The notes: generated by a model from the letters alone, not told the origin. A stretch of DNA of 64,000 bases from an uncultured Holophagales bacterium (GCA_963842525.1 CAWJGT010000001.1:128001-192000); one strand, 5' to 3'. Positions 1 to 64,000 are shown, counted from the stretch's first letter. Made by a program: numbers and translations.

Positions 1-277
1 CGTCTCCTACACCGACCTCGCCGGCCTGCGCCGGCTGCGCGACCAGGGATGCCTCGTCAAGGGGATGCTTCCCAAGGCGAGCGCCATCGAGTCCGCGGTC
101 CTGGGCGGCGTCCGGCGGGTCCACATCCTCGGGGCGGACATGCCCGACGGCCTGCTGACCGAGGTCTTCACCAACGAGGGCGTCGGGACGCTGGTGGTCG
201 AGGACGTCGGCGCCCTGTCGCCCGCCGAGCAGTGGATGGAAGCAACGGCCTCTCCGGTCCTGGAGACCGCGCCATGA
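1..277 (+). CDS. argB: Acetylglutamate kinase, C-terminal part (runs in from window edge)
   Basis: GMLPK...GVRRVHI...LLTEVFTNEGVGT is the ArgB C-terminus; stop overlaps the argE start (ATGA). Confidence 0.88.
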   Translation, partial: VSYTDLAGLRRLRDQGCLVKGMLPKASAIESAVLGGVRRVHILGADMPDGLLTEVFTNEGVGTLVVEDVGALSPAEQWMEATASPVLETAP

Positions 278-1384
278 TGCTGCCGCCGCGCGAGATCCTG
301 ACCCTCCATCGCGATATCGTCGCGATCCCCTCCGTGTCCGGGAGCGAGGCGGAGCTGGCCGGCTTCCTGGAGGACCGGCTCCGCCGCCGGGGCGCCGCAC
401 CGGTGCGGGTCGGCGAGAGCCTGCTGGCCCTGCATGGCGAGGGTCCGGTGCTCCTCCTCGACACCCACCTCGACACCGTGCCGCCGGTCCCGGGCTGGAC
501 GCGCGACCCCTGGCAGGTCGAGGAGGCGGACGGCCGCATCTACGGGCCTCGGCGCGAACGACGCCAAGGCCTCGGTCGCAGCCATGGTCGCCGCCTTCCT
601 CGCCTTCCTGGAGGTGCGGCTGCCCTTCACCCTCGCCCTGGCCCTGGTCGAGGGGGAGGAGACGAAGGGGACCGGCACCCAGGCGGTCCTCGCCGAGCTG
701 GCGCGCCGCGGCCTCCCGCTGGAGGCGGCCGTGATCGGCGAGCCCACCGGCCTCGACCTGGCCGTGGCGCAGAAGGGCCTGATGGTTCTGGAGCTGGTGA
801 CGCGAGGCGAAGCCTGCCATGCCGCGAACGCCGCAGCCCTCGGCGCCACCAACGCGGTGCGGCTGCTTGCCCGCGACCTGGTGTCCCTGGAAGCGATCGA
901 CTTCGGCCCGCCCCACGAGCAGCTCGGCCCCATCACCCTGGAGCCGACGCAGCTCCGGGCGGGGACCGCGCGCAACATCGTGCCGGGCGAGGCCACGGCC
1001 GTGCTGGACGTCCGCACCACACCGTCCCTCTCCCGGGAAGAGATCGCCCGGCGCATCCGGGAAAGGGTCCGGGGCGAGGTCCGGGTGCTCTCCGACCGTC
1101 TTCTGCCCAAGGCCACGCCGGAAGACGCGCCGCTCATCGTCGCCGCCCGCCGCGCCCGTCCGCACGCCCGCCTTTTCGGCTCGGCGACCCTGTCGGACAT
1201 GGCCCTCCTGAACGGCACCCCCGCGGTCAAGTGCGGTCCGGGGCAGAGCGACCGCTCCCACACGCCGGACGAGTACGTCCTCCACGAGGAGATCCTGGAC
1301 GGCGCCCGCTTCTACACCCGGCTGATCGGTTCCTACGCGGAGCTGAGAGTCGAGCAGGAGCACCTGCTGGAGGTCCGGGGGTGA
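274..1384 (+). CDS. argE: M20 family acetylornithine deacetylase, +1 frameshift near 545
   Basis: HLDTV, YG/LGANDAK, EE, IGEPT and SHTPDE motifs split over two frames; removing one G in TACGGGCCTC restores YGLGANDAK; arg operon context. Confidence 0.85.
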
Positions 1385-2566
1385 CCCGCCTCTGGGACAA
1401 GGGAGAGCCGCTCGATGAGACGGGTCCTCCGCTACACCGCCGGCGAGGATCACGTCCTGGACGCCCGGCTCGTCCCCTACGACGTCCGGGCCTCGATCGC
1501 CCACGCCGAGATGCTCCAAGGTGCCAACCTGCTCTCCGCCGAGGACCTGACCGCGATCCGGCAAGGTCTGGAAGCCCTCGCCGCCGGACACGCTGCCGGG
1601 GAGTGGCGCATCGACCTCGCGGACGAGGACGTCCACACCGCCCTGGAGACCCGCCTGACCGCAAAGATCGGCGAAGCCGGAGCCCGCCTCCACCTCGGCC
1701 GCTCGCGCAACGACCAGGTCCTCGCCGCCCTCCGCCTCTACCTGCGCGACGAGATCGAAGCTCTCCGCCAGGGAGCCCTGGAAGTGGCGGCTGCCCTCGA
1801 TGCCCTGGCCGAACGGGAGAAGGACACGCTCCTCCCCGGCTACACCCACATGCAGCCGGCCATGCCCAGCTCCGTGCCGTTGTGGGCGGGAGGCTTCGCC
1901 GCCGAGCTGCGCGACAACGCCGAAGGCCTCGCCGCCGTCCGCCGCCGCATCGACAAAAACCCGCTTGGCTCGGCCGCCGGCTACGGCGTCCCCCTGCTGC
2001 CCATCGACCGCGAATCCACCCGGGCAAGCCTGGGCTTCGCCGAAGTCCAAGAGCCGGTGACCGCCGTCCAGCTCTCGCGAGGCAAGGCGGAGGCCCAAGT
2101 CCTCTTCGAAACCGCCCTCCTGATGCAGGATCTAGGACGCCTCGCCGCCGACCTCGTCCTCTTTTCAATGCAGGAGCTCGGCTTCGTGAGCCTGCCGCCG
2201 GAGATGACCACCGGCTCCTCGATCATGCCGCAGAAGCGCAACCCGGACGTCTTCGAGCTGGTCCGCGGCCGCACCGTCACAGCCCAGGCCTGCCTCCTGG
2301 AAGTCCTGGCGATCACCGCCAAGCTTCCCTCCGGCTACCACCGCGACCTCCAGCTCCTGAAAGCCCCCCTCTTCCGAGGCCTCGACCTCGCCCGCGACAC
2401 CCTCGCGATCCTGTCCGCCGCCCTGCCCGGCATCCGCTTCCACCCCGAGCGCATCCATCTCGACCCCGGCCTCTACGCTGCCGAAGAGGCTTACCGCTTG
2501 GTTTTGGAGGAAGGTATCCCCTTCCGCGAGGCGTACCGGCGGGTGGGGGAGCGGTACAACGCGTAG
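1381..2566 (+). CDS. argH: Argininosuccinate lyase, +1 frameshift near 1420
   Basis: GTG start (TRLWDKG), EDVH, GRSRNDQV, PGYTH, TTGSSIMPQKRNPD signature. Confidence 0.93.
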
Positions 2567-2569
2567 AGA

Positions 2570-3000
2570 GTGACCTGGATCGATCCAGGCGATCCTGTAA
2601 GCATTCGACGTGACCTGATAGTGATCGAGGATGAGGCTGAACGCTTATCAGGCGACTCCGGATGCTTATCGGGGACGCTGGATCGATGTAGGAAACTCTG
2701 TAAGCATCCGGGTGACCCGACATCGATCGAGGGTGGGGCTGAACGCGTATCGGTGACTCCGAATGCTTGTCAGGTGAGGCTGGACCGATCCAGACAACTC
2801 TGTAGCCATCCGAGGTGACCCGAGATCGATCGAGGCGACGCTGGATGCTTATCGGGTGACCCTGGATCAATACAGGGGACGCTGGATGCATCCAGATGAC
2901 TCGGGATCGATCGAGGCGAGGCTGAACGCTTATCGGGTGGCCCTGGATGCTTATTATGAGACGCTGGATCGATCCAGGTGACTCTGAACGCATCCAAGAT
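2570..3000. repeat. Degenerate tandem array of ~21 units of 19-22 bp with a ~102-103 bp higher-order period
   Basis: Units resemble GTGACNCTGGATCGATCCAG / GCTGAACGCTTATCGG; CTGGA(T/C)CGAT recurs at 2575, 2678 and 2780; perfect palindrome CTGGATCGATCCAG at 2575 and 2964. Confidence 0.8.
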
Positions 3001-3032
3001 CGCTCTGAGATCATCCGAATTGCCGCCCCCCT

Positions 3033-3242
3033 GTAGCCCCGAAGGGGCCTTGGCATAAAGCCTGGCGCTTCAGCGCCAGGTTGGCGTCCTCCAAATTTTT
3101 CCTGAGCCCTGAAGGGGCGCAGGCACCTGAATCTCAGTGCTCCCACCCCCGCATCGGGGCTCGCGCCCATCGCCCTCGCCGTCGCCCCTTCGGGGCTTGG
3201 GGGGAAATTGGGCCGCGGTCCTGGGGTTGAAACCCCAGGCTT
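3033..3242. repeat. REP-like palindromic cluster; its last unit is split by the group II intron and continues at 6749-6771
   Basis: Hairpins GCCCCGAAGGGGC, CCTGGCGCTTCAGCGCCAGG, GCCCCTTCGGGGC and CCTGGGGTTGAAACCCCAGG arranged as inverted units. Confidence 0.8.
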
Positions 3243-4462
3243 GTGCGCCCGTGAGCGCACACGTTCAGAGAGGTGAAAGTCCTCTTCAGGCATACGCTCT
3301 CCGGCCTGTAACCGAAGGTAACTGCGTCGCCCAAAGCGAGGTGGAGAGCAACCGGAGGTGAGAGACCAGTCCGCAGGAGACGAAATCGATTCGGCCTTGT
3401 GACCCCGACGAGCCTGCAAGCCACTGGCGAAGTCTGGACCCTCAAGGGAGACCCATCGAGCTGAGGGGTAGCGTGCGAAAGCGGCGATGGGGGGGCGTAG
3501 GGTGATTGGATGCAGAATGGTCTCAAAGGACGTGTGACGTGAAGCGGGGAGACCTCGGTCGGGCAGGAGACTTGCCGAGGAGTCAGAGTCCTCATAGGAG
3601 CTGAGAAGCGCCGTAACGGGCGTGGAGCAAAGGGGGACAGGGAGGTGGATGCGTGACGACTGGACAAGCGGAAAGCAACCGCGCGTCAGTGCCTGTAAGG
3701 GCTAAACAAGCCGGAGAAGTCCGGGGCCGGTGGCCCTGGGTGGAACCGCATGTCTGGACGGATCGCATGTTGACGGCCCTCGAAGCTGGGGTCCAAGGAG
3801 GCCAATGGTTCAGTCTGATCGACAAGGTCTATGACTCGCGCAACCTGGACTCTTCCTACCAGCGGGTCAGGCGGAACCAGGGAAGCGCTGGGGTTGACCA
3901 CGTGACGGTCGCGCAGTTCAGCGCCCACCTCGGCAAGAACCTGGAGAACCTGGCGGCTAGTCTGAAAGACGGCAGTTATCGTCCGCAGGCGATTCGCCGG
4001 GTGTGGATACCCAAGCCGGGTAGCTCCGAGGAGCGCCCTCTGGGGATTCCGACGGTTCAAGACCGGGTGGTGCAAGGAGCGCTGCGCAATGTCTTGGAAC
4101 CGATCTTCGAACGGGAGTTTGCAGCCCAGAGCTACGGATTCCGTCCGGGGAGAAGTACCAAGGCTGCGCTGCGTCGCGTCTCGGAACTGCTGGAGGCCGG
4201 CTATACCCATGTGGTGGACGCCGACCTGCGCAGCTATTACGACACGATCCCTCGCCAGGGTTTGATGGCGAGAATCGAAGCGAAGGTATCGGACGGCCGG
4301 GTCTTGGACCTGGTGCGTGCCTTTCTCGACCAGGAAGTGATGGTGGGTCTGGAGCACTGGACTCCTGAGGAGGGAACTCCACAAGGAGCGGTGATCAGTC
4401 CCCTGCTGTCGAATATCTACCTGGACCCTCTCGACCATCAAATGGCCGAACAAGGTTATGAG

Positions 4463-6120
4463 GTATCTGTTTACCGCCCTAGTGCCGCCTTCCCCGAGCG
4501 GTGGCACGTCCGCAAGGGCTTGAAGTTCTCTTCTCGGCATGGTCTAATGTCTTTCAGGCATGCCGACTTACGAGGAACTCCTTCAAGAGAACTCTGAGCT
4601 TCGCCAAGACAACGGTGAGCTTCGCCAGCGGGTGGAGGAGCAGGAGCGCCAGATTGCGCACCTGAAGCGCCGAATCGTCGATCTGGAGAAACTTGTCGAG
4701 GAGCTACGGCGCCGGGGCAAACGCCAGGCTGCCCCCTTCTCGAAGGGAGATCCGAGCGAGGATCCCAAGTCTCCAGGGCGCAAAGCCGGGGATCAATATG
4801 GTCAGCAAGCGACTCGAGCTGTGCCCGATCACGTCGACGAAACCATCGTGGTGGAGTGCCCGCTGTATTGTGAGCACTGTGGGGGTCAGGTCATTCCGCA
4901 GGGCGAAGCTCGCCAGTATCAGACCGATCTGCCGCCGATTCGGCCGGTGACGACGGAGTTCATCCTCCATTATGGGAAGTGCTCGGCATGTGGCCGGGAA
5001 GCTGTGGGGCGTCACCCGCGCCAGACTTCCCAGGCGTTCCGGGTCGGCAACGTGCAACTCGGTCCAAACGTGTTGGGGCTCGCCGCCTGGCTCAACAAGG
5101 TCGGAGGCTTGAGCTACGGCAAGATCGCCGCGTTGCTGAAGGAGCTGGCTGGACTGTCTGTGTCGCGCTCGGCCCTGTGCCGCGCGCTGCTTCGCATGAG
5201 TAAGAAGCTGGAGCCCTTGTACGAGGAGCTGAAGGCGAAGATCCGGAGCTCTCCTGTGGTGTACCCGGACGAGACGGGCTGGCGGGAGGGGGGCTATAGC
5301 GTGTGGTTGTGGGTGTTCACCAATCGCAGCGAGACGGTCTACAGCATCCAGCCGGGTCGTGGCTATGCCGAGGCCTCTGAGGTCCTGGGGGAGGGCTTTG
5401 TCGGCGTGCTGGTGGCTGATGGTTGGGCTCCCTATCAGAAATTTGAAGAAGCGACTCATCAGACCTGTCTGGCGCATCTGTTGCGCCGTTGCGAGGAGCT
5501 GCTGGAGAAGGCGACAGGGGGTGCGGTGCGCTTTCCTCGGGCGGTGAAAGAGATCCTGCAGGCCGCCTTGGAGGCGCGAAGATCAGCGGGACGCGGGCAA
5601 GCTCAGCGGCGAGGCGCTGGAGAAGGTCAAGCAGGACTTGGAGCTCCAGATGGAAAGGCGTCTGTCGGGGAAGTTCACGAACCCCGACAACCAGCGTCTG
5701 GCTCAGCATTTGATACGTCACCAGGAGCAGCTGTTTGTCTTCCTGGAACGCACGGATGTGGAGGCGACCAATTGGCCGGCCGAACAAGGGATTCGCCCGG
5801 CGGTCATCAACCGCAAGACATCTGGGGGAAATCGGACGGCCGAGGGGTCCCAGGCGCAAGCGGTCTTGATGAGTGCCCTGCGCACATTTCAGCAACACCA
5901 AGTCGGGACACTCGAGATCTTGCCCCAGCTTCTGCGCAGCCCCCAGCTACCGAAGCTTGAGGCAATACTTCCTGCGTCACAGCCACCGTAACAGTTCTCG
6001 CCACGAGTTATCCGTGGCTCCAGGTCGGTAGCCGCTCGCCCTCGTCAGGTCGCCTGGCCAGCGCGGACGTGTGTCCAGGGAAAACCTTCCCCAAAAGTGC
6101 CGCTGACGGTAAACAGATAC
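4463..6120 (+). mobile_element. IS66-family element (single-ORF, ISBst12-like), copy 1, 1658 bp
   Basis: 14-bp terminal inverted repeat GTATCTGTTTACCG; 8-bp target duplication GTTATGAG at 4455-4462 and 6121-6128. Confidence 0.93.
4560..5991 (+). CDS. IS66 transposase, +1 frameshift near 5580 relative to copy 2
   Basis: Coiled coil, CxxC zinc motifs, DETG, LVADG, QTCLAH, TNWPAEQGIR; nearly identical to intact 31897-33327. Confidence 0.9.
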
Positions 6121-6823
6121 GTTATGAGATGGTGCGGTACGCTGATGACTTCGTGATTTTGTGCCGTAGCCGAGAAGAGGCCGAGCGAGCGTTGGCGGAG
6201 GTGGAGGAGTGGACGGCAGCCGCCGGTCTGCAACTTCATCCCGACAAGACGCGCATCGTGGACGCCACCCAGCGGGGTGGCTTCGACTTCCTGGGGTACC
6301 ACTTCGAGCGCGGCTATCGCTGGCCGAGCAAGAAGAGCCTGAAGAAGCACAAGGACACGATCCGTTCCCACACCAAGCGCACGCACGGCATCAGCCTGCG
6401 AGAGATCATCCGCCGAGTCAACGCAGTCCGTCGGGGCTGGTTTGAGTACTTCAAACACAGTCACGGCACCACGTTCAAGCCTCTCGACCAGTGGGTGCGG
6501 ATGCGCCTGAGGAGCATCCTTCGCCACCGGCAAGGGAGACGAGGACGTGGCCGGGGTCAGGACCATCATCGCTGGCCGAACGCCTTCTTTGCTGAGCATG
6601 GGTTGTTCTCCTACGTCACAGCCTATGCTCAGGCCCGTCAATCCTCTAGCAGGTAAAACCACCAACTGGAGAGCCGGATGCGGGAGATCCGCATGTCCGG
6701 TTCGGAGGGAGGGGGAGCCGGTACTCAACCGGCCCTCCCTACCCCTATTATGCCCACGCCCCTTCGGGGCTCCTGACGTGGGCAGCCTCGATTCACACCG
6801 ACAAGCCGACGAGAGATGGGCCG

Positions 6824-9201
6824 TCAAGAGCTTACAGCCTTCTTGATCTCCTTGCAGATTCGCACCCACGCCTCATCGCGGTCTGCCTTGCTCATCTGCG
6901 CCAAGGGTTTATCCGGCGATGAGACAGCCTGGTAGTCCTTGAGAGGTGTTTCTTCATAGGCGCTCGCGCGGAGCGGCACCCACAGAATCTTGACTCCTCC
7001 CGCTTCGGCTTCCTTCAGCAGTGGCCCGAGCTCATGCTCGTGGATGAAATCCGACGCAAGGAAGCTCGGGCTGACGAGCAACACCGCGGCACTCGTTTGA
7101 TGAAGCGCCCCACGAATCTGTCGAACCATTTCGAGCCCGCAGCGATCTGCTGATCCGACCAGTGCCTGACGGAGCCTGAGCGCGCGAAGAGCTCCGGGTC
7201 CTCGAGGAGCTTTTTCATAAGCTTTTCGTCTTCGTGGCTGTAGCTGATGAAGACTTGATCTCGCATGGAGTCCTCGTTCAATTTCAGATCTGGTTTGGCC
7301 TGGAGCGATTCGCTCGCCTTGATCGGCCTCGCCTCATTCCACCCCCGCGCCGCCTCCTCAGCATCCGCAAGCTCGCCATCGCGGCGGTGGTAGCCGTGTT
7401 TCTCGATCAGGCGGCGGGCCTCGGCCAGGGCGGCGCGGTCGCGGAAGAGGCGGGCGCGGGTGAGTTGGATGTCCGCCTGGAATAGCGGCATTGGCCCCCG
7501 TTCGGCAATTTCCCACGCCTCGTCCAAGTCCGCCTGGCAACCCGCCTCATTGCCCGAGAGATTTCGCAGCCAGGCACGTGTCAGCAGGCCACGGGGGAGA
7601 TGGTGGGTCGTACCGGCATTGCGGAAGCCTACGATGGCAGCGTTGACGTGGTCGACTGCGGCGTTCGGAATGAAAAATACGGTGTGGGCCTTATAGAACA
7701 TTGCCCGGGCCAGGGTTAGGTGGTCCAACGCGATGTCGAGAAGCCAGTCTTGCGGTGTAACCCATGCCAGCGTCTGCGAAGCTCTTGCGATAACCTCATC
7801 GCAAGCGGCTATGGAGGTTGTGGGCGTTGTACTTGGTACAGTCTCAAGACAACGTTGCCATGCCGCGCGTTCTGCGTCGGACAGCGAGAGATCGCAGTAT
7901 CGGAAGCCCTGCAACGAGTAGAGCCGGGATATCCGGCTGATTCGCGGCTTGTTCGGTCTCTGCATCCTCGAATAGATGCCGCGACTCGTCGCGACGACCC
8001 GCTTGGTGCAGAGCATCGGCCAGCGCCGTGCGGGTGCGAGTCGATAGGAGGAGACGGGGAGACGGGGACGTCGATCAGGCGCAGCTCGGTCAGGCGGCGC
8101 AGGACGCGGCGCCAGTCGGCCGGGGACAGGTTCCGCAGCGGCGCGGTGAGGGCGTTCAGCTCGGGCTCATCCGCCTCGCGCAGCACGGCCAGCAGCTTCT
8201 CCTCGGCCGGGCGGTCGAAGAAGCCCAGCAGGCGCAGCACGGCGACTTCCGGGCTGGACTCGCCCAGATGCTGCACGTAGGCCCCGAACAGATGCCGCGC
8301 GTGGTACCGGTGCTCGGCTGCATCCTCGGCGAGCAGAGGGATCTCGTGACGCCGCCGAATCTCGTGGTCGTCCGTGGCGTCGCGCAGGTAGGTCCCCAGC
8401 AGCATCAGCGAATAGGCATGGCCTGGGCATCCTCCACCGCCTGGCGCAGCTCCCTCTCGGGACCGCGAACCTCCAACTGCCGCAACAGCTCCGCCCCGGC
8501 CGCTGCGTCCAGCCGATCCAGCGGCTGCTGGACGACCGCCTGGCCGCTCCTTGTCCGGAGCTCCACCACGGGCTGGCGCGAGGTGACCACGCACAGGCCG
8601 CTCTCCTTCGGGCCGGACGGATCACCCAGCCGGCCCGCGGCCAGGGAGAGCAGCAGGGAATGAATGGCCAGATCTTTCAGCCGGCCCTGGTCGAAGGATG
8701 GCGGATGCTGGAGCGGCTCGAGGCCGTCGAGCACCAGCAAACCGCGCTGCTCGACCAGCAGCCGGGCGAGCGTCCGCCCCTGCTCAGTGGGATCGGTGAG
8801 CCGCGGGCCGGAATGGCCGAAGTACTCCAGCGCCTGCTCGAAGAAGAGATCCGACGACGCGTTGCGTCGCTCATCGCTCCCCTGGCTATAGAAGGAATGG
8901 ACGAAGACCCGCCCCGCCCCGCGCCAGCCGTCGTCGCGCATCTGGGTCAGCCACTTGGCGACGACCCGGGTCTTGCCCGCGCCGCCTTGGGCGTGCAGTA
9001 CGAAGACCCGCACCTGCCCTTGTTCCAGGCCTGGTCGAGCGCCGCCAGCTCCGCCTCGCGCCCTGCGAAGCCCTCGCCGTAGGTGCGCAGCACTTCTACG
9101 CCGTGGGGGGCGGAGTCGTGAGGAGCCGAGGCGGTCATGGGCGCGTCGCGATGGTTCTCTTGGAGATTTGGCGTTGCCTTCATTATGGCGGCTCGGTCCA
9201 A
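6824..9201 (-). pseudogene. Fragmented STAND NTPase + TPR + C-terminal TIR protein
   Basis: FAGREAEL, Walker A GGAGKT, Walker B LLVLDGLE, helical TPR-like part, TIR QVFISYSH...LLVSPSFLASDF; several frame changes and an apparent internal deletion near 8030; start uncertain. Confidence 0.75.
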
Positions 9202-9289
9202 GGAGGGACAGCCTCACCTCTCCCATTCTTCCTGCCCTGTGATTACCGCCCTGGAGCCAGCCGAGGTACACTCCCCCCCCCCCCCCCGC

Positions 9290-9502
9290 TTATGCAGCCT
9301 CGGATTCGTCAGGCTGCTTGATCAGAGATTCCGCCGGGATGCCGGCCCGGTGCAAGTGTTTGCGCTCGTACGCTTCGACGAGCGTGACCAGCACGTCGAG
9401 CCGCTCCCCCTCGGGTGAGCCGGGCTCGGCTGTCATGAGCGACTCGATCTCGTGGAGGGCCGCCCGATAGTCCTCTTCGGTCTTGATCGGCTTGATGTCC
9501 AT
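9290..9502 (-). pseudogene. HigA-type antitoxin with the central HTH apparently deleted
   Basis: MDIKPIKTEEDYRAAL...LDVLVTLVEAYE joined directly to LH.AGIPAESLIK; GGAGG RBS. Confidence 0.7.
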
Positions 9503-9512
9503 TCTTTCCTCC

Positions 9513-9540
9513 TCAGATCGTCTGCGCATCGATCTGGTCG
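9513..9540 (-). pseudogene. Last codons of a HigB-like toxin gene
   Basis: Reads DQIDAQTI-stop directly upstream of the antitoxin RBS, like HigB C-termini. Confidence 0.5.
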
Positions 9541-9544
9541 CCTG

Positions 9545-10963
9545 CTATCCTCCCAGCAGATCCGCGGCCGTGACCAGCTCCAAACCCTCCGATGCTTTGG
9601 TGGAACCCGGCCTGGATGCGACCTCGGGCACGAACAGCGCTCGGACCACCTGAGCGTCCTTCAACCGCGAAGGCAGCGGCGGGGCCGGCTTGGCGGCCAG
9701 CTCGCGGAATGCTGTCTCCAGGGCCTTGCGCTCGAAGGGACGCGTGCTCCATTTCACTTCCCCCAGCAAGACGCTTTCGCCCTCGATGGACTCGCTGACC
9801 ACGTCCCACTCCGGTTGCGTACCGTGCCACCAGCGCGCGGCCGGACCCCAGGGGCCGCGCCTTCCCAGAGGGCTCTCGGCCGGCATCCGGGGCACCTGCT
9901 GGCGGCTGAGTTCTTCCCAGGCCTGGGCGCAGAGGCTGTCCCAGAAGCGAGCGAGGAGCTTGCGGCGCGCCGCAAGGGTACCGCTGGCGAGTTGGGCGCG
10001 GTAGGGGGCGACAACTCGGAACCAGAGGCGAAAGAAGGGGTCGGCAATCTTATAGAGGGCGCGCTTGCTCTTCTCGTTCTCGCCGAACGGCAGCTCGCGG
10101 CGGACCAGGCCGAGGCTGAGCAGGCGGTCCAGGGGCCTTGCCATCGAAGTGGCGGGACGACCCAGGCGGCCTGCGATCTCCGAGACCCGATGCGCGCCGG
10201 CTCCGATGGCATCGAGCAGGGGACGGGTCTCGAGGGCGGAGGGGATATCTTCCAGGAGCAGCCGGTCGGGCTCGCGATGGAGGGGACCCAGGGGATACAA
10301 GACGAGGTGGTCCACCTGGCTCGGCAGATCGCCGCCGGTTTCCTGGGCCAACTCCCAATAGCGCGGAATTCCGCCCCAGGCCGTGTACAGCTCGACCAGG
10401 CGCACGCTATCCGGAACGTCGAAAACCTCCCGGAGATAGGTGGGCGACAGAGGCTGGATTTCCAGGATCTCGCGGGCACGGCCGAACAGCGGCGCGTCCC
10501 CGGAGAGGACGAAACCCTGCATCATGCGCTGGCTCGAGCCGGCGATCGCCACCTTGAGCCGGGCCGAGCGCGCCTCGTGATCGATCCAGCGCTGGAGCAC
10601 GCTCGGCAGCTCCGGCGAGGCCAGGACGAGATAGGGAAGCTCGTCGAAGATCAATGGCCCGCGCCAGCCAGCGAGCTCCGCCTCGCGAGCCACGCGGGAC
10701 AGCAGCGACCGCCAATCGCGGTATTCGACGTCGGCGAATCCGGACAGGACCGCGCCGAGGGCCTCCGCAAAGTAGCGCCGCTGGATTTCGGCCATGGACT
10801 GGTCCGCGACGGTATAGAGGCCGCCGTGCTTCTTCGACCATTCGAGCAGCAGCCGCGTCTTTCCCACCCGGCGGCGACCGTAGATGACGACCAATCCGCC
10901 CTCGTCCGCTGCTGCGAACCGATCCAACCGGGCAAGCTCGTTCTGGCGGTTGACGAACTTCAT
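9545..10963 (-). CDS. Archaeal-type AAA ATPase with wHTH and C-terminal DUF234/PD-(D/E)XK-like region
   Basis: MKFVNRQNEL, YGRRRVGKT, IFDELPY, GGIPRY, DPFFRLWF, EWDVV...GEVKW. Confidence 0.85.
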   Translation of the reverse strand: MKFVNRQNELARLDRFAAADEGGLVVIYGRRRVGKTRLLLEWSKKHGGLYTVADQSMAEIQRRYFAEALGAVLSGFADVEYRDWRSLLSRVAREAELAGWRGPLIFDELPYLVLASPELPSVLQRWIDHEARSARLKVAIAGSSQRMMQGFVLSGDAPLFGRAREILEIQPLSPTYLREVFDVPDSVRLVELYTAWGGIPRYWELAQETGGDLPSQVDHLVLYPLGPLHREPDRLLLEDIPSALETRPLLDAIGAGAHRVSEIAGRLGRPATSMARPLDRLLSLGLVRRELPFGENEKSKRALYKIADPFFRLWFRVVAPYRAQLASGTLAARRKLLARFWDSLCAQAWEELSRQQVPRMPAESPLGRRGPWGPAARWWHGTQPEWDVVSESIEGESVLLGEVKWSTRPFERKALETAFRELAAKPAPPLPSRLKDAQVVRALFVPEVASRPGSTKASEGLELVTAADLLGG

Positions 10964-10996
10964 TATGCAGGACAGCATAATGCTGCGCTGCATAAT
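10962..10996. promoter_or_regulatory. Nested palindrome at the ATPase start codon, candidate operator
   Basis: ATTATGCAG...CTGCATAAT with inner CAGCAT-A-ATGCTG. Confidence 0.5.
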
Positions 10997-11075
10997 CTTC
11001 AAGCGAGGACACACCTACCCACGCCCGTTCGTATAGTCTTCCGTTCGCAGCACTTCCGCTGGAGCGCAATCCAGA

Positions 11076-12604
11076 TTGAGCGAGCGCGTTCTCTTCGTCG
11101 TCCTGATCCTGGTCTGTCTCGTCCCTTCTGGGCCGTCGACTACCTGCCCACGGTGGACGGGCCGTGCCACACCTACAACGCCTGGTGATCCTGCAGCACG
11201 ACAACCGGGCGGAGTATCCGCTGTTCGCGAGGCACTATCGGATCGACTGGCGGCCGATTCCCAACTGGTTTCGCCAGGCGGTGCTGGCGCTGCTGATGTG
11301 CCGTGTTCAGCCGCGGATGGCCGAGAAGATCCTGGTGAGCGGCTATGTCTTCCTGCTGCCGGTCGCGGCGCGGTATCCCGCCGGGGCCGTGGACCCGGAC
11401 CGGAGGTGGCTCGGTTTCCTGGTCTTTCCCGCTGATCTACAACCAGCTCTTCCAGCTCGGCTTCTACAACTTCTCCTACAGCCTCGCCTTCTGGCTGTTC
11501 GCGGTGGGCTACTGGTGGCGGCGGCGCGACAGCCCGGCCTGGGGTTCGCGGTCAGGATCAACCTGCTCCTGCTGCTCTGCTGGTTCTGCCACATCGTGTC
11601 GCTGGCGGTGGCCCTGTTCTCGATCGGCGTGCTCTGGCTGGCCACTCTGCGACAGGCGGAGAGCTGGCGGCGGCATCTGGTCCATATACCGATCCTGTTG
11701 CCTCAGATCATCCTGCCGCTCTGGTTCGTGGGCGATCAGCAGCACGGGCCTATCCCGTCAACGCTGAGCCTTGGGCAGATGGCGGGCTATCTTTTCCGCT
11801 TCGAGGTGCTTTTCTATTTCGGCGAGGTCCAGCTCTGGATCGGACGGGCTCTGGCGCTCGTCGTCTTGCTTCTGCTGGTCCTGACCGTCATAGACCGGGT
11901 GCGGAGGAGAGAGGGCCTTCCGAGCAGAGGACGGCTTCCTCCTTCTGAGCCTGTTGCTCGCCGTCCTCTTCTTCGTCAGCCCTCAGGGGATGTCCGGCGG
12001 CGGGCTGCTGAATCAGCGGCTCAGCCTCTATCCCTGGCTGGCCCTGATCCCGTGGCTCGCACCGCGGCTCGGGCGGATTGGGCGGACCGTCGCGGTGGGC
12101 CTCCTCGCGGTCCTGGCCGTGGGGAGCGTGATCTACATTTATAGATGGTATCGGGCTCTCGATCCCCAACTCCGGACCTATCTCGCGGCGACCGAGCACA
12201 TCCGGCCGGACAGCCGGGTGTTGCCTCTCCTCTTCGACCGCGGGCCGTACGGGCTTTACGCGCATCTGATCGGCTATGCCGCCGCCGAGAAGGGGCTCAT
12301 CGACTGGAACAACTACCAGGCGGCGACCACCTACTTTCCGACCCGGTTCCACGGCAAGCGGGGCCGCCTCCACCGCTACACGTGGATCGAGGCCGACCCC
12401 AACACGATCGACGTCCGCACGCTCATCCCGCGGGTGGACTATGTCTATGCCTGGGGGATGCGGCCGGATTCGCTGACGGCCCGCCGCCTCCGCCGGCACT
12501 ACCGCCTCGTCTACCAGGACGGGCCGGCGCGCCTCTATGTGCCGATCCGCCGGAATTCGCCGCGGCCCGGCGCGCGTTTCGAGATCTCCAGAGGCGCTTC
12601 ATAG
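11076..12604 (+). CDS. Polytopic membrane protein, possibly GT-C fold glycosyltransferase; several frameshifts
   Basis: YLPTVDGPCH, PIPNW, YNQLFQLGFYNF motifs and many hydrophobic segments spread over three frames. Confidence 0.55.
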
Positions 12605-12633
12605 CGCGGTTGTGAGATATTGGTCTGCTGGTC

Positions 12634-13443
12634 ATGTACAACGAGTTCTATGGGTTTCGCGAGTCGCCGTTCAACATCACGCCCGACCCGCGTTTCCTCT
12701 TCTTCAGCCACCGCCATCGCGAGGCGTTCAACCACATCCTGTTCGGCATCCGGGAGCGCAAGGGCTTCATCCAGGTGACCGGCGAGGTCGGGGCGGGCAA
12801 GACCACGGTCTGCCGGGCGATCCTGGAGGAGCTGGGGCCGCAGGTGCGGACCGCCCTGATCCTCAATCCCTGCCTGACCAGCATGCAGCTCCTGCGCACT
12901 CTGCTGACCGAGCTCGGGCTGGAGCCCCAGCGGGACAAGGTGGCCTCCTTGCATCACCTCAACGAGTTCCTGCTCCAGCAGCTCGCCGAGGGGCAGGACG
13001 TGGTCCTTTTCATCGACGAGGCGCAGGACCTGGAGCCGGAGCTGCTGGAGGAGGTGCGGCTGCTGTCGAACCTGGAGACCGACCAGCGGAAGCTCCTGCA
13101 GATCGTCCTCATCGGTCAGCCTGAGCTGCGCGAGAAGCTGGAGGCGCGGCGCCTGCGCCAGCTCCGCCAGCGGATCACGGTGCGCTATCACCTGAGCCCG
13201 CTGTCGCGCATCGAGACCGCGCTCTACATCCAGCACCGGCTGCAGGTGGCGGGGGCGAACGGGGTGCCGTCCTTCAACCGCTGGGCGATCCGGCGGATCC
13301 ACGGCTATTCGCAGGGCATCCCGCGCCTGATCAACGCGGTCTGCGACAAGACGCTGCTGTGCGGCTACGTGACCGGCTCCGATCTCCTCACCTGGCGCCA
13401 TGTGGGCCGGGCGGTGCGCGAGCTGGAGGGAGACACCGGATGA
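12634..13443 (+). CDS. ExeA/GspA-family AAA ATPase
   Basis: MYNEFYGFRESPFNITPDP, TGEVGAGKT, FIDEAQ, LIGQPEL, GIPRLIN. Confidence 0.9.
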   Translation: MYNEFYGFRESPFNITPDPRFLFFSHRHREAFNHILFGIRERKGFIQVTGEVGAGKTTVCRAILEELGPQVRTALILNPCLTSMQLLRTLLTELGLEPQRDKVASLHHLNEFLLQQLAEGQDVVLFIDEAQDLEPELLEEVRLLSNLETDQRKLLQIVLIGQPELREKLEARRLRQLRQRITVRYHLSPLSRIETALYIQHRLQVAGANGVPSFNRWAIRRIHGYSQGIPRLINAVCDKTLLCGYVTGSDLLTWRHVGRAVRELEGDTG

Positions 13444-14174
13444 GCCTGATCGACGAGGCCCTGAAGCGGGCTCGCCAGGAGGCCGCGCGCCAGGACTCGG
13501 CGCAGGCCGAGGGACGGTATGCGCGCGTGCCCGTCTATGAGCCGCCGTCGCGGAATCCCCGCGCCTGGCTGCTCCCGGTCGTGGTGGCCGGCTGCCTGGC
13601 CGTGGGGATCGGCGTCGGCCTGATTGCCTCGCGCGGTGGCTCCGCGCCGTCGGCTCCGCCGCCCGCCGTGGCGGAGAACCCGGCTCCTGTGGCCTCCCAG
13701 AGCGTCGATCCGCCGCAGCCGCCCGCCACGGCTCAGCCGGAGACGGAGCCGAGGCCCGTTCCCGCACCGGCCGACCTGCCGCGGATCGTCGAAGAGGCAC
13801 CCGTCCCCGTGGCCCCGCCTCCAGTACGTCCGTCGGCTCCGCCGGTCCAGCAGGAGGCGCCCCGTCCGGTCGCCCCAACCCCTGCGGCTCCGACCCTCCC
13901 GAGCACCACTCCGGTACCTCCGTCCGCCGGGCCGGAGATCGCCTTGCCGGCCACCCCGCCGGCCTCGACCTATGTGCGCGAGGTGCCCCTGCCCGAAGGC
14001 GGGACCCTGCGCCTGAACGGCATCGCCTTCTCCGGCCAGCCGGTCGCCCTCTTCGGCGACAAGGTCGTCAGTCCGGGCGAGAGCGTCAACGGCTTCACTG
14101 TGGTCGAGATCGAGGCGAAGCGGGTCAAGCTCCAGGGGCAGAACGGGGCGACGGTGTACGTCACGCTGCGGTGA
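13440..14174 (+). CDS. ExeB/GspB-like membrane-anchored Pro-rich protein
   Basis: MSLIDEALKR start, one TM segment, Pro-rich linker, C-terminal LRLNGI...GESVNGFTVVEI beta domain; ATGA overlap with exeA-like gene. Confidence 0.75.
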   Translation: MSLIDEALKRARQEAARQDSAQAEGRYARVPVYEPPSRNPRAWLLPVVVAGCLAVGIGVGLIASRGGSAPSAPPPAVAENPAPVASQSVDPPQPPATAQPETEPRPVPAPADLPRIVEEAPVPVAPPPVRPSAPPVQQEAPRPVAPTPAAPTLPSTTPVPPSAGPEIALPATPPASTYVREVPLPEGGTLRLNGIAFSGQPVALFGDKVVSPGESVNGFTVVEIEAKRVKLQGQNGATVYVTLR

Positions 14175-14262
14175 GCATCTCTGGTGGCTGCCATTCAGGC
14201 AGTCCCCCTTGACAAAGTTAAAGAATAGATGGAAGTATAGCCGTAACGAAAGGAGGCTGTAT

Positions 14263-14532
14263 ATGAGTAAGCTTGTGAGATTGCTGTGTCTCTTGTTCAT
14301 CTGCTCGGTTGTGCTCGGCACCTCCGCCACGGGGTTTGCCGGCGACACAGGACGTCCTTTCACATTTGGCGGGAACGGTGGCGAGAATGGTCAGTCGGGC
14401 CTCGATGCGGCCGGGTGTTCCGGCTATTGCTACCCTGGCGCTTCAGATTGTTTCAGCAGTTGCTATTGTGAGGGTAGCCTTTCGTGTTGCGTTGGTGGTT
14501 GCGATTGGTGCTGTAGCCAAATCGAAATGTGA
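14263..14532 (+). CDS. Small secreted Cys-rich peptide (89 aa)
   Basis: AAGGAGG RBS, signal-peptide-like N-terminus, Gly-rich spacer, 10 Cys in the last ~38 aa. Confidence 0.72.
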   Translation: MSKLVRLLCLLFICSVVLGTSATGFAGDTGRPFTFGGNGGENGQSGLDAAGCSGYCYPGASDCFSSCYCEGSLSCCVGGCDWCCSQIEM

Positions 14533-14609
14533 CGACAGGTCTTGTAAGGCCGAACAGCCGATGACCCGCAGGTTCGATCCAGACTGCCTACTTTGACGCC
14601 TGGAGCACT

Positions 14610-14646
14610 GTCCAGGGAGAATGGCCTTGCAGGGTTCTCCCTGGAC
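14610..14646. other. 12-bp perfect inverted repeat, possible terminator or operator
   Basis: GTCCAGGGAGAA-N13-TTCTCCCTGGAC downstream of the Cys-rich peptide gene. Confidence 0.45.
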
Positions 14647-14885
14647 TTCCTTGGCCTTTGCCCGTTGTGCCGGGGCATTTCTCCCGCTGATCAGAGCAGC
14701 CCGCCGCCGAGGCTCTCACCAGTCGAAAAGAGCCAACCTGGGCGAAGCCAAAGGCTGGCACCACAAAACTCGCTAAGATTCAGGGCACGCCGAGCTTCAC
14801 CCGATCAGGCGGAGTCGTTGGATGATTTGACGGACTCTCTCCAGATCTGTCATAGCATCATTGCATCGCTGAGGAGGCTGACTGC

Positions 14886-16958
14886 ATGTCCAGAGCTGTC
14901 GCTGCGTTCACTGTCGTCCTCACCCTGCTCGCGCTTCCCGGGTTGGAAGCCGAGGCCGAGCCCCGGCTCCTGCGGACCGAGGACGTCTTTGCCCTGAAGA
15001 CCGTGCAGGCCCCCCAGATCAGCCCGGAGGGGACGTGGGTGGCTTATACCGTCCGATCCATGGATCCAAAAGAGGACACGCGGGATACGGACGTCTGGAT
15101 GGTCCCCTTCGCCGGCGGCGACGCCATCCGCCTGACGGCGAGCGAGAAGTCCGAGACGCAGCCGCGGTTCAGCCCGGACGGCCGCTGGCTCGCCTTCCTC
15201 TCGGCGCGCGACGGCGGCAAGACGCAGGTCTGGCTGCTCGACCGGCGGGGCGGCGAGGCCGTCAAGCTGACCGACTACAAGGCGGATGTCTCCGAGATCG
15301 CCTGGTCGCCCGACAGCTCGCGCCTCGCCCTGATCGTCTCCGATGTGGACCCGGACGACCCTGACGCCGAGGAGGAGGAAGACAAGGACGGAGCGGCGGA
15401 GGAGAAGAAGCCCAAGACGCCGAAGCCGATCGTCATCCGCCGCCTCCAGTTCAAGCGCGACGGCGAGGGCTATCTGCGGGAGATCCGCAACCATCTCCAT
15501 GTCTTCGACGTGAAGACGAAGAAGGGGCTCCAGGTCACCGCGGGTCCCTATGACGACCGCGAGCCGGCCTGGTCCCCGGACGGCCGCTCGATTGCCTTCA
15601 CCAGCAACCGCACACCGGACCCGGACGCCAACGACAACAGCGATGTGTTCGTGGTGGCTCCCGAGGCGGGCCAGACGCCGCGTGCCCTGACGAACTCGCC
15701 GGGGGCGGATTCCTCCCCCGCGTTCAGCCCGGACGGGAAATGGATCGCCTATCTGGCCGGCGGCGCGCCCGAGGACGTCTGGTACGACACCAACGCCATC
15801 GGCCTCGTTCCGGTCAATCCGGCCGGCGGTGGCCCGGCCCGGCTGCTGACCAAGGAGATCGACCGCAACGTCGATGCGCCGCAGTTCTCTCCGGACGGCC
15901 GGTCCATCGTCTTCCTCCTCGAAGACGGCGGCAACGTCCACCTGGCGCGGGTGCCGGCGGCGGGCGGCGCGGTGGAGCGGATCGTGACCGGCGAGCGCGA
16001 GATCGAGGACTTCGATGCCGGCCCGAAGGGGGAGCTGGCGGTGCTGGAGAGCCAGACCACCTACCCCTCCGAGGTCTCGGCGGTCGACGGCGGTGATCTG
16101 CGCGGTCTGCGGCGCCTGACGCGGGTGAACGACGATTTCCTGGGCGGCATCCGCCTGGCAAAGGTCGAGCGCCTGCGCGTGAAGAATCCGGACGGCCAGG
16201 CGATCGACGCCTTTCTGACCCGGCCGCCCGATGCGCCAGCCGGCCAGCGGCTGCCGACGTTGCTGCGCATCCACGGCGGGCCGGTCGCCCAGTTCTCGAC
16301 CGGGTTCCAGCTCGAATGGCAGGTCCTCGCCGCTTACGGCTACGCGGTGGTGGCGGCCAACCCGCGCGGCTCGTCCGGCTACGGGCGCGCCTTCAGCCGG
16401 GCGATCTTCGCGGACTGGGGCAACAAGGACTATGACGACGTGCTGGCCGCGGTCGATCACGCCATCACCCTGGGGGTTGCCGACCCCGAGCGCCTGGGGG
16501 TGGGCGGCTGGAGCTACGGCGGCATCCTGACCAACTACGTGGTCACCAAGACGGGCCGCTTCAAGGCCGCCATCTCGGGCGCCAGCGAGACGAACTATCT
16601 GTCCAACTACGGCACCGACCACTACCAGAAGGAGTGGGAGGCCGAGATCGGTCTTCCCTGGAAAAACACGGACCTCTGGGTCCGCCTCTCGCCGTTCTTC
16701 TCTGTGGAGAAGATCACGACTCCGACGCTGCTGCTCTGCGCCGGGGCGGACGTCAACGTCCCATGCCTCAACTCCGAGCAGCTCTTCCAGGCCTTGCGCC
16801 GCCTCGGCCGCGAGACCGAGCTGGTCATCTACCCGGACCAGAGCCACTCGCTCACCAAGCCCAGCTATATCAAGGACCGGTTCGACCGCTCGCTCGCCTG
16901 GTACGACCAGCACCTGAAGCCGCAGGCTTCCTCCACCGCGGGAGGAACGAAGCGTTGA
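14886..16958 (+). CDS. Secreted S9 family peptidase (dipeptidyl/acylaminoacyl peptidase)
   Basis: Signal peptide, WSPDG propeller repeats, IHGGP, GWSYGG nucleophile, catalytic D and H. Confidence 0.92.
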   Translation: MSRAVAAFTVVLTLLALPGLEAEAEPRLLRTEDVFALKTVQAPQISPEGTWVAYTVRSMDPKEDTRDTDVWMVPFAGGDAIRLTASEKSETQPRFSPDGRWLAFLSARDGGKTQVWLLDRRGGEAVKLTDYKADVSEIAWSPDSSRLALIVSDVDPDDPDAEEEEDKDGAAEEKKPKTPKPIVIRRLQFKRDGEGYLREIRNHLHVFDVKTKKGLQVTAGPYDDREPAWSPDGRSIAFTSNRTPDPDANDNSDVFVVAPEAGQTPRALTNSPGADSSPAFSPDGKWIAYLAGGAPEDVWYDTNAIGLVPVNPAGGGPARLLTKEIDRNVDAPQFSPDGRSIVFLLEDGGNVHLARVPAAGGAVERIVTGEREIEDFDAGPKGELAVLESQTTYPSEVSAVDGGDLRGLRRLTRVNDDFLGGIRLAKVERLRVKNPDGQAIDAFLTRPPDAPAGQRLPTLLRIHGGPVAQFSTGFQLEWQVLAAYGYAVVAANPRGSSGYGRAFSRAIFADWGNKDYDDVLAAVDHAITLGVADPERLGVGGWSYGGILTNYVVTKTGRFKAAISGASETNYLSNYGTDHYQKEWEAEIGLPWKNTDLWVRLSPFFSVEKITTPTLLLCAGADVNVPCLNSEQLFQALRRLGRETELVIYPDQSHSLTKPSYIKDRFDRSLAWYDQHLKPQASSTAGGTKR

Positions 16959-17605
16959 GCGCGGGTGCGCCGTCCTTCCCCGTCGTCTCGGAACTGCCGG
17001 GCTGGGACCTGTTCTGGGTCCGTCTGGAGGTCCTTCCCGGCGCCGAGGAGGCCATGACGGTGCTGCGGCGGGAGGTGTCGGATGGGGCCCGCGCCTCGCT
17101 GGCCGGGGCCGATCCGACCGCGCATCCCACGATGGCCGCGATCCGCCGGCTCTTCCGGGCCGCGGGCTGCGACCCCACCCGCTACCGGCCATCCTCCGAG
17201 GGTCTGCTCCGGCGCGTGCTCAAGGGTGAGGACCTGCCGCCGATCCACCCGCTGGTGGACCTCAACAACTGCCTTTCCCTCGACCTCCTTGTGCCGTGCA
17301 GCATGATGTCCGAAGGGACCTTCAAGCCCCCAGTGACGGTGCGGGCGGGCCGGCCCGGCGAGAGCTATGAATCCCACCGGGGCCCGTTCCACCTGGAAGG
17401 CAAGCCCCTCCTCGCCGACGCCGAGGGGCCCTGCGCCGCGGCGGTCACCGACAGTCAACGGGTCAAGGTGCGCGACGAGACCCGGGCCGCCTGGCTCGCC
17501 GCCTGGCTGCCGGCCGGCGTGGTGGCCCCGGAGACGGCGGAGAGGAAGCTGGCGGAGCTGCTGGATAAGGCGCCGGTGGCTCGGGCGGGAACGTGCTATC
17601 CTTGA
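16955..17605 (+). CDS. B3/B4 domain (PheRS editing-like) protein
   Basis: DPTRYRPSSEGLLRR, IHPLVDLNN, DSQR motifs; TTG start overlaps upstream stop. Confidence 0.82.
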   Translation: MSAGAPSFPVVSELPGWDLFWVRLEVLPGAEEAMTVLRREVSDGARASLAGADPTAHPTMAAIRRLFRAAGCDPTRYRPSSEGLLRRVLKGEDLPPIHPLVDLNNCLSLDLLVPCSMMSEGTFKPPVTVRAGRPGESYESHRGPFHLEGKPLLADAEGPCAAAVTDSQRVKVRDETRAAWLAAWLPAGVVAPETAERKLAELLDKAPVARAGTCYP

Positions 17606-17608
17606 CCC

Positions 17609-17818
17609 ATGAGCGTGATTGAAACCGACGAGGACGTGATCGTCCACAAGCCTGCTGCGGGAGAGTTCTGGATCGTCCGGCGCGGAAAGCTTCCGGCCTT
17701 CGCCGCCTCCGGCCTCGCGGAGGCACGTTCAACGCACAAGTTTCGGACTAAAGCCGCTAAGACGACTTCCAAGGTCAAGCTCCTTCGACGCTCCAGGACG
17801 AAAACGGCTGCCAAATAG
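17609..17818 (+). CDS. Small basic hypothetical protein
   Basis: 69-aa ORF 3 nt after the B3/B4 gene, Lys/Arg-rich tail; no recognised motif. Confidence 0.4.
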   Translation: MSVIETDEDVIVHKPAAGEFWIVRRGKLPAFAASGLAEARSTHKFRTKAAKTTSKVKLLRRSRTKTAAK

Positions 17819-17837
17819 GACTGGCCTGTAGTCCGGC

Positions 17838-19258
17838 TCAGAGAAATTCTCCCAGAGACTTCTCCCACAGTCGGGCCAGCCGGTCCATCGACTCATACCA
17901 GGGTTTCGCGACCTTCTTGTTCAGGATCGCGGAGGCCGAGGTCAGGGCCCCGGCCACCAACGGCAATTTTCGATCCCCGGTAATCCATAAAGGCTCCGCC
18001 GCGACAGCTTTCCAGCGGTCATCGGAAGCACCCTGCCCGCGTCCGCTGTCCACTTCCCAGAGCTCGAAATTCCCCGAGCTGAGCGCCCTTGTGACCGTCC
18101 ACCCGGCGTCATAACGATACGGGATTTTGCGCAATGCTTCCGGAGACCGGTGGAGGCGATCGTTCGCAGCAAAGTAGAGCAGATGTCCCTCCCCATCAGC
18201 CAACCAGAGCCCAAGCGTCCCGTCGGGTCCCAACAGGGGCTGGAGCTCTTGCCGGAACTGCCGGTCGAGCCACGGGCGATCACCTCCTGGCGCCGCCGGA
18301 AGTTTTTGGTGGCCTGGCGCCAGAGGCCTCGCAACCAATGGGCAGGCGGCTTATAGACGCCACCCCGGGAGCTGATCAACTCGTAGACAAAGGCTGTCAC
18401 ATCCACGAAATCCTCGACGAAGACGACTTCGACATTGGATTTGCTCCACTGGTCCGAGAGCCGTTGCGCGAAGCGAGGGAACAGATCCTGTGAAACTCCC
18501 AAACCCTGCCGTGGCAGCACCTGGACATGAGGTCCGAGGCGGCGGTCCTTGAGCCGGTTGAGATAGCGGACGAGATTGGGATCCGTCAACGTGGTCCCGA
18601 GAAACAACAGCGGACCGCGTGATGCGGCCTTGGGAAGGTCCTCTCCGGGCCAGTCGTGCTCCGGCCGGTAGAGGCGATCGTAGTCCGACTGCGTCAGCAC
18701 GATGTCCTGACTCTCGAGGTACCTGCCGTCCTTGCGCTTCCTTCCCAACAACCCGTGGAGATGATGGACGGTGAAAGAGTCCAGACCGGAGGGATCCAAG
18801 AAATCGAAGCGGCTGAAGCACTTGAGCCCGCTGAGCTCGAAGGCGCGCTCGAGAAGATCGTCGTAATTGGTCGTGAAGAGCTGAATGCCGGTAGGCCCTC
18901 TCGCCTGCGCGAGCGCGCCGACGGCAAAGTGCAGGTGCGACGGCTCGAAGTCGTTTCTGGACTCCCCTCCGAAGAGGGCCTCGGCGATCTTCTGCTTGCG
19001 TGTCGCCGAGCTGACGCCGGGCCCGAAGGCAGCCTCCGCGCCGAGGAGGAATCCCTGCGCCTGGAGCAGAGCCTCGGCGATCTCTTCGCTTCCTTTTCGC
19101 CGCTTGGGCCGGGCCAGCAGGTTCTTGACCAGGTGCGACCAGTCCGGAAGACCTGCCGCGACCGACGCCCCGGCTCCCAGCACGATCGACAAGTGAGACG
19201 CTCGCGAGAGACGCCTCAGCGTCTGAATGGCCTGGGTGGAGAACGAATCGACGCCCAT
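17838..19258 (-). CDS. SIR2-like (SIR2_2) domain protein with unrecognised C-terminal domain, -1 frameshift near 18275
   Basis: IVLGAGAS..GLPDW, TTNYDDLLE, HLHG, LFLG..LTDPNL; adding one C continues the frame to EFL-stop at 17838. Confidence 0.8.
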
Positions 19259-19288
19259 CGGTTTCGTGGAACGGAATCAATGCCTATT

Positions 19289-20083
<795 letters not shown>

Positions 20084-20163
20084 GGCCGGGACGATATACC
20101 GAATTCCGGTGGCGAGCCTTGTATACTCCCGCTACTTGTAGCCGTGATATGCCGGAGGTGTTG

Positions 20164-23100
20164 ATGGATTGCGCGAAGTTTGTCGCCCTCGCGTCGGTGG
20201 TCCTGGTCTTGGCCGGGCGTGCTCTTGCCGCGGTCCCGGCGGCCGGGGCCCTGTCCGCGGAACCCGCTGCCGGCAGGCAACTCCCCATGCTCGCGCAGCC
20301 GACGGTCTCTCCGGACGGCCGGCAGATCGCCTTCGCCGCCCGCGGCGACGTCTGGACCGTCTCCGCCGACGGAGGGACGGCGCGCCTGCTCGTGACGGAT
20401 CCCGCCACCGAGTCGCGCCCGCTCTGGTCGCCGGACGGCAAGCACCTGGCATTCATCTCCAACCGGACCGGCAACGGCGACGTCTACGTCTACGCGTTCG
20501 CCACCGGGGAGGTCCGGCGCCTGACCTGGGACGACGAGGTCGAGCAGCTCAATGCCTGGTCGGAGGACGGGCGCTGGATCTACTTCTTCCACAGCGGCCA
20601 GGACCTCGGCAACATGAACGACGTCTTCCGGGTGCGGCCGGAGGGCGGCACCCCGCAGGAGGTCAGCGCCGACCGTTACGTCAACGAGAGCTTCGCCACC
20701 CCCTCTCCCGACGGCCGCGCGCTCGCCGTGACAGCCCACGGCCACCCCACGAGCTGGTGGCGCCACGGGCACGCCCACATCGACGAGATGGAGATCTGGA
20801 TCGAGCGCGACGGCGCCTACCGCCGGGTGAGCGAGGGCGGTGCCAAGGAGCTGTGGCCGCTGTGGAGCCGCGACGGGCAACGCGTCTTCTTCGTGTCCGA
20901 CCGGGGCGGGGCCGAGAACCTCTGGGTCCAGGAGCTGGCGGGAAAGGCGAAGCCGCGGCCGGTGAGCCGCTTCACGGACGGCCGGTTCCTCTGGCCGGCC
21001 CTCGCGGGGGATGGCCGGGCGGTCGTCTTCCAACGCAACCTGGAGATCTGGAAGCTCGACCTGGCCAGCGGCAAGGCGGCCGAGGTCCCCATCCGTCTGG
21101 AAGGCGCCGCGGCCGGCCCGGACGTCGAGCGCGTGCGGCTGACGGACGGCTTCAGCGAGGTCCGCCTCTCGCCGGACGGCAGGAAGATGGCTGTCGTCGT
21201 CCATGGCGAGGTCTTCGCGGTCGGCGCCAAAGAAGGGGGGCTGGCGGTCCGTGTGACCGACACCCCCGCGGTCGAGCGGCAGGTCGCCTGGGCGCCGGAC
21301 AGCCGGCGGCTCGCCTATGCCTCCGAGCGCGACGGCCGCGACGGCCTCTACCTGTATGACTTCGGCACCGGCGAGGAGCGCCGGCTCACCAGCGGCACCA
21401 CGCCGGCCTTCTCGCCGGACGGCCGCTTCCTCGTTTTTCAAAACGGCCGGCACGAGCTGCGCGTCCTCGACGTGGGCTCCGGCCGCGAAAGGGTCCTCAC
21501 GCGCACCAACATGGATGGGCCGCCCTTCGCCTCCGAGCGGTCCCTGGTGTGGTCGCCCGACAGCCGGTGGATCGCGGTGCTGGAGTATGGCGACCGGATG
21601 TTCCGCAACGTCCGGCTGGTGCCGGTGGACGGCGGCGAGCCCCGGATGATCAGCTTCCTCGCCCACTTCGCCAGCCAGTCCATGTCCTGGAGCCCGGACG
21701 GGACCTTCCTCGTCTTCACCACGGGGCAGCGCATGGAAGACGGGCGGCTAGCCCGCATCGATCTCGTGCCGCGCACGCCGCGGTTCCGGGAGGATCAGTT
21801 CCGCGACCTCTTTCCGGCCGGACCCCCGCCGGTCCCGCCAACCCCTCCGGCCACCGCACCCCGGCCGGTGGAGATCGTCTTCGAGGGCATCCGCGAGCGT
21901 CTGACCATGCTGCCCGTCGGCCTCAGCATCTCGTCTCAGGCCCTGAGCCCCGACGGCCGGCAGATCGCGCTGGTGGCCGAGACCTCCGGCCTGTCCAGCA
22001 TCTTCCTCTTCGCGCTCGACGAGAGGAACGGCGAGCCGGGCCTGTCCCGCCACATGGCCGCCACCTTGTCTCCCGGCAGGAAAAACATGCTCCAGTTCTC
22101 GCCCGACGGCACCCAGCTCTACTTCCTGGACCGCGGCGCCATCAAGGTCGTATTGCTGGCGGACAGGGGAGACCCGCGCCCCTTCCAGGTGACCGCCGAG
22201 ATGGACGTCGATTTCGATCGCGAGAAGCTCGAGGTCTTCGACCAGGTCTGGCGCTACCTCGACGACCTGTTCGCCGATCCCGGCATGCACGGGGTCGACT
22301 GGAAGGCCCAGCGGGCCCGTTTCCAGCCCTATGTCGCCGCCATCCGTACGCGGGACGAGCTCCACCAGCTCCTCAACCTCATGATCGGCGAGCTGAACAC
22401 ATCCCATGCCGCGGTGCGCATGCCGCCGGTTGACACGAAGCGGACCACGGGCCACCTCGGCCTGCGTTTCGACGCCGTCGAGTACGAGGCCTTCGGCCGG
22501 CTGAAGATCCGCGAAATCGTGCCGCAGGGGCCGGCCGCGGTGACCCGGGAGGTCCGCGAGGGCGACTACCTCCTGGCCGTGGACGGCCGTGCGGTGGACG
22601 GCCGCACCAACCTGGACGCGCTCCTCGACGCCAGGATCGGCCGTCAGACACGGCTCACCGTGGCGTCCTCGCCCGACGGAGGCTCGCGGGAGGTCGATGT
22701 GCGGCCAATCGACCTGGTCGCCGAGAAGCGGCTCGCCTATCGCGCCTGGGTGGACGTCAACCGCGCCTACGTCGAGCGGACCAGCGCCGGCCGGCTTGGC
22801 TACGTCCACCTCTTCGACATGAGCCAGCCTGCGCTGGACCAGCTCCTCCTCGACCTGGACACCGACAACCATGCCCGGGAAGGCGTCGTGGTGGACATCC
22901 GCAACAACAACGGAGGATTCGTCAACGCCTATGTCATCGACATCCTGACCCGCCGCGGCTACATGTCGATGACCTACCGCGGCTTCCCCACGGCGCCGGC
23001 GCGCAGCGTCCTGGGCCAGCGCGCCCTCGAGCGTCCGACGGTGCTGCTTACCAACCGGAGCACGCTGTCCGACGGCGAGAACCTGACCGAGGGGTACCGC

Positions 23101-23391
23101 GTCCTCGGCCTGGGCAAGGTGGTCGGGGAAGCCACGGCGGGGTGGCTCATCTACACCGACAACGCTGCGCTCGTGGACGGCTCCCAGGTCCGCATCCCGT
23201 TCATCCGCATCACCGACAGCCGGGGGGAGGACCTGGAGAGGAACCCGCGGCCGGTCGACCTCCAGGTCGAGAAACCGCTCGGGGAAGGGCTCCGGGGGAA
23301 GGACTCTCAGCTCGACGCCGCGGTGCGGGAGCTGCTGGACGCTCTCACACCCCAGTCAGTGAGACCAGATACTCTGCGAACACCTCGTTGA
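20164..23391 (+). CDS. Tricorn-like S41 family peptidase
   Basis: GGAGG RBS, signal peptide, many SPDG propeller repeats, PDZ-like part, DIRNNNGG and SDGE motifs. Confidence 0.88.
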   Translation: MDCAKFVALASVVLVLAGRALAAVPAAGALSAEPAAGRQLPMLAQPTVSPDGRQIAFAARGDVWTVSADGGTARLLVTDPATESRPLWSPDGKHLAFISNRTGNGDVYVYAFATGEVRRLTWDDEVEQLNAWSEDGRWIYFFHSGQDLGNMNDVFRVRPEGGTPQEVSADRYVNESFATPSPDGRALAVTAHGHPTSWWRHGHAHIDEMEIWIERDGAYRRVSEGGAKELWPLWSRDGQRVFFVSDRGGAENLWVQELAGKAKPRPVSRFTDGRFLWPALAGDGRAVVFQRNLEIWKLDLASGKAAEVPIRLEGAAAGPDVERVRLTDGFSEVRLSPDGRKMAVVVHGEVFAVGAKEGGLAVRVTDTPAVERQVAWAPDSRRLAYASERDGRDGLYLYDFGTGEERRLTSGTTPAFSPDGRFLVFQNGRHELRVLDVGSGRERVLTRTNMDGPPFASERSLVWSPDSRWIAVLEYGDRMFRNVRLVPVDGGEPRMISFLAHFASQSMSWSPDGTFLVFTTGQRMEDGRLARIDLVPRTPRFREDQFRDLFPAGPPPVPPTPPATAPRPVEIVFEGIRERLTMLPVGLSISSQALSPDGRQIALVAETSGLSSIFLFALDERNGEPGLSRHMAATLSPGRKNMLQFSPDGTQLYFLDRGAIKVVLLADRGDPRPFQVTAEMDVDFDREKLEVFDQVWRYLDDLFADPGMHGVDWKAQRARFQPYVAAIRTRDELHQLLNLMIGELNTSHAAVRMPPVDTKRTTGHLGLRFDAVEYEAFGRLKIREIVPQGPAAVTREVREGDYLLAVDGRAVDGRTNLDALLDARIGRQTRLTVASSPDGGSREVDVRPIDLVAEKRLAYRAWVDVNRAYVERTSAGRLGYVHLFDMSQPALDQLLLDLDTDNHAREGVVVDIRNNNGGFVNAYVIDILTRRGYMSMTYRGFPTAPARSVLGQRALERPTVLLTNRSTLSDGENLTEGYRVLGLGKVVGEATAGWLIYTDNAALVDGSQVRIPFIRITDSRGEDLERNPRPVDLQVEKPLGEGLRGKDSQLDAAVRELLDALTPQSVRPDTLRTPR

Positions 23392-23770
23392 AGAGGGCTC
23401 CGGGCCGGCGGCTGCGCAGCAGCGATACCGCCTGCTCGCCGCTCAGGCCGAGCTCGACGAGGATCAGGCCCGCCACCAGCGCGGAACGGTTGAATCCCAT
23501 GCCGCAGTGGGACAGCACCCGGTGCCCGCTGCGCACCATGTCGGCCCCCAGCTTGACCACGGCGCGGAGCTTGGCCAGGTCCGGCAGGTCCTCGTCGTAG
23601 ATGGGGAAATAGAGATAGAGGACATGGTTGGGCATCGTCGGCACGCCGTGGTCGAGATCCCCATCGAGGTCGATCACCACCGAGATCCCGTGGCGGTCCA
23701 CGTAGTCCCAGTCGTCGATGTGGGGAGAAAGGTAGAGGCAACCCCCTTCGTCGAGGCAGATCACGTCCAT
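23345..23770 (-). CDS. Dual-specificity protein phosphatase family protein
   Basis: HCGMGFNRS (CX5R) motif; GAGGAG RBS. Confidence 0.85.
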   Translation of the reverse strand: MDVICLDEGGCLYLSPHIDDWDYVDRHGISVVIDLDGDLDHGVPTMPNHVLYLYFPIYDEDLPDLAKLRAVVKLGADMVRSGHRVLSHCGMGFNRSALVAGLILVELGLSGEQAVSLLRSRRPGALFNEVFAEYLVSLTGV

Positions 23771-24047
23771 GGCAGCTCCTCTGTTGATCCTCCTCTCCAA
23801 ACATAGCATGGAGGAAATACAATGGTCCCCAGAGTCACCTTGACGAAGAGGTCGGATTCGATCGCGCAGGGACCCTCGGATTCCACGAGAAATCCTTTCG
23901 CACGAGGCGCGCGCCCACGAGGGCGGCAGTCTTCGTGCACCCACGGCCGGCCAGCCGGCCAATCGCAATGGATGTCCCGTACCCTGAGACCTGCCCGTCC
24001 CGAGGCGCGGCGGCAATGTAAGGCGTTAAGTAGACGGTTCCAGGCCT

Positions 24048-24812
24048 CTACCGGTGCTTCCACACCGACGGCCGCTTTTCCAGGAAGGCCTGGAGACCCT
24101 CCTGCATGTCTTCGGTGCGGCAGAGATCTTCGAGATAGAGCCGCTCGGTCTCGTCGAGCGCCGCGGAGAAATTGCGGTCGCGGCCGGCTCGCACGGCGGC
24201 TTTGATGAGGCGGGTGACGGCGGCGCTCTGGCTCGTCACCTCCGCGGCGAAGACGGCGACGGCGTCGTCCAGGGTCCCCGAGGGCACGCGGCGGGTGACC
24301 AGGCCCATCTGGTCGGCCTCTTCGCAGGTCAGGGTGCGGCCGGTGACGAGCAGGTCGAGGGTGCGGCCGGCGCCGAGAAGCTTGGGATAGAGGGCCGCGG
24401 CGACTGGGGGATAGCAGCCGAGCTGCACCTCGGGCTGGCCGAAGCGGGAGTCGTCGGTGGCGATCACCAGATCGCAGGCCAGGGCGACTTCCATGCCGCC
24501 CCCCAGGCAGTGGCCGTGGACGGCGGCGACCGTCAGCGCGGAGAGATCGCGGAGCCGGCGGACGGCGCTATGGATGGCGGTCAGCATCGGGCCGACCTTG
24601 TCGAGGGTGTGGTCCTGGACCGAGACGCCGGCCGAGAAGGCTCGGTCGCCGGCGCCGCGGACGAAGACGAGCTGGAGGCCTTCGTCCATGGCGAGGCCGG
24701 CGAGGGTCTCCGCCAGCAGGGTCAGGGCCGGGATGTCGAGGATGTTGAGCGGCGGGCGGTTCAGGGTGACGGTCGCGACCCGTCCCTCCCGCTGACAGAG
24801 GACGGCGCTCAT
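24048..24812 (-). CDS. Enoyl-CoA hydratase/isomerase family protein
   Basis: LNRPPLN, AFSAG, CLGGGME, FGQPE, EGLQAFLEKR. Confidence 0.9.
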   Translation of the reverse strand: MSAVLCQREGRVATVTLNRPPLNILDIPALTLLAETLAGLAMDEGLQLVFVRGAGDRAFSAGVSVQDHTLDKVGPMLTAIHSAVRRLRDLSALTVAAVHGHCLGGGMEVALACDLVIATDDSRFGQPEVQLGCYPPVAAALYPKLLGAGRTLDLLVTGRTLTCEEADQMGLVTRRVPSGTLDDAVAVFAAEVTSQSAAVTRLIKAAVRAGRDRNFSAALDETERLYLEDLCRTEDMQEGLQAFLEKRPSVWKHR

Positions 24813-25531
24813 TCCGCCTTCCTGGTCTCCACGGCGCGGGCGAACTCCTCCCAGAGCGCGCGCTGCTGGGGATCGGCGATCAGGTTCTCGGGGTGCCACT
24901 GCACGCCTCGCACCCACCAGTCTTTGTTGCCATCGAGCTCGACGGCCTCGATCAGACCGTCAGCCGAGCGGGCCACGGGGACCAGGCCGTCTCCCAACTC
25001 CTTGATCGCCTGGTGGTGACGGCTGTTGACGGAGGCGGGCTGGCGCGTGAGGACCTTGCCGGTCGGCGTATCGGGCCGCAGCACCTCGAGGGGATGGGCG
25101 ATGGCGTCCTTGGGCTCGTCGATGCTGTGCGGGATGCCGCTCGGCCTCTGCGTGGGGAGGTTCTGCCAGAGGGAGCCGCCCAGGTAGACGTTCAGGAGCT
25201 GGACGCCGCGGCAGATGGCCCAGACGGGAAGCTCTGCCGTGCGGGCCTCGTCCATGAGCCGCCACTCCAGCTCGTCCCGTTCCAGGGAGATCTCGACCTC
25301 GGCGTCCGGCAGAGTCTCCTCGCCGTAGCGCTCCGGGGCCACGTCGATGCCGCCGCAGAGGACGAGCCCGGCGGCCTCCTTGGCCAGCTCGGGCACGGCG
25401 TCCCGCTCGTCGGGCTCCACGATCCGGATGTCGCCCGCCGGGATGCCGACCGCCTTCAGGGCCTCGACATAGGCCTGGGCTTTCTCTTCCGACGAGGTCG
25501 AGACCAGGACGTTCTTTCTCTCTCGCTTCAC
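24809..25531 (-). CDS. Peptidase C26 / gamma-glutamyl-GABA hydrolase-like glutamine amidotransferase
   Basis: LCGGIDV.P..Y, ICRGVQLLNV, VNSRHHQ, VQWHPE. Confidence 0.88.
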   Translation of the reverse strand: MKRERKNVLVSTSSEEKAQAYVEALKAVGIPAGDIRIVEPDERDAVPELAKEAAGLVLCGGIDVAPERYGEETLPDAEVEISLERDELEWRLMDEARTAELPVWAICRGVQLLNVYLGGSLWQNLPTQRPSGIPHSIDEPKDAIAHPLEVLRPDTPTGKVLTRQPASVNSRHHQAIKELGDGLVPVARSADGLIEAVELDGNKDWWVRGVQWHPENLIADPQQRALWEEFARAVETRKAE

Positions 25532-26718
25532 GCCGCCTCTCTTTCCACAAGCGCTGCGACGCCCATGCCGCCGGAGACGCAGAGCGTGGCGATGCCGCGC
25601 TGGAGCCCGCGGGCTTCCATGCCGTGGAGGAGGGTGACCAGGATGCGGGTGCCGGTGCAGCCGATGGGGTGGCCCAAGGCGATGGCGCCGCCGTCGGGGT
25701 TGACCCGCGTGCCGTCGGTTTCCAGCCCCTTGAGGCAGGCGAGCACCTGGCAGGCGAAGGCTTCGTTGAGCTCGATCTCGTCGACGTCCTGGAGCGACAG
25801 GCCGGTGCGCTGGAGGAGCTTCTGCATCGCCGGCACCGGGCCGATCCCCATGATGCGAGGCTCGACGCCCACGACCTGCCAGTCCACCAGGCGGGCGACG
25901 ATGGGCAGGCCGAGCTCGCGGGCGGCCTGGCGTGAGGTGACCAGAATTGCCGCGGCGCCGTCGGTGATGCCCGAGGCGTTGCCGGCGGTGACCCGGCCCC
26001 CTTCGCGGAAGACGGGTGCCATCTTGGCCAGGGAGGGAAGGGTCACGCCGTCGCGCGGGTGCTCGTCCGTGGCGATCTCGGTGTCTCCCTTTTTGCCGGG
26101 AAACCGGACCGGCACAATTTCGGCCTGAAAGCGGCCGGCGGTGCGCGCCCGCTCGCAGCGGAGCTGGCTCTCCAGGGCCCAGGCGTCGGACGCTTCGCGG
26201 TCGATGCCGCATTCGAGGGCCAGCTCCTCGGCGGTCTCGCCCATTACCAGCTCCGAGAGCGGATCGTTGAAGCCGTCCTTGTACATGCCGTCCACGATCT
26301 CGGCGTGTCCCAGACGGTAGCCGGACCGTGCGCGGGGGAGGAGGTAGGGAGTGTTGGACATGCTCTCCGTGCCGCCCGCCAGGATCACCCGGGCCTCGCC
26401 GGTCTTGATCGTGCGGGCGGCGGACAGCACCGCCTGGAGCCCCGAAGCGCAGGCCTGGTTGACCGTGAAGGCCGGCCGGTCGACCGGCACGCCGGTCCGG
26501 TAGGAGATCTGGCGGGCGGTGTTCGGTCCGCCGCCGGCCTGGCGGGCATGGCCGAAGATGACCTGGTCGACCTCTTTGGGGTCGCAGCCCGCCCGTTCAA
26601 GGCTGGCCTTGGCCGCCGCCGTGCCCAGGTCGGCCGGCGACAGGGACGACAGGGCGCCAAGGAATTTGCCGATTGGCGTCCGCACCGGGGCGGCGAGAAC
26701 GATGTCACCTTCCCACAT
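25528..26718 (-). CDS. Thiolase (acetyl-CoA C-acyltransferase)
   Basis: NQACASG, NEAF, GHPIGCTG, CVSGG. Confidence 0.93.
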   Translation of the reverse strand: MWEGDIVLAAPVRTPIGKFLGALSSLSPADLGTAAAKASLERAGCDPKEVDQVIFGHARQAGGGPNTARQISYRTGVPVDRPAFTVNQACASGLQAVLSAARTIKTGEARVILAGGTESMSNTPYLLPRARSGYRLGHAEIVDGMYKDGFNDPLSELVMGETAEELALECGIDREASDAWALESQLRCERARTAGRFQAEIVPVRFPGKKGDTEIATDEHPRDGVTLPSLAKMAPVFREGGRVTAGNASGITDGAAAILVTSRQAARELGLPIVARLVDWQVVGVEPRIMGIGPVPAMQKLLQRTGLSLQDVDEIELNEAFACQVLACLKGLETDGTRVNPDGGAIALGHPIGCTGTRILVTLLHGMEARGLQRGIATLCVSGGMGVAALVEREAA

Positions 26719-28186
26719 AAACCGTCTTCACCTCGGTGTACGCCTCCAGCGCCTCGCGGCCGAGCTCACGGCCGAAGCCGCTCTGCTTGTAGCCGCCGAA
26801 GGGGGCTGCGGTGTCGTACCAGTTGTATTGATTGATCCAGACGGTGCCGGCCTGGAGCTGGCGCGCGACCTGGTGGGCCTTGCCCACGTCGCGGGTCCAG
26901 ACCCCGGCAGCAAGCCCATAAATCGAGGCGTTCGCCAGCTCGACCGCCTCGCGGGGGTCCGCAAAGGGGATCACCGCCAGGACCGGGCCGAAAATCTCCT
27001 CGCGGGCGATCACCATGTCGTTGGACACGCCGCCGAGGATCGTCGGCTGCAGGAAGTATCCCTTGCCATTGAGGCCGACCGGCTCGCCGCCGTGGATCAC
27101 CTGCGCCCCCTCCCGCTTCCCCTCGTCGATGTAACGCAGGACCCCATCCCGCTGCTTCCGCGAGACCAGGGCGCCGAGGCGGGTTTTCGGGTCGAGCGGG
27201 TCGCCCGGGGCGAGCCGTTTCGTGCGCGCCAGGAGCTTGTCCATCAGCTCGTCGTGGACCTTCTTCTCGACGAAGAGGCGGGAGCCCGCGGCGCAGACCT
27301 CACCCTTGCCGTAGAAGATGCCGGTGTAGGCGCCCTTGGCCGCGGCTTCGAGGTCGGCGTCCGCGAAAACGATGTTCGGCGACTTGCCGCCCAGCTCCAG
27401 GGTGACCCTTTTGATCGTGTCGGCCGCGCCGCGCATGATGTCGCGGCCCACCTCTGTCGAGCCGGTGAAGGAGATCTTCGCAACCCCTGGGTGGTGCACC
27501 AGGGCATCGCCGACCTCGGCGCCTCCGCCCGGCAGGACGTTCAGCACCCCCGGCGGCAGCCCGGCCTCGGCGGCCAGCTCGGCGAACTTGAGCGCCGAGA
27601 GCGGCGTGTAGGACGCCGGCTTGTGGACAACCGTATTGCCGCAGGCCAGGGCCGGCGCGATCTTCCACAGCGCCTGGATGAGCGGGAAGTTCCACGGGGT
27701 GATGGCGCCGATCACGCCGACGGGCTCGCGCAGGGTGTAGGCGAGGACGAAGGGGCCGGAAACCGGCAGCGTGTCGCCCGTGACCTTGTCGGCCCAGCCG
27801 GCGTAATAGCGCAGCGCCTCGACCGCGGCCGGGACGTCGACGTAGCGCGACTCGAAGATCGGCTTGCCGTTGTCGAGCGTCTCCAGGCGGGCGAATTCGT
27901 CGATCCGCTCCTCCAGGAGATCGGCGATCTTCCACAGCAGTCGGCCACGGTCGCGCGGGGTAAGACGGGTCCCCCAGTCCCCCTGGAGCGCTTCGCGGGC
28001 AGCCTGGACCGCCCGGTCCACGTCCGCCGCGCCGGCCGAGGCGACCTCGCAGAGCGGCTCCTCGGTGGCCGGGTTCTCGGAGACGAAGAACCGTCCCCCT
28101 TCCGGCTCCACCCACTGGCCGCCGATCCACAGCTTGCGCGGCGGGAATTCCACCCGCGCCTGCGCGGTCGCCTCGACGAGAGTCAT
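26705..28186 (-). CDS. Aldehyde dehydrogenase
   Basis: [32 protein letters not shown]. Confidence 0.94.
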
Positions 28187-28187
28187 C

Positions 28188-29006
28188 TCAGACCCCCTTG
28201 AACTCGGGCTTGCGCTTGGTCACATAGGCGTCGAGGCCTTCGCGGGCGTCCTGGCTCTCGAAGAGCTGCTGCTGCAGCTCGCGCTCGATGGCGAGGCCGC
28301 TCTCGAACGGCACCTCGGCGCCGGACTGGACGGACCGCTTGATCCGGCCGACCGCCTTGGAGGCCCGGTTCGGCGGGCAGAACTGGCGGGCGAACTCGTG
28401 GACGTGGCCCGCGAAGTCGTCGCCCTCGTAGATGTAGTTGACGATGCCCAACTGCTGGGCTTCCTCGAAGTCGATCAGCCGGCCGGTGACCATGAGGTCG
28501 ATCGCCCGGTTCTTGCCGATGCGCCGGGCCAGGCGCTGGGTGCCGCCGGTGCCGGGGAGCACGCCGAGATTGACCTCGGGCAGGCCGACCTTGCCGGAGC
28601 CCTTCTTGGCGATGAGAAGGTCGGCCGCCATCGCGATCTCCAGGCCGCCGCCGACGGTATGCCCTTCGAGCGCCGCAAGGACCAGCTTGGGCGTCTGCTC
28701 CAGCCGGTTGAGCGTCTCGTTGGCGTGCAGGCAGAAGTTGTACTTGAAGTAGGGGTCCGACCCCTTGAGCATGTTGATGTTGGCGCCGGCGCAGAAGAAC
28801 TTCTCGCCCTTGCCCGAAAGAACGATGACGTGGACCTCGCGGTCGAAGCGCGCCTGGACGATGGCCGCGTCGAGCTGGCGCATCATTTCGTGGGTGTAGG
28901 TGTTGGCCGGCGGGTCGTCGAGGGTGATGTATCCCACCCCCTCCCGCACCTCCAAGTGGATCAGCGTGCGCTCGGCGGCGGCGGTTTCCGCTGCGATGGT
29001 AGCCAT
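28188..29006 (-). CDS. Enoyl-CoA hydratase/isomerase family protein
   Basis: PPANTY, FCAGA, VGGGLE, GLPEVNLGVLPGTGGTQRL; GGAGGAG RBS. Confidence 0.9.
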   Translation of the reverse strand: MATIAAETAAAERTLIHLEVREGVGYITLDDPPANTYTHEMMRQLDAAIVQARFDREVHVIVLSGKGEKFFCAGANINMLKGSDPYFKYNFCLHANETLNRLEQTPKLVLAALEGHTVGGGLEIAMAADLLIAKKGSGKVGLPEVNLGVLPGTGGTQRLARRIGKNRAIDLMVTGRLIDFEEAQQLGIVNYIYEGDDFAGHVHEFARQFCPPNRASKAVGRIKRSVQSGAEVPFESGLAIERELQQQLFESQDAREGLDAYVTKRKPEFKGV

Positions 29007-29197
29007 ATCTTCTCTCCTCCCGTGGTTTTGAGGGTGATCCCGGACGGTTCCGTCCGGCAAGATCTGCGCCGCGTATTGTCACACGAGCGCACCGGGGCGT
29101 CCACCCGGGCCCCTCCCCGTCCCTCCCCCGCGCGTCCACCAGCCACCCACCCCGAGCGGGAGAGGGGGTAGGGGGAGAGGGCTCGTTACGATGCGCC

Positions 29198-29578
29198 TTA
29201 CAGCTTCTGTGCACCCGCCAACTTGCTGAGATCGCCGTCGAAGGTGCCGAGAGGCAGATGTCCAGCTTTGCGAGCCACTTCCAGAATGAGGCAGTCCGAA
29301 AAGCCCAAGGCTGGGCGATTGCGGAGGTGCTGGAGAGCGGCTGCGACGACATCCGACTCCTGGATCATCAGATCCTGATGGTTGAGCAGGATCTCGACGG
29401 CTGTAGCGATCTCGGAGGGACCCTGGCCGTAGACCGCGCGGAGGACCCACAGGGTCTCGACGAGGACGATGTGCGACACCCAGGCCCCTTTGGCGACGAA
29501 CTCCTCGGCGGAGGCAACTTGCGCGGGGTCGTCTCGGACGGTCAACCTGATCAGGACGTTGGTATCAACGGCGCGCAT
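29198..29578 (-). CDS. PIN-domain (VapC-like) toxin
   Basis: MRAVDTNVL, E, FSDCLI, TFD acidic PIN residues. Confidence 0.88.
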   Translation of the reverse strand: MRAVDTNVLIRLTVRDDPAQVASAEEFVAKGAWVSHIVLVETLWVLRAVYGQGPSEIATAVEILLNHQDLMIQESDVVAAALQHLRNRPALGFSDCLILEVARKAGHLPLGTFDGDLSKLAGAQKL

Positions 29579-29825
29579 GGCGCCTCTTGACATACTCCTC
29601 AATCCCTTCCTTCATCTCCTCCAACGACAGGGGTTTGGGAGGTTCCGGGAACAAGGCCCGGTGCAAATCTTCCGAGGTGTAACGGCCGGCTCGGCGGACG
29701 ACGATGTCGTCTCCTTGCTCCTCCCATTCGAGGATGGAGCCCGGGCTCAAGCCCAGCCTGCGACGGACCTCGGCGGGCACGGAAATCTGGCCTTGGGCGG
29801 TCAACTTGGATTGTGCGAGCGCCAT
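29565..29825 (-). CDS. AbrB/MazE-family antitoxin
   Basis: SKLTAQGQISVPAEVRRRLGL.PG; overlaps the PIN gene start. Confidence 0.88.
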   Translation of the reverse strand: MALAQSKLTAQGQISVPAEVRRRLGLSPGSILEWEEQGDDIVVRRAGRYTSEDLHRALFPEPPKPLSLEEMKEGIEEYVKRRHARR

Positions 29826-31767
29826 GGCGTCTATAGTACCACGGTAAGGAAGGGCCCGCCCACCCGTGGACGCGGCGAGCCTGTTGGGCTATGATTGAAA
29901 CGAAATTTCTGAAGAGTCTCCCCAAGGCGTATCTCATTGAGGAGAGGGCATAGCGATGGCACAGCGAACAACAAACGGCCCGCGCATATTACCTCCCCCT
30001 CCTCCTGTGCGGCCCCGGGCTGCTGTTCCGCAGACGGTCCGACCCAAACCGGCGCACGCCGGAGCGCCGCAGGCACGCGTGGCGCCAACAGTGGCGAACG
30101 TCCCCAAGCCGAAGGTTGGTGGATCTGGGCAGGTGGCGGCCCCAGTCAACGCACAAGGCGCAGTACAGGCAGCAGGCCTCAGGCGCTTGACAGGCATTTC
30201 CGCAAGCGAGGCTCTCAGAAGGATTGCGGCGGAGGTGACAGCCACCGGAAACCCTGACCTTGCCGGGCAGAACCGTATTTAGTCCCTTACCAGTGAGATC
30301 TTCGCCAAACTGGTAGCGATTGTACGTCACTTTTCATGCAAGGGCCTCTTGGGCCAATTCGGGAATGAGGAACAGTCGCCTGAGCTTGAGCGCCGCGCAG
30401 ACGACCCTCTGGCCAAGCTGAGTCAAGTAGTACCTGTAGGTGTGACCGATCTTCTTGACCAGACCGTGAGTGCGGAGCCGCTTGAGGATGCGAGCGATCT
30501 GTCCGCTGCTCATCCCAGGCAAGAAAGCCTGCAAGTGACGATTGTGGAAACCGCTGATGTCGAGCTCACCTCGGACGATCACTTCAAAGACGGCGCGATC
30601 GGTGCTGTCGAAGAGGTTGAACCCGCGCTGTATGCGCTGCCCATCGTGGACACGCTTGGAGATCTTCTCCAGATTCTTGATCCCGGCGGTCGGATCTTCC
30701 AGAGCCGAAAGGAACTCGAGATAGCGCCGGTTTGCTGCTCTCATCAACTCCTGGAGGTCAGGCAGACTATAGATGGTCTTCTTGACCGGGGCGTTTTCCA
30801 TCTCCCAGGTGCCATCTCGGTGTTCCACCCTGCGGTGGTGCTTAAAGGATGTCACGTCGTTGCTGGTCGTCTCGATGCGGAGAACGCGGCCCAGTTTGTC
30901 GTACATCTTGATCGAATTGGGGCCCATGTGGTGCTTGATCCGAGTCCCCTCGATCCGGGTATGGAAGTCATTGCCGATCTCGACCTTCGAGCGCTCATCG
31001 AGCTTGCGGCCAAGAAACGTCGCCACGTTGTCTGGTTTTACCGTATGGATGGCAGTACGGACCAAAACCTCGTAGAGAGATTCGAGGTCGGCCTTGCTGC
31101 GAAAGATGATGTCCGTGGAGTACTCAATCTGCATCACGCTCCAGTGATAGCCGCCCTTGAAACGGACGCCGACCGGGCACAGCCATGTGGCGACTCGGTC
31201 AAGGATGCCGTGCAACCCATCCACGCGCATGTCGTCGGCCAGCTTTTGGGCCTGCTCAAAATCGGCGATCTCGACAAGGGCGTTATCAGCCATCTGGAAG
31301 CCGATCCCGGCTTTCTTCAACTGGCTTGCCAACCGGTTGTGGCCGTTGTAGTAGAACTGCAGACGAAAAGGAGCCCAGGTCGGCACACGCAAGTAGCAGA
31401 GTCCCAGACCCTCCCAGACGAAGTAGAAGTAGTAGTGGAGGCACTTCGCCTCGGTCGACTTCAGGAAGGTCTTGCCGGTCTTCTTGTCGTGCCAGGGCCT
31501 GAAGGAAGAGCAAGGCTCCATAGCCGAGAAGATGTGGACCAGGCCCGGGTGGTCACCGCGCTTCCCCAGAATCTCCTTGATCCGCTCCTCTTTGCGAAAG
31601 TTTCTCCGCCTGATGAACTCTATCGTCAGGCCCGCCTCGGCGGCCAGGCGTTCAGCGTGCTTGCGGATCTCATCGCGCAGCGGCTCGGCAAACCGGGTGT
31701 AGTCGAAGATCCGGATGCCTTGGGAGCCAAGATAGGCACTCATCGCTCCAGCATGGCAGATCTCAGG

Positions 31768-33421
31768 GTATCTGTTTACCGTCAGCGGCACTTTTGGGGA
31801 AGGTTTTCCCTGGACACACGTCCGCGCTGGCCAGGCGACCTGACGAGGGCGAGCGGCTACCGACCTGGAGCCACGGATAACTCGTGGCGAGAACTGTTAC
31901 GGTGGCTGTGACGCAGGAAGTATTGCCTCAAGCTTCGGTAGCTGGGGGCTGCGCAGAAGCTGGGGCAAGATCTCGAGTGTCCCGACTTGGTGTTGCTGAA
32001 ATGTGCGCAGGGCACTCATCAAGACCGCTTGCGCCTGGGACCCCTCGGCCGTCCGATTTCCCCCAGATGTCTTGCGGTTGATGACCGCCGGGCGAATCCC
32101 TTGTTCGGCCGGCCAATTGGTCGCCTCCACATCCGTGCGTTCCAGGAAGACAAACAGCTGCTCCTGGTGACGTATCAAATGCTGAGCCAGACGCTGGTTG
32201 TCGGGGTTCGTGAACTGCCCCGACAGACGCCTTTCCATCTGGAGCTCCAAGTCCTGCTTGACCTTCTCCAGCGCCTCGCCGCTGAGCTTGCCCGCGTCCC
32301 GCTGATCTCGCGCCTCCAAGGCGGCCTGCAGGATCTCTTTCACCGCCCGAGGAAAGCGCACCGCACCCCCTGTCGCCTTCTCCAGCAGCTCCTCGCAACG
32401 GCGCAACAGATGCGCCAGACAGGTCTGATGAGTCGCTTCTTCAAATTTCTGATAGGGAGCCCAACCATCAGCCACCAGCACGCCGACAAAGCCCTCCCCC
32501 AGGACCTCAGAGGCCTCGGCATAGCCACGACCCGGCTGGATGCTGTAGACCGTCTCGCTGCGATTGGTGAACACCCACAACCACACGCTATAGCCCCCCT
32601 CCCGCCAGCCCGTCTCGTCCGGGTACACCACAGGAGAGCTCCGGATCTTCGCCTTCAGCTCCTCGTACAAGGGCTCCAGCTTCTTACTCATGCGAAGCAG
32701 CGCGCGGCACAGGGCCGAGCGCGACACAGACAGTCCAGCCAGCTCCTTCAGCAACGCGGCGATCTTGCCGTAGCTCAAGCCTCCGACCTTGTTGAGCCAG
32801 GCGGCGAGCCCCAACACGTTTGGACCGAGTTGCACGTTGCCGACCCGGAACGCCTGGGAAGTCTGGCGCGGGTGACGCCCCACAGCTTCCCGGCCACATG
32901 CCGAGCACTTCCCATAATGGAGGATGAACTCCGTCGTCACCGGCCGAATCGGCGGCAGATCGGTCTGATACTGGCGAGCTTCGCCCTGCGGAATGACCTG
33001 ACCCCCACAGTGCTCACAATACAGCGGGCACTCCACCACGATGGTTTCGTCGACGTGATCGGGCACAGCTCGAGTCGCTTGCTGACCATATTGATCCCCG
33101 GCTTTGCGCCCTGGAGACTTGGGATCCTCGCTCGGATCTCCCTTCGAGAAGGGGGCAGCCTGGCGTTTGCCCCGGCGCCGTAGCTCCTCGACAAGTTTCT
33201 CCAGATCGACGATTCGGCGCTTCAGGTGCGCAATCTGGCGCTCCTGCTCCTCCACCCGCTGGCGAAGCTCACCGTTGTCTTGGCGAAGCTCAGAGTTCTC
33301 TTGAAGGAGTTCCTCGTAAGTCGGCATGCCTGAAAGACATTAGACCATGCCGAGAAGAGAACTTACCCTTGCGGACGTGCCACCGCTCGGGGAAGGCGGC
33401 ACTAGGGCGGTAAACAGATAC
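31768..33421 (-). mobile_element. IS66-family element, copy 2, 1654 bp
   Basis: Same GTATCTGTTTACCG inverted repeats; 8-bp duplication ATCTCAGG at 31760-31767 and 33422-33429. Confidence 0.94.
31897..33327 (-). CDS. IS66 transposase, intact (476 aa)
   Basis: DETG, ADG, QTCLAH, TNWPAE motifs; uninterrupted ORF. Confidence 0.93.
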   Translation of the reverse strand: MPTYEELLQENSELRQDNGELRQRVEEQERQIAHLKRRIVDLEKLVEELRRRGKRQAAPFSKGDPSEDPKSPGRKAGDQYGQQATRAVPDHVDETIVVECPLYCEHCGGQVIPQGEARQYQTDLPPIRPVTTEFILHYGKCSACGREAVGRHPRQTSQAFRVGNVQLGPNVLGLAAWLNKVGGLSYGKIAALLKELAGLSVSRSALCRALLRMSKKLEPLYEELKAKIRSSPVVYPDETGWREGGYSVWLWVFTNRSETVYSIQPGRGYAEASEVLGEGFVGVLVADGWAPYQKFEEATHQTCLAHLLRRCEELLEKATGGAVRFPRAVKEILQAALEARDQRDAGKLSGEALEKVKQDLELQMERRLSGQFTNPDNQRLAQHLIRHQEQLFVFLERTDVEATNWPAEQGIRPAVINRKTSGGNRTAEGSQAQAVLMSALRTFQQHQVGTLEILPQLLRSPQLPKLEAILPASQPP

Positions 33422-33846
33422 ATCTCAGGCAGAGTCCCCGTGATCACGACCCGGTCAAAGCAGGAAAGAACTCCCAAAATCTGGTCCGTATACCGTTCCG
33501 TCAACGCAACCATCAGCGTGCCCTCCAAAGATGCCGAAACACCTGCCTCGGCAACCCCAAGAGCATACCCTCTCTCTCTTTCCGCTACTTGTTTGGTTCC
33601 GGCTCGGCCGGGTTAGGGCTACGTGCAGGAACGGAGATGGTTTCAATGCAAGCTGGCCTCAAGCGATCTTTGAACAGTGGCGAGCTAACAATAGGGAGGT
33701 GGCAAGAAGGCGAGTTATGGACACGACGGTACCGTGGCCTGATAACGATGCGGAAGCCTTGGTGGTGGATCGACTCATCGGACAGATTCAGACTGCGCGA
33801 ATGCGGACGAATGGCGGTACGTTGTCGTTGTCCGCCACAGGCACTA

Positions 33847-35014
33847 GTGTAGTGGGTCTGATATCCGGTAACCTGTGTTACCCTCTCCTGGTCTGCCGTA
33901 CCTCCAGGAGGAAAGAAGATGCGGGTTGCGGTTGAGGTAGTTCTCTCGGCAGAGGAGAGAGAAGAGTTGGAGAGACTGGCGGGAGGCCGGAAGGTCCCTG
34001 CGCGTGTTGTGGAGAGAGCGAGGATCGTCTTGCTCGCTGCCGAGGGCAAGCAGGACCGGGAAATCGCGAGACTCTGCGGTGTGGTGCGTCAGACGGTGAG
34101 TCGTTGGCGCCGTCGATTTGTCGAGAGGCGAATCGCCGGCCTTCTGAAGGACGCTCCGCGGCCTGGACGAAGGCGGCGGATCAGCGAGGAAGTGATTCGG
34201 GAGATCGTTCGCAAGACAACTCAAGAAACGCCTAAGGGCCGGACTCATTGGAGCACCCGCAGCCTGGCTAAGGTGATGGAGTTGAGCCCGAGCACGATAG
34301 GTCGAGTGTGGAGGAGTCACGGCTTGAAGCCGCATTTGTCTCGTACCTTCAAACTGAGCCGGGATCCGAAGTTTGTGGAGAAGTTGGACGATATCATTGG
34401 TCTCTATATGAATCCTCCCGAGCACGCTTTGGTGCTCTCTGTCGATGAGAAGAGCCAGATTCAGGCGCTCGACCGAACCCAGCCGGGGCTTCCGCTTGTC
34501 CGAGGTCGTGCTGGGACAATGACCCACGACTACAAGCGCCATGGGACGACAACTCTGTTCACGGCGCTCAATACGTTGGATGGGACGGTGATTGGAACCT
34601 GTATGCCCCAACATCGTCATCAAGAGTGGATCAAGTTCCTCCGTCTCATCGACCGCGAGACCCCGAAAGACAAGGACATTCACCTGATCGCTGATAACTA
34701 CGCGACTCACAAGCACGCCAAGGTCCGGGCCTGGTTGGAGAGCCATCCGCGGTTCACCGTTCATTTCACGCCAACCAGCGCCTCGTGGCTCAACATGGTC
34801 GAGCGCTTCTTCCGCGACATCACAGAGAATCGACTGCGCCGGGGAATCTTTCGCAGTGTGGGGGATCTGATTACCACCATTGACGAGTATCTGGTTCATC
34901 ACAACCAAGATCCCAAACCCTACATCTGGACGAAGTCCGCCAAAGATATCCTGGAGAAGGTCACCCGTGCCCAGAACGCACTACTTAAGAGCGCATCTGT
35001 GTGACCCACTACAC
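33847..35014 (+). mobile_element. IS630-family element
   Basis: Inverted repeats GTGTAGTGGGTC/GACCCACTACAC flanked by duplicated TA in a CTAG target. Confidence 0.93.
33919..35004 (+). CDS. IS630 transposase (361 aa)
   Basis: N-terminal HTH, SVDEKSQIQAL, HDYKRHGT, ADNYATH, SWLNMVE. Confidence 0.94.
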   Translation: MRVAVEVVLSAEEREELERLAGGRKVPARVVERARIVLLAAEGKQDREIARLCGVVRQTVSRWRRRFVERRIAGLLKDAPRPGRRRRISEEVIREIVRKTTQETPKGRTHWSTRSLAKVMELSPSTIGRVWRSHGLKPHLSRTFKLSRDPKFVEKLDDIIGLYMNPPEHALVLSVDEKSQIQALDRTQPGLPLVRGRAGTMTHDYKRHGTTTLFTALNTLDGTVIGTCMPQHRHQEWIKFLRLIDRETPKDKDIHLIADNYATHKHAKVRAWLESHPRFTVHFTPTSASWLNMVERFFRDITENRLRRGIFRSVGDLITTIDEYLVHHNQDPKPYIWTKSAKDILEKVTRAQNALLKSASV

Positions 35015-35141
35015 TAGTATTTGTACTTATTGCCGCAGACTCATTCGGAGCTTCTGTAGGCACTACGGGCTCACCTGGAGTAACGATCCGCAGTAGTTCA
35101 CGGATTCTCCCCCTTTCCCTCCCGCCCGAGAGAAGGAGAAA

Positions 35142-35200
35142 TTCCCCTTGACACCTTAGGGGAACCCGCCGTACCATCTCCCCTGGACATCTTAGGGGAA
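35142..35200 (+). promoter_or_regulatory. Two imperfect palindromic operators overlapping the padR promoter and RBS
   Basis: TTCCCCTTGACACCTTAGGGGAA and CTCCCCTGGACATCTTAGGGGAA; TTGACA at 35148 and TACCAT at 35172. Confidence 0.75.
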
Positions 35201-35207
35201 CGAAACA

Positions 35208-35540
35208 ATGGCCAAACTGGATCTGCTGCAAGGAACCCTCGACGTTCTTATTTTAAAGGCGCTCTCGTGGGGGCCGCTCCATGGGTATGCGGTGGTGCGC
35301 TGGATCGGCCGGCAGACGGGCGATGTGCTCCGCATCGAGGAAGGCGCCCTCTATCCGGCGCTCCACCGGATGGAGGAGCGGGGGTGGATCGAGGCGGAAT
35401 GGGGAATCTCGGAGAACAACCGGCGGGCCAAGTTCTACCGCATGACCGACCTCGGCCGGCGCCAGCTCCATACTGAAGCCGAATCCTGGCAGCGCTACGC
35501 CGATGCGGTCGGCAGAGTCCTTCAGGCCGCCGCGGCCTGA
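35208..35540 (+). CDS. PadR-family transcriptional regulator (acidobacterial type)
   Basis: LLQGTLDVLIL, HGY, EEGALYPALHR, SENNRRAKFY. Confidence 0.93.
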   Translation: MAKLDLLQGTLDVLILKALSWGPLHGYAVVRWIGRQTGDVLRIEEGALYPALHRMEERGWIEAEWGISENNRRAKFYRMTDLGRRQLHTEAESWQRYADAVGRVLQAAAA

Positions 35541-35554
35541 GAACGGAGACGATC

Positions 35555-38257
35555 ATGGCAATCTGGCGGCGCGCTTTCCGTCTCCACATCAAGGGCGGCA
35601 CGGTCGATCGGGACGTCGACGACGAGATCGCCTTCCATGTCGAAACACTGACCGAGGAGCTGGTCGAGGAAGGGATGGCCCCGCATACGGCGCGGGAGGA
35701 GGCCGTGCGGCGGTTCGGCGACCTGGCGCGAGTGCGCCGGGACTGCGTCGAGATCGGCCGGCGCCGGCAGAAGGCGAAGCGGCGCGTCGAGGTCTTCTCG
35801 GAGCTGAAACAGGACGCTGTCTTCGCCTTCCGGCAGCTTTGCCGGGCGCCCGGGCTCACCCTGGTCGCCGTCCTCACCCTGGCCCTGGGTATCGGCTCGA
35901 CGGCCGCGATCTTCAGCGTCCTTCATGCCGTGGTGCTGCGCCCGCTGCCGTTCCCGCACCCGGAGCGCATCGTCCATCTCTGGTCCCTGGAACGGGGCGA
36001 GGAGCGCTCTCTCTCGCCCGGCAACTTCTTCGCGTTCCGCAACGAGGCACAGTCGCTCGAGCACCTCTCGGCCTTGCAGAACGCGAGCTTCAACCTGACA
36101 GGAGACGGCCTGCCGGAACGCATCCTCGGCGCCCGCGTCTCGGCCGGCTACTTCGCGGCGTTCCAGGCACGGCCGGAGCTCGGCCGCGTCTTTTCCGAGG
36201 CGGAAGACCAGCCCGGCCGCGAGCAGGTCGTGGTGCTCTCCTCGCAGCTCTGGCATGACCGTTTCGGGGCAGACCCTCGCGTCGTCGGGCGCCCCATCCT
36301 TCTCAACGGGCTGCCCTATACGGTGGTTGGCGTCATGCCCGCCTCCTTCAGCCTGCGCGCGGACGGCCCGCAAGTGTGGGCGCCCATGGCCCTGGAGACC
36401 GAGAAGGCGACGGAATTCGGCCATAACTATCTGCAGGTGTTCGGCCGCCGGCGGCCCGGCATCTCCCTGCAGGAGGCCCAGAGCGAGGTCACGGCGCTCG
36501 CCCGGCGGCTGGAGGAGCGCGCTCCGGACGACAACCGGGGCAAAGGTGCGCTGCTCGAAGGTTTTGGAAACCGGCTCGTCGGCGGCTACCGCCAGCGGTT
36601 CCTTATCCTCCTGGGCGCGGTCGGGTGCGTCCTGCTGATCGCCTGCGTCAACGTGTCCAACCTGCTCCTCGCGCGCGGCGCGGCCCGGTCGCGGGAGATC
36701 GCGATCCGCGCCGCCCTCGGCGCCGGACGCGGGCGGATCGTCCGCCAGCTCTTCACCGAGAGCCTCGTGCTGGGCCTCGCCGGGGCCGCCGCGGGCCTGG
36801 CGCTGGCTTACGGAGGCGTGCGCTTCCTGGTGGCGATCAGCCCGCCGGGCGTGCCGCGCCTGGAGCAGGCGGCGATCGACGGCACGGTGCTGGCCTTCCT
36901 GCTCGCCGTATCACTCGCTGCGAGCCTGGCCGTCGGGTTGATGCCGGCGCTGCGGACCACGCGGCCCGACCTTCAGGGCATGCTCAAGGAAGGCGGCAGG
37001 AGCCTCGGCGGCTCACCGCGCGACCGTGTGCGCTCCACGCTCCTGGTGACCGAGGTGGCCCTCGCCCTGGTGCTCCTGGCCGGCGCGGGCCTGCTGATCC
37101 GTAGCGCCATCCGCCTCCAGCAGGTCGAGATGGGCTTCGACCCCGAGGGTGTCCTCACGGCGCAGATCTCGCTGCCGTCGAGCGACTATCCCGACAACAG
37201 CCGGATCGTCGCCACGGCCCTGAGGATCATCGAAGAAGTCGAGCACCTGCCGGGGGTCGAGTCGGCAGCGGCCGCCTCGATCCTTCCGTTCTCGCGCTGG
37301 AACACCTCCTCGACCTTGACGATCGAGGGCCACGTCACGCAGGACCGAAGCGAGCAGATCGACGGCAACACCCGGGTCGTCACCCCCGGTTACCTTCATA
37401 CGCTGGGGGTCCCGCGGCTGCGCGGGCGCGACTTTACACCGGCGGACCGCGAGGACGCTCCCGGCGTTGTCGCGATCAACGCCACCCTGGCCCGCATGGC
37501 CTGGCCGGGGGAGAACCCCATCGGCAAGCGCCTCGCCTACTCCGCCACGGACGACGAGCCCGACTGGCTGGAGGTCGTCGCGGTCGTAGGGGACTTCCGG
37601 CAGGGCCGGGTCGAGCGGGCGGTGCAGCCCGAGCTCTACCTCCCGTTGCCCCAGGCGGTCGGCTTCCTCCAGAACGGCAACGGCGCCTCCGTCGCAATTG
37701 TGGCCAAAGCATCGGCCCGAGCGCCGGCCAAACCCTGGGCGCGTCGAAGGAGCGACCCCTCCACCCTCGCGGAGCCGCTGCGCCGGGCCGTCCAGGCAGT
37801 CGATCCCCGGCTGCCGGTCTTCGACCTCAAGACCCTCAACGAGATCCGCGCCGCCTCGGTGGCCATAAACCGTTTCAACACGCTGCTGCTGACGGCGCTC
37901 GGGGTGATCGGCCTGGTGCTCGCGGCAGTGGGGATCTATGGAGTGATCGCCTACTTCGTCAGCCAGCGCACGTCAGAGATCGGCGTGCGGATGGCTCTCG
38001 GCGCCACCAAGGGACGGGTTCTGGTGATGGTCGTGCTGGAGGCCATGCGCCCGGTGGTGGTCGGCCTGGTCCTGGGCCTCGCCGGCGCCTTCGCCGCAAC
38101 CCGTGCGATGGCCAGCCTCCTCTTCGGCGTCACCGCGACCGACCCGGCGACCTTCGCAGGCGTGCTCGTGGTCCTGGCCGCCGCGGCGCTCCTGGCGAGC
38201 TGGCTGCCGGCCCGGCGGGCGGCCGAGGTGGACCCCACGCGGGCGCTGGCGCCTTAG
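35555..38257 (+). CDS. ADOP-family duplicated ABC permease (MacB/FtsX domains)
   Basis: DDEIAFH prefix, LTLALGIG, LLIACVNVSNLLL, REIAIRAALGA, EIGVRMALGA, WLPARRA. Confidence 0.92.
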   Translation: MAIWRRAFRLHIKGGTVDRDVDDEIAFHVETLTEELVEEGMAPHTAREEAVRRFGDLARVRRDCVEIGRRRQKAKRRVEVFSELKQDAVFAFRQLCRAPGLTLVAVLTLALGIGSTAAIFSVLHAVVLRPLPFPHPERIVHLWSLERGEERSLSPGNFFAFRNEAQSLEHLSALQNASFNLTGDGLPERILGARVSAGYFAAFQARPELGRVFSEAEDQPGREQVVVLSSQLWHDRFGADPRVVGRPILLNGLPYTVVGVMPASFSLRADGPQVWAPMALETEKATEFGHNYLQVFGRRRPGISLQEAQSEVTALARRLEERAPDDNRGKGALLEGFGNRLVGGYRQRFLILLGAVGCVLLIACVNVSNLLLARGAARSREIAIRAALGAGRGRIVRQLFTESLVLGLAGAAAGLALAYGGVRFLVAISPPGVPRLEQAAIDGTVLAFLLAVSLAASLAVGLMPALRTTRPDLQGMLKEGGRSLGGSPRDRVRSTLLVTEVALALVLLAGAGLLIRSAIRLQQVEMGFDPEGVLTAQISLPSSDYPDNSRIVATALRIIEEVEHLPGVESAAAASILPFSRWNTSSTLTIEGHVTQDRSEQIDGNTRVVTPGYLHTLGVPRLRGRDFTPADREDAPGVVAINATLARMAWPGENPIGKRLAYSATDDEPDWLEVVAVVGDFRQGRVERAVQPELYLPLPQAVGFLQNGNGASVAIVAKASARAPAKPWARRRSDPSTLAEPLRRAVQAVDPRLPVFDLKTLNEIRAASVAINRFNTLLLTALGVIGLVLAAVGIYGVIAYFVSQRTSEIGVRMALGATKGRVLVMVVLEAMRPVVVGLVLGLAGAFAATRAMASLLFGVTATDPATFAGVLVVLAAAALLASWLPARRAAEVDPTRALAP

Positions 38258-38297
38258 CATCCCCAAGGGTTGGGCCATCATGGCCAAACCGCCTCCC

Positions 38298-38405
38298 GTA
38301 GGGGCAACCCTTGTGGTTGCCCTGCATCGCCTGCCCCTGCGGTGGGAAAATGCGCAGCGGCCGCCACGTGGCAAGACCGTGGGCAACCACAAGGGTTGCC
38401 CCTAC
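38298..38405. repeat. Inverted pair of GTAG-type REP sequences
   Basis: GTAGGGGCAACCCTTGTGGTTGCCC (38298-38322) and its exact reverse complement (38381-38405) between convergent genes. Confidence 0.85.
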
Positions 38406-38463
38406 AGGAGGGGATCGGATGCACCCCACCCCCTGCCAGGCATACCCGGGCAAAGGTGAGGGC

Positions 38464-39557
38464 TCACCCCCGATCTGCATGAAGCTGACGAGGTTGCCGT
38501 AGTTGCCCTGGGTGAGCATGTGCTCGGCCGGCTTCTCGGCCAGGACGCGCAGGATCTCGGCTTCGAGCGCCGCCTCCGGGTCGTCCGCGGCCAGGAGGTG
38601 GCGCAGGGGGTGGACCCGGTCGGCGAAGAGGCAGAGGCGCAGCTCGCCGCGGGCGGTCAGGCGCAGGCGGTTGCAGTCGGCGCAGAAGGTGTGGGAGAGC
38701 GGGGTGATGAAGCCCACGGTGCCCTGGGCCCCCGGCAGGCGGAAGGCCTTCGCCGGGCCGGTGCGTGGGCCCGCCTCGGCCTCGCTCACCGGTGTCAGGG
38801 CTCCGAAGCGCTCCTCGATCCGGGCGCGCACCTCGTCCGACGAGACGTATTCGGCCGCGTGCAGGTGCTCGGTGCTCGCCGTCGGCATCAGCTCGATGAA
38901 GCGGACGGCCAGCGGCCGGTCGAGGGTCAGGGCGACCAGCCGCTCGACGTCCTTCTGGTTGGTCCGCAGCAGCACGGTGTTGAGCTTGACCGGCTCCAGG
39001 CCGATGGCGAGGGCCGCCTCGACGCCGCGCCAGACCTGCTCCACGTCGCCCGTCCGGGTGATCTGCCGGAAGGTCTCGGGGTCCAGGCTGTCGAGGCTGA
39101 CGTTGACGCGGTCGACGCCGGCCTCCTGGAGCGCGGGCGCGAGGCGCTCGAGCTCGGTGCCGTTGGTCGACAGGGCCAGGTTCTCGATCCCGGGCAGCGC
39201 CTTGATGCGGCGGGCGATCTCCAGGATGTCCTTGCGCACCAGCGGCTCGCCGCCGGTGAGGCGGACGCGGCGGATGCCCAGGCGCGCCAGAGCGCCGACC
39301 AGGGTGCCGATCTCTTCCGCCGTGAGGAGGTCGCGGTCGCCGAAAGGAAACTCGGCGTCGGCCGGCAGGCAATAGGTGCAGCGCAGGTTGCAGCGGTCGG
39401 TCACCGACACCCGCAGGTAGGTCAGGCGCCGGCCGAACGAGTCGACGAGACGGCTGCCTCCGGCCTCTCCAGGAAAAATCCGGACAGGGATGGGCGGCGG
39501 CTTCTCGGGAAGGTCAGGAAGGATCGCGGCGGATCCGATCGTCACCAGGCGGTCCAT
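38464..39557 (-). CDS. moaA: GTP 3',8-cyclase (stop displaced by a probable 1-nt deletion in a G run)
   Basis: YLRVSVTDRCNLRCTYC, LTGGEP, FCADCNRLRLT, C-terminal MQIGG. Confidence 0.93.
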
Positions 39558-39788
39558 GGTCTCCTCGGTTTCTCCTCATAGGACCACCGAGCCGCACGGG
39601 TGAGCGGATCGGCCCGCCTTTCCAAGCACGGGAGGCGACCCGGTTTCCCGGGCCACCCTATCGGCCTGCCCTCCCGCCGTTGTCCGGGTAGGGTCGAGCA
39701 GGCTCGGTGGGCCTGGGCCTCATTCTACTCCAGGGGAGGCGGGAGGGCGAGACCCTCCCATGGCTCCATGCCTCCGGATCTCGCGGGC

Positions 39789-40097
39789 TCAGTCGCAGTC
39801 GCAGCCGCAGGTGTCGAGGTTGCAGGCGCAGTTCCAGCCGACGTGCCTCTGGCAGAACATCGGGTCCCAGTAGTAGCAGTAGCATTCGTTGGCGGTCTCG
39901 ATCTGGGGGCTGAAGATGTCGGCCAGTTGCACCGGCCGGGCAGCGTCCTGGCCTGGGGAGGCGGGGGTGGCGAGGGTCTGGTCGATCGAAGGCGTGTCCG
40001 CAGGGAGAGAGGGGGCCGCGCTCTCCGCGGCGGCCGGGATCGCGGCGAGCAGCCCGGCGAGGGCCATTCCGAGAACGTATGCCTGGATCTTTTTCAT
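39789..40097 (-). CDS. Small secreted Cys-rich peptide (102 aa)
   Basis: GGAGAGGAG RBS, MKK signal peptide, Pro/Ala spacer, 8 Cys in the last 31 aa. Confidence 0.75.
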   Translation of the reverse strand: MKKIQAYVLGMALAGLLAAIPAAAESAAPSLPADTPSIDQTLATPASPGQDAARPVQLADIFSPQIETANECYCYYWDPMFCQRHVGWNCACNLDTCGCDCD

Positions 40098-40277
40098 GCT
40101 CTCCTCTCCTTTCGCGAGGAGCCTCTCCGCAGCCATTGCGAGGAGGCGTGGTTGAGCAGACAAGGAATTCTAAGACAGCTCCGGAAGCGCTTCGCTTGAT
40201 TCCCGGGTACTCTCTTCTTAGAATCTCAGCGCCGATCCGACGTTTCCACGGGCGAGTCGTGCGCCGCGACGCCGCGA

Positions 40278-41081
40278 ATGATCACCGGGTACAACACAGA
40301 CGTCCGCCACAACGAGGTGGTCTTCCATGTCCAGACCGAGGACAAGGGACTGGCCAACCCGTTCATCGAGAGCCTGGTCTACGTCGGCGGCCAGGTGCTG
40401 GCGAGCAAGCGTGCGGGCTATGCCGAGCTTCTCGCCGAGGGCAAGGAGGAGAGGGACATCGTGGCGCTCATGGACCACCAGCACCGGACCATGATCGCGG
40501 CGATCCGGCACGGCAAGCTCGACGCCCGGTTGGCGGAGCTCTTCACCAAGAGCCAGACGGGCCCGCACCCGAGGACCTCCACGGGCGCGTCGACGGCCGT
40601 CCCCGAGCCGACGGAGGTCGTCAGGGCGCAGCCCGCGACGGCGGTCCGGCCTGCCACGCCGCCGCCTCCGGTGCTCCCCCCACCCCTCCAGCCACCGCGC
40701 CCGGCCCCGGTGCCGGCGTCCGCTCCGGCGCGGGAGCGCACGCTCGACCAGGTCATCCTGGAATACCTCACCAGCGAGGCCGACCAGGAGCAGCTCGTCC
40801 TGATGGTCGAGGGGGAGCCCGACCTGGGCCTCGGCCGCCAGGCGGCGATCACGCTGCGCACCAGCTCGAGCAAGAGCGGCGCGCCGGTGGTGGATGCCCA
40901 GGTCTCGGTGCGGATGATCTCGACCGTCACCGAGCCGCGCATCCTGGCCACCGGCCGGACCAATGATGACGGGCTCCTCCCTCTCGCCTTCGAGATCCCG
41001 CACCTGGGCCGCGGCACCGCCGCCCTGATCATCACCGCCAGCAGCCAGATCGGCCGGGCGGAATTGAAACACCTCCTGTAA
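40278..41081 (+). CDS. Conserved hypothetical protein
   Basis: MITGYNTDV...FHVQTEDKG N-domain, Pro-rich linker, beta-rich C-domain; host-like codon usage. Confidence 0.7.
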   Translation: MITGYNTDVRHNEVVFHVQTEDKGLANPFIESLVYVGGQVLASKRAGYAELLAEGKEERDIVALMDHQHRTMIAAIRHGKLDARLAELFTKSQTGPHPRTSTGASTAVPEPTEVVRAQPATAVRPATPPPPVLPPPLQPPRPAPVPASAPARERTLDQVILEYLTSEADQEQLVLMVEGEPDLGLGRQAAITLRTSSSKSGAPVVDAQVSVRMISTVTEPRILATGRTNDDGLLPLAFEIPHLGRGTAALIITASSQIGRAELKHLL

Positions 41082-41139
41082 CCGCCCTCCCCGACCGGGC
41101 AGGTCCCTCTTCCCGGCGCGTGTGATATAGCCTTGGGCG

Positions 41140-41367
41140 ATGGACGTTGAAATGGAACGGGCCGTCCTCGACATCTACCTCAACGGGGAGCCGCGCCGGC
41201 TGTCGCAGGGCGCCACCGTTCTCGACCTGCTCTCCGAGCTGGGACAGGACCCGCGGACCGTGGCCGTCGAGCGTAACGGCGACATCGTGCGGCGCGCCGA
41301 CTATGGTGTGACCGGGCTCGCGCCGGGCGACCGGCTCGAAATGGTCCACTTCGTTCAGGGCGGATAA
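41140..41367 (+). CDS. thiS: Sulfur carrier protein ThiS
   Basis: LNGE, VAVERNG, GDRLEMVHFVQGG C-terminus. Confidence 0.9.
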   Translation: MDVEMERAVLDIYLNGEPRRLSQGATVLDLLSELGQDPRTVAVERNGDIVRRADYGVTGLAPGDRLEMVHFVQGG

Positions 41368-41471
41368 GCAGACGTGGGACCGGCGTTGGAATGTCCGGAG
41401 GGCCTGGAATGTTCCAGGAAGGCGAGAGGATGACGGGAGCCCTGCCGGGAGCATCGAGGGTGGAGGGGGCG

Positions 41472-41501
41472 TTGTCATCCGGGCTCCTCTTTGAGTATCA
41501 T
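41472..41501 (+). promoter_or_regulatory. Candidate sigma70 promoter for the tRNA-tig operon
   Basis: TTGTCA-N18-TATCAT ending 12 nt before tRNA-Lys. Confidence 0.5.
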
Positions 41502-41513
41502 CCGTCACGTCAC

Positions 41514-41589
41514 GGGCCGCTAGCTCAACTGGCAGAGCAGCAGACTCTTAATCTGCGGGTTGAAGGTTCGATTCCTTCGCGGCTCACCA
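41514..41589 (+). tRNA. tRNA-Lys(CTT)
   Basis: 76-nt cloverleaf, anticodon arm CAGAC-T-CTT-AA-TCTG, GGTTCGATT, 3' CCA. Confidence 0.95.
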
Positions 41590-41621
41590 TCTTCCTTCTT
41601 CATCTCCCCAGCGAACCCTCG

Positions 41622-41710
41622 GCGAAAGTGGCGGAACTGGTATACGCGCTAGACTTAGGATCTAGTCCCGAGAGATCGGGTTGGGGGTTCGAGTCCCCCC
41701 TTTCGCACCA
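41622..41710 (+). tRNA. tRNA-Leu(TAG)
   Basis: GCGAAAG/CTTTCGC acceptor stem, CTAGA-CT-TAG-GA-TCTAG arm, long variable arm, 3' CCA. Confidence 0.95.
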
Positions 41711-41728
41711 GGAGAGGACGACGAGCGC

Positions 41729-43075
41729 ATGAGCGTTGTGGTTTCCCTCGAGGATGTCGGCCCCTGCCGCAAGCAGCTCACCGTCGAGGTGCCTGCCCCT
41801 GCGGTCGAGGCCGAAGAGCAGCGTGTGATCCATGAATACGGCAGCAAGGCGCGCATCCCGGGCTTCCGCAAGGGCAAGGTGCCGACCAAGCTGGTCCGCC
41901 AGCGGTTCGCCAAGGAGATCGAGCGCGAGGTCGTCGACCGCCTCCTGCCCCGCTATTGGCGGCAGGCCCAGGCCGAGAGCTCGATCGAGCCGCTGCTGCC
42001 GCCCGAGGTCGACGAGGTCCGCGAGCGCCAGCCCGGCGAGCCGCTGACCTTCGTGGCCACCGTCGAGACCCGCCCGCAGATCGAGCTGCGCAACATCAGC
42101 GACTTCGACCTGCCCAACCCGTCGATCGACCCGGGCGATATGGAGATCGACGATGCCGTGAACGACCTGCGGCGCCGCATGGGCAACTGGGTGACGGCCG
42201 ACCGCTCCGCCGTGCGGGGCGACCGGGTGGTGACCGAGATCACCTCGCTCTCGGGCGCGCACGGCGAGCCCTCCGAGGGAGCCGAGCCGCCGACCAACAC
42301 GATCACCGTCGAGCTGGGCGACGAAGCGGTCTGGGAGGAGCTCACCCTGGCCCTCTCCGGCCTCGCCGCCGGCCAGGAAACCACCTTCACGCGCCGCCAC
42401 GAGCATCCCGCACCCCAAGGAGGGGATCAACCGGAGGGCGGCGAGCCCGTCGTCCACGAGCAACCGTTCCGCGTCCGCGCCAAGGAGGTCCAGGAGCGCG
42501 AGCTGCCGCCGCTCGACGACGACTTCGCACGCAAGGTGAGCCCGCAGCTCGAGAGCGTCGAGCAGCTCCGCGAGGCGATCATCCGCGAGCTGCGGCGCGG
42601 CAAGACCGAGCAGCGCGACGAGGTGCGCCAGCGCGCCCTGCTCGACCAGCTCCGCGAGCGCCACCCGCTCGACCTCCCCCAGGGGGTCGTGCGCAAGGAG
42701 GTGGAGGGCCTGGTCCAGGACTACGCCGAGTCGCTGGCGCGGCGCGGCGTCGATCTCGACAAGGCGCAGCTCGACTGGAACCGCATCGGCGGCGACATGC
42801 TCCCCCTGGCCGAGCGGCGGGTGCACGCCCGCCTCCTGCTCGACGCCATTGCCGACGCCGAGGCGCTCCAGGTCTCGGAGGAGGAGTTCGAGCGCACCCT
42901 CGCCGCGGTGGCGCGCGCCCAGAACACCACGACGCCGGCGCTGCGCCGCTCGCTGGACGAGAACGGACGGCTGACCGCCCTGCGCCAGCAGCTCCGTCGC
43001 GACAAGACGATCCGGCACCTGCTCGGGGAAGAGCCTGCCGCGGCGGCGGCCCCCGAAGTGCCCGAGGAAGCTTAG
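41729..43075 (+). CDS. tig: Trigger factor
   Basis: [10 protein letters not shown] ribosome-binding signature; position before clpP. Confidence 0.93.
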
Positions 43076-43089
43076 GAGACTCTGTGAAC

Positions 43090-43686
43090 ATGCTGATTCC
43101 GATGGTGGTGGAACAGACGAACCGGGGCGAGCGCGCGTATGACATCTACTCGCGCCTGCTCAAGGACAACATCATCTTCCTGGGGCGGGCGATCGACGAC
43201 GACGTCGCGAGCCTGCTCATCGCCCAGATGTTGTTCCTGGAGGCGGAGAACCCGGAGAAGGACATTTCGATCTACATCAACTCGCCGGGCGGCTCGATCA
43301 GCGCCGGCATGGCGATCTATGACACGATGCAGTACATCAAGCCGGACGTGTCGACCTACTGCGTGGGACAGGCGGCCTCGATGGCAGCGGTCTTGCTGGC
43401 GGCTGGCGCCAAGGGGAAGCGGACCGTTCTCCCCAACAGCCGCGTCCTCATCCACCAGCCGTGGATGCAGGGCCTGGGGGGCCAGCAGAGCGACATCGAG
43501 ATCCATGCCCGGGACATGTTGATGATGCGGGACCGTCTGGATGAAATCCTGGCCTTCCATACCGGCAAGTCGAAGGAGGACATCCACCGGGACACCGACC
43601 GCGACAGGATCCTGAGCGCGACGGAAGCGGTCGAATACGGGATGGTGGACCGGGTGATGCTGCGGCGGCAGTTGGCGCCGCGGTGA
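43090..43686 (+). CDS. clpP: ATP-dependent Clp protease proteolytic subunit
   Basis: [27 protein letters not shown]. Confidence 0.97.
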
Positions 43687-43892
43687 CCCCTTTCGGGGCT
43701 CTCCGCGCACCTCTGAAGGTAAGGAGGAGCTCTCGAAACAGCAGTCCGGCCGGCCGTTTGAAGCAGCGGGCGGGTGCCGCGGAATAGGTTTCCCCGTGGC
43801 CCCTGTTTTCACTGGCAAGGTTGACACGGGTTTCGTTTGCTCCTTAGCATGACCGCAGATTCCGGTCACCAAGGCCCGCCAACGGAGGAGAA

Positions 43893-45131
<1,239 letters not shown>

Positions 45132-45154
45132 CGGCCGGAGAGATTCAGACGGAC

Positions 45155-47572
<2,418 letters not shown>

Positions 47573-47674
47573 CCTAGAGCGGAGCCGCGGAGGCCCGGCG
47601 CCGGCGCCTGCCGGCGCAACCTTCGCGGCCCCGAAACCGTTGAAAAGTCCGTTGCGGTCGGCCGGACAGGTCGC

Positions 47675-48296
47675 TTGAAGATCGAGACCGCGGAATTCGT
47701 CCGCTCCGCTCACACGAGCGGAGACTTCCAGCGGGACGGGCGTCCTGAGGTCGCCTTCGTCGGGCGTTCCAACGTCGGCAAGTCGAGCCTGATGAACCGG
47801 CTGCTGGGGCGCCGCGGGCTGGCCAAGACCAGCTCGACGCCGGGCCGGACGCGGTCGATCAACTACTTCCTGGTCAACCGGCGCTTCTGGTTCGTGGACC
47901 TGCCGGGCTACGGCTACGCCAAGGCCGGGAAGGACGAGCGGCGGGAGTGGGCGGCGCTGGTGGAGGCGTATCTCCACGCGGAGCAGCCCGAGGCCCTCCG
48001 GAAGCACCGGAAGACGGTGGTGCTGCTCGTCGACGGGAAGGTCGGGGCGACGCCGCTCGACGTGCAGGCGTACGGGTACCTGGGCAGCCTGGGAGCCGCG
48101 ATCATCGTCGTGGCGACCAAGATCGACCAGGTGCCCCGCGGCCGCAGAGTGCGCGCTCTGCGCCAGGTCCGGGAGGCTCTCGGCCTGGAGGAGACAACCC
48201 CCCTCATCGCCGTGTCCGCGCTTTCGGGCGATGGGATGAAGGAGCTTCTGGGGCGCCGTCGCGTCCCAGTTGGAATCGAGCACAAGAGAAGGATGA
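47675..48296 (+). CDS. engB: Ribosome biogenesis GTPase EngB/YihA (probable +1 error near 48247)
   Basis: [19 protein letters not shown]; removing one base gives [18 protein letters not shown]-stop. Confidence 0.9.
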
Positions 48297-48316
48297 TTCA
48301 AAGGACGAGGAACAAC

Positions 48317-49618
<1,302 letters not shown>

Positions 49619-49627
49619 GGGGCGGCC

Positions 49628-50422
49628 TTGCCGAAGCTGCGCGTCGGCATCGTCAACTTCCTGAACAGCAAGCCGCTGGCCTGGGGCTTCCTCAAGGGGC
49701 ACCACGCCGATTTGTTCGCGCCGAGCTATCACCCGCCGGCGCAGGTGGCCCGGATGCTGAGTCAGGGGAACCTCGATGTCGGCCTCATTCCCTCGATCGA
49801 GGTGCAACGGATCCCGCGGCTGCGGGTGCTGCCGGACCTCTGTGTCGCCGCGCGGCACGAGGTGCGGAGCGTCCTGCTCGTCTCCCGCTGCGCCCCCGAG
49901 GAGATCCGCAAGGTCGCCCTCGACCAGAACAGCCGGACCTCGGTCACCCTGCTGCGCATCCTGCTGCGCGAGCGCTGGGGTCTCGACCCGGAGTACATCC
50001 ACGAGCGCCCCGACCCCGAGCGGATGCTCGCCGAGGCGGACGCCGCCCTGGTGATCGGCGACCCGGCGTTGCGGGTCGACCGCGACCGCTACCACATCGT
50101 CGATCTGGCGGCCGAGTGGCACACCCTGACCGGCCTCCCCTTCGTCTTCGCCGTCTGGGCGGTGCGGCCGGATGTGGAGCTGCCCGATCTCCCCTTCTAC
50201 TTCAAGAGCAGCCTGCGCTACGGCCTCTCGTCGCTCGACACCCTGGTGCGCGAATCGGCCGCCGAGCTGGGGCTCGACAGCGACGAGGTGCGCGCGTACC
50301 TGACCGACAACCTGAGCTTCTTCCTGCGCCGCGAGGAGATCGACGGCCTGGAGGAATTCTACCGGCGGGCCCACGCCCACGGCCTGATCCTGGAGCCGAA
50401 ACCCATCGAGTTCTGGGAGTGA
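49628..50422 (+). CDS. mqnA: Chorismate dehydratase (futalosine menaquinone pathway)
   Basis: FLNSKPL, SRTSV, LVIGD, TGLPFVFAVW; adjacent to mqnC. Confidence 0.88.
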   Translation: MPKLRVGIVNFLNSKPLAWGFLKGHHADLFAPSYHPPAQVARMLSQGNLDVGLIPSIEVQRIPRLRVLPDLCVAARHEVRSVLLVSRCAPEEIRKVALDQNSRTSVTLLRILLRERWGLDPEYIHERPDPERMLAEADAALVIGDPALRVDRDRYHIVDLAAEWHTLTGLPFVFAVWAVRPDVELPDLPFYFKSSLRYGLSSLDTLVRESAAELGLDSDEVRAYLTDNLSFFLRREEIDGLEEFYRRAHAHGLILEPKPIEFWE

Positions 50423-50454
50423 TCCCGTCGCCTTTGAGGTAAAGTAAGGCTGTT

Positions 50455-51642
<1,188 letters not shown>

Positions 51643-51752
51643 GTAAGGGGAGCGTCGAGAAAGTTCCGGGCGACCAGTCACGGCCCTTGTCCCGGCGGAG
51701 TTGGAGTATAGCCGCCAGCTAGCTGCGGAGTTCGAGGCTACGGGCCCGCCAC

Positions 51753-54700
51753 ATGAATCTTTCCATCAGTGCCAGCGACATTGAAAAGGCCTTGGCTGAC
51801 CTTGTCTCACACGAGGAGGGGACGAGATTCCAGCGTCTGGCGGTTGTCCTCGCAAGGCAGAGGTGGAGTGAACTCATTGCGTGTGAACGCAAGTGGGATC
51901 TTGGGTTGGATGCGTACGCAGAATCCGTGCTCTCTCCTGATGGAGTCGGCAAAGGCCTTGCGTGCTCACTGACGGCCAAAATTCAGAAAATCAAGGGCGA
52001 CGCTGCCAAGATCCATAAGAACTACCCAGACGTGAAGATTTTGATCTTCGCGACGCCATCCCCCGTCACTCAGCACACAAAGAGTAAGTGGGAGAAGGAT
52101 GTCTTAAAAGAATTTGGCTACAAGCTGGTTGTCCTCTCTCGCGAGGCATTCATCGCCGATTTATTGAATCCCTCCAACGCATCGATCTGCCGAACCCTGT
52201 TGCGCATCAATGTCCCTTTTCAAGAATCAGACGGGGAGATCCTCGAGAGAGCGAGGCTTGCAGCCTACGCAGTGACAGAATCCTGGACTGCACATAGGCG
52301 ACTTGCTGGGAAGCCGATAATTGCGCTTCAAGCTGTCAAGCTCGATGAAGCAGGCAAAGAGACCATAGGTACGCTGTCGGACGAAAACATCTATGCCGCA
52401 TTGATGGAAGGTCGTCGGGTAGTGCTCGAAGCTCCTGCGGGGCGAGGCAAGACAACGACACTAATCGAACTCGCAAAACGCAGCGATTCTAAAGTTGTAA
52501 CGCTCCTAGTAGATCTGCCTGCCTGGATACACTCGCATAGAAACGTTCTTGAGTATATAGCATCATCGCCCCAATATAGGTCCCAGAGCGTCGATGTTGA
52601 CGCACTCTCCAAGCTTTCTGCGGGAACTCACTTCATCTTTCTTCTGAATGGCTGGAACGAAGTTGCGGACGCCAATGAAGCCACGAGGGTTTTGATGGAA
52701 CTAGACCGGGACTTCCCAGCAGCTGGGATCATCGTCGCAACGCGTACTCACTATGTAAGCCCGCCGCTCCCGGGATCACTCCGGGCCAGGCTTCTTCCCC
52801 TCAATCGCTCGCAGCGACGAGAGTACTTGACGCGATCACTAGGCAGCCAAGCAGAAACACTCGATTCGAAAATCGCCAATGATCCGGTGCTGGATGACCT
52901 AACTAGAACTCCGTTGTTTCTTGCGGAGGTCACGACGATCTTCCGTTCAGGTGGTTCAATACCAACAACAAAGAGGGGGGTCCTTGATGCAGTGATACGC
53001 TTGTTGGAAGGGTCTGCGGAGCACAGAGATGGACTTCATGGGCCTCCACTTACGGGCCACGCCGCTTACTATCTCGCTGAGCTAGCGACCCAAATGACAA
53101 CCCTGGGGGAGGTGTCTCTTTCAGCGGAGGAAGCGCGCCGGGCTTCTCGCATGGTGAGTGTTAGATTGCGTGATGATGGACAAATTGCGACGTTGCCAGA
53201 GCCGGCATCTGTTCTAGGCACACTTTGTGCGCATCATGTCCTGGAGAGATTCGATTATCCTCGCGTCGAGTTTCGATTCGAGCATCAACAATTCCAAGAG
53301 TTCTATGCCGCATCACTATTGAAGTCTCAACTCTTGGAAGCTATTAGAAACGACGATGAGGACGGAACTCGACGATTTGTAAGGAAATATCTGAACGAAC
53401 CGCGTTGGGAGGAGCCGCTTCTTATGATCGCCGAAGAGATCGGGGCGGCAAGTCGCGAGGCACCTGGAGACGCCGAGCTCCTCAGAGTGGGGAAGGCTCT
53501 GGTTGAAAGAGCGCTCAGCGTAGATCCTATATTTAGTGCGAAGCTTTCACGGCGCTGCGGCGCCCGCGTATGGGACAAGCTTAAAGGCCTAGTTGGCGCG
53601 CGCTTGCGTTCATGGTATCGCGTGCCCGATGCGCGTCATCGGGAGTGTGCGTTGGCAGCTATGCTTGCCACTGGTTCTGACGACTTCGCGGATGTAAGTA
53701 TACCGCTCCTCACTAGCGATAATGAACAAACGCGGCTGGCTGCATATCGTGCTGCGGGGGAATTTTACGTCTCTAGCTTGGGCTCAAACTGGAAGAATGT
53801 AGTGAGCAGATGGGGTGAGGGAGCACGCATCACGTTCGTTACTGAGTTGATCTATAGTCGTTGGGACCTTGAACCGGTTGTGCGCTTTGCCGAAGGTGAC
53901 CCAAGTCCAAGAGTTCGAACTGGCAGCGGTTGAGGCGCTAAGGTGGGTTGGATCTGAGACAGATATAACACGTCTCTTGTTCGCTCTGAATGCGGAGGAC
54001 TTTGAGGCCGCTGTTCAGCGGCTGTTGCTAGAAAGAGTACCAGTCGCTATGAGAGGCCGTGCAATTGCGATCTACCTCAAGGGATTAGAGGATTCGGCGG
54101 ATGCACCAGCGCGCCTCCGTATCATGCTCGCTCTTGACCGAGCTGGTGTTGCAAGTACTCCAGAGAAGTGGCAGGAAGAATTAAACCAGCTACAAGGCGG
54201 CCGTATGGTTGCCGACCTCGAGCCACTACTCGTAGCTTGTCTGGATATTCTTCTAAAGACAGACCCACAATGGGTCAGTCACTGGGTAGCGAGTCGGATC
54301 GTGGAGGGATCTCTATGGTGTGAAAGATGGATACACCTCGTAACGAGTGTTCCGGATTCTTTGAAGGAGCACCTCCTCGAAAGGCTAAGCGGAGAGGGGC
54401 TTCAACATCGAGAAGCGTCGGATGCGATCGCAGTTCTGGCGACAACTGCAGACGTTTCTCTAGTGAAGCATGCGTTCGGCAAGCTTCGCAATATCAGGAG
54501 TGGCCTCTCTCTCGATGATGCAGGTAATGAAGCTCGATGGGCGGTTGTCAGGCAGTTGGATGATCTAATCAGAGCTCTGCCGGCCGCCGTTGCTGTTGAG
54601 GGTTCTTTAGAGTGCCCGGCAGAGACTTTTGATGGAGTCGACTTTCTTGTATTGATCGAATTGCTAAGTTCATTTGGCCGGGATTCCCCTGATCTTAGAG

Positions 54701-56313
54701 ACGAATTGCCCGAGGAGCTGCGTGAAGACCTGCGGAGATCTTTGAAAGCAGGCATGCCGTTTGTTCTGAGCCAAGAAGACTTCAGTGGCAAGATGAAGGC
54801 GGATTTGGTATCCGCGCTGGCCCGCGTAGGGCGGCCGGAAGACATGGTCGATTTGCGCGAGCTTATCTGGGCCGATGTAGAACGGGTCCGGACAGGGCGC
54901 GAAGCCTATGCTCGTGGCGAGCGCAGCGCTATGACGAACGGCTCTTCTATGAGCTATGCTAATTGGAACGTCAGAGCCACAGTTCACCTGGATAGGGAGA
55001 CGGCCGAAGCCGTACTTGTAGAGCTCCTTCAGGCGCCCGAGTATGAGGGGGATGCTGCCCGAGCGCTTCTACTCTTGGCTAGTAGGGGTAAGTACGGTGA
55101 GGAGCGAGCGGTCTACAGGAAGGATTATAGCGGCATTTGGGAGGCGCGATCTAACAAACAGCTTGTCGGGTTTGACGAGGAACTCCGTCAACGTGCTGCG
55201 GGCGCCCTCAAGAACCGCATGCTGGCGCTTTTGGGAGAGCGGGAGGCCCAGGGACAGATTGGGGCACTCGATCATCGATTGAAACAGCTAGCCAAAGTGC
55301 TTGCTGCGCTTGATCCGCGTGACTCAGCTCAACTAGTCATGGACGTTTTAGCTTTGCCTGGCGATTGGGATGGCTGGACACGTGCCGATGCACTTAGCGC
55401 TCTACTGTTCGGCGGCGCTTCATTACCAGCAGGTCGTGTCTTTGCCGTCCTGCGTCCGACCATCGAGATGTTGCATGAGCGCTTGTACGAGAGCACCCAA
55501 AACATGGATCTACTAACGAGGTGCCTCTGTTTGCTACCGTTTGTTGACACCCCCTCCACTGGCATCGAGAGGTTACGCAGTGTCCTGTCGGAAATCAGGC
55601 TTCCGCCGTATGAGGTTCGAGAGATAGTGACAGCGCTCGGATATAGCCGCTGCAACGAGGCCTTGGCTCTGCTCCGAGAACTCGCGTGCGCTGACGGAAG
55701 TGGTCTGCGAGGTATATCGAGAGAGTGGATAGATGCTGTTGCTACAATCTCCGCCCCGGGTTCGACGGAACTATTAATGAGCTTTATAGATGCTGCAGAA
55801 ACAGGCCTCGATTGCGAGTTGGATATAGACAACTACAGCGACGAGCTGTTGGCTCGACGGCTAGCTGACGTGGTGCGTTCAGAAGCATCCATCTTGACGC
55901 GTCTATTACAACTGTGCGAAATGGAACTATCGCTAGCAAGGCGCCTGCTGCTTTCAAAGGTGATCGCGCAGGTGGGAGCCCCGGATGCGGTTTTGGCCGG
56001 CCTTAACCTAATCGACGATAATCTAACTCCGTCTGTTCCGCATGATCTAGGAAGAGCAATCGAAACAGTTGTCCTTGAGAGGCGTCCGTATGGCCAGGCG
56101 GGCAGCTTCACTCTTAGTCCACGAGAATCCAGCCAGATTAGGGCTCGGCTTTTTGCTATGGCCTTAGACGACGATAGGAGAAAGCAGTCAGCTTTTGTGC
56201 TGTTGGGACAAATTGAAGCTTGGCGCCTGCGGTTGGGAAGACCAATGGCTGAGAGTCGGCATCCGGCGTTCGATTCAGGTGAACCATGGCCGCCACTCAG
56301 GGAAGGCGAGTAA
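51753..56313 (+). CDS. Large STAND/NACHT protein (about 1520 aa) with N-terminal restriction-endonuclease-like domain and helical repeats; +1 frameshift near 53918
   Basis: FQRLA...DLGLDA N-domain, Walker A APAGRGKTT, RTPLFL, FEHQQFQEF; removing one A gives PSPRVRLAAVEAL; lower GC than flanks. Confidence 0.78.
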
Positions 56314-56539
56314 CAGCGAGTGCCTGAGGTCGGCTTGCAGAAGGCTCACCATGGCCAATGGACTTGACGCAAAGCAATCCAAGGCTGGCTGAGATCGAAG
56401 CCGCGGCTGCCAGGGTGCGGGAGCAGGCCGGCATCCCCTCGCTGAGACCGAAGGCGATCCTGCGTCAGAGGTTCGACACCTCCGGGGAGAGAGTGCCCTG
56501 CTGACGTGGCTTGCCTGCCATGATAGTTTACCTTGTGCG

Positions 56540-57403
56540 ATGAGCATCTACGCCACCCTTTGGCGGCTCAAGTTCCCTCGCTATGGGGACGACCACACGG
56601 ACTGCGAGTGGATCGGGGTCATAGCTCAGGGCGTCCCGGCTCATATAGGCACCCCCACGCCTGGCTACGGCTACGAAGAGGGGGACCCTTATTCGAGCTT
56701 CCTGCCGCCCGCCATAGAGGCTTCCCCCAATGAGGAGGGCCGCTTACTTCGTGCGGTGGTGATCGTCACCGAGGGAACACCCAAGGGGACGGAGCGTTCC
56801 GTACAGGAGTACGTCAACCCGCTCCTGACCCTGTCCGGAAAGGCATATGCCACCCTGTTGTTCGGGGAACTCCACGAGAGGATCTGCAACGCACTGCGAG
56901 GCGGCCAGCCGCGCTGGATCGCGGAGTCATGGAACTCGGACGGCAACGTCCAGCTCTTGTTCGAGGACGGCTCGTCGAAGGTCATCCGGCCGAGGCCTGA
57001 GAGACCGCGGAACCAGACCAACTCCCTCGCGGCCCTCCCTAAGCCGTCCCCAGGCGCCCCTCTCCAGCAACTGCACGACCCTGTGACTGGTCGCCTGGAC
57101 GCTTCGAAAGTGGCGGACTATCTCAGTGTGCCACTCAACCAGCTCTCGGGAGCACTGGGGAAGAATTATTCGTCGGTCCACAAGACCCCGGCGGCCGTGT
57201 CCCTCCAGCCCCGACTGCGCTCGATCAAGAGAATCCTCGAAATCCTGGAGCAGGTCTTTCCAAGTCGTTCCTCGGTGCTCGCCTGGCTCAACTGTCCGCA
57301 CCCGGACCTGGGAGGGCGGACACCTCTTGCAGTGATCCTCGAAGGATATCCTGATGCCGTCGAGGACATGCTTGAAGGGGCGCTACTGGGAATCCCCTCC
57401 TGA
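56540..57403 (+). CDS. Unknown N-terminal domain fused to an Xre/MbcA/ParS-type antitoxin domain
   Basis: C-terminal VLAWLNCPHPDLGGRTPL...G.P preceded by an HTH-like segment. Confidence 0.7.
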   Translation: MSIYATLWRLKFPRYGDDHTDCEWIGVIAQGVPAHIGTPTPGYGYEEGDPYSSFLPPAIEASPNEEGRLLRAVVIVTEGTPKGTERSVQEYVNPLLTLSGKAYATLLFGELHERICNALRGGQPRWIAESWNSDGNVQLLFEDGSSKVIRPRPERPRNQTNSLAALPKPSPGAPLQQLHDPVTGRLDASKVADYLSVPLNQLSGALGKNYSSVHKTPAAVSLQPRLRSIKRILEILEQVFPSRSSVLAWLNCPHPDLGGRTPLAVILEGYPDAVEDMLEGALLGIPS

Positions 57404-57473
57404 GTGCTTCCTGAACGCGACCTCCGGGACGCTCTGCTTTGTTTGCCGCTCAGGTGCCCCTCAGGGCCTTTGT

Positions 57474-57542
57474 TGTCCTGTGCGACGGCCGGCTCGCTGC
57501 TGATAGGCCGCACGGAGCACCTCGACGAGCCGATCGTCCACC
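57474..57542. repeat. 69-bp direct repeat, copy 1 (duplicate of the DUF1028 gene 3' end)
   Basis: 63/69 identical to 59677-59745. Confidence 0.85.
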
Positions 57543-57614
57543 TTGGCGAGATCTGTCCGCAATAGTTGACGGCTGGCGTCACGGCGGAGTAGGGTTCCCG
57601 GCCAGACTCCGGCC

Positions 57615-59660
57615 ATGCCGAACTGCGCGTCTCTCGTCGTCAATCTCGCCCTGCTTGCGTCTCCGCTGAGTGCCGCGGTGCGCCCGGTCACCGTGGGCGA
57701 TCTGATGGCTTTGCGCTCTATCGCGGACGTGCGGATCTCGCCGGACGGCCGCCAGGTCGCCTACGTGGTTTCTCAGCCGTCGTTCGAGAAGGACGAGCAC
57801 GAGGCCGTGCTCTACCTGGTGCCCGCCTCCGGCGGCACGCCGGTGCGCCTCACCTACGGCACGCGCATCTTCAACAAGCCGCGGCCAGCTCCTCAACTGC
57901 GCTGGTCGCCCGACGGCACCCAACTCTCCTTCCTCGCCTTCGCCGGCGACTTGCCTCAAGTCTTCGCCCTCGACGTGCGGGCCGGCGAAGCGCGGGCCCT
58001 CACCGCCAATCCGCAGGGCGTCTCCGACTACGTGTGGTCGCCCGACGGCACGCGGCTAGCCTACCTGGCGCCTGACGCGCCTTCGGCGGAGGAAGAGCGG
58101 CAGCGCAAGGAGAAGTCTTTCGTCATCGAGGTGGACCGCCAGGAGCGCCCGGCGCGGGTGTGGGTGCAAGACCTGGCCGGAGGCGCGGCCCGAGCCTTGA
58201 GCCCGCCGCACCACTTCGCCGCCGCCCTCGACTGGTCGCCCGACGGCGCGACCATCGCCTATGCCGCTTCGCTGCAGCCCGGCTTTGTGGGCCAGTTCCA
58301 TACACGCCTCTACGCGCTCCCCGCCTCCGGCGGCGAGCCGCGCGCGATTCGCGCAATTGTCGACCGCGACGGCGTGAACACGTCGCCTCAATACTCGCCC
58401 GACGGCCGGTGGATCGCCTTTCTCTCGACCGGCGGCCGGCCGGAGATGGTCGCGAGTTGGGAGCTCTATCTGGCGCCGGCCGAGGGCGGCGATCCGCAGC
58501 GCCTCCGGAGCCTCACGCCCGATACCTGGGTGGCCGAATTCGTTTGGGCGCCGGACAGCCGCTCGCTTTTCGTGGTGCCCAACATGAGCCCATTGCAACG
58601 CGGCGCACGCATGTTTGAGCAGCCGCTGCTCCGCGTGGGCCTGGATGGCCGCATCGCGGAGCTGCATCCGGGCCCATTCGTCGATTTTTCGCCCTCGCTG
58701 AGCCGCGACGGGCGGCGGATTGCGTTCCGGTCGGTCGAAGCGGCGACCATGGGCGACGTCTTCGTCCTCGATCTCGGCGATCGGAATGATCGGGACGGTC
58801 GCACGCCGCGGCGTCTGACCGAGGTGAACCCGGAGCTCCGGGAGCTGGCGCTGGGGAAGCTTGAGCCCGTCCACTGGACCTCCTTCGACGGCATGGAGAT
58901 CTGGGGTCTGCTGCTCACGCCGCCCGGCACCGGCGGTCTCCGGGACCGCCTGCCGCTGGTGGTCTACGTACACGGCGGCCCGGGCGGCGGCTTCACCTAT
59001 GGGATGTTCCCGCAGTTCATGCACTCCGTGGGACAAGTGGAGCCTTATCCGCTCCAGGCCATGGCGAGCGCCGGGATGGCGGTCCTGCTCCCCATGCCGC
59101 GCGGCGGCGCGGGATACGGCGAGGCCGGCCTCCGCATGATCAAGAACGGCTGGGGCGAAGGCGACTACCGGGACATCATGGCCGGCGTCGACCACCTGGT
59201 GAAGGAGGGCGTGGCTGATCCCGACCGCCTGGGCGTGATGGGCGCCTCCTACGGCGGCTACATGACGGACTGGATCGTCACCCAGACGAGCCGCTTCAAG
59301 GCGGCCTCCGCGATGTGCAGCATCAGCGACCTCGCCGACCTCTACTACCTCTCCGACGGCGGGGACGCCACCGAGGAGTACTTCGGCCTGCCCTGGGAAG
59401 CGCCGGAGGCCTATGCGCGGCATTCGGCCATCACCTACGTCTCCAGGGTCACGACGCCGCTGCTCATCCAGCACGGCGAGAACGACCGCCGCGTGCCGAT
59501 CGCGGGAGCCACCAAGTTTTACAAGGCCCTCAAGAACCAGGGAAAGATCGTGGAGATGGAGATCTACCCCCGCGGCGGGCACGTCATCTACGAGCCCGAC
59601 CTCCAGCAGGAGATCATGCGCCGCAACCTCGAATGGTTCCAGCGGTGGCTCCGGCCCTGA
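57615..59660 (+). CDS. Secreted S9 family peptidase
   Basis: WSPDG repeats, VHGGP, GASYGG, HGENDRRV, GGH. Confidence 0.92.
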   Translation: MPNCASLVVNLALLASPLSAAVRPVTVGDLMALRSIADVRISPDGRQVAYVVSQPSFEKDEHEAVLYLVPASGGTPVRLTYGTRIFNKPRPAPQLRWSPDGTQLSFLAFAGDLPQVFALDVRAGEARALTANPQGVSDYVWSPDGTRLAYLAPDAPSAEEERQRKEKSFVIEVDRQERPARVWVQDLAGGAARALSPPHHFAAALDWSPDGATIAYAASLQPGFVGQFHTRLYALPASGGEPRAIRAIVDRDGVNTSPQYSPDGRWIAFLSTGGRPEMVASWELYLAPAEGGDPQRLRSLTPDTWVAEFVWAPDSRSLFVVPNMSPLQRGARMFEQPLLRVGLDGRIAELHPGPFVDFSPSLSRDGRRIAFRSVEAATMGDVFVLDLGDRNDRDGRTPRRLTEVNPELRELALGKLEPVHWTSFDGMEIWGLLLTPPGTGGLRDRLPLVVYVHGGPGGGFTYGMFPQFMHSVGQVEPYPLQAMASAGMAVLLPMPRGGAGYGEAGLRMIKNGWGEGDYRDIMAGVDHLVKEGVADPDRLGVMGASYGGYMTDWIVTQTSRFKAASAMCSISDLADLYYLSDGGDATEEYFGLPWEAPEAYARHSAITYVSRVTTPLLIQHGENDRRVPIAGATKFYKALKNQGKIVEMEIYPRGGHVIYEPDLQQEIMRRNLEWFQRWLRP

Positions 59661-59672
59661 GGCCAGCGCACC

Positions 59673-60752
59673 TTACTGTCCTGCGCGGCGGCCGGCTCGC
59701 TGCTGATAGGCCGCGCGGAGGGCCTCGACGAGCCGGTCGTCCACCAGGCCGCGCGGGTTGCCCTCGAAGACGAGGTTGTGGTCCTTGCGGAAGGCGTCGA
59801 CCGCATCCATCGTGGCGGCGTCATAGAGGCCGAAGTCCTTCATGTAGCTCTCCAAGGCTCGGCGCCGCTCGTCGATCTCCTTCTGGTAGCGCTCGGGGTC
59901 GCTGCGCTGGAGCGCCGGGTCCGCCCGTACGACCGGCTCGCGAGGAAATTCCGCGAGGTCCTTCCGCCAGTAGCCGAGGGCGTGGAGCATCCGCTTCAGC
60001 TCGACGACGTCGCGGCCCTGGATCTCCGAGAAGGTCCGGTAGCCCAACCGCCGCTGCGTCGTCCAGTAGATCCGGCGCAGCTCCGCGACCGGATCGGGGC
60101 TCTCGCCGACGTCGATCGAGACGCTCAGGTGGTCGCCGCCGCGGCCGGGGTCGTTGGGGTCCGCGACACGCAGCGCCGCCGACTGAAGGAGCCCCCAGCG
60201 CCGGTCGCCGCCTTTCTCCTGGCCTGCTGCGAGCGCCAGGATCAGCCGCTCGGCGAGCGGCATGCCGGTGCCCTCGGTGCTCTCGAAGTGGTCTGCCACC
60301 GCGTCGATGACCTCGCGTCCGACAAGGATGTTGCCCTGGACCGTGTAGTTGCGCCCCTGGCGGCTCCCAGCCCACGCGCCGTTCTCCGTGCCGGTATGGG
60401 CGGCGGTGCGGCCCTGCATGTCGATCATGCCGAGCTGCCGGCGCTCGCGCCCCTTGTCGTCGGCGAGGAGCCGCTCGATCGCCTCGCGCGGCGCCACACC
60501 CTGCTCGAGCAGGTCGAGCCCCTGCCGGCCGTACTCGACCACGGTCCAGGACTGCGTCGCAACGGCACCGACTCCCGCGCGCGCCCAGGGTACGGCGCGG
60601 CCGACGAAGGGCACACGAGTCGTGACGATCACGCCGGCTTCGCCGGTGGCCGGGTCGATGGCGCATAGGGAGAAGGTGGCCTGCGCGGCGCGCGGCGCCA
60701 AGCCGAGGACCAGCAGGAGCGACAGGGTGATGCGTTGGAGAGTCACAGCCAT
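59673..60752 (-). CDS. DUF1028 (Ntn-hydrolase-like) secreted protein with C-terminal peptidoglycan-binding-like domain
   Basis: Signal peptide then TFS, GVGAVATQS, RQLG, QGNIL, GGDRR. Confidence 0.85.
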   Translation of the reverse strand: MAVTLQRITLSLLLVLGLAPRAAQATFSLCAIDPATGEAGVIVTTRVPFVGRAVPWARAGVGAVATQSWTVVEYGRQGLDLLEQGVAPREAIERLLADDKGRERRQLGMIDMQGRTAAHTGTENGAWAGSRQGRNYTVQGNILVGREVIDAVADHFESTEGTGMPLAERLILALAAGQEKGGDRRWGLLQSAALRVADPNDPGRGGDHLSVSIDVGESPDPVAELRRIYWTTQRRLGYRTFSEIQGRDVVELKRMLHALGYWRKDLAEFPREPVVRADPALQRSDPERYQKEIDERRRALESYMKDFGLYDAATMDAVDAFRKDHNLVFEGNPRGLVDDRLVEALRAAYQQRAGRRAGQ

Positions 60753-60790
60753 CAGGGACCTCCTCGGCAACGGGCTGGGATTTCGGGCAC

Positions 60791-61063
60791 TCAAGCTTTG
60801 ACGAGGGAGCCGCGAGGTGCGGGAGCCCCGCGCAAAAGGCCCTCGGTCGAGAGGTCCTCGTCTATCGCAGGCCAGTGAATGCCATAGCCGCCACCGCTGA
60901 TCTGCCAATCCTGGCGCTGCTCGACCGAGGCATGGAGCAGTCGCGGGAACCAAGCGAGGGGCGTGGTGATGGCACGCCCATCCATCAGCTCGACGGTGAA
61001 GGAATCCTCCGAAAAGGAGATGTCGCGGACTCGCTCGTCAGCTCTTATCGCCATGATGCCCAT
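60791..61063 (-). CDS. DUF2442 protein
   Basis: DGRAITTPLAWFPRL, GIHWPAIDEDLS. Confidence 0.85.
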   Translation of the reverse strand: MGIMAIRADERVRDISFSEDSFTVELMDGRAITTPLAWFPRLLHASVEQRQDWQISGGGYGIHWPAIDEDLSTEGLLRGAPAPRGSLVKA

Positions 61064-61280
61064 GCCATGCCTCCAGAAATGTACCCTGCCTTGCTGCTAC
61101 GATCCGTTCGATGTCGCGAAGCTCGTGGGCCTTGAATCCCAGGTTCCGAGCGAGCACCACCGGGCTGAGCCAGAACTTCGCAGAAAAGTCGTCTCTGTCA
61201 ACATGAACATGAGGCGGCTCATTCGGCTCATGGCTGTGGAAGTAGAAGCGATAGGGTCCGTCCCTCAGGATCGTCGGCAT
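61038..61280 (-). CDS. DUF4160 protein (putative TA partner of DUF2442)
   Basis: MPTILRDGPYRFYF...EPPHVHV...AKFWL. Confidence 0.85.
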   Translation of the reverse strand: MPTILRDGPYRFYFHSHEPNEPPHVHVDRDDFSAKFWLSPVVLARNLGFKAHELRDIERIVAARQGTFLEAWHGHHGDKS

Positions 61281-61353
61281 CGAGAGAGTTATCTTACTAC
61301 GTTCTCTTTGGCCTACGGGAGCATCATCCCAGCCCTGCCCACAGGGCAGCCAC

Positions 61354-61683
61354 TCACTCCCACGGAATATCCGGCATCCGCAACCGCTCGACCTGCCGCC
61401 CCTCTCCCAAAACGGTGGCCTGCAGGATCTCCTCGACATCCTCGACGGTCACCTGCCGGTACCAAAGGTTGTAGGGCCAGACGGCGACCGTGATGCCCTG
61501 GCTGCAGTGCTTGAGGCAGCCGGTGCGGTTGACCATGACGCGGCCGCGGATGCCCAGCTCCTTCACCCGGTCCTTGAAGCGATGGTAGACGTCCATCGAG
61601 CCGCGCGGGCCGCAGCTCGGCTTGGCGGAGCCCGGGGGACGCTCGTTGGTGCAGACGAGGATCTGGATCTGGGGCTTGGGCAT
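61354..61683 (-). CDS. Thioredoxin-like [2Fe-2S] ferredoxin
   Basis: VCTNER...SC...TGCLKHC..G..V.P..WY. Confidence 0.88.
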   Translation of the reverse strand: MPKPQIQILVCTNERPPGSAKPSCGPRGSMDVYHRFKDRVKELGIRGRVMVNRTGCLKHCSQGITVAVWPYNLWYRQVTVEDVEEILQATVLGEGRQVERLRMPDIPWE

Positions 61684-61901
61684 GGCGGGATCATACCGGA
61701 GGGGCGGTTCGGTATGATCGCGGCCTGGAGGGACTCTTGCCCAGCCGATTCGCTCTCGCCCTGCTGGCGCTCTGCGCGCCGGCGACGCTCCTCGCTTTCT
61801 GCGTGGATGCCGCGCCTCTGCGGTGGATCGCGGCGCTGGCGGTCTTTCCTGTGATCTCCATGGACCTGTCGGTCGTCTGAGACACTAATACAGCTTGCGC
61901 C

Positions 61902-64000
61902 ATGGCCAAGATCTTCATCAGCCATTCCAGTGTCGACAATGCTGCGGCCTTGGCGGTCGCGCAATGGCTTGCTGAGAACGGTTGGGACGACTTCTTCCTC
62001 GACATCGAGCCTGCCCGGGGTCTGTCGCCGGGCGAGCGGTGGCAGGAAGCGCTCAAGGCCGCCTCGGACCGTTGCGAAGCGGTGCTCTGCCTGATCTCGC
62101 CCGCTTGGCGCGATTCGCCGTGGTGCATTGCTGAACTCTTTTTCGCGAAGCAGCTTGGCAAGGCCATCTTCGGCGCGTTTATCGAGCCTACGCCGCTGGA
62201 GAGCCTGCCGCGGGAGATGACCGCCGAGTGGCAGTTCTGTGACTTGGTCGAGGGCTCTGCCCGCCGTGTCTTCCAGGTCTGCTCGGACCCCGTCGTTCCT
62301 GCGACCGAGGTCTCGTTCGCCGTTCCAGGCTTCGAGCGCCTCAAGCGTGGCTTGCAGAGGGCGGGCCTCGATGCGGCGACCTTCCCCTGGCCTCCGCCTG
62401 GCGATCCGGACCGCGCGCCCTACCGCGGCTTCAAGGCGCTGGCGGCGGAGGACGCGGCAGTGTTCTTCGGCCGCGAGGCGGACATGGTGCGCGGGCTCGA
62501 CAGCCTGCGCCGGCTGCGCGAGCGGGATGTCGAGCGGATGCTCGTCCTCCTCGGCGCATCCGGGGCGGGGAAGTCCTCGTTTCTGCGGGCGGGACTGTGG
62601 CCGCGCCTCGGCCGCGACGACCGCCGCTTTCTTCCGCTCCCAGTCATCCGGCCGGAGAGGGCCGTCATCGCCGGTCCCTCCGGTCTGGCCGCGAGTCTCG
62701 AAGCCGCCTTCCGCAGACTGAAGCAAGCCCGCAGTCGCGCCGGCATCCGATCGGTGCTGGCCGAGCCGGGAGGGTTGGATCGCCTCCTCGCCGAGCTGCA
62801 ATCGCTCGCCAGCCACCGGCTCGGTCCCGACGCTCCTCCGCCTACCGTGGTCCTCGGGATCGATCAAGCGGAGGAGATGCTCAGCGCGGAGGGGCGGGCG
62901 GAGGCGGAAACCTTTCTGTCCCTGCTCGCACGAGCGCTCGACCCGGCGGGGAGACGTGTGATGGCTGTCCTCGCCATCCGTTCCGACTCCTTCGAGCGGC
63001 TGCAGGCCGAGCCGCTCCTGGCGCGCGCCCAGTGGGCCCTATTCGATCTCCGGCCTCTGGCCCGGGCTGAATATAAAGCGGTCGTCGAAGGGCCGGCCGC
63101 CCGGGCCACCGCCGCCGGGCGGCCGCTGCGCATCGATCCGGAGCTAATTGAACGCCTCCTCGGCGAGGCGGAAGGCGCCGATGCGCTGCCGCTCCTGGCC
63201 TTCACCCTGGAGCGGCTGTTCGTCGAGCATGGGGGGGACGGTGCGCTGAACCTCCCGGAGTACGAGGCCCTGGGCGGTCTCCGCGGCTCTATTGAGGAGG
63301 TAGTCAAGGCCGCCTTCGCCGAGCCCGGGCGCGAGCCCGCCATCCCGGCGGATGAGGCGGAGCGCACACGGCGATTGAAGGAAGGCTTCATCCCCTGGCT
63401 AGCCCGCATCGATCCCGACACCGAGGAGCGCAAACGCCGCGTTGCCCGCAGGGAGGAGTTGCCAGCGGAGTCCCGTCCCCTGATCGAGCGGCTCATCACA
63501 GCGCGCCTTCTCCTCAGTGATCGGCGCAGGGTCGGGGGCCACGACGGCGAAGTGGTGATCGTCGAGGTGGCGCACGAGGCGCTGCTGCGCCAGTGGCCCA
63601 CGCTCACCGCATGGCTCGACGAGGACGCCGCCGAGTTGAAGGCTCTGGAAGCGACGAGGCGGGCGGCCGGCGAGTGGAGGAAGAACGGAGACAAGGCTGA
63701 TTGGCTCACCCACACTGGTGATCGGCTTCGAGCAGCCGAGGTCCTGCGCCAGCGTCCGGACTTCGACCGCCTTCTTGGAGAGGAGGGGAGAGCCTATCTC
63801 AAAGCCTGCCGCCGGCGCGACGACCAACTACAGGAGGAACGGGAAATACAAGCGCGCCGCGTTGCTCGGGCGCAGCGCCGCACGTGGGTACTCCAGGCCC
63901 TCATCACAGTCATTATCCTCTGCGCTGCCATCTCGATCGTCAACCAGACGCGAAGGGTGGCGCGCCAGACCTCTTTGGTACTGGCTGCCAATGCCCTGGC
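61902..64000 (+). CDS. TIR + STAND (nSTAND1-like) NTPase protein, runs off the window end
   Basis: MAKIFISHSS TIR start, PYRGF, FFGRE, GASGAGKSS, LPLLAFTL, VAHEALL, TM segment near 63890-63945; absent from the ORF track because no stop is reached. Confidence 0.85.
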   Translation, partial: MAKIFISHSSVDNAAALAVAQWLAENGWDDFFLDIEPARGLSPGERWQEALKAASDRCEAVLCLISPAWRDSPWCIAELFFAKQLGKAIFGAFIEPTPLESLPREMTAEWQFCDLVEGSARRVFQVCSDPVVPATEVSFAVPGFERLKRGLQRAGLDAATFPWPPPGDPDRAPYRGFKALAAEDAAVFFGREADMVRGLDSLRRLRERDVERMLVLLGASGAGKSSFLRAGLWPRLGRDDRRFLPLPVIRPERAVIAGPSGLAASLEAAFRRLKQARSRAGIRSVLAEPGGLDRLLAELQSLASHRLGPDAPPPTVVLGIDQAEEMLSAEGRAEAETFLSLLARALDPAGRRVMAVLAIRSDSFERLQAEPLLARAQWALFDLRPLARAEYKAVVEGPAARATAAGRPLRIDPELIERLLGEAEGADALPLLAFTLERLFVEHGGDGALNLPEYEALGGLRGSIEEVVKAAFAEPGREPAIPADEAERTRRLKEGFIPWLARIDPDTEERKRRVARREELPAESRPLIERLITARLLLSDRRRVGGHDGEVVIVEVAHEALLRQWPTLTAWLDEDAAELKALEATRRAAGEWRKNGDKADWLTHTGDRLRAAEVLRQRPDFDRLLGEEGRAYLKACRRRDDQLQEEREIQARRVARAQRRTWVLQALITVIILCAAISIVNQTRRVARQTSLVLAANAL

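Follow-up and report, generated by a model that had tools for sequence, protein, structure and literature searches.

A gene that appears to have been inactivated recently was found in the genome of an uncultured Holophagales bacterium, in a stretch of 64,000 nt that was analysed as one window (GCA_963842525.1, CAWJGT010000001.1:128001-192000). Rejoining its three pieces (29956-30278, 33614-33846 and 35017-35096) gives a frame of 636 nt, which would encode a protein of 211 aa (107+1+77+1+25, with two split codons) belonging to a very rare family. The protein would combine a proline-rich N-terminus, probably disordered, with a C-terminal domain of ~140 aa that is most likely a truncated cytidine deaminase (CDA) fold, in which an Asp and two Cys are predicted to hold zinc and a Glu to act as the proton shuttle. 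Two independent insertions, one of an unclassified element of 1.67 kb and one of an IS630, would have disabled the gene. That the broken gene is real is almost certain, and the deaminase fold is quite probable; the explanation taken as a whole, up to and including the fold, is favoured on balance. By analogy with bacterial deaminase toxins, the protein may have deaminated bases in nucleic acids and acted as a toxin, and an active toxin of this kind is suggested tentatively. The region contains the following features.

29198-29602, minus strand: PIN-domain toxin gene, upstream (PF01850, 4.2e-15)
29565-29825, minus strand: MazE/AbrB-type antitoxin gene, upstream (PF04014, 3.9e-11)
29940-29948, plus strand: Shine-Dalgarno-like AGGAGAGGG, 7 nt ahead of the ATG at 29956, read directly from the sequence
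29956-30278, plus strand: piece 1, Pro/Ala/Val-rich N-terminus followed by the first part of the conserved domain (AVQ...EALRRIAAEVTATG...)
30279-33616, minus strand: unclassified IS-like element, ~1.67 kb without its IS66 passenger, interrupting a conserved ORF
30334-31767, minus strand: ORF for the C-terminal part of the ~505-aa protein of this element, downstream of the IS66, 90-91% identical to P0001
31768-33421, minus strand: IS66-family element, 476-aa transposase at 31897-33327, 14-nt terminal inverted repeats
33422-33513, minus strand: N-terminal part of the ~505-aa protein (MVALTERY...GTLPE), upstream of the IS66, from homologue alignment
33614-33846, plus strand: piece 2, insert helix, invariant P.P..DAE motif and strand 3 (TNGGTLSLSATGT)
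33847-35014, plus strand: IS630-family element, 361-aa transposase at 33919-35004, 12-nt inverted repeats (GTGTAGTGGGTC), TA duplication
35017-35096, plus strand: piece 3, ICTYCRRLIRSFCRHYGLTWSNDPQ then stop, with the CxxC motif and the last strand
35208-35540, plus strand: PadR regulator, downstream (PF03551)
35555-38257, plus strand: MacB/FtsX permease, downstream (PF12704, PF02687)

All three pieces are free of internal stop codons. Piece 1 has a frame of 108 codons open over 29956-30279, with a TAG at 30280-82 that falls at the insertion junction; the in-frame part of piece 2 covers 77 codons (33615-33845), and piece 3 adds 25 codons (35019-35093) ahead of the stop at 35094-96. When 1.84 billion representatives were searched exhaustively, piece 2 alone retrieved six intact relatives of 143-398 aa from environmental samples, the best being P0121 (E 2.1e-16), with piece 2 residues 3-77 aligned to residues 165-239. 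Residues 15-98 of piece 1 matched residues 76-151 of the same protein (E 7e-6), and residues 1-24 of piece 3 matched residues 241-264 with 79% identity (E 7e-17). The pieces tile onto the six relatives in order and without gaps, and judged from these alignments the matching is far beyond chance. Thirty of the 31 columns invariant in the homologues are kept in the window pieces, and the D, the E and both C of the putative active site show no variation across the six homologues and the window copy. That the gene is real is supported by this gapless tiling, the kept invariant columns, the stop-free pieces and the ribosome binding site before the ATG. An earlier note on this DNA had described a hidden gene in three pieces and proposed a search for intact alleles in relatives; the six homologues found are single polypeptides spanning both reconstructed junctions. 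The family is very rare, and a search of 185,579 species genomes, plasmids or phages found no member.

A structure was predicted with AlphaFold2 for the homologue P0124, which is 44% identical to the window pieces, from an alignment of nine rows (six full-length proteins and the three pieces), with a pLDDT of 82.9 and a pTM of 0.77. This model, of a homologue and not of the window protein, has the element order of the CDA core in the nomenclature of Iyer 2011 (helix 1, strand 1, strand 2, helix 2, strand 3, helix 3, strand 4), with an insert helix ahead of helix 2. The elements lie at residues 14-21 (helix), 26-32 and 38-44 (strands), 56-74 (insert helix), 86-101 (helix), 108-114 (strand), 121-134 (helix) and 136-138 (strand); helix 4 and strand 5 are missing. 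D85-A-E87 opens helix 2 and C120xxC123 opens helix 3, the positions at which [H/C/D]xE and CxxC stand in the CDA superfamily; Asp is an uncommon zinc ligand. When the model was compared with the PDB by Foldseek, 37 of the 39 matches listed were deaminases. They included CDA, APOBEC3H (prob 0.98, rmsd 2.9-3.4 Å), dCMP deaminase, blasticidin S deaminase, DYW and tRNA deaminases, which we take to be of the TadA type, as well as DddB/BaDTF3 (chain 9k3e_B, TM 0.52 on the target). None of the matches listed had E <= 0.001, the best E being 0.014, and the query TM was 0.28-0.42.

Among the sequence families, PF24241 (Deam_C, the C-terminal domain of putative cytidine deaminases) scored best. All six homologues matched it, P0124 with E 8e-6 and 26.3 bits against a cut-off of 27 (PF24241.1) and the other five with 11.8-22.2 bits, below the gathering score; the matched stretch ran from the DAE helix to the CxxC helix in each of them and covered just profile positions ~58 to 103 of 136. 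P0124 carries a PF24241.2 label in the precomputed domains of the database. PF14424 (BURPS668_1122) matched two of the six homologues (E 0.018-0.059), with 15.6 bits for P0123 and 13.9 bits for P0124, short of its gathering cut-off of 29.6 bits; the other four had no match at E <= 1 and the window pieces had none. All Pfam deaminase matches of the homologues were under the gathering scores. The nearest ESM Atlas clusters were MsddA-like (0.91), MafB19/Deam_C (0.89) and Toxin-deaminase (0.89), followed by SCP1201-like and YwqJ. No match for the deaminase-like protein was found in NCBIfam, PHROGs or PADLOC, and searching the PDB sequences with a profile yielded 0 matches at E <= 10, hence none to the characterised deaminase toxins. 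The CDA fold that the earlier note had expected for residues ~100-211 is backed by the predicted fold, the placement of the motifs and the nearest families, but every deaminase signal is below the usual threshold of significance.

The same note had pointed to the BURPS668_1122 clade for the Asp in first position. In the available text of Iyer et al. 2011 (PMC3239186) this clade does have a DxE motif, and its members are often truncated past helix 3. Two clade features given there are found in the P0124 model: the helix at 56-74 lies between the strand at 38-44 and the helix at 86-101, and the protein ends five residues past the strand at 136-138. A further likeness is that the domain forms the C-terminal module in proteins whose ends are swappable. 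The clade signature in Table 1 of that paper (RxxDxExK for helix 2, CxxCxS for helix 3) is present in part: all seven sequences have DxE and CxxC, but lack the flanking residues, namely the Arg at -3 from the Asp, the Lys at +2 from the Glu and the Ser that follows the CxxC. None of the trafficking domains or Imm2, Imm3 and SUKH neighbours listed for the clade was seen here. DddA (BaDTF1), SsdA (BaDTF2), BaDTF3/DddB and the MsddA-like proteins are likewise small C-terminal CDA-fold domains of modular proteins. According to the available parts of de Moraes 2021 and the Vaisvila 2023 preprint (PMC7901873; 10.1101/2023.06.29.547047), the first ligand in these characterised toxins is His or Cys, their delivery is known (T6SS among others) and immunity genes lie next to them, whereas here the putative first ligand is Asp and no immunity gene is seen in the window.

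PPxYRP repeats were found at the N-terminus of four of the six homologues and in 31 further proteins. With custom patterns, repeats of this type were detected in 35 of 40 proteins scanned, and in 22 of the 31 additional proteins the last repeat was followed by a loose motif resembling a junction (two hydrophobic residues, then Gln, mostly Arg). Grouping by BLASTP across the last 140 aa (E <= 1e-5) divided the 37 proteins, the six homologues and the 31 others, into 23 C-terminal groups, which include a GNAT, a weak WHH nuclease match and two other (H/D)xE...CxxC types. Upon comparison by hhalign with two other motif-bearing C-terminal groups, probabilities of just 0.3-7% were obtained; P0133, a PPxYRP-repeat protein, carries RTHDAEAK. 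The N-terminal parts match no Pfam domain, and hence no recognised trafficking or secretion domain. A shared N-terminus with varied C-termini is a layout like that of polymorphic toxins.

Within the 64-kb window neither a signal peptide nor a known trafficking domain was found, and no genes for a secretion system or for immunity were seen. The lack of an immunity gene agrees with what had been noted before: no immunity-like ORF adjoins the gene in the window, and the gap of 111 nt between its stop and padR is too small for any ORF. The upstream PIN and MazE/AbrB genes (PF01850, PF04014) do not count as an immunity gene either; they form a toxin-antitoxin pair unrelated to the broken gene. The lack of an immunity gene, export signal or secretion system nearby would suit a domain with a deaminase-like fold that is no nucleic-acid toxin and serves the cell itself, as a nucleotide or small-molecule deaminase or as a non-catalytic nucleic-acid-binding module. 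The truncation of the predicted fold points the same way, as do the inactive BURPS668_1122 members in Perkinsus (described in the available text of Iyer et al. 2011, PMC3239186). Such a role is nevertheless unlikely: inactive domains would not be expected to keep the putative catalytic residues (D, E, C and C) unchanged, as all seven sequences do; three methods place toxin deaminases, and not metabolic CDA, as the nearest families; and the N-terminal module is common to proteins with swapped C-termini.

It is still more doubtful that the domain is unrelated to deaminases, a zinc-binding or redox domain with a CxxC whose resemblance to them stems from its small alpha/beta fold and its short motif. 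The sub-threshold similarity scores, the shallow alignment behind the model and the low query TM in Foldseek would fit such a domain, but four methods with different inputs (HMM matches, predicted structure, language-model features and the position of the motifs on the secondary structure) converge on one superfamily, to which the predominance of deaminases among the structural matches listed adds. The best ten family-bearing Atlas matches all fall in the same family or clan as the top one, as they do for a third of shuffled proteins.

At both junctions of the broken gene, the pieces abut without a gap in the multiple alignment with the homologues. The second junction is unambiguous, with the IS630 at 33847-35014 between the TA duplication at 33845-46 and 35015-16. 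The flanks of the first junction have TTAG in common (30279-82 and 33613-16). Excision of 3334 nt in the register of the shared TTAG leaves an in-frame TAG and a frameshift. The join proposed in the earlier note, with 3335 nt taken out, is in frame and agrees with the modal length of the homologues, but removal of both TTAG copies (3338 nt) is in frame as well and gives a protein one residue shorter. The tetranucleotides flanking other copies of this type of element are not a target-site duplication, so the bases present before insertion at the first junction are not fixed exactly. It is very improbable that piece 1 (ORF 29956-30282) and pieces 2 and 3 (a short CxxC peptide gene from ~33719) were separate genes with a minus-strand gene between them. 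In favour of this, excision in the shared-TTAG register leaves exactly a TAG stop, and, as with elements that insert beside a fixed tetranucleotide, one of the TTAG copies might be part of the target. Against it, all six homologues are single polypeptides covering the three pieces contiguously, conservation in one frame crosses the junction, and what lies between is a discrete repeat element.

As noted earlier, three mobile elements are present: the IS630, the IS66 and the unclassified element that harbours the IS66. The IS630 has all the properties of its family (DDE_3 with HTH, TA duplication, short inverted repeats), its transposase matching NF033545 with 302.8 bits as well as DDE_3, and nothing unusual was noticed about it. 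The same holds for the IS66 (DDE_Tnp_IS66 with zf-IS66, 8-bp duplication, terminal inverted repeats), whose transposase matches NF033517 (264 bits) and PF03050 (3.9e-43). Its duplication, ATCTCAGG, stands at 31760-67 and 33422-29 within the unclassified element. A second, near-identical copy of the IS66 lies at ~4463-6120 of the window, and the same IS66 also interrupts a group II intron.

The outer limits of the third, unclassified element are uncertain by at most 4 nt per side because of the TTAG at both junctions. Its 505-aa protein has at least 7999 relatives, mostly on contigs of 1.6-2.3 kb, and its ends are similar to those of a copy on a Paraburkholderia plasmid. The protein matched no Pfam or NCBIfam transposase model and no RNase H, HUH, DDE or recombinase fold; a C-terminal winged-helix signal was the sole family signal, and Foldseek returned only weak TBP-like and Rep_trans-like matches. 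The element lacks terminal inverted repeats and a target duplication, has a fixed tetranucleotide at its junctions and has a small hairpin adjoining its 5' end. Elements of the IS200/IS605 and IS91 types have no terminal inverted repeats or target duplication, a fixed junction tetranucleotide and a hairpin near the 5' end. These types, as generally known, are the nearest in behaviour, without membership being claimed; the lack of any match of its protein to a transposase model, be it HUH, DDE or another, sets the element apart.

The unclassified element would have landed within the hairpin formed by strands 1 and 2, and the IS630 just ahead of the CxxC motif, the IS66 entering the unclassified element later. 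The two insertions had been read as fitting selection to silence a gene that is toxic; that reading has no more support than the neutral decay of a gene that the cell could spare, in a region rich in insertions.

It is rather unlikely that the broken gene belongs to a new compact clade (~110-140 aa) of Asp-ligand nucleic-acid deaminase toxins, within a PPxYRP toxin family, and was interrupted by a new class of transposon. If so, the clade of six relatives and the broken copy would ride a previously undescribed PPxYRP-repeat module that marks a whole polymorphic toxin family, and the third element would represent a transposon class with no target duplication, CTAA at the junction and a TBP-like-fold protein without a known transposase domain.

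Three short open frames lie on the plus strand between positions 29956 and 35096, with two inserted blocks between them.

Features of the broken gene and its insertions
29956-30278, plus strand: piece 1, with the Shine-Dalgarno-like AGGAGAGGG read from the sequence 7 nt 5' of the ATG
30279-33616, minus strand: first inserted block, an unclassified unit of about 1.67 kb (the third element) with one protein of about 505 aa and an IS66 passenger
31768-33421: the passenger, an IS66-family element (NF033517, 264 bits; 14-nt inverted repeats)
33614-33846, plus strand: piece 2
33847-35014: second inserted block, a complete IS630-family element (NF033545, 302.8 bits; DDE_3)
35017-35096, plus strand: piece 3

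An earlier note had joined the three pieces into one hidden gene of 636 nt (211 aa), and this was confirmed by intact homologues that span both junctions. An exhaustive search of 1.84 billion representative proteins with piece 2 (77 aa) returned nine proteins at E ≤ 0.001, six of which are true relatives (P0121, P0122, P0123, P0124, P0126 and P0129; 143–398 aa, E values of 2e-16 to 3e-4). P0125 was dropped, its match being confined to a short repetitive stretch, as were P0127 and P0128, large Flg_new_2/LamG proteins matched internally at 25–28% identity. The match lies near the C-terminus in all six homologues. The roughly 26 residues remaining beyond it are the equivalent of piece 3 (79% identity and E = 7e-17 for P0121), and what precedes it is matched by the latter half of piece 1 (E = 7e-6). 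Upon multiple alignment, the three pieces adjoin with zero gap at both junctions. They keep 30 of the 31 columns invariant among the six homologues and contain no stop codon; because of this, and of the Shine-Dalgarno-like site, the gene looks to have been inactivated recently by insertion, without other decay. The pieces themselves are too short to give a match in Pfam or NCBIfam, and none was found.

The second junction is set directly by the TA duplication typical of the IS630 family; the element has a 361-aa transposase and 12-nt terminal inverted repeats. Rejoining yields a Ser codon, and Ser stands at that position in three of the six homologues. The first block is a composite, with the IS66 element, flanked by an 8-bp duplication (ATCTCAGG), lying within the minus-strand unit. 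TTAG occurs on both sides of this insert. Excision of one repeat period (3334 nt) creates an ATT-TAG stop and a frameshift. Taking out 3335 nt, the join proposed earlier, keeps the frame, and the stretch from the conserved TATG motif to the NGD motif then has the modal length of the homologues. Loss of the two TTAG copies together (3338 nt) likewise keeps the frame, with a protein one residue shorter. If the gene was whole when it was hit, the homologue alignment requires an in-frame first junction, which the 3335-nt and 3338-nt excisions would both give.

The C-terminal 140 residues or so carry the invariant motifs P.P..DAE and TNGG.L.L.A.GT.IC.YC..LI..FC..Y..TW. All six homologues matched PF24241 (Deam_C), with a top score of 26.3 bits (E = 8e-6), below the cut-off of 27, and two matched PF14424 (the BURPS668_1122 toxin deaminases), also sub-threshold. 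The precomputed database label of P0124 is PF24241.2. This homologue (143 aa) is approximately the domain alone, and its AlphaFold2 model (pLDDT 82.9, pTM 0.77) consists of a helix, two strands, an inserted helix, a helix, a strand, a helix and a short strand. DAE opens the third of these helices and CxxC the fourth, which are helices 2 and 3 in deaminase nomenclature. The structural check suggested earlier gave a divided answer: the order of elements is that of a deaminase and 37 of the 39 Foldseek matches listed from the PDB are deaminases, but none reached E ≤ 0.001 and the query-normalised TM scores were 0.28–0.42. The closest ESM Atlas clusters were MsddA-like (0.91), MafB19/Deam_C (0.89), Toxin-deaminase (0.89), SCP1201-like and YwqJ. 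A profile of the six homologues found no PDB sequence at E ≤ 10, and the homologues had no match in PHROGs, PADLOC or NCBIfam.

Four lines, namely Pfam, predicted structure, Foldseek and the ESM Atlas, none of them significant alone, point to a predicted cytidine-deaminase fold. The deaminase proposed in the earlier note is retained as the best available reading, with all its support sub-threshold and the profile search of PDB sequences empty. In its treatment of the BURPS668_1122 clade, the work of Iyer et al. (PMC3239186) gives three features, all present in the family studied here, but the fuller signature described there, RxxDxExK with CxxCxS, is absent. For that reason the family is filed as a putative divergent deaminase-fold clade near PF24241 and PF14424 and outside both.

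The family is small, with six members across two large protein sets. Two scans of 185,579 species-representative genomes did not find it; in the scan with a two-sequence alignment, none of 35 pattern matches was confirmed as a member. The other scan used a degenerate DNA pattern built from the invariant residues, which matched once in the window and nowhere in 596 Gb of genomes. No match was obtained by tblastn of P0121 against plasmid and phage collections. A C-terminal-only profile gave no new member among proteins of 13–256 aa, and the full-length family profile recovered mostly proteins that have proline-rich repeats alone in common.

These repeats are of a PPxYRP type and are found at the N-terminus in four of the homologues, out of six; in the window copy they are reduced to a degenerate proline-rich form. 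With the full-length profile, 31 further proteins with two to six repeats were collected (P0130–P0160), from environmental and metagenome sources. After the repeats, 22 of the 31 have a junction motif in which two hydrophobic residues are followed by Gln and most often by Arg. The C-termini of the 31 proteins and the six homologues (37 in all) sort into 23 unrelated groups, 22 besides the deaminase-like one, with GNAT acetyltransferases and a weak match to a WHH nuclease among them. Another of the groups, with five members, has H(S/A/G)E...CCQLC, and a BURPS668_1122-style RTHDAEAK...PCNSC motif occurs in a single protein. When the family was aligned by hhalign with two other motif-bearing C-terminal groups, the motifs were in register at probabilities of just 0.3–7%. 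A tblastn search of plasmids with P0131, one of the 31, gave no match, and no paper with 'PPVYRP' turned up in a full-text search of the literature.

Polymorphic toxins are built with one conserved front end and many exchangeable C-termini. Because the PPxYRP proteins share this layout, we infer a toxin as the leading reading of the protein of the broken gene. The proteins contain no known trafficking domain or signal peptide, and the 64-kb window contains no secretion-system genes. As stated earlier, there is no evident immunity gene, since no immunity-sized ORF adjoins the broken gene in the window.

The IS66 element recurs elsewhere in the window.

The second IS66 copy and its target
3653-6748: split group II intron reverse transcriptase/maturase, interrupted by the second IS66 copy (RVT_1 at 3653-4594; RVT_1 and GIIM at 6069-6653; Rfam intron domain at 6669-6748)
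about 4463-6120: second, near-identical IS66 copy, splitting the reverse transcriptase

Two lasting insertions in a gene of 636 nt fit counter-selection of a toxic gene lacking immunity; they would fit equally well if a dispensable gene were lost neutrally in a genome rich in insertions. The same IS66 also broke an intron and another mobile element.

The third element proved abundant. At least 7999 relatives of its protein were counted, with identities of 65–91%. Roughly 90 of the 120 listed are on contigs shorter than 2.5 kb (counted from our own table), a bias characteristic of repeats that break assemblies. Further copies of this type of unit lie at 3865-5478 of locus L001 and 452-2265 of locus L002. 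Searches of Pfam, NCBIfam, PHROGs and PADLOC assigned the protein to no family, and it matched no transposase family. Its model (pLDDT 85.4) showed weak TBP-like and rolling-circle initiator (Rep_trans-like) similarities only, followed by a winged helix at the C-terminal end. The element has neither inverted repeats nor a target duplication; its 5' boundary is CTAA, with a small hairpin adjoining it, and its 3' boundary is CTAA or CTAG. A copy on a Paraburkholderia plasmid (52% protein identity) has the same ends, CTAA plus (C/G)CCGGnCGAGCCGGAACCAAACA(A/G)GTAG at the 5' side and ...GACTAA followed by AT at the 3' side. A more distant subfamily on Burkholderiaceae plasmids forms a sharply bounded unit of 1.8 kb, with 93–95% identity inside it and unrelated flanks in four different contexts, in all of which the unit opens with CTAA and closes with CTAG. 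Because these two ends differ, the flanking tetranucleotides were rejected as target duplications. No empty sites for the plasmid copies were found in a search. The end hairpins fold no better than shuffled sequences (windows of about 70–83 nt, z from +0.3 to −2.0), and what is suggestive about them is their conserved position alone. Given the absence of a transposase family, the weak fold matches and the lack of inverted repeats and target duplication, the third element is an unexplained mobile element.

The window looks chromosomal, carrying tig, clpX, lon, rho and mqn genes. Its Acido-Lenti-1 RNA match, together with the nearest Atlas cluster of the third element's protein, suggests an origin in Acidobacteriota. 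The broken gene is flanked upstream by a VapBC-type pair on the other strand and downstream by padR-macB. Just 5' of padR are two 22-nt direct repeats (TCCCCTTGACACCTTAGGGGAA; 35143-35164 and 35179-35200), 91% alike and each with a short palindrome, a likely operator pair. Defence-like genes are scattered across the window, and several other features were recorded.

Other features of the window
2710-3010: 55-nt repeat present six times in degenerate form, at spacings of 40-62 nt
3035-3080, minus strand: Acido-Lenti-1 sRNA match adjoining these repeats (38.4 bits, cut-off 37)
17945-19258, minus strand: SIR2_2 protein gene, defence-like
39599-39721, minus strand: Moco riboswitch upstream of a MoaA-like radical SAM gene (38133-39557)
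47675-49615, plus strand: longest ORF, an MMR_HSR1 GTPase domain (residues 25-149) joined to a full Rho factor, possibly a genuine fusion or else two genes run together because the ORF was called too long
53869-56310, plus strand: protein with a NACHT C-terminal domain, defence-like
56540-57400, plus strand: Xre/MbcA-type antitoxin, defence-like
61902-63998, plus strand: TIR-nSTAND1 NTPase, defence-like, continuing past the window end

A gene invisible to ORF callers could be recovered by reading across nested insertions and then confirmed via homologues. The third element, abundant in environmental data and unannotated, may be of wider interest than the gene it broke. The shared PPxYRP module suggests a polymorphic toxin family, and no catalogued domain explains how its members are exported or processed. 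Base editors of the DddA type and enzymes for methylation sequencing are described as deriving from bacterial deaminase toxins (PMC7901873; 10.1101/2023.06.29.547047). If true, a small and very rare Asp-ligand clade would offer base-editing and methylation-sequencing tools a fresh starting point, and would test how far the deaminase fold can be trimmed.
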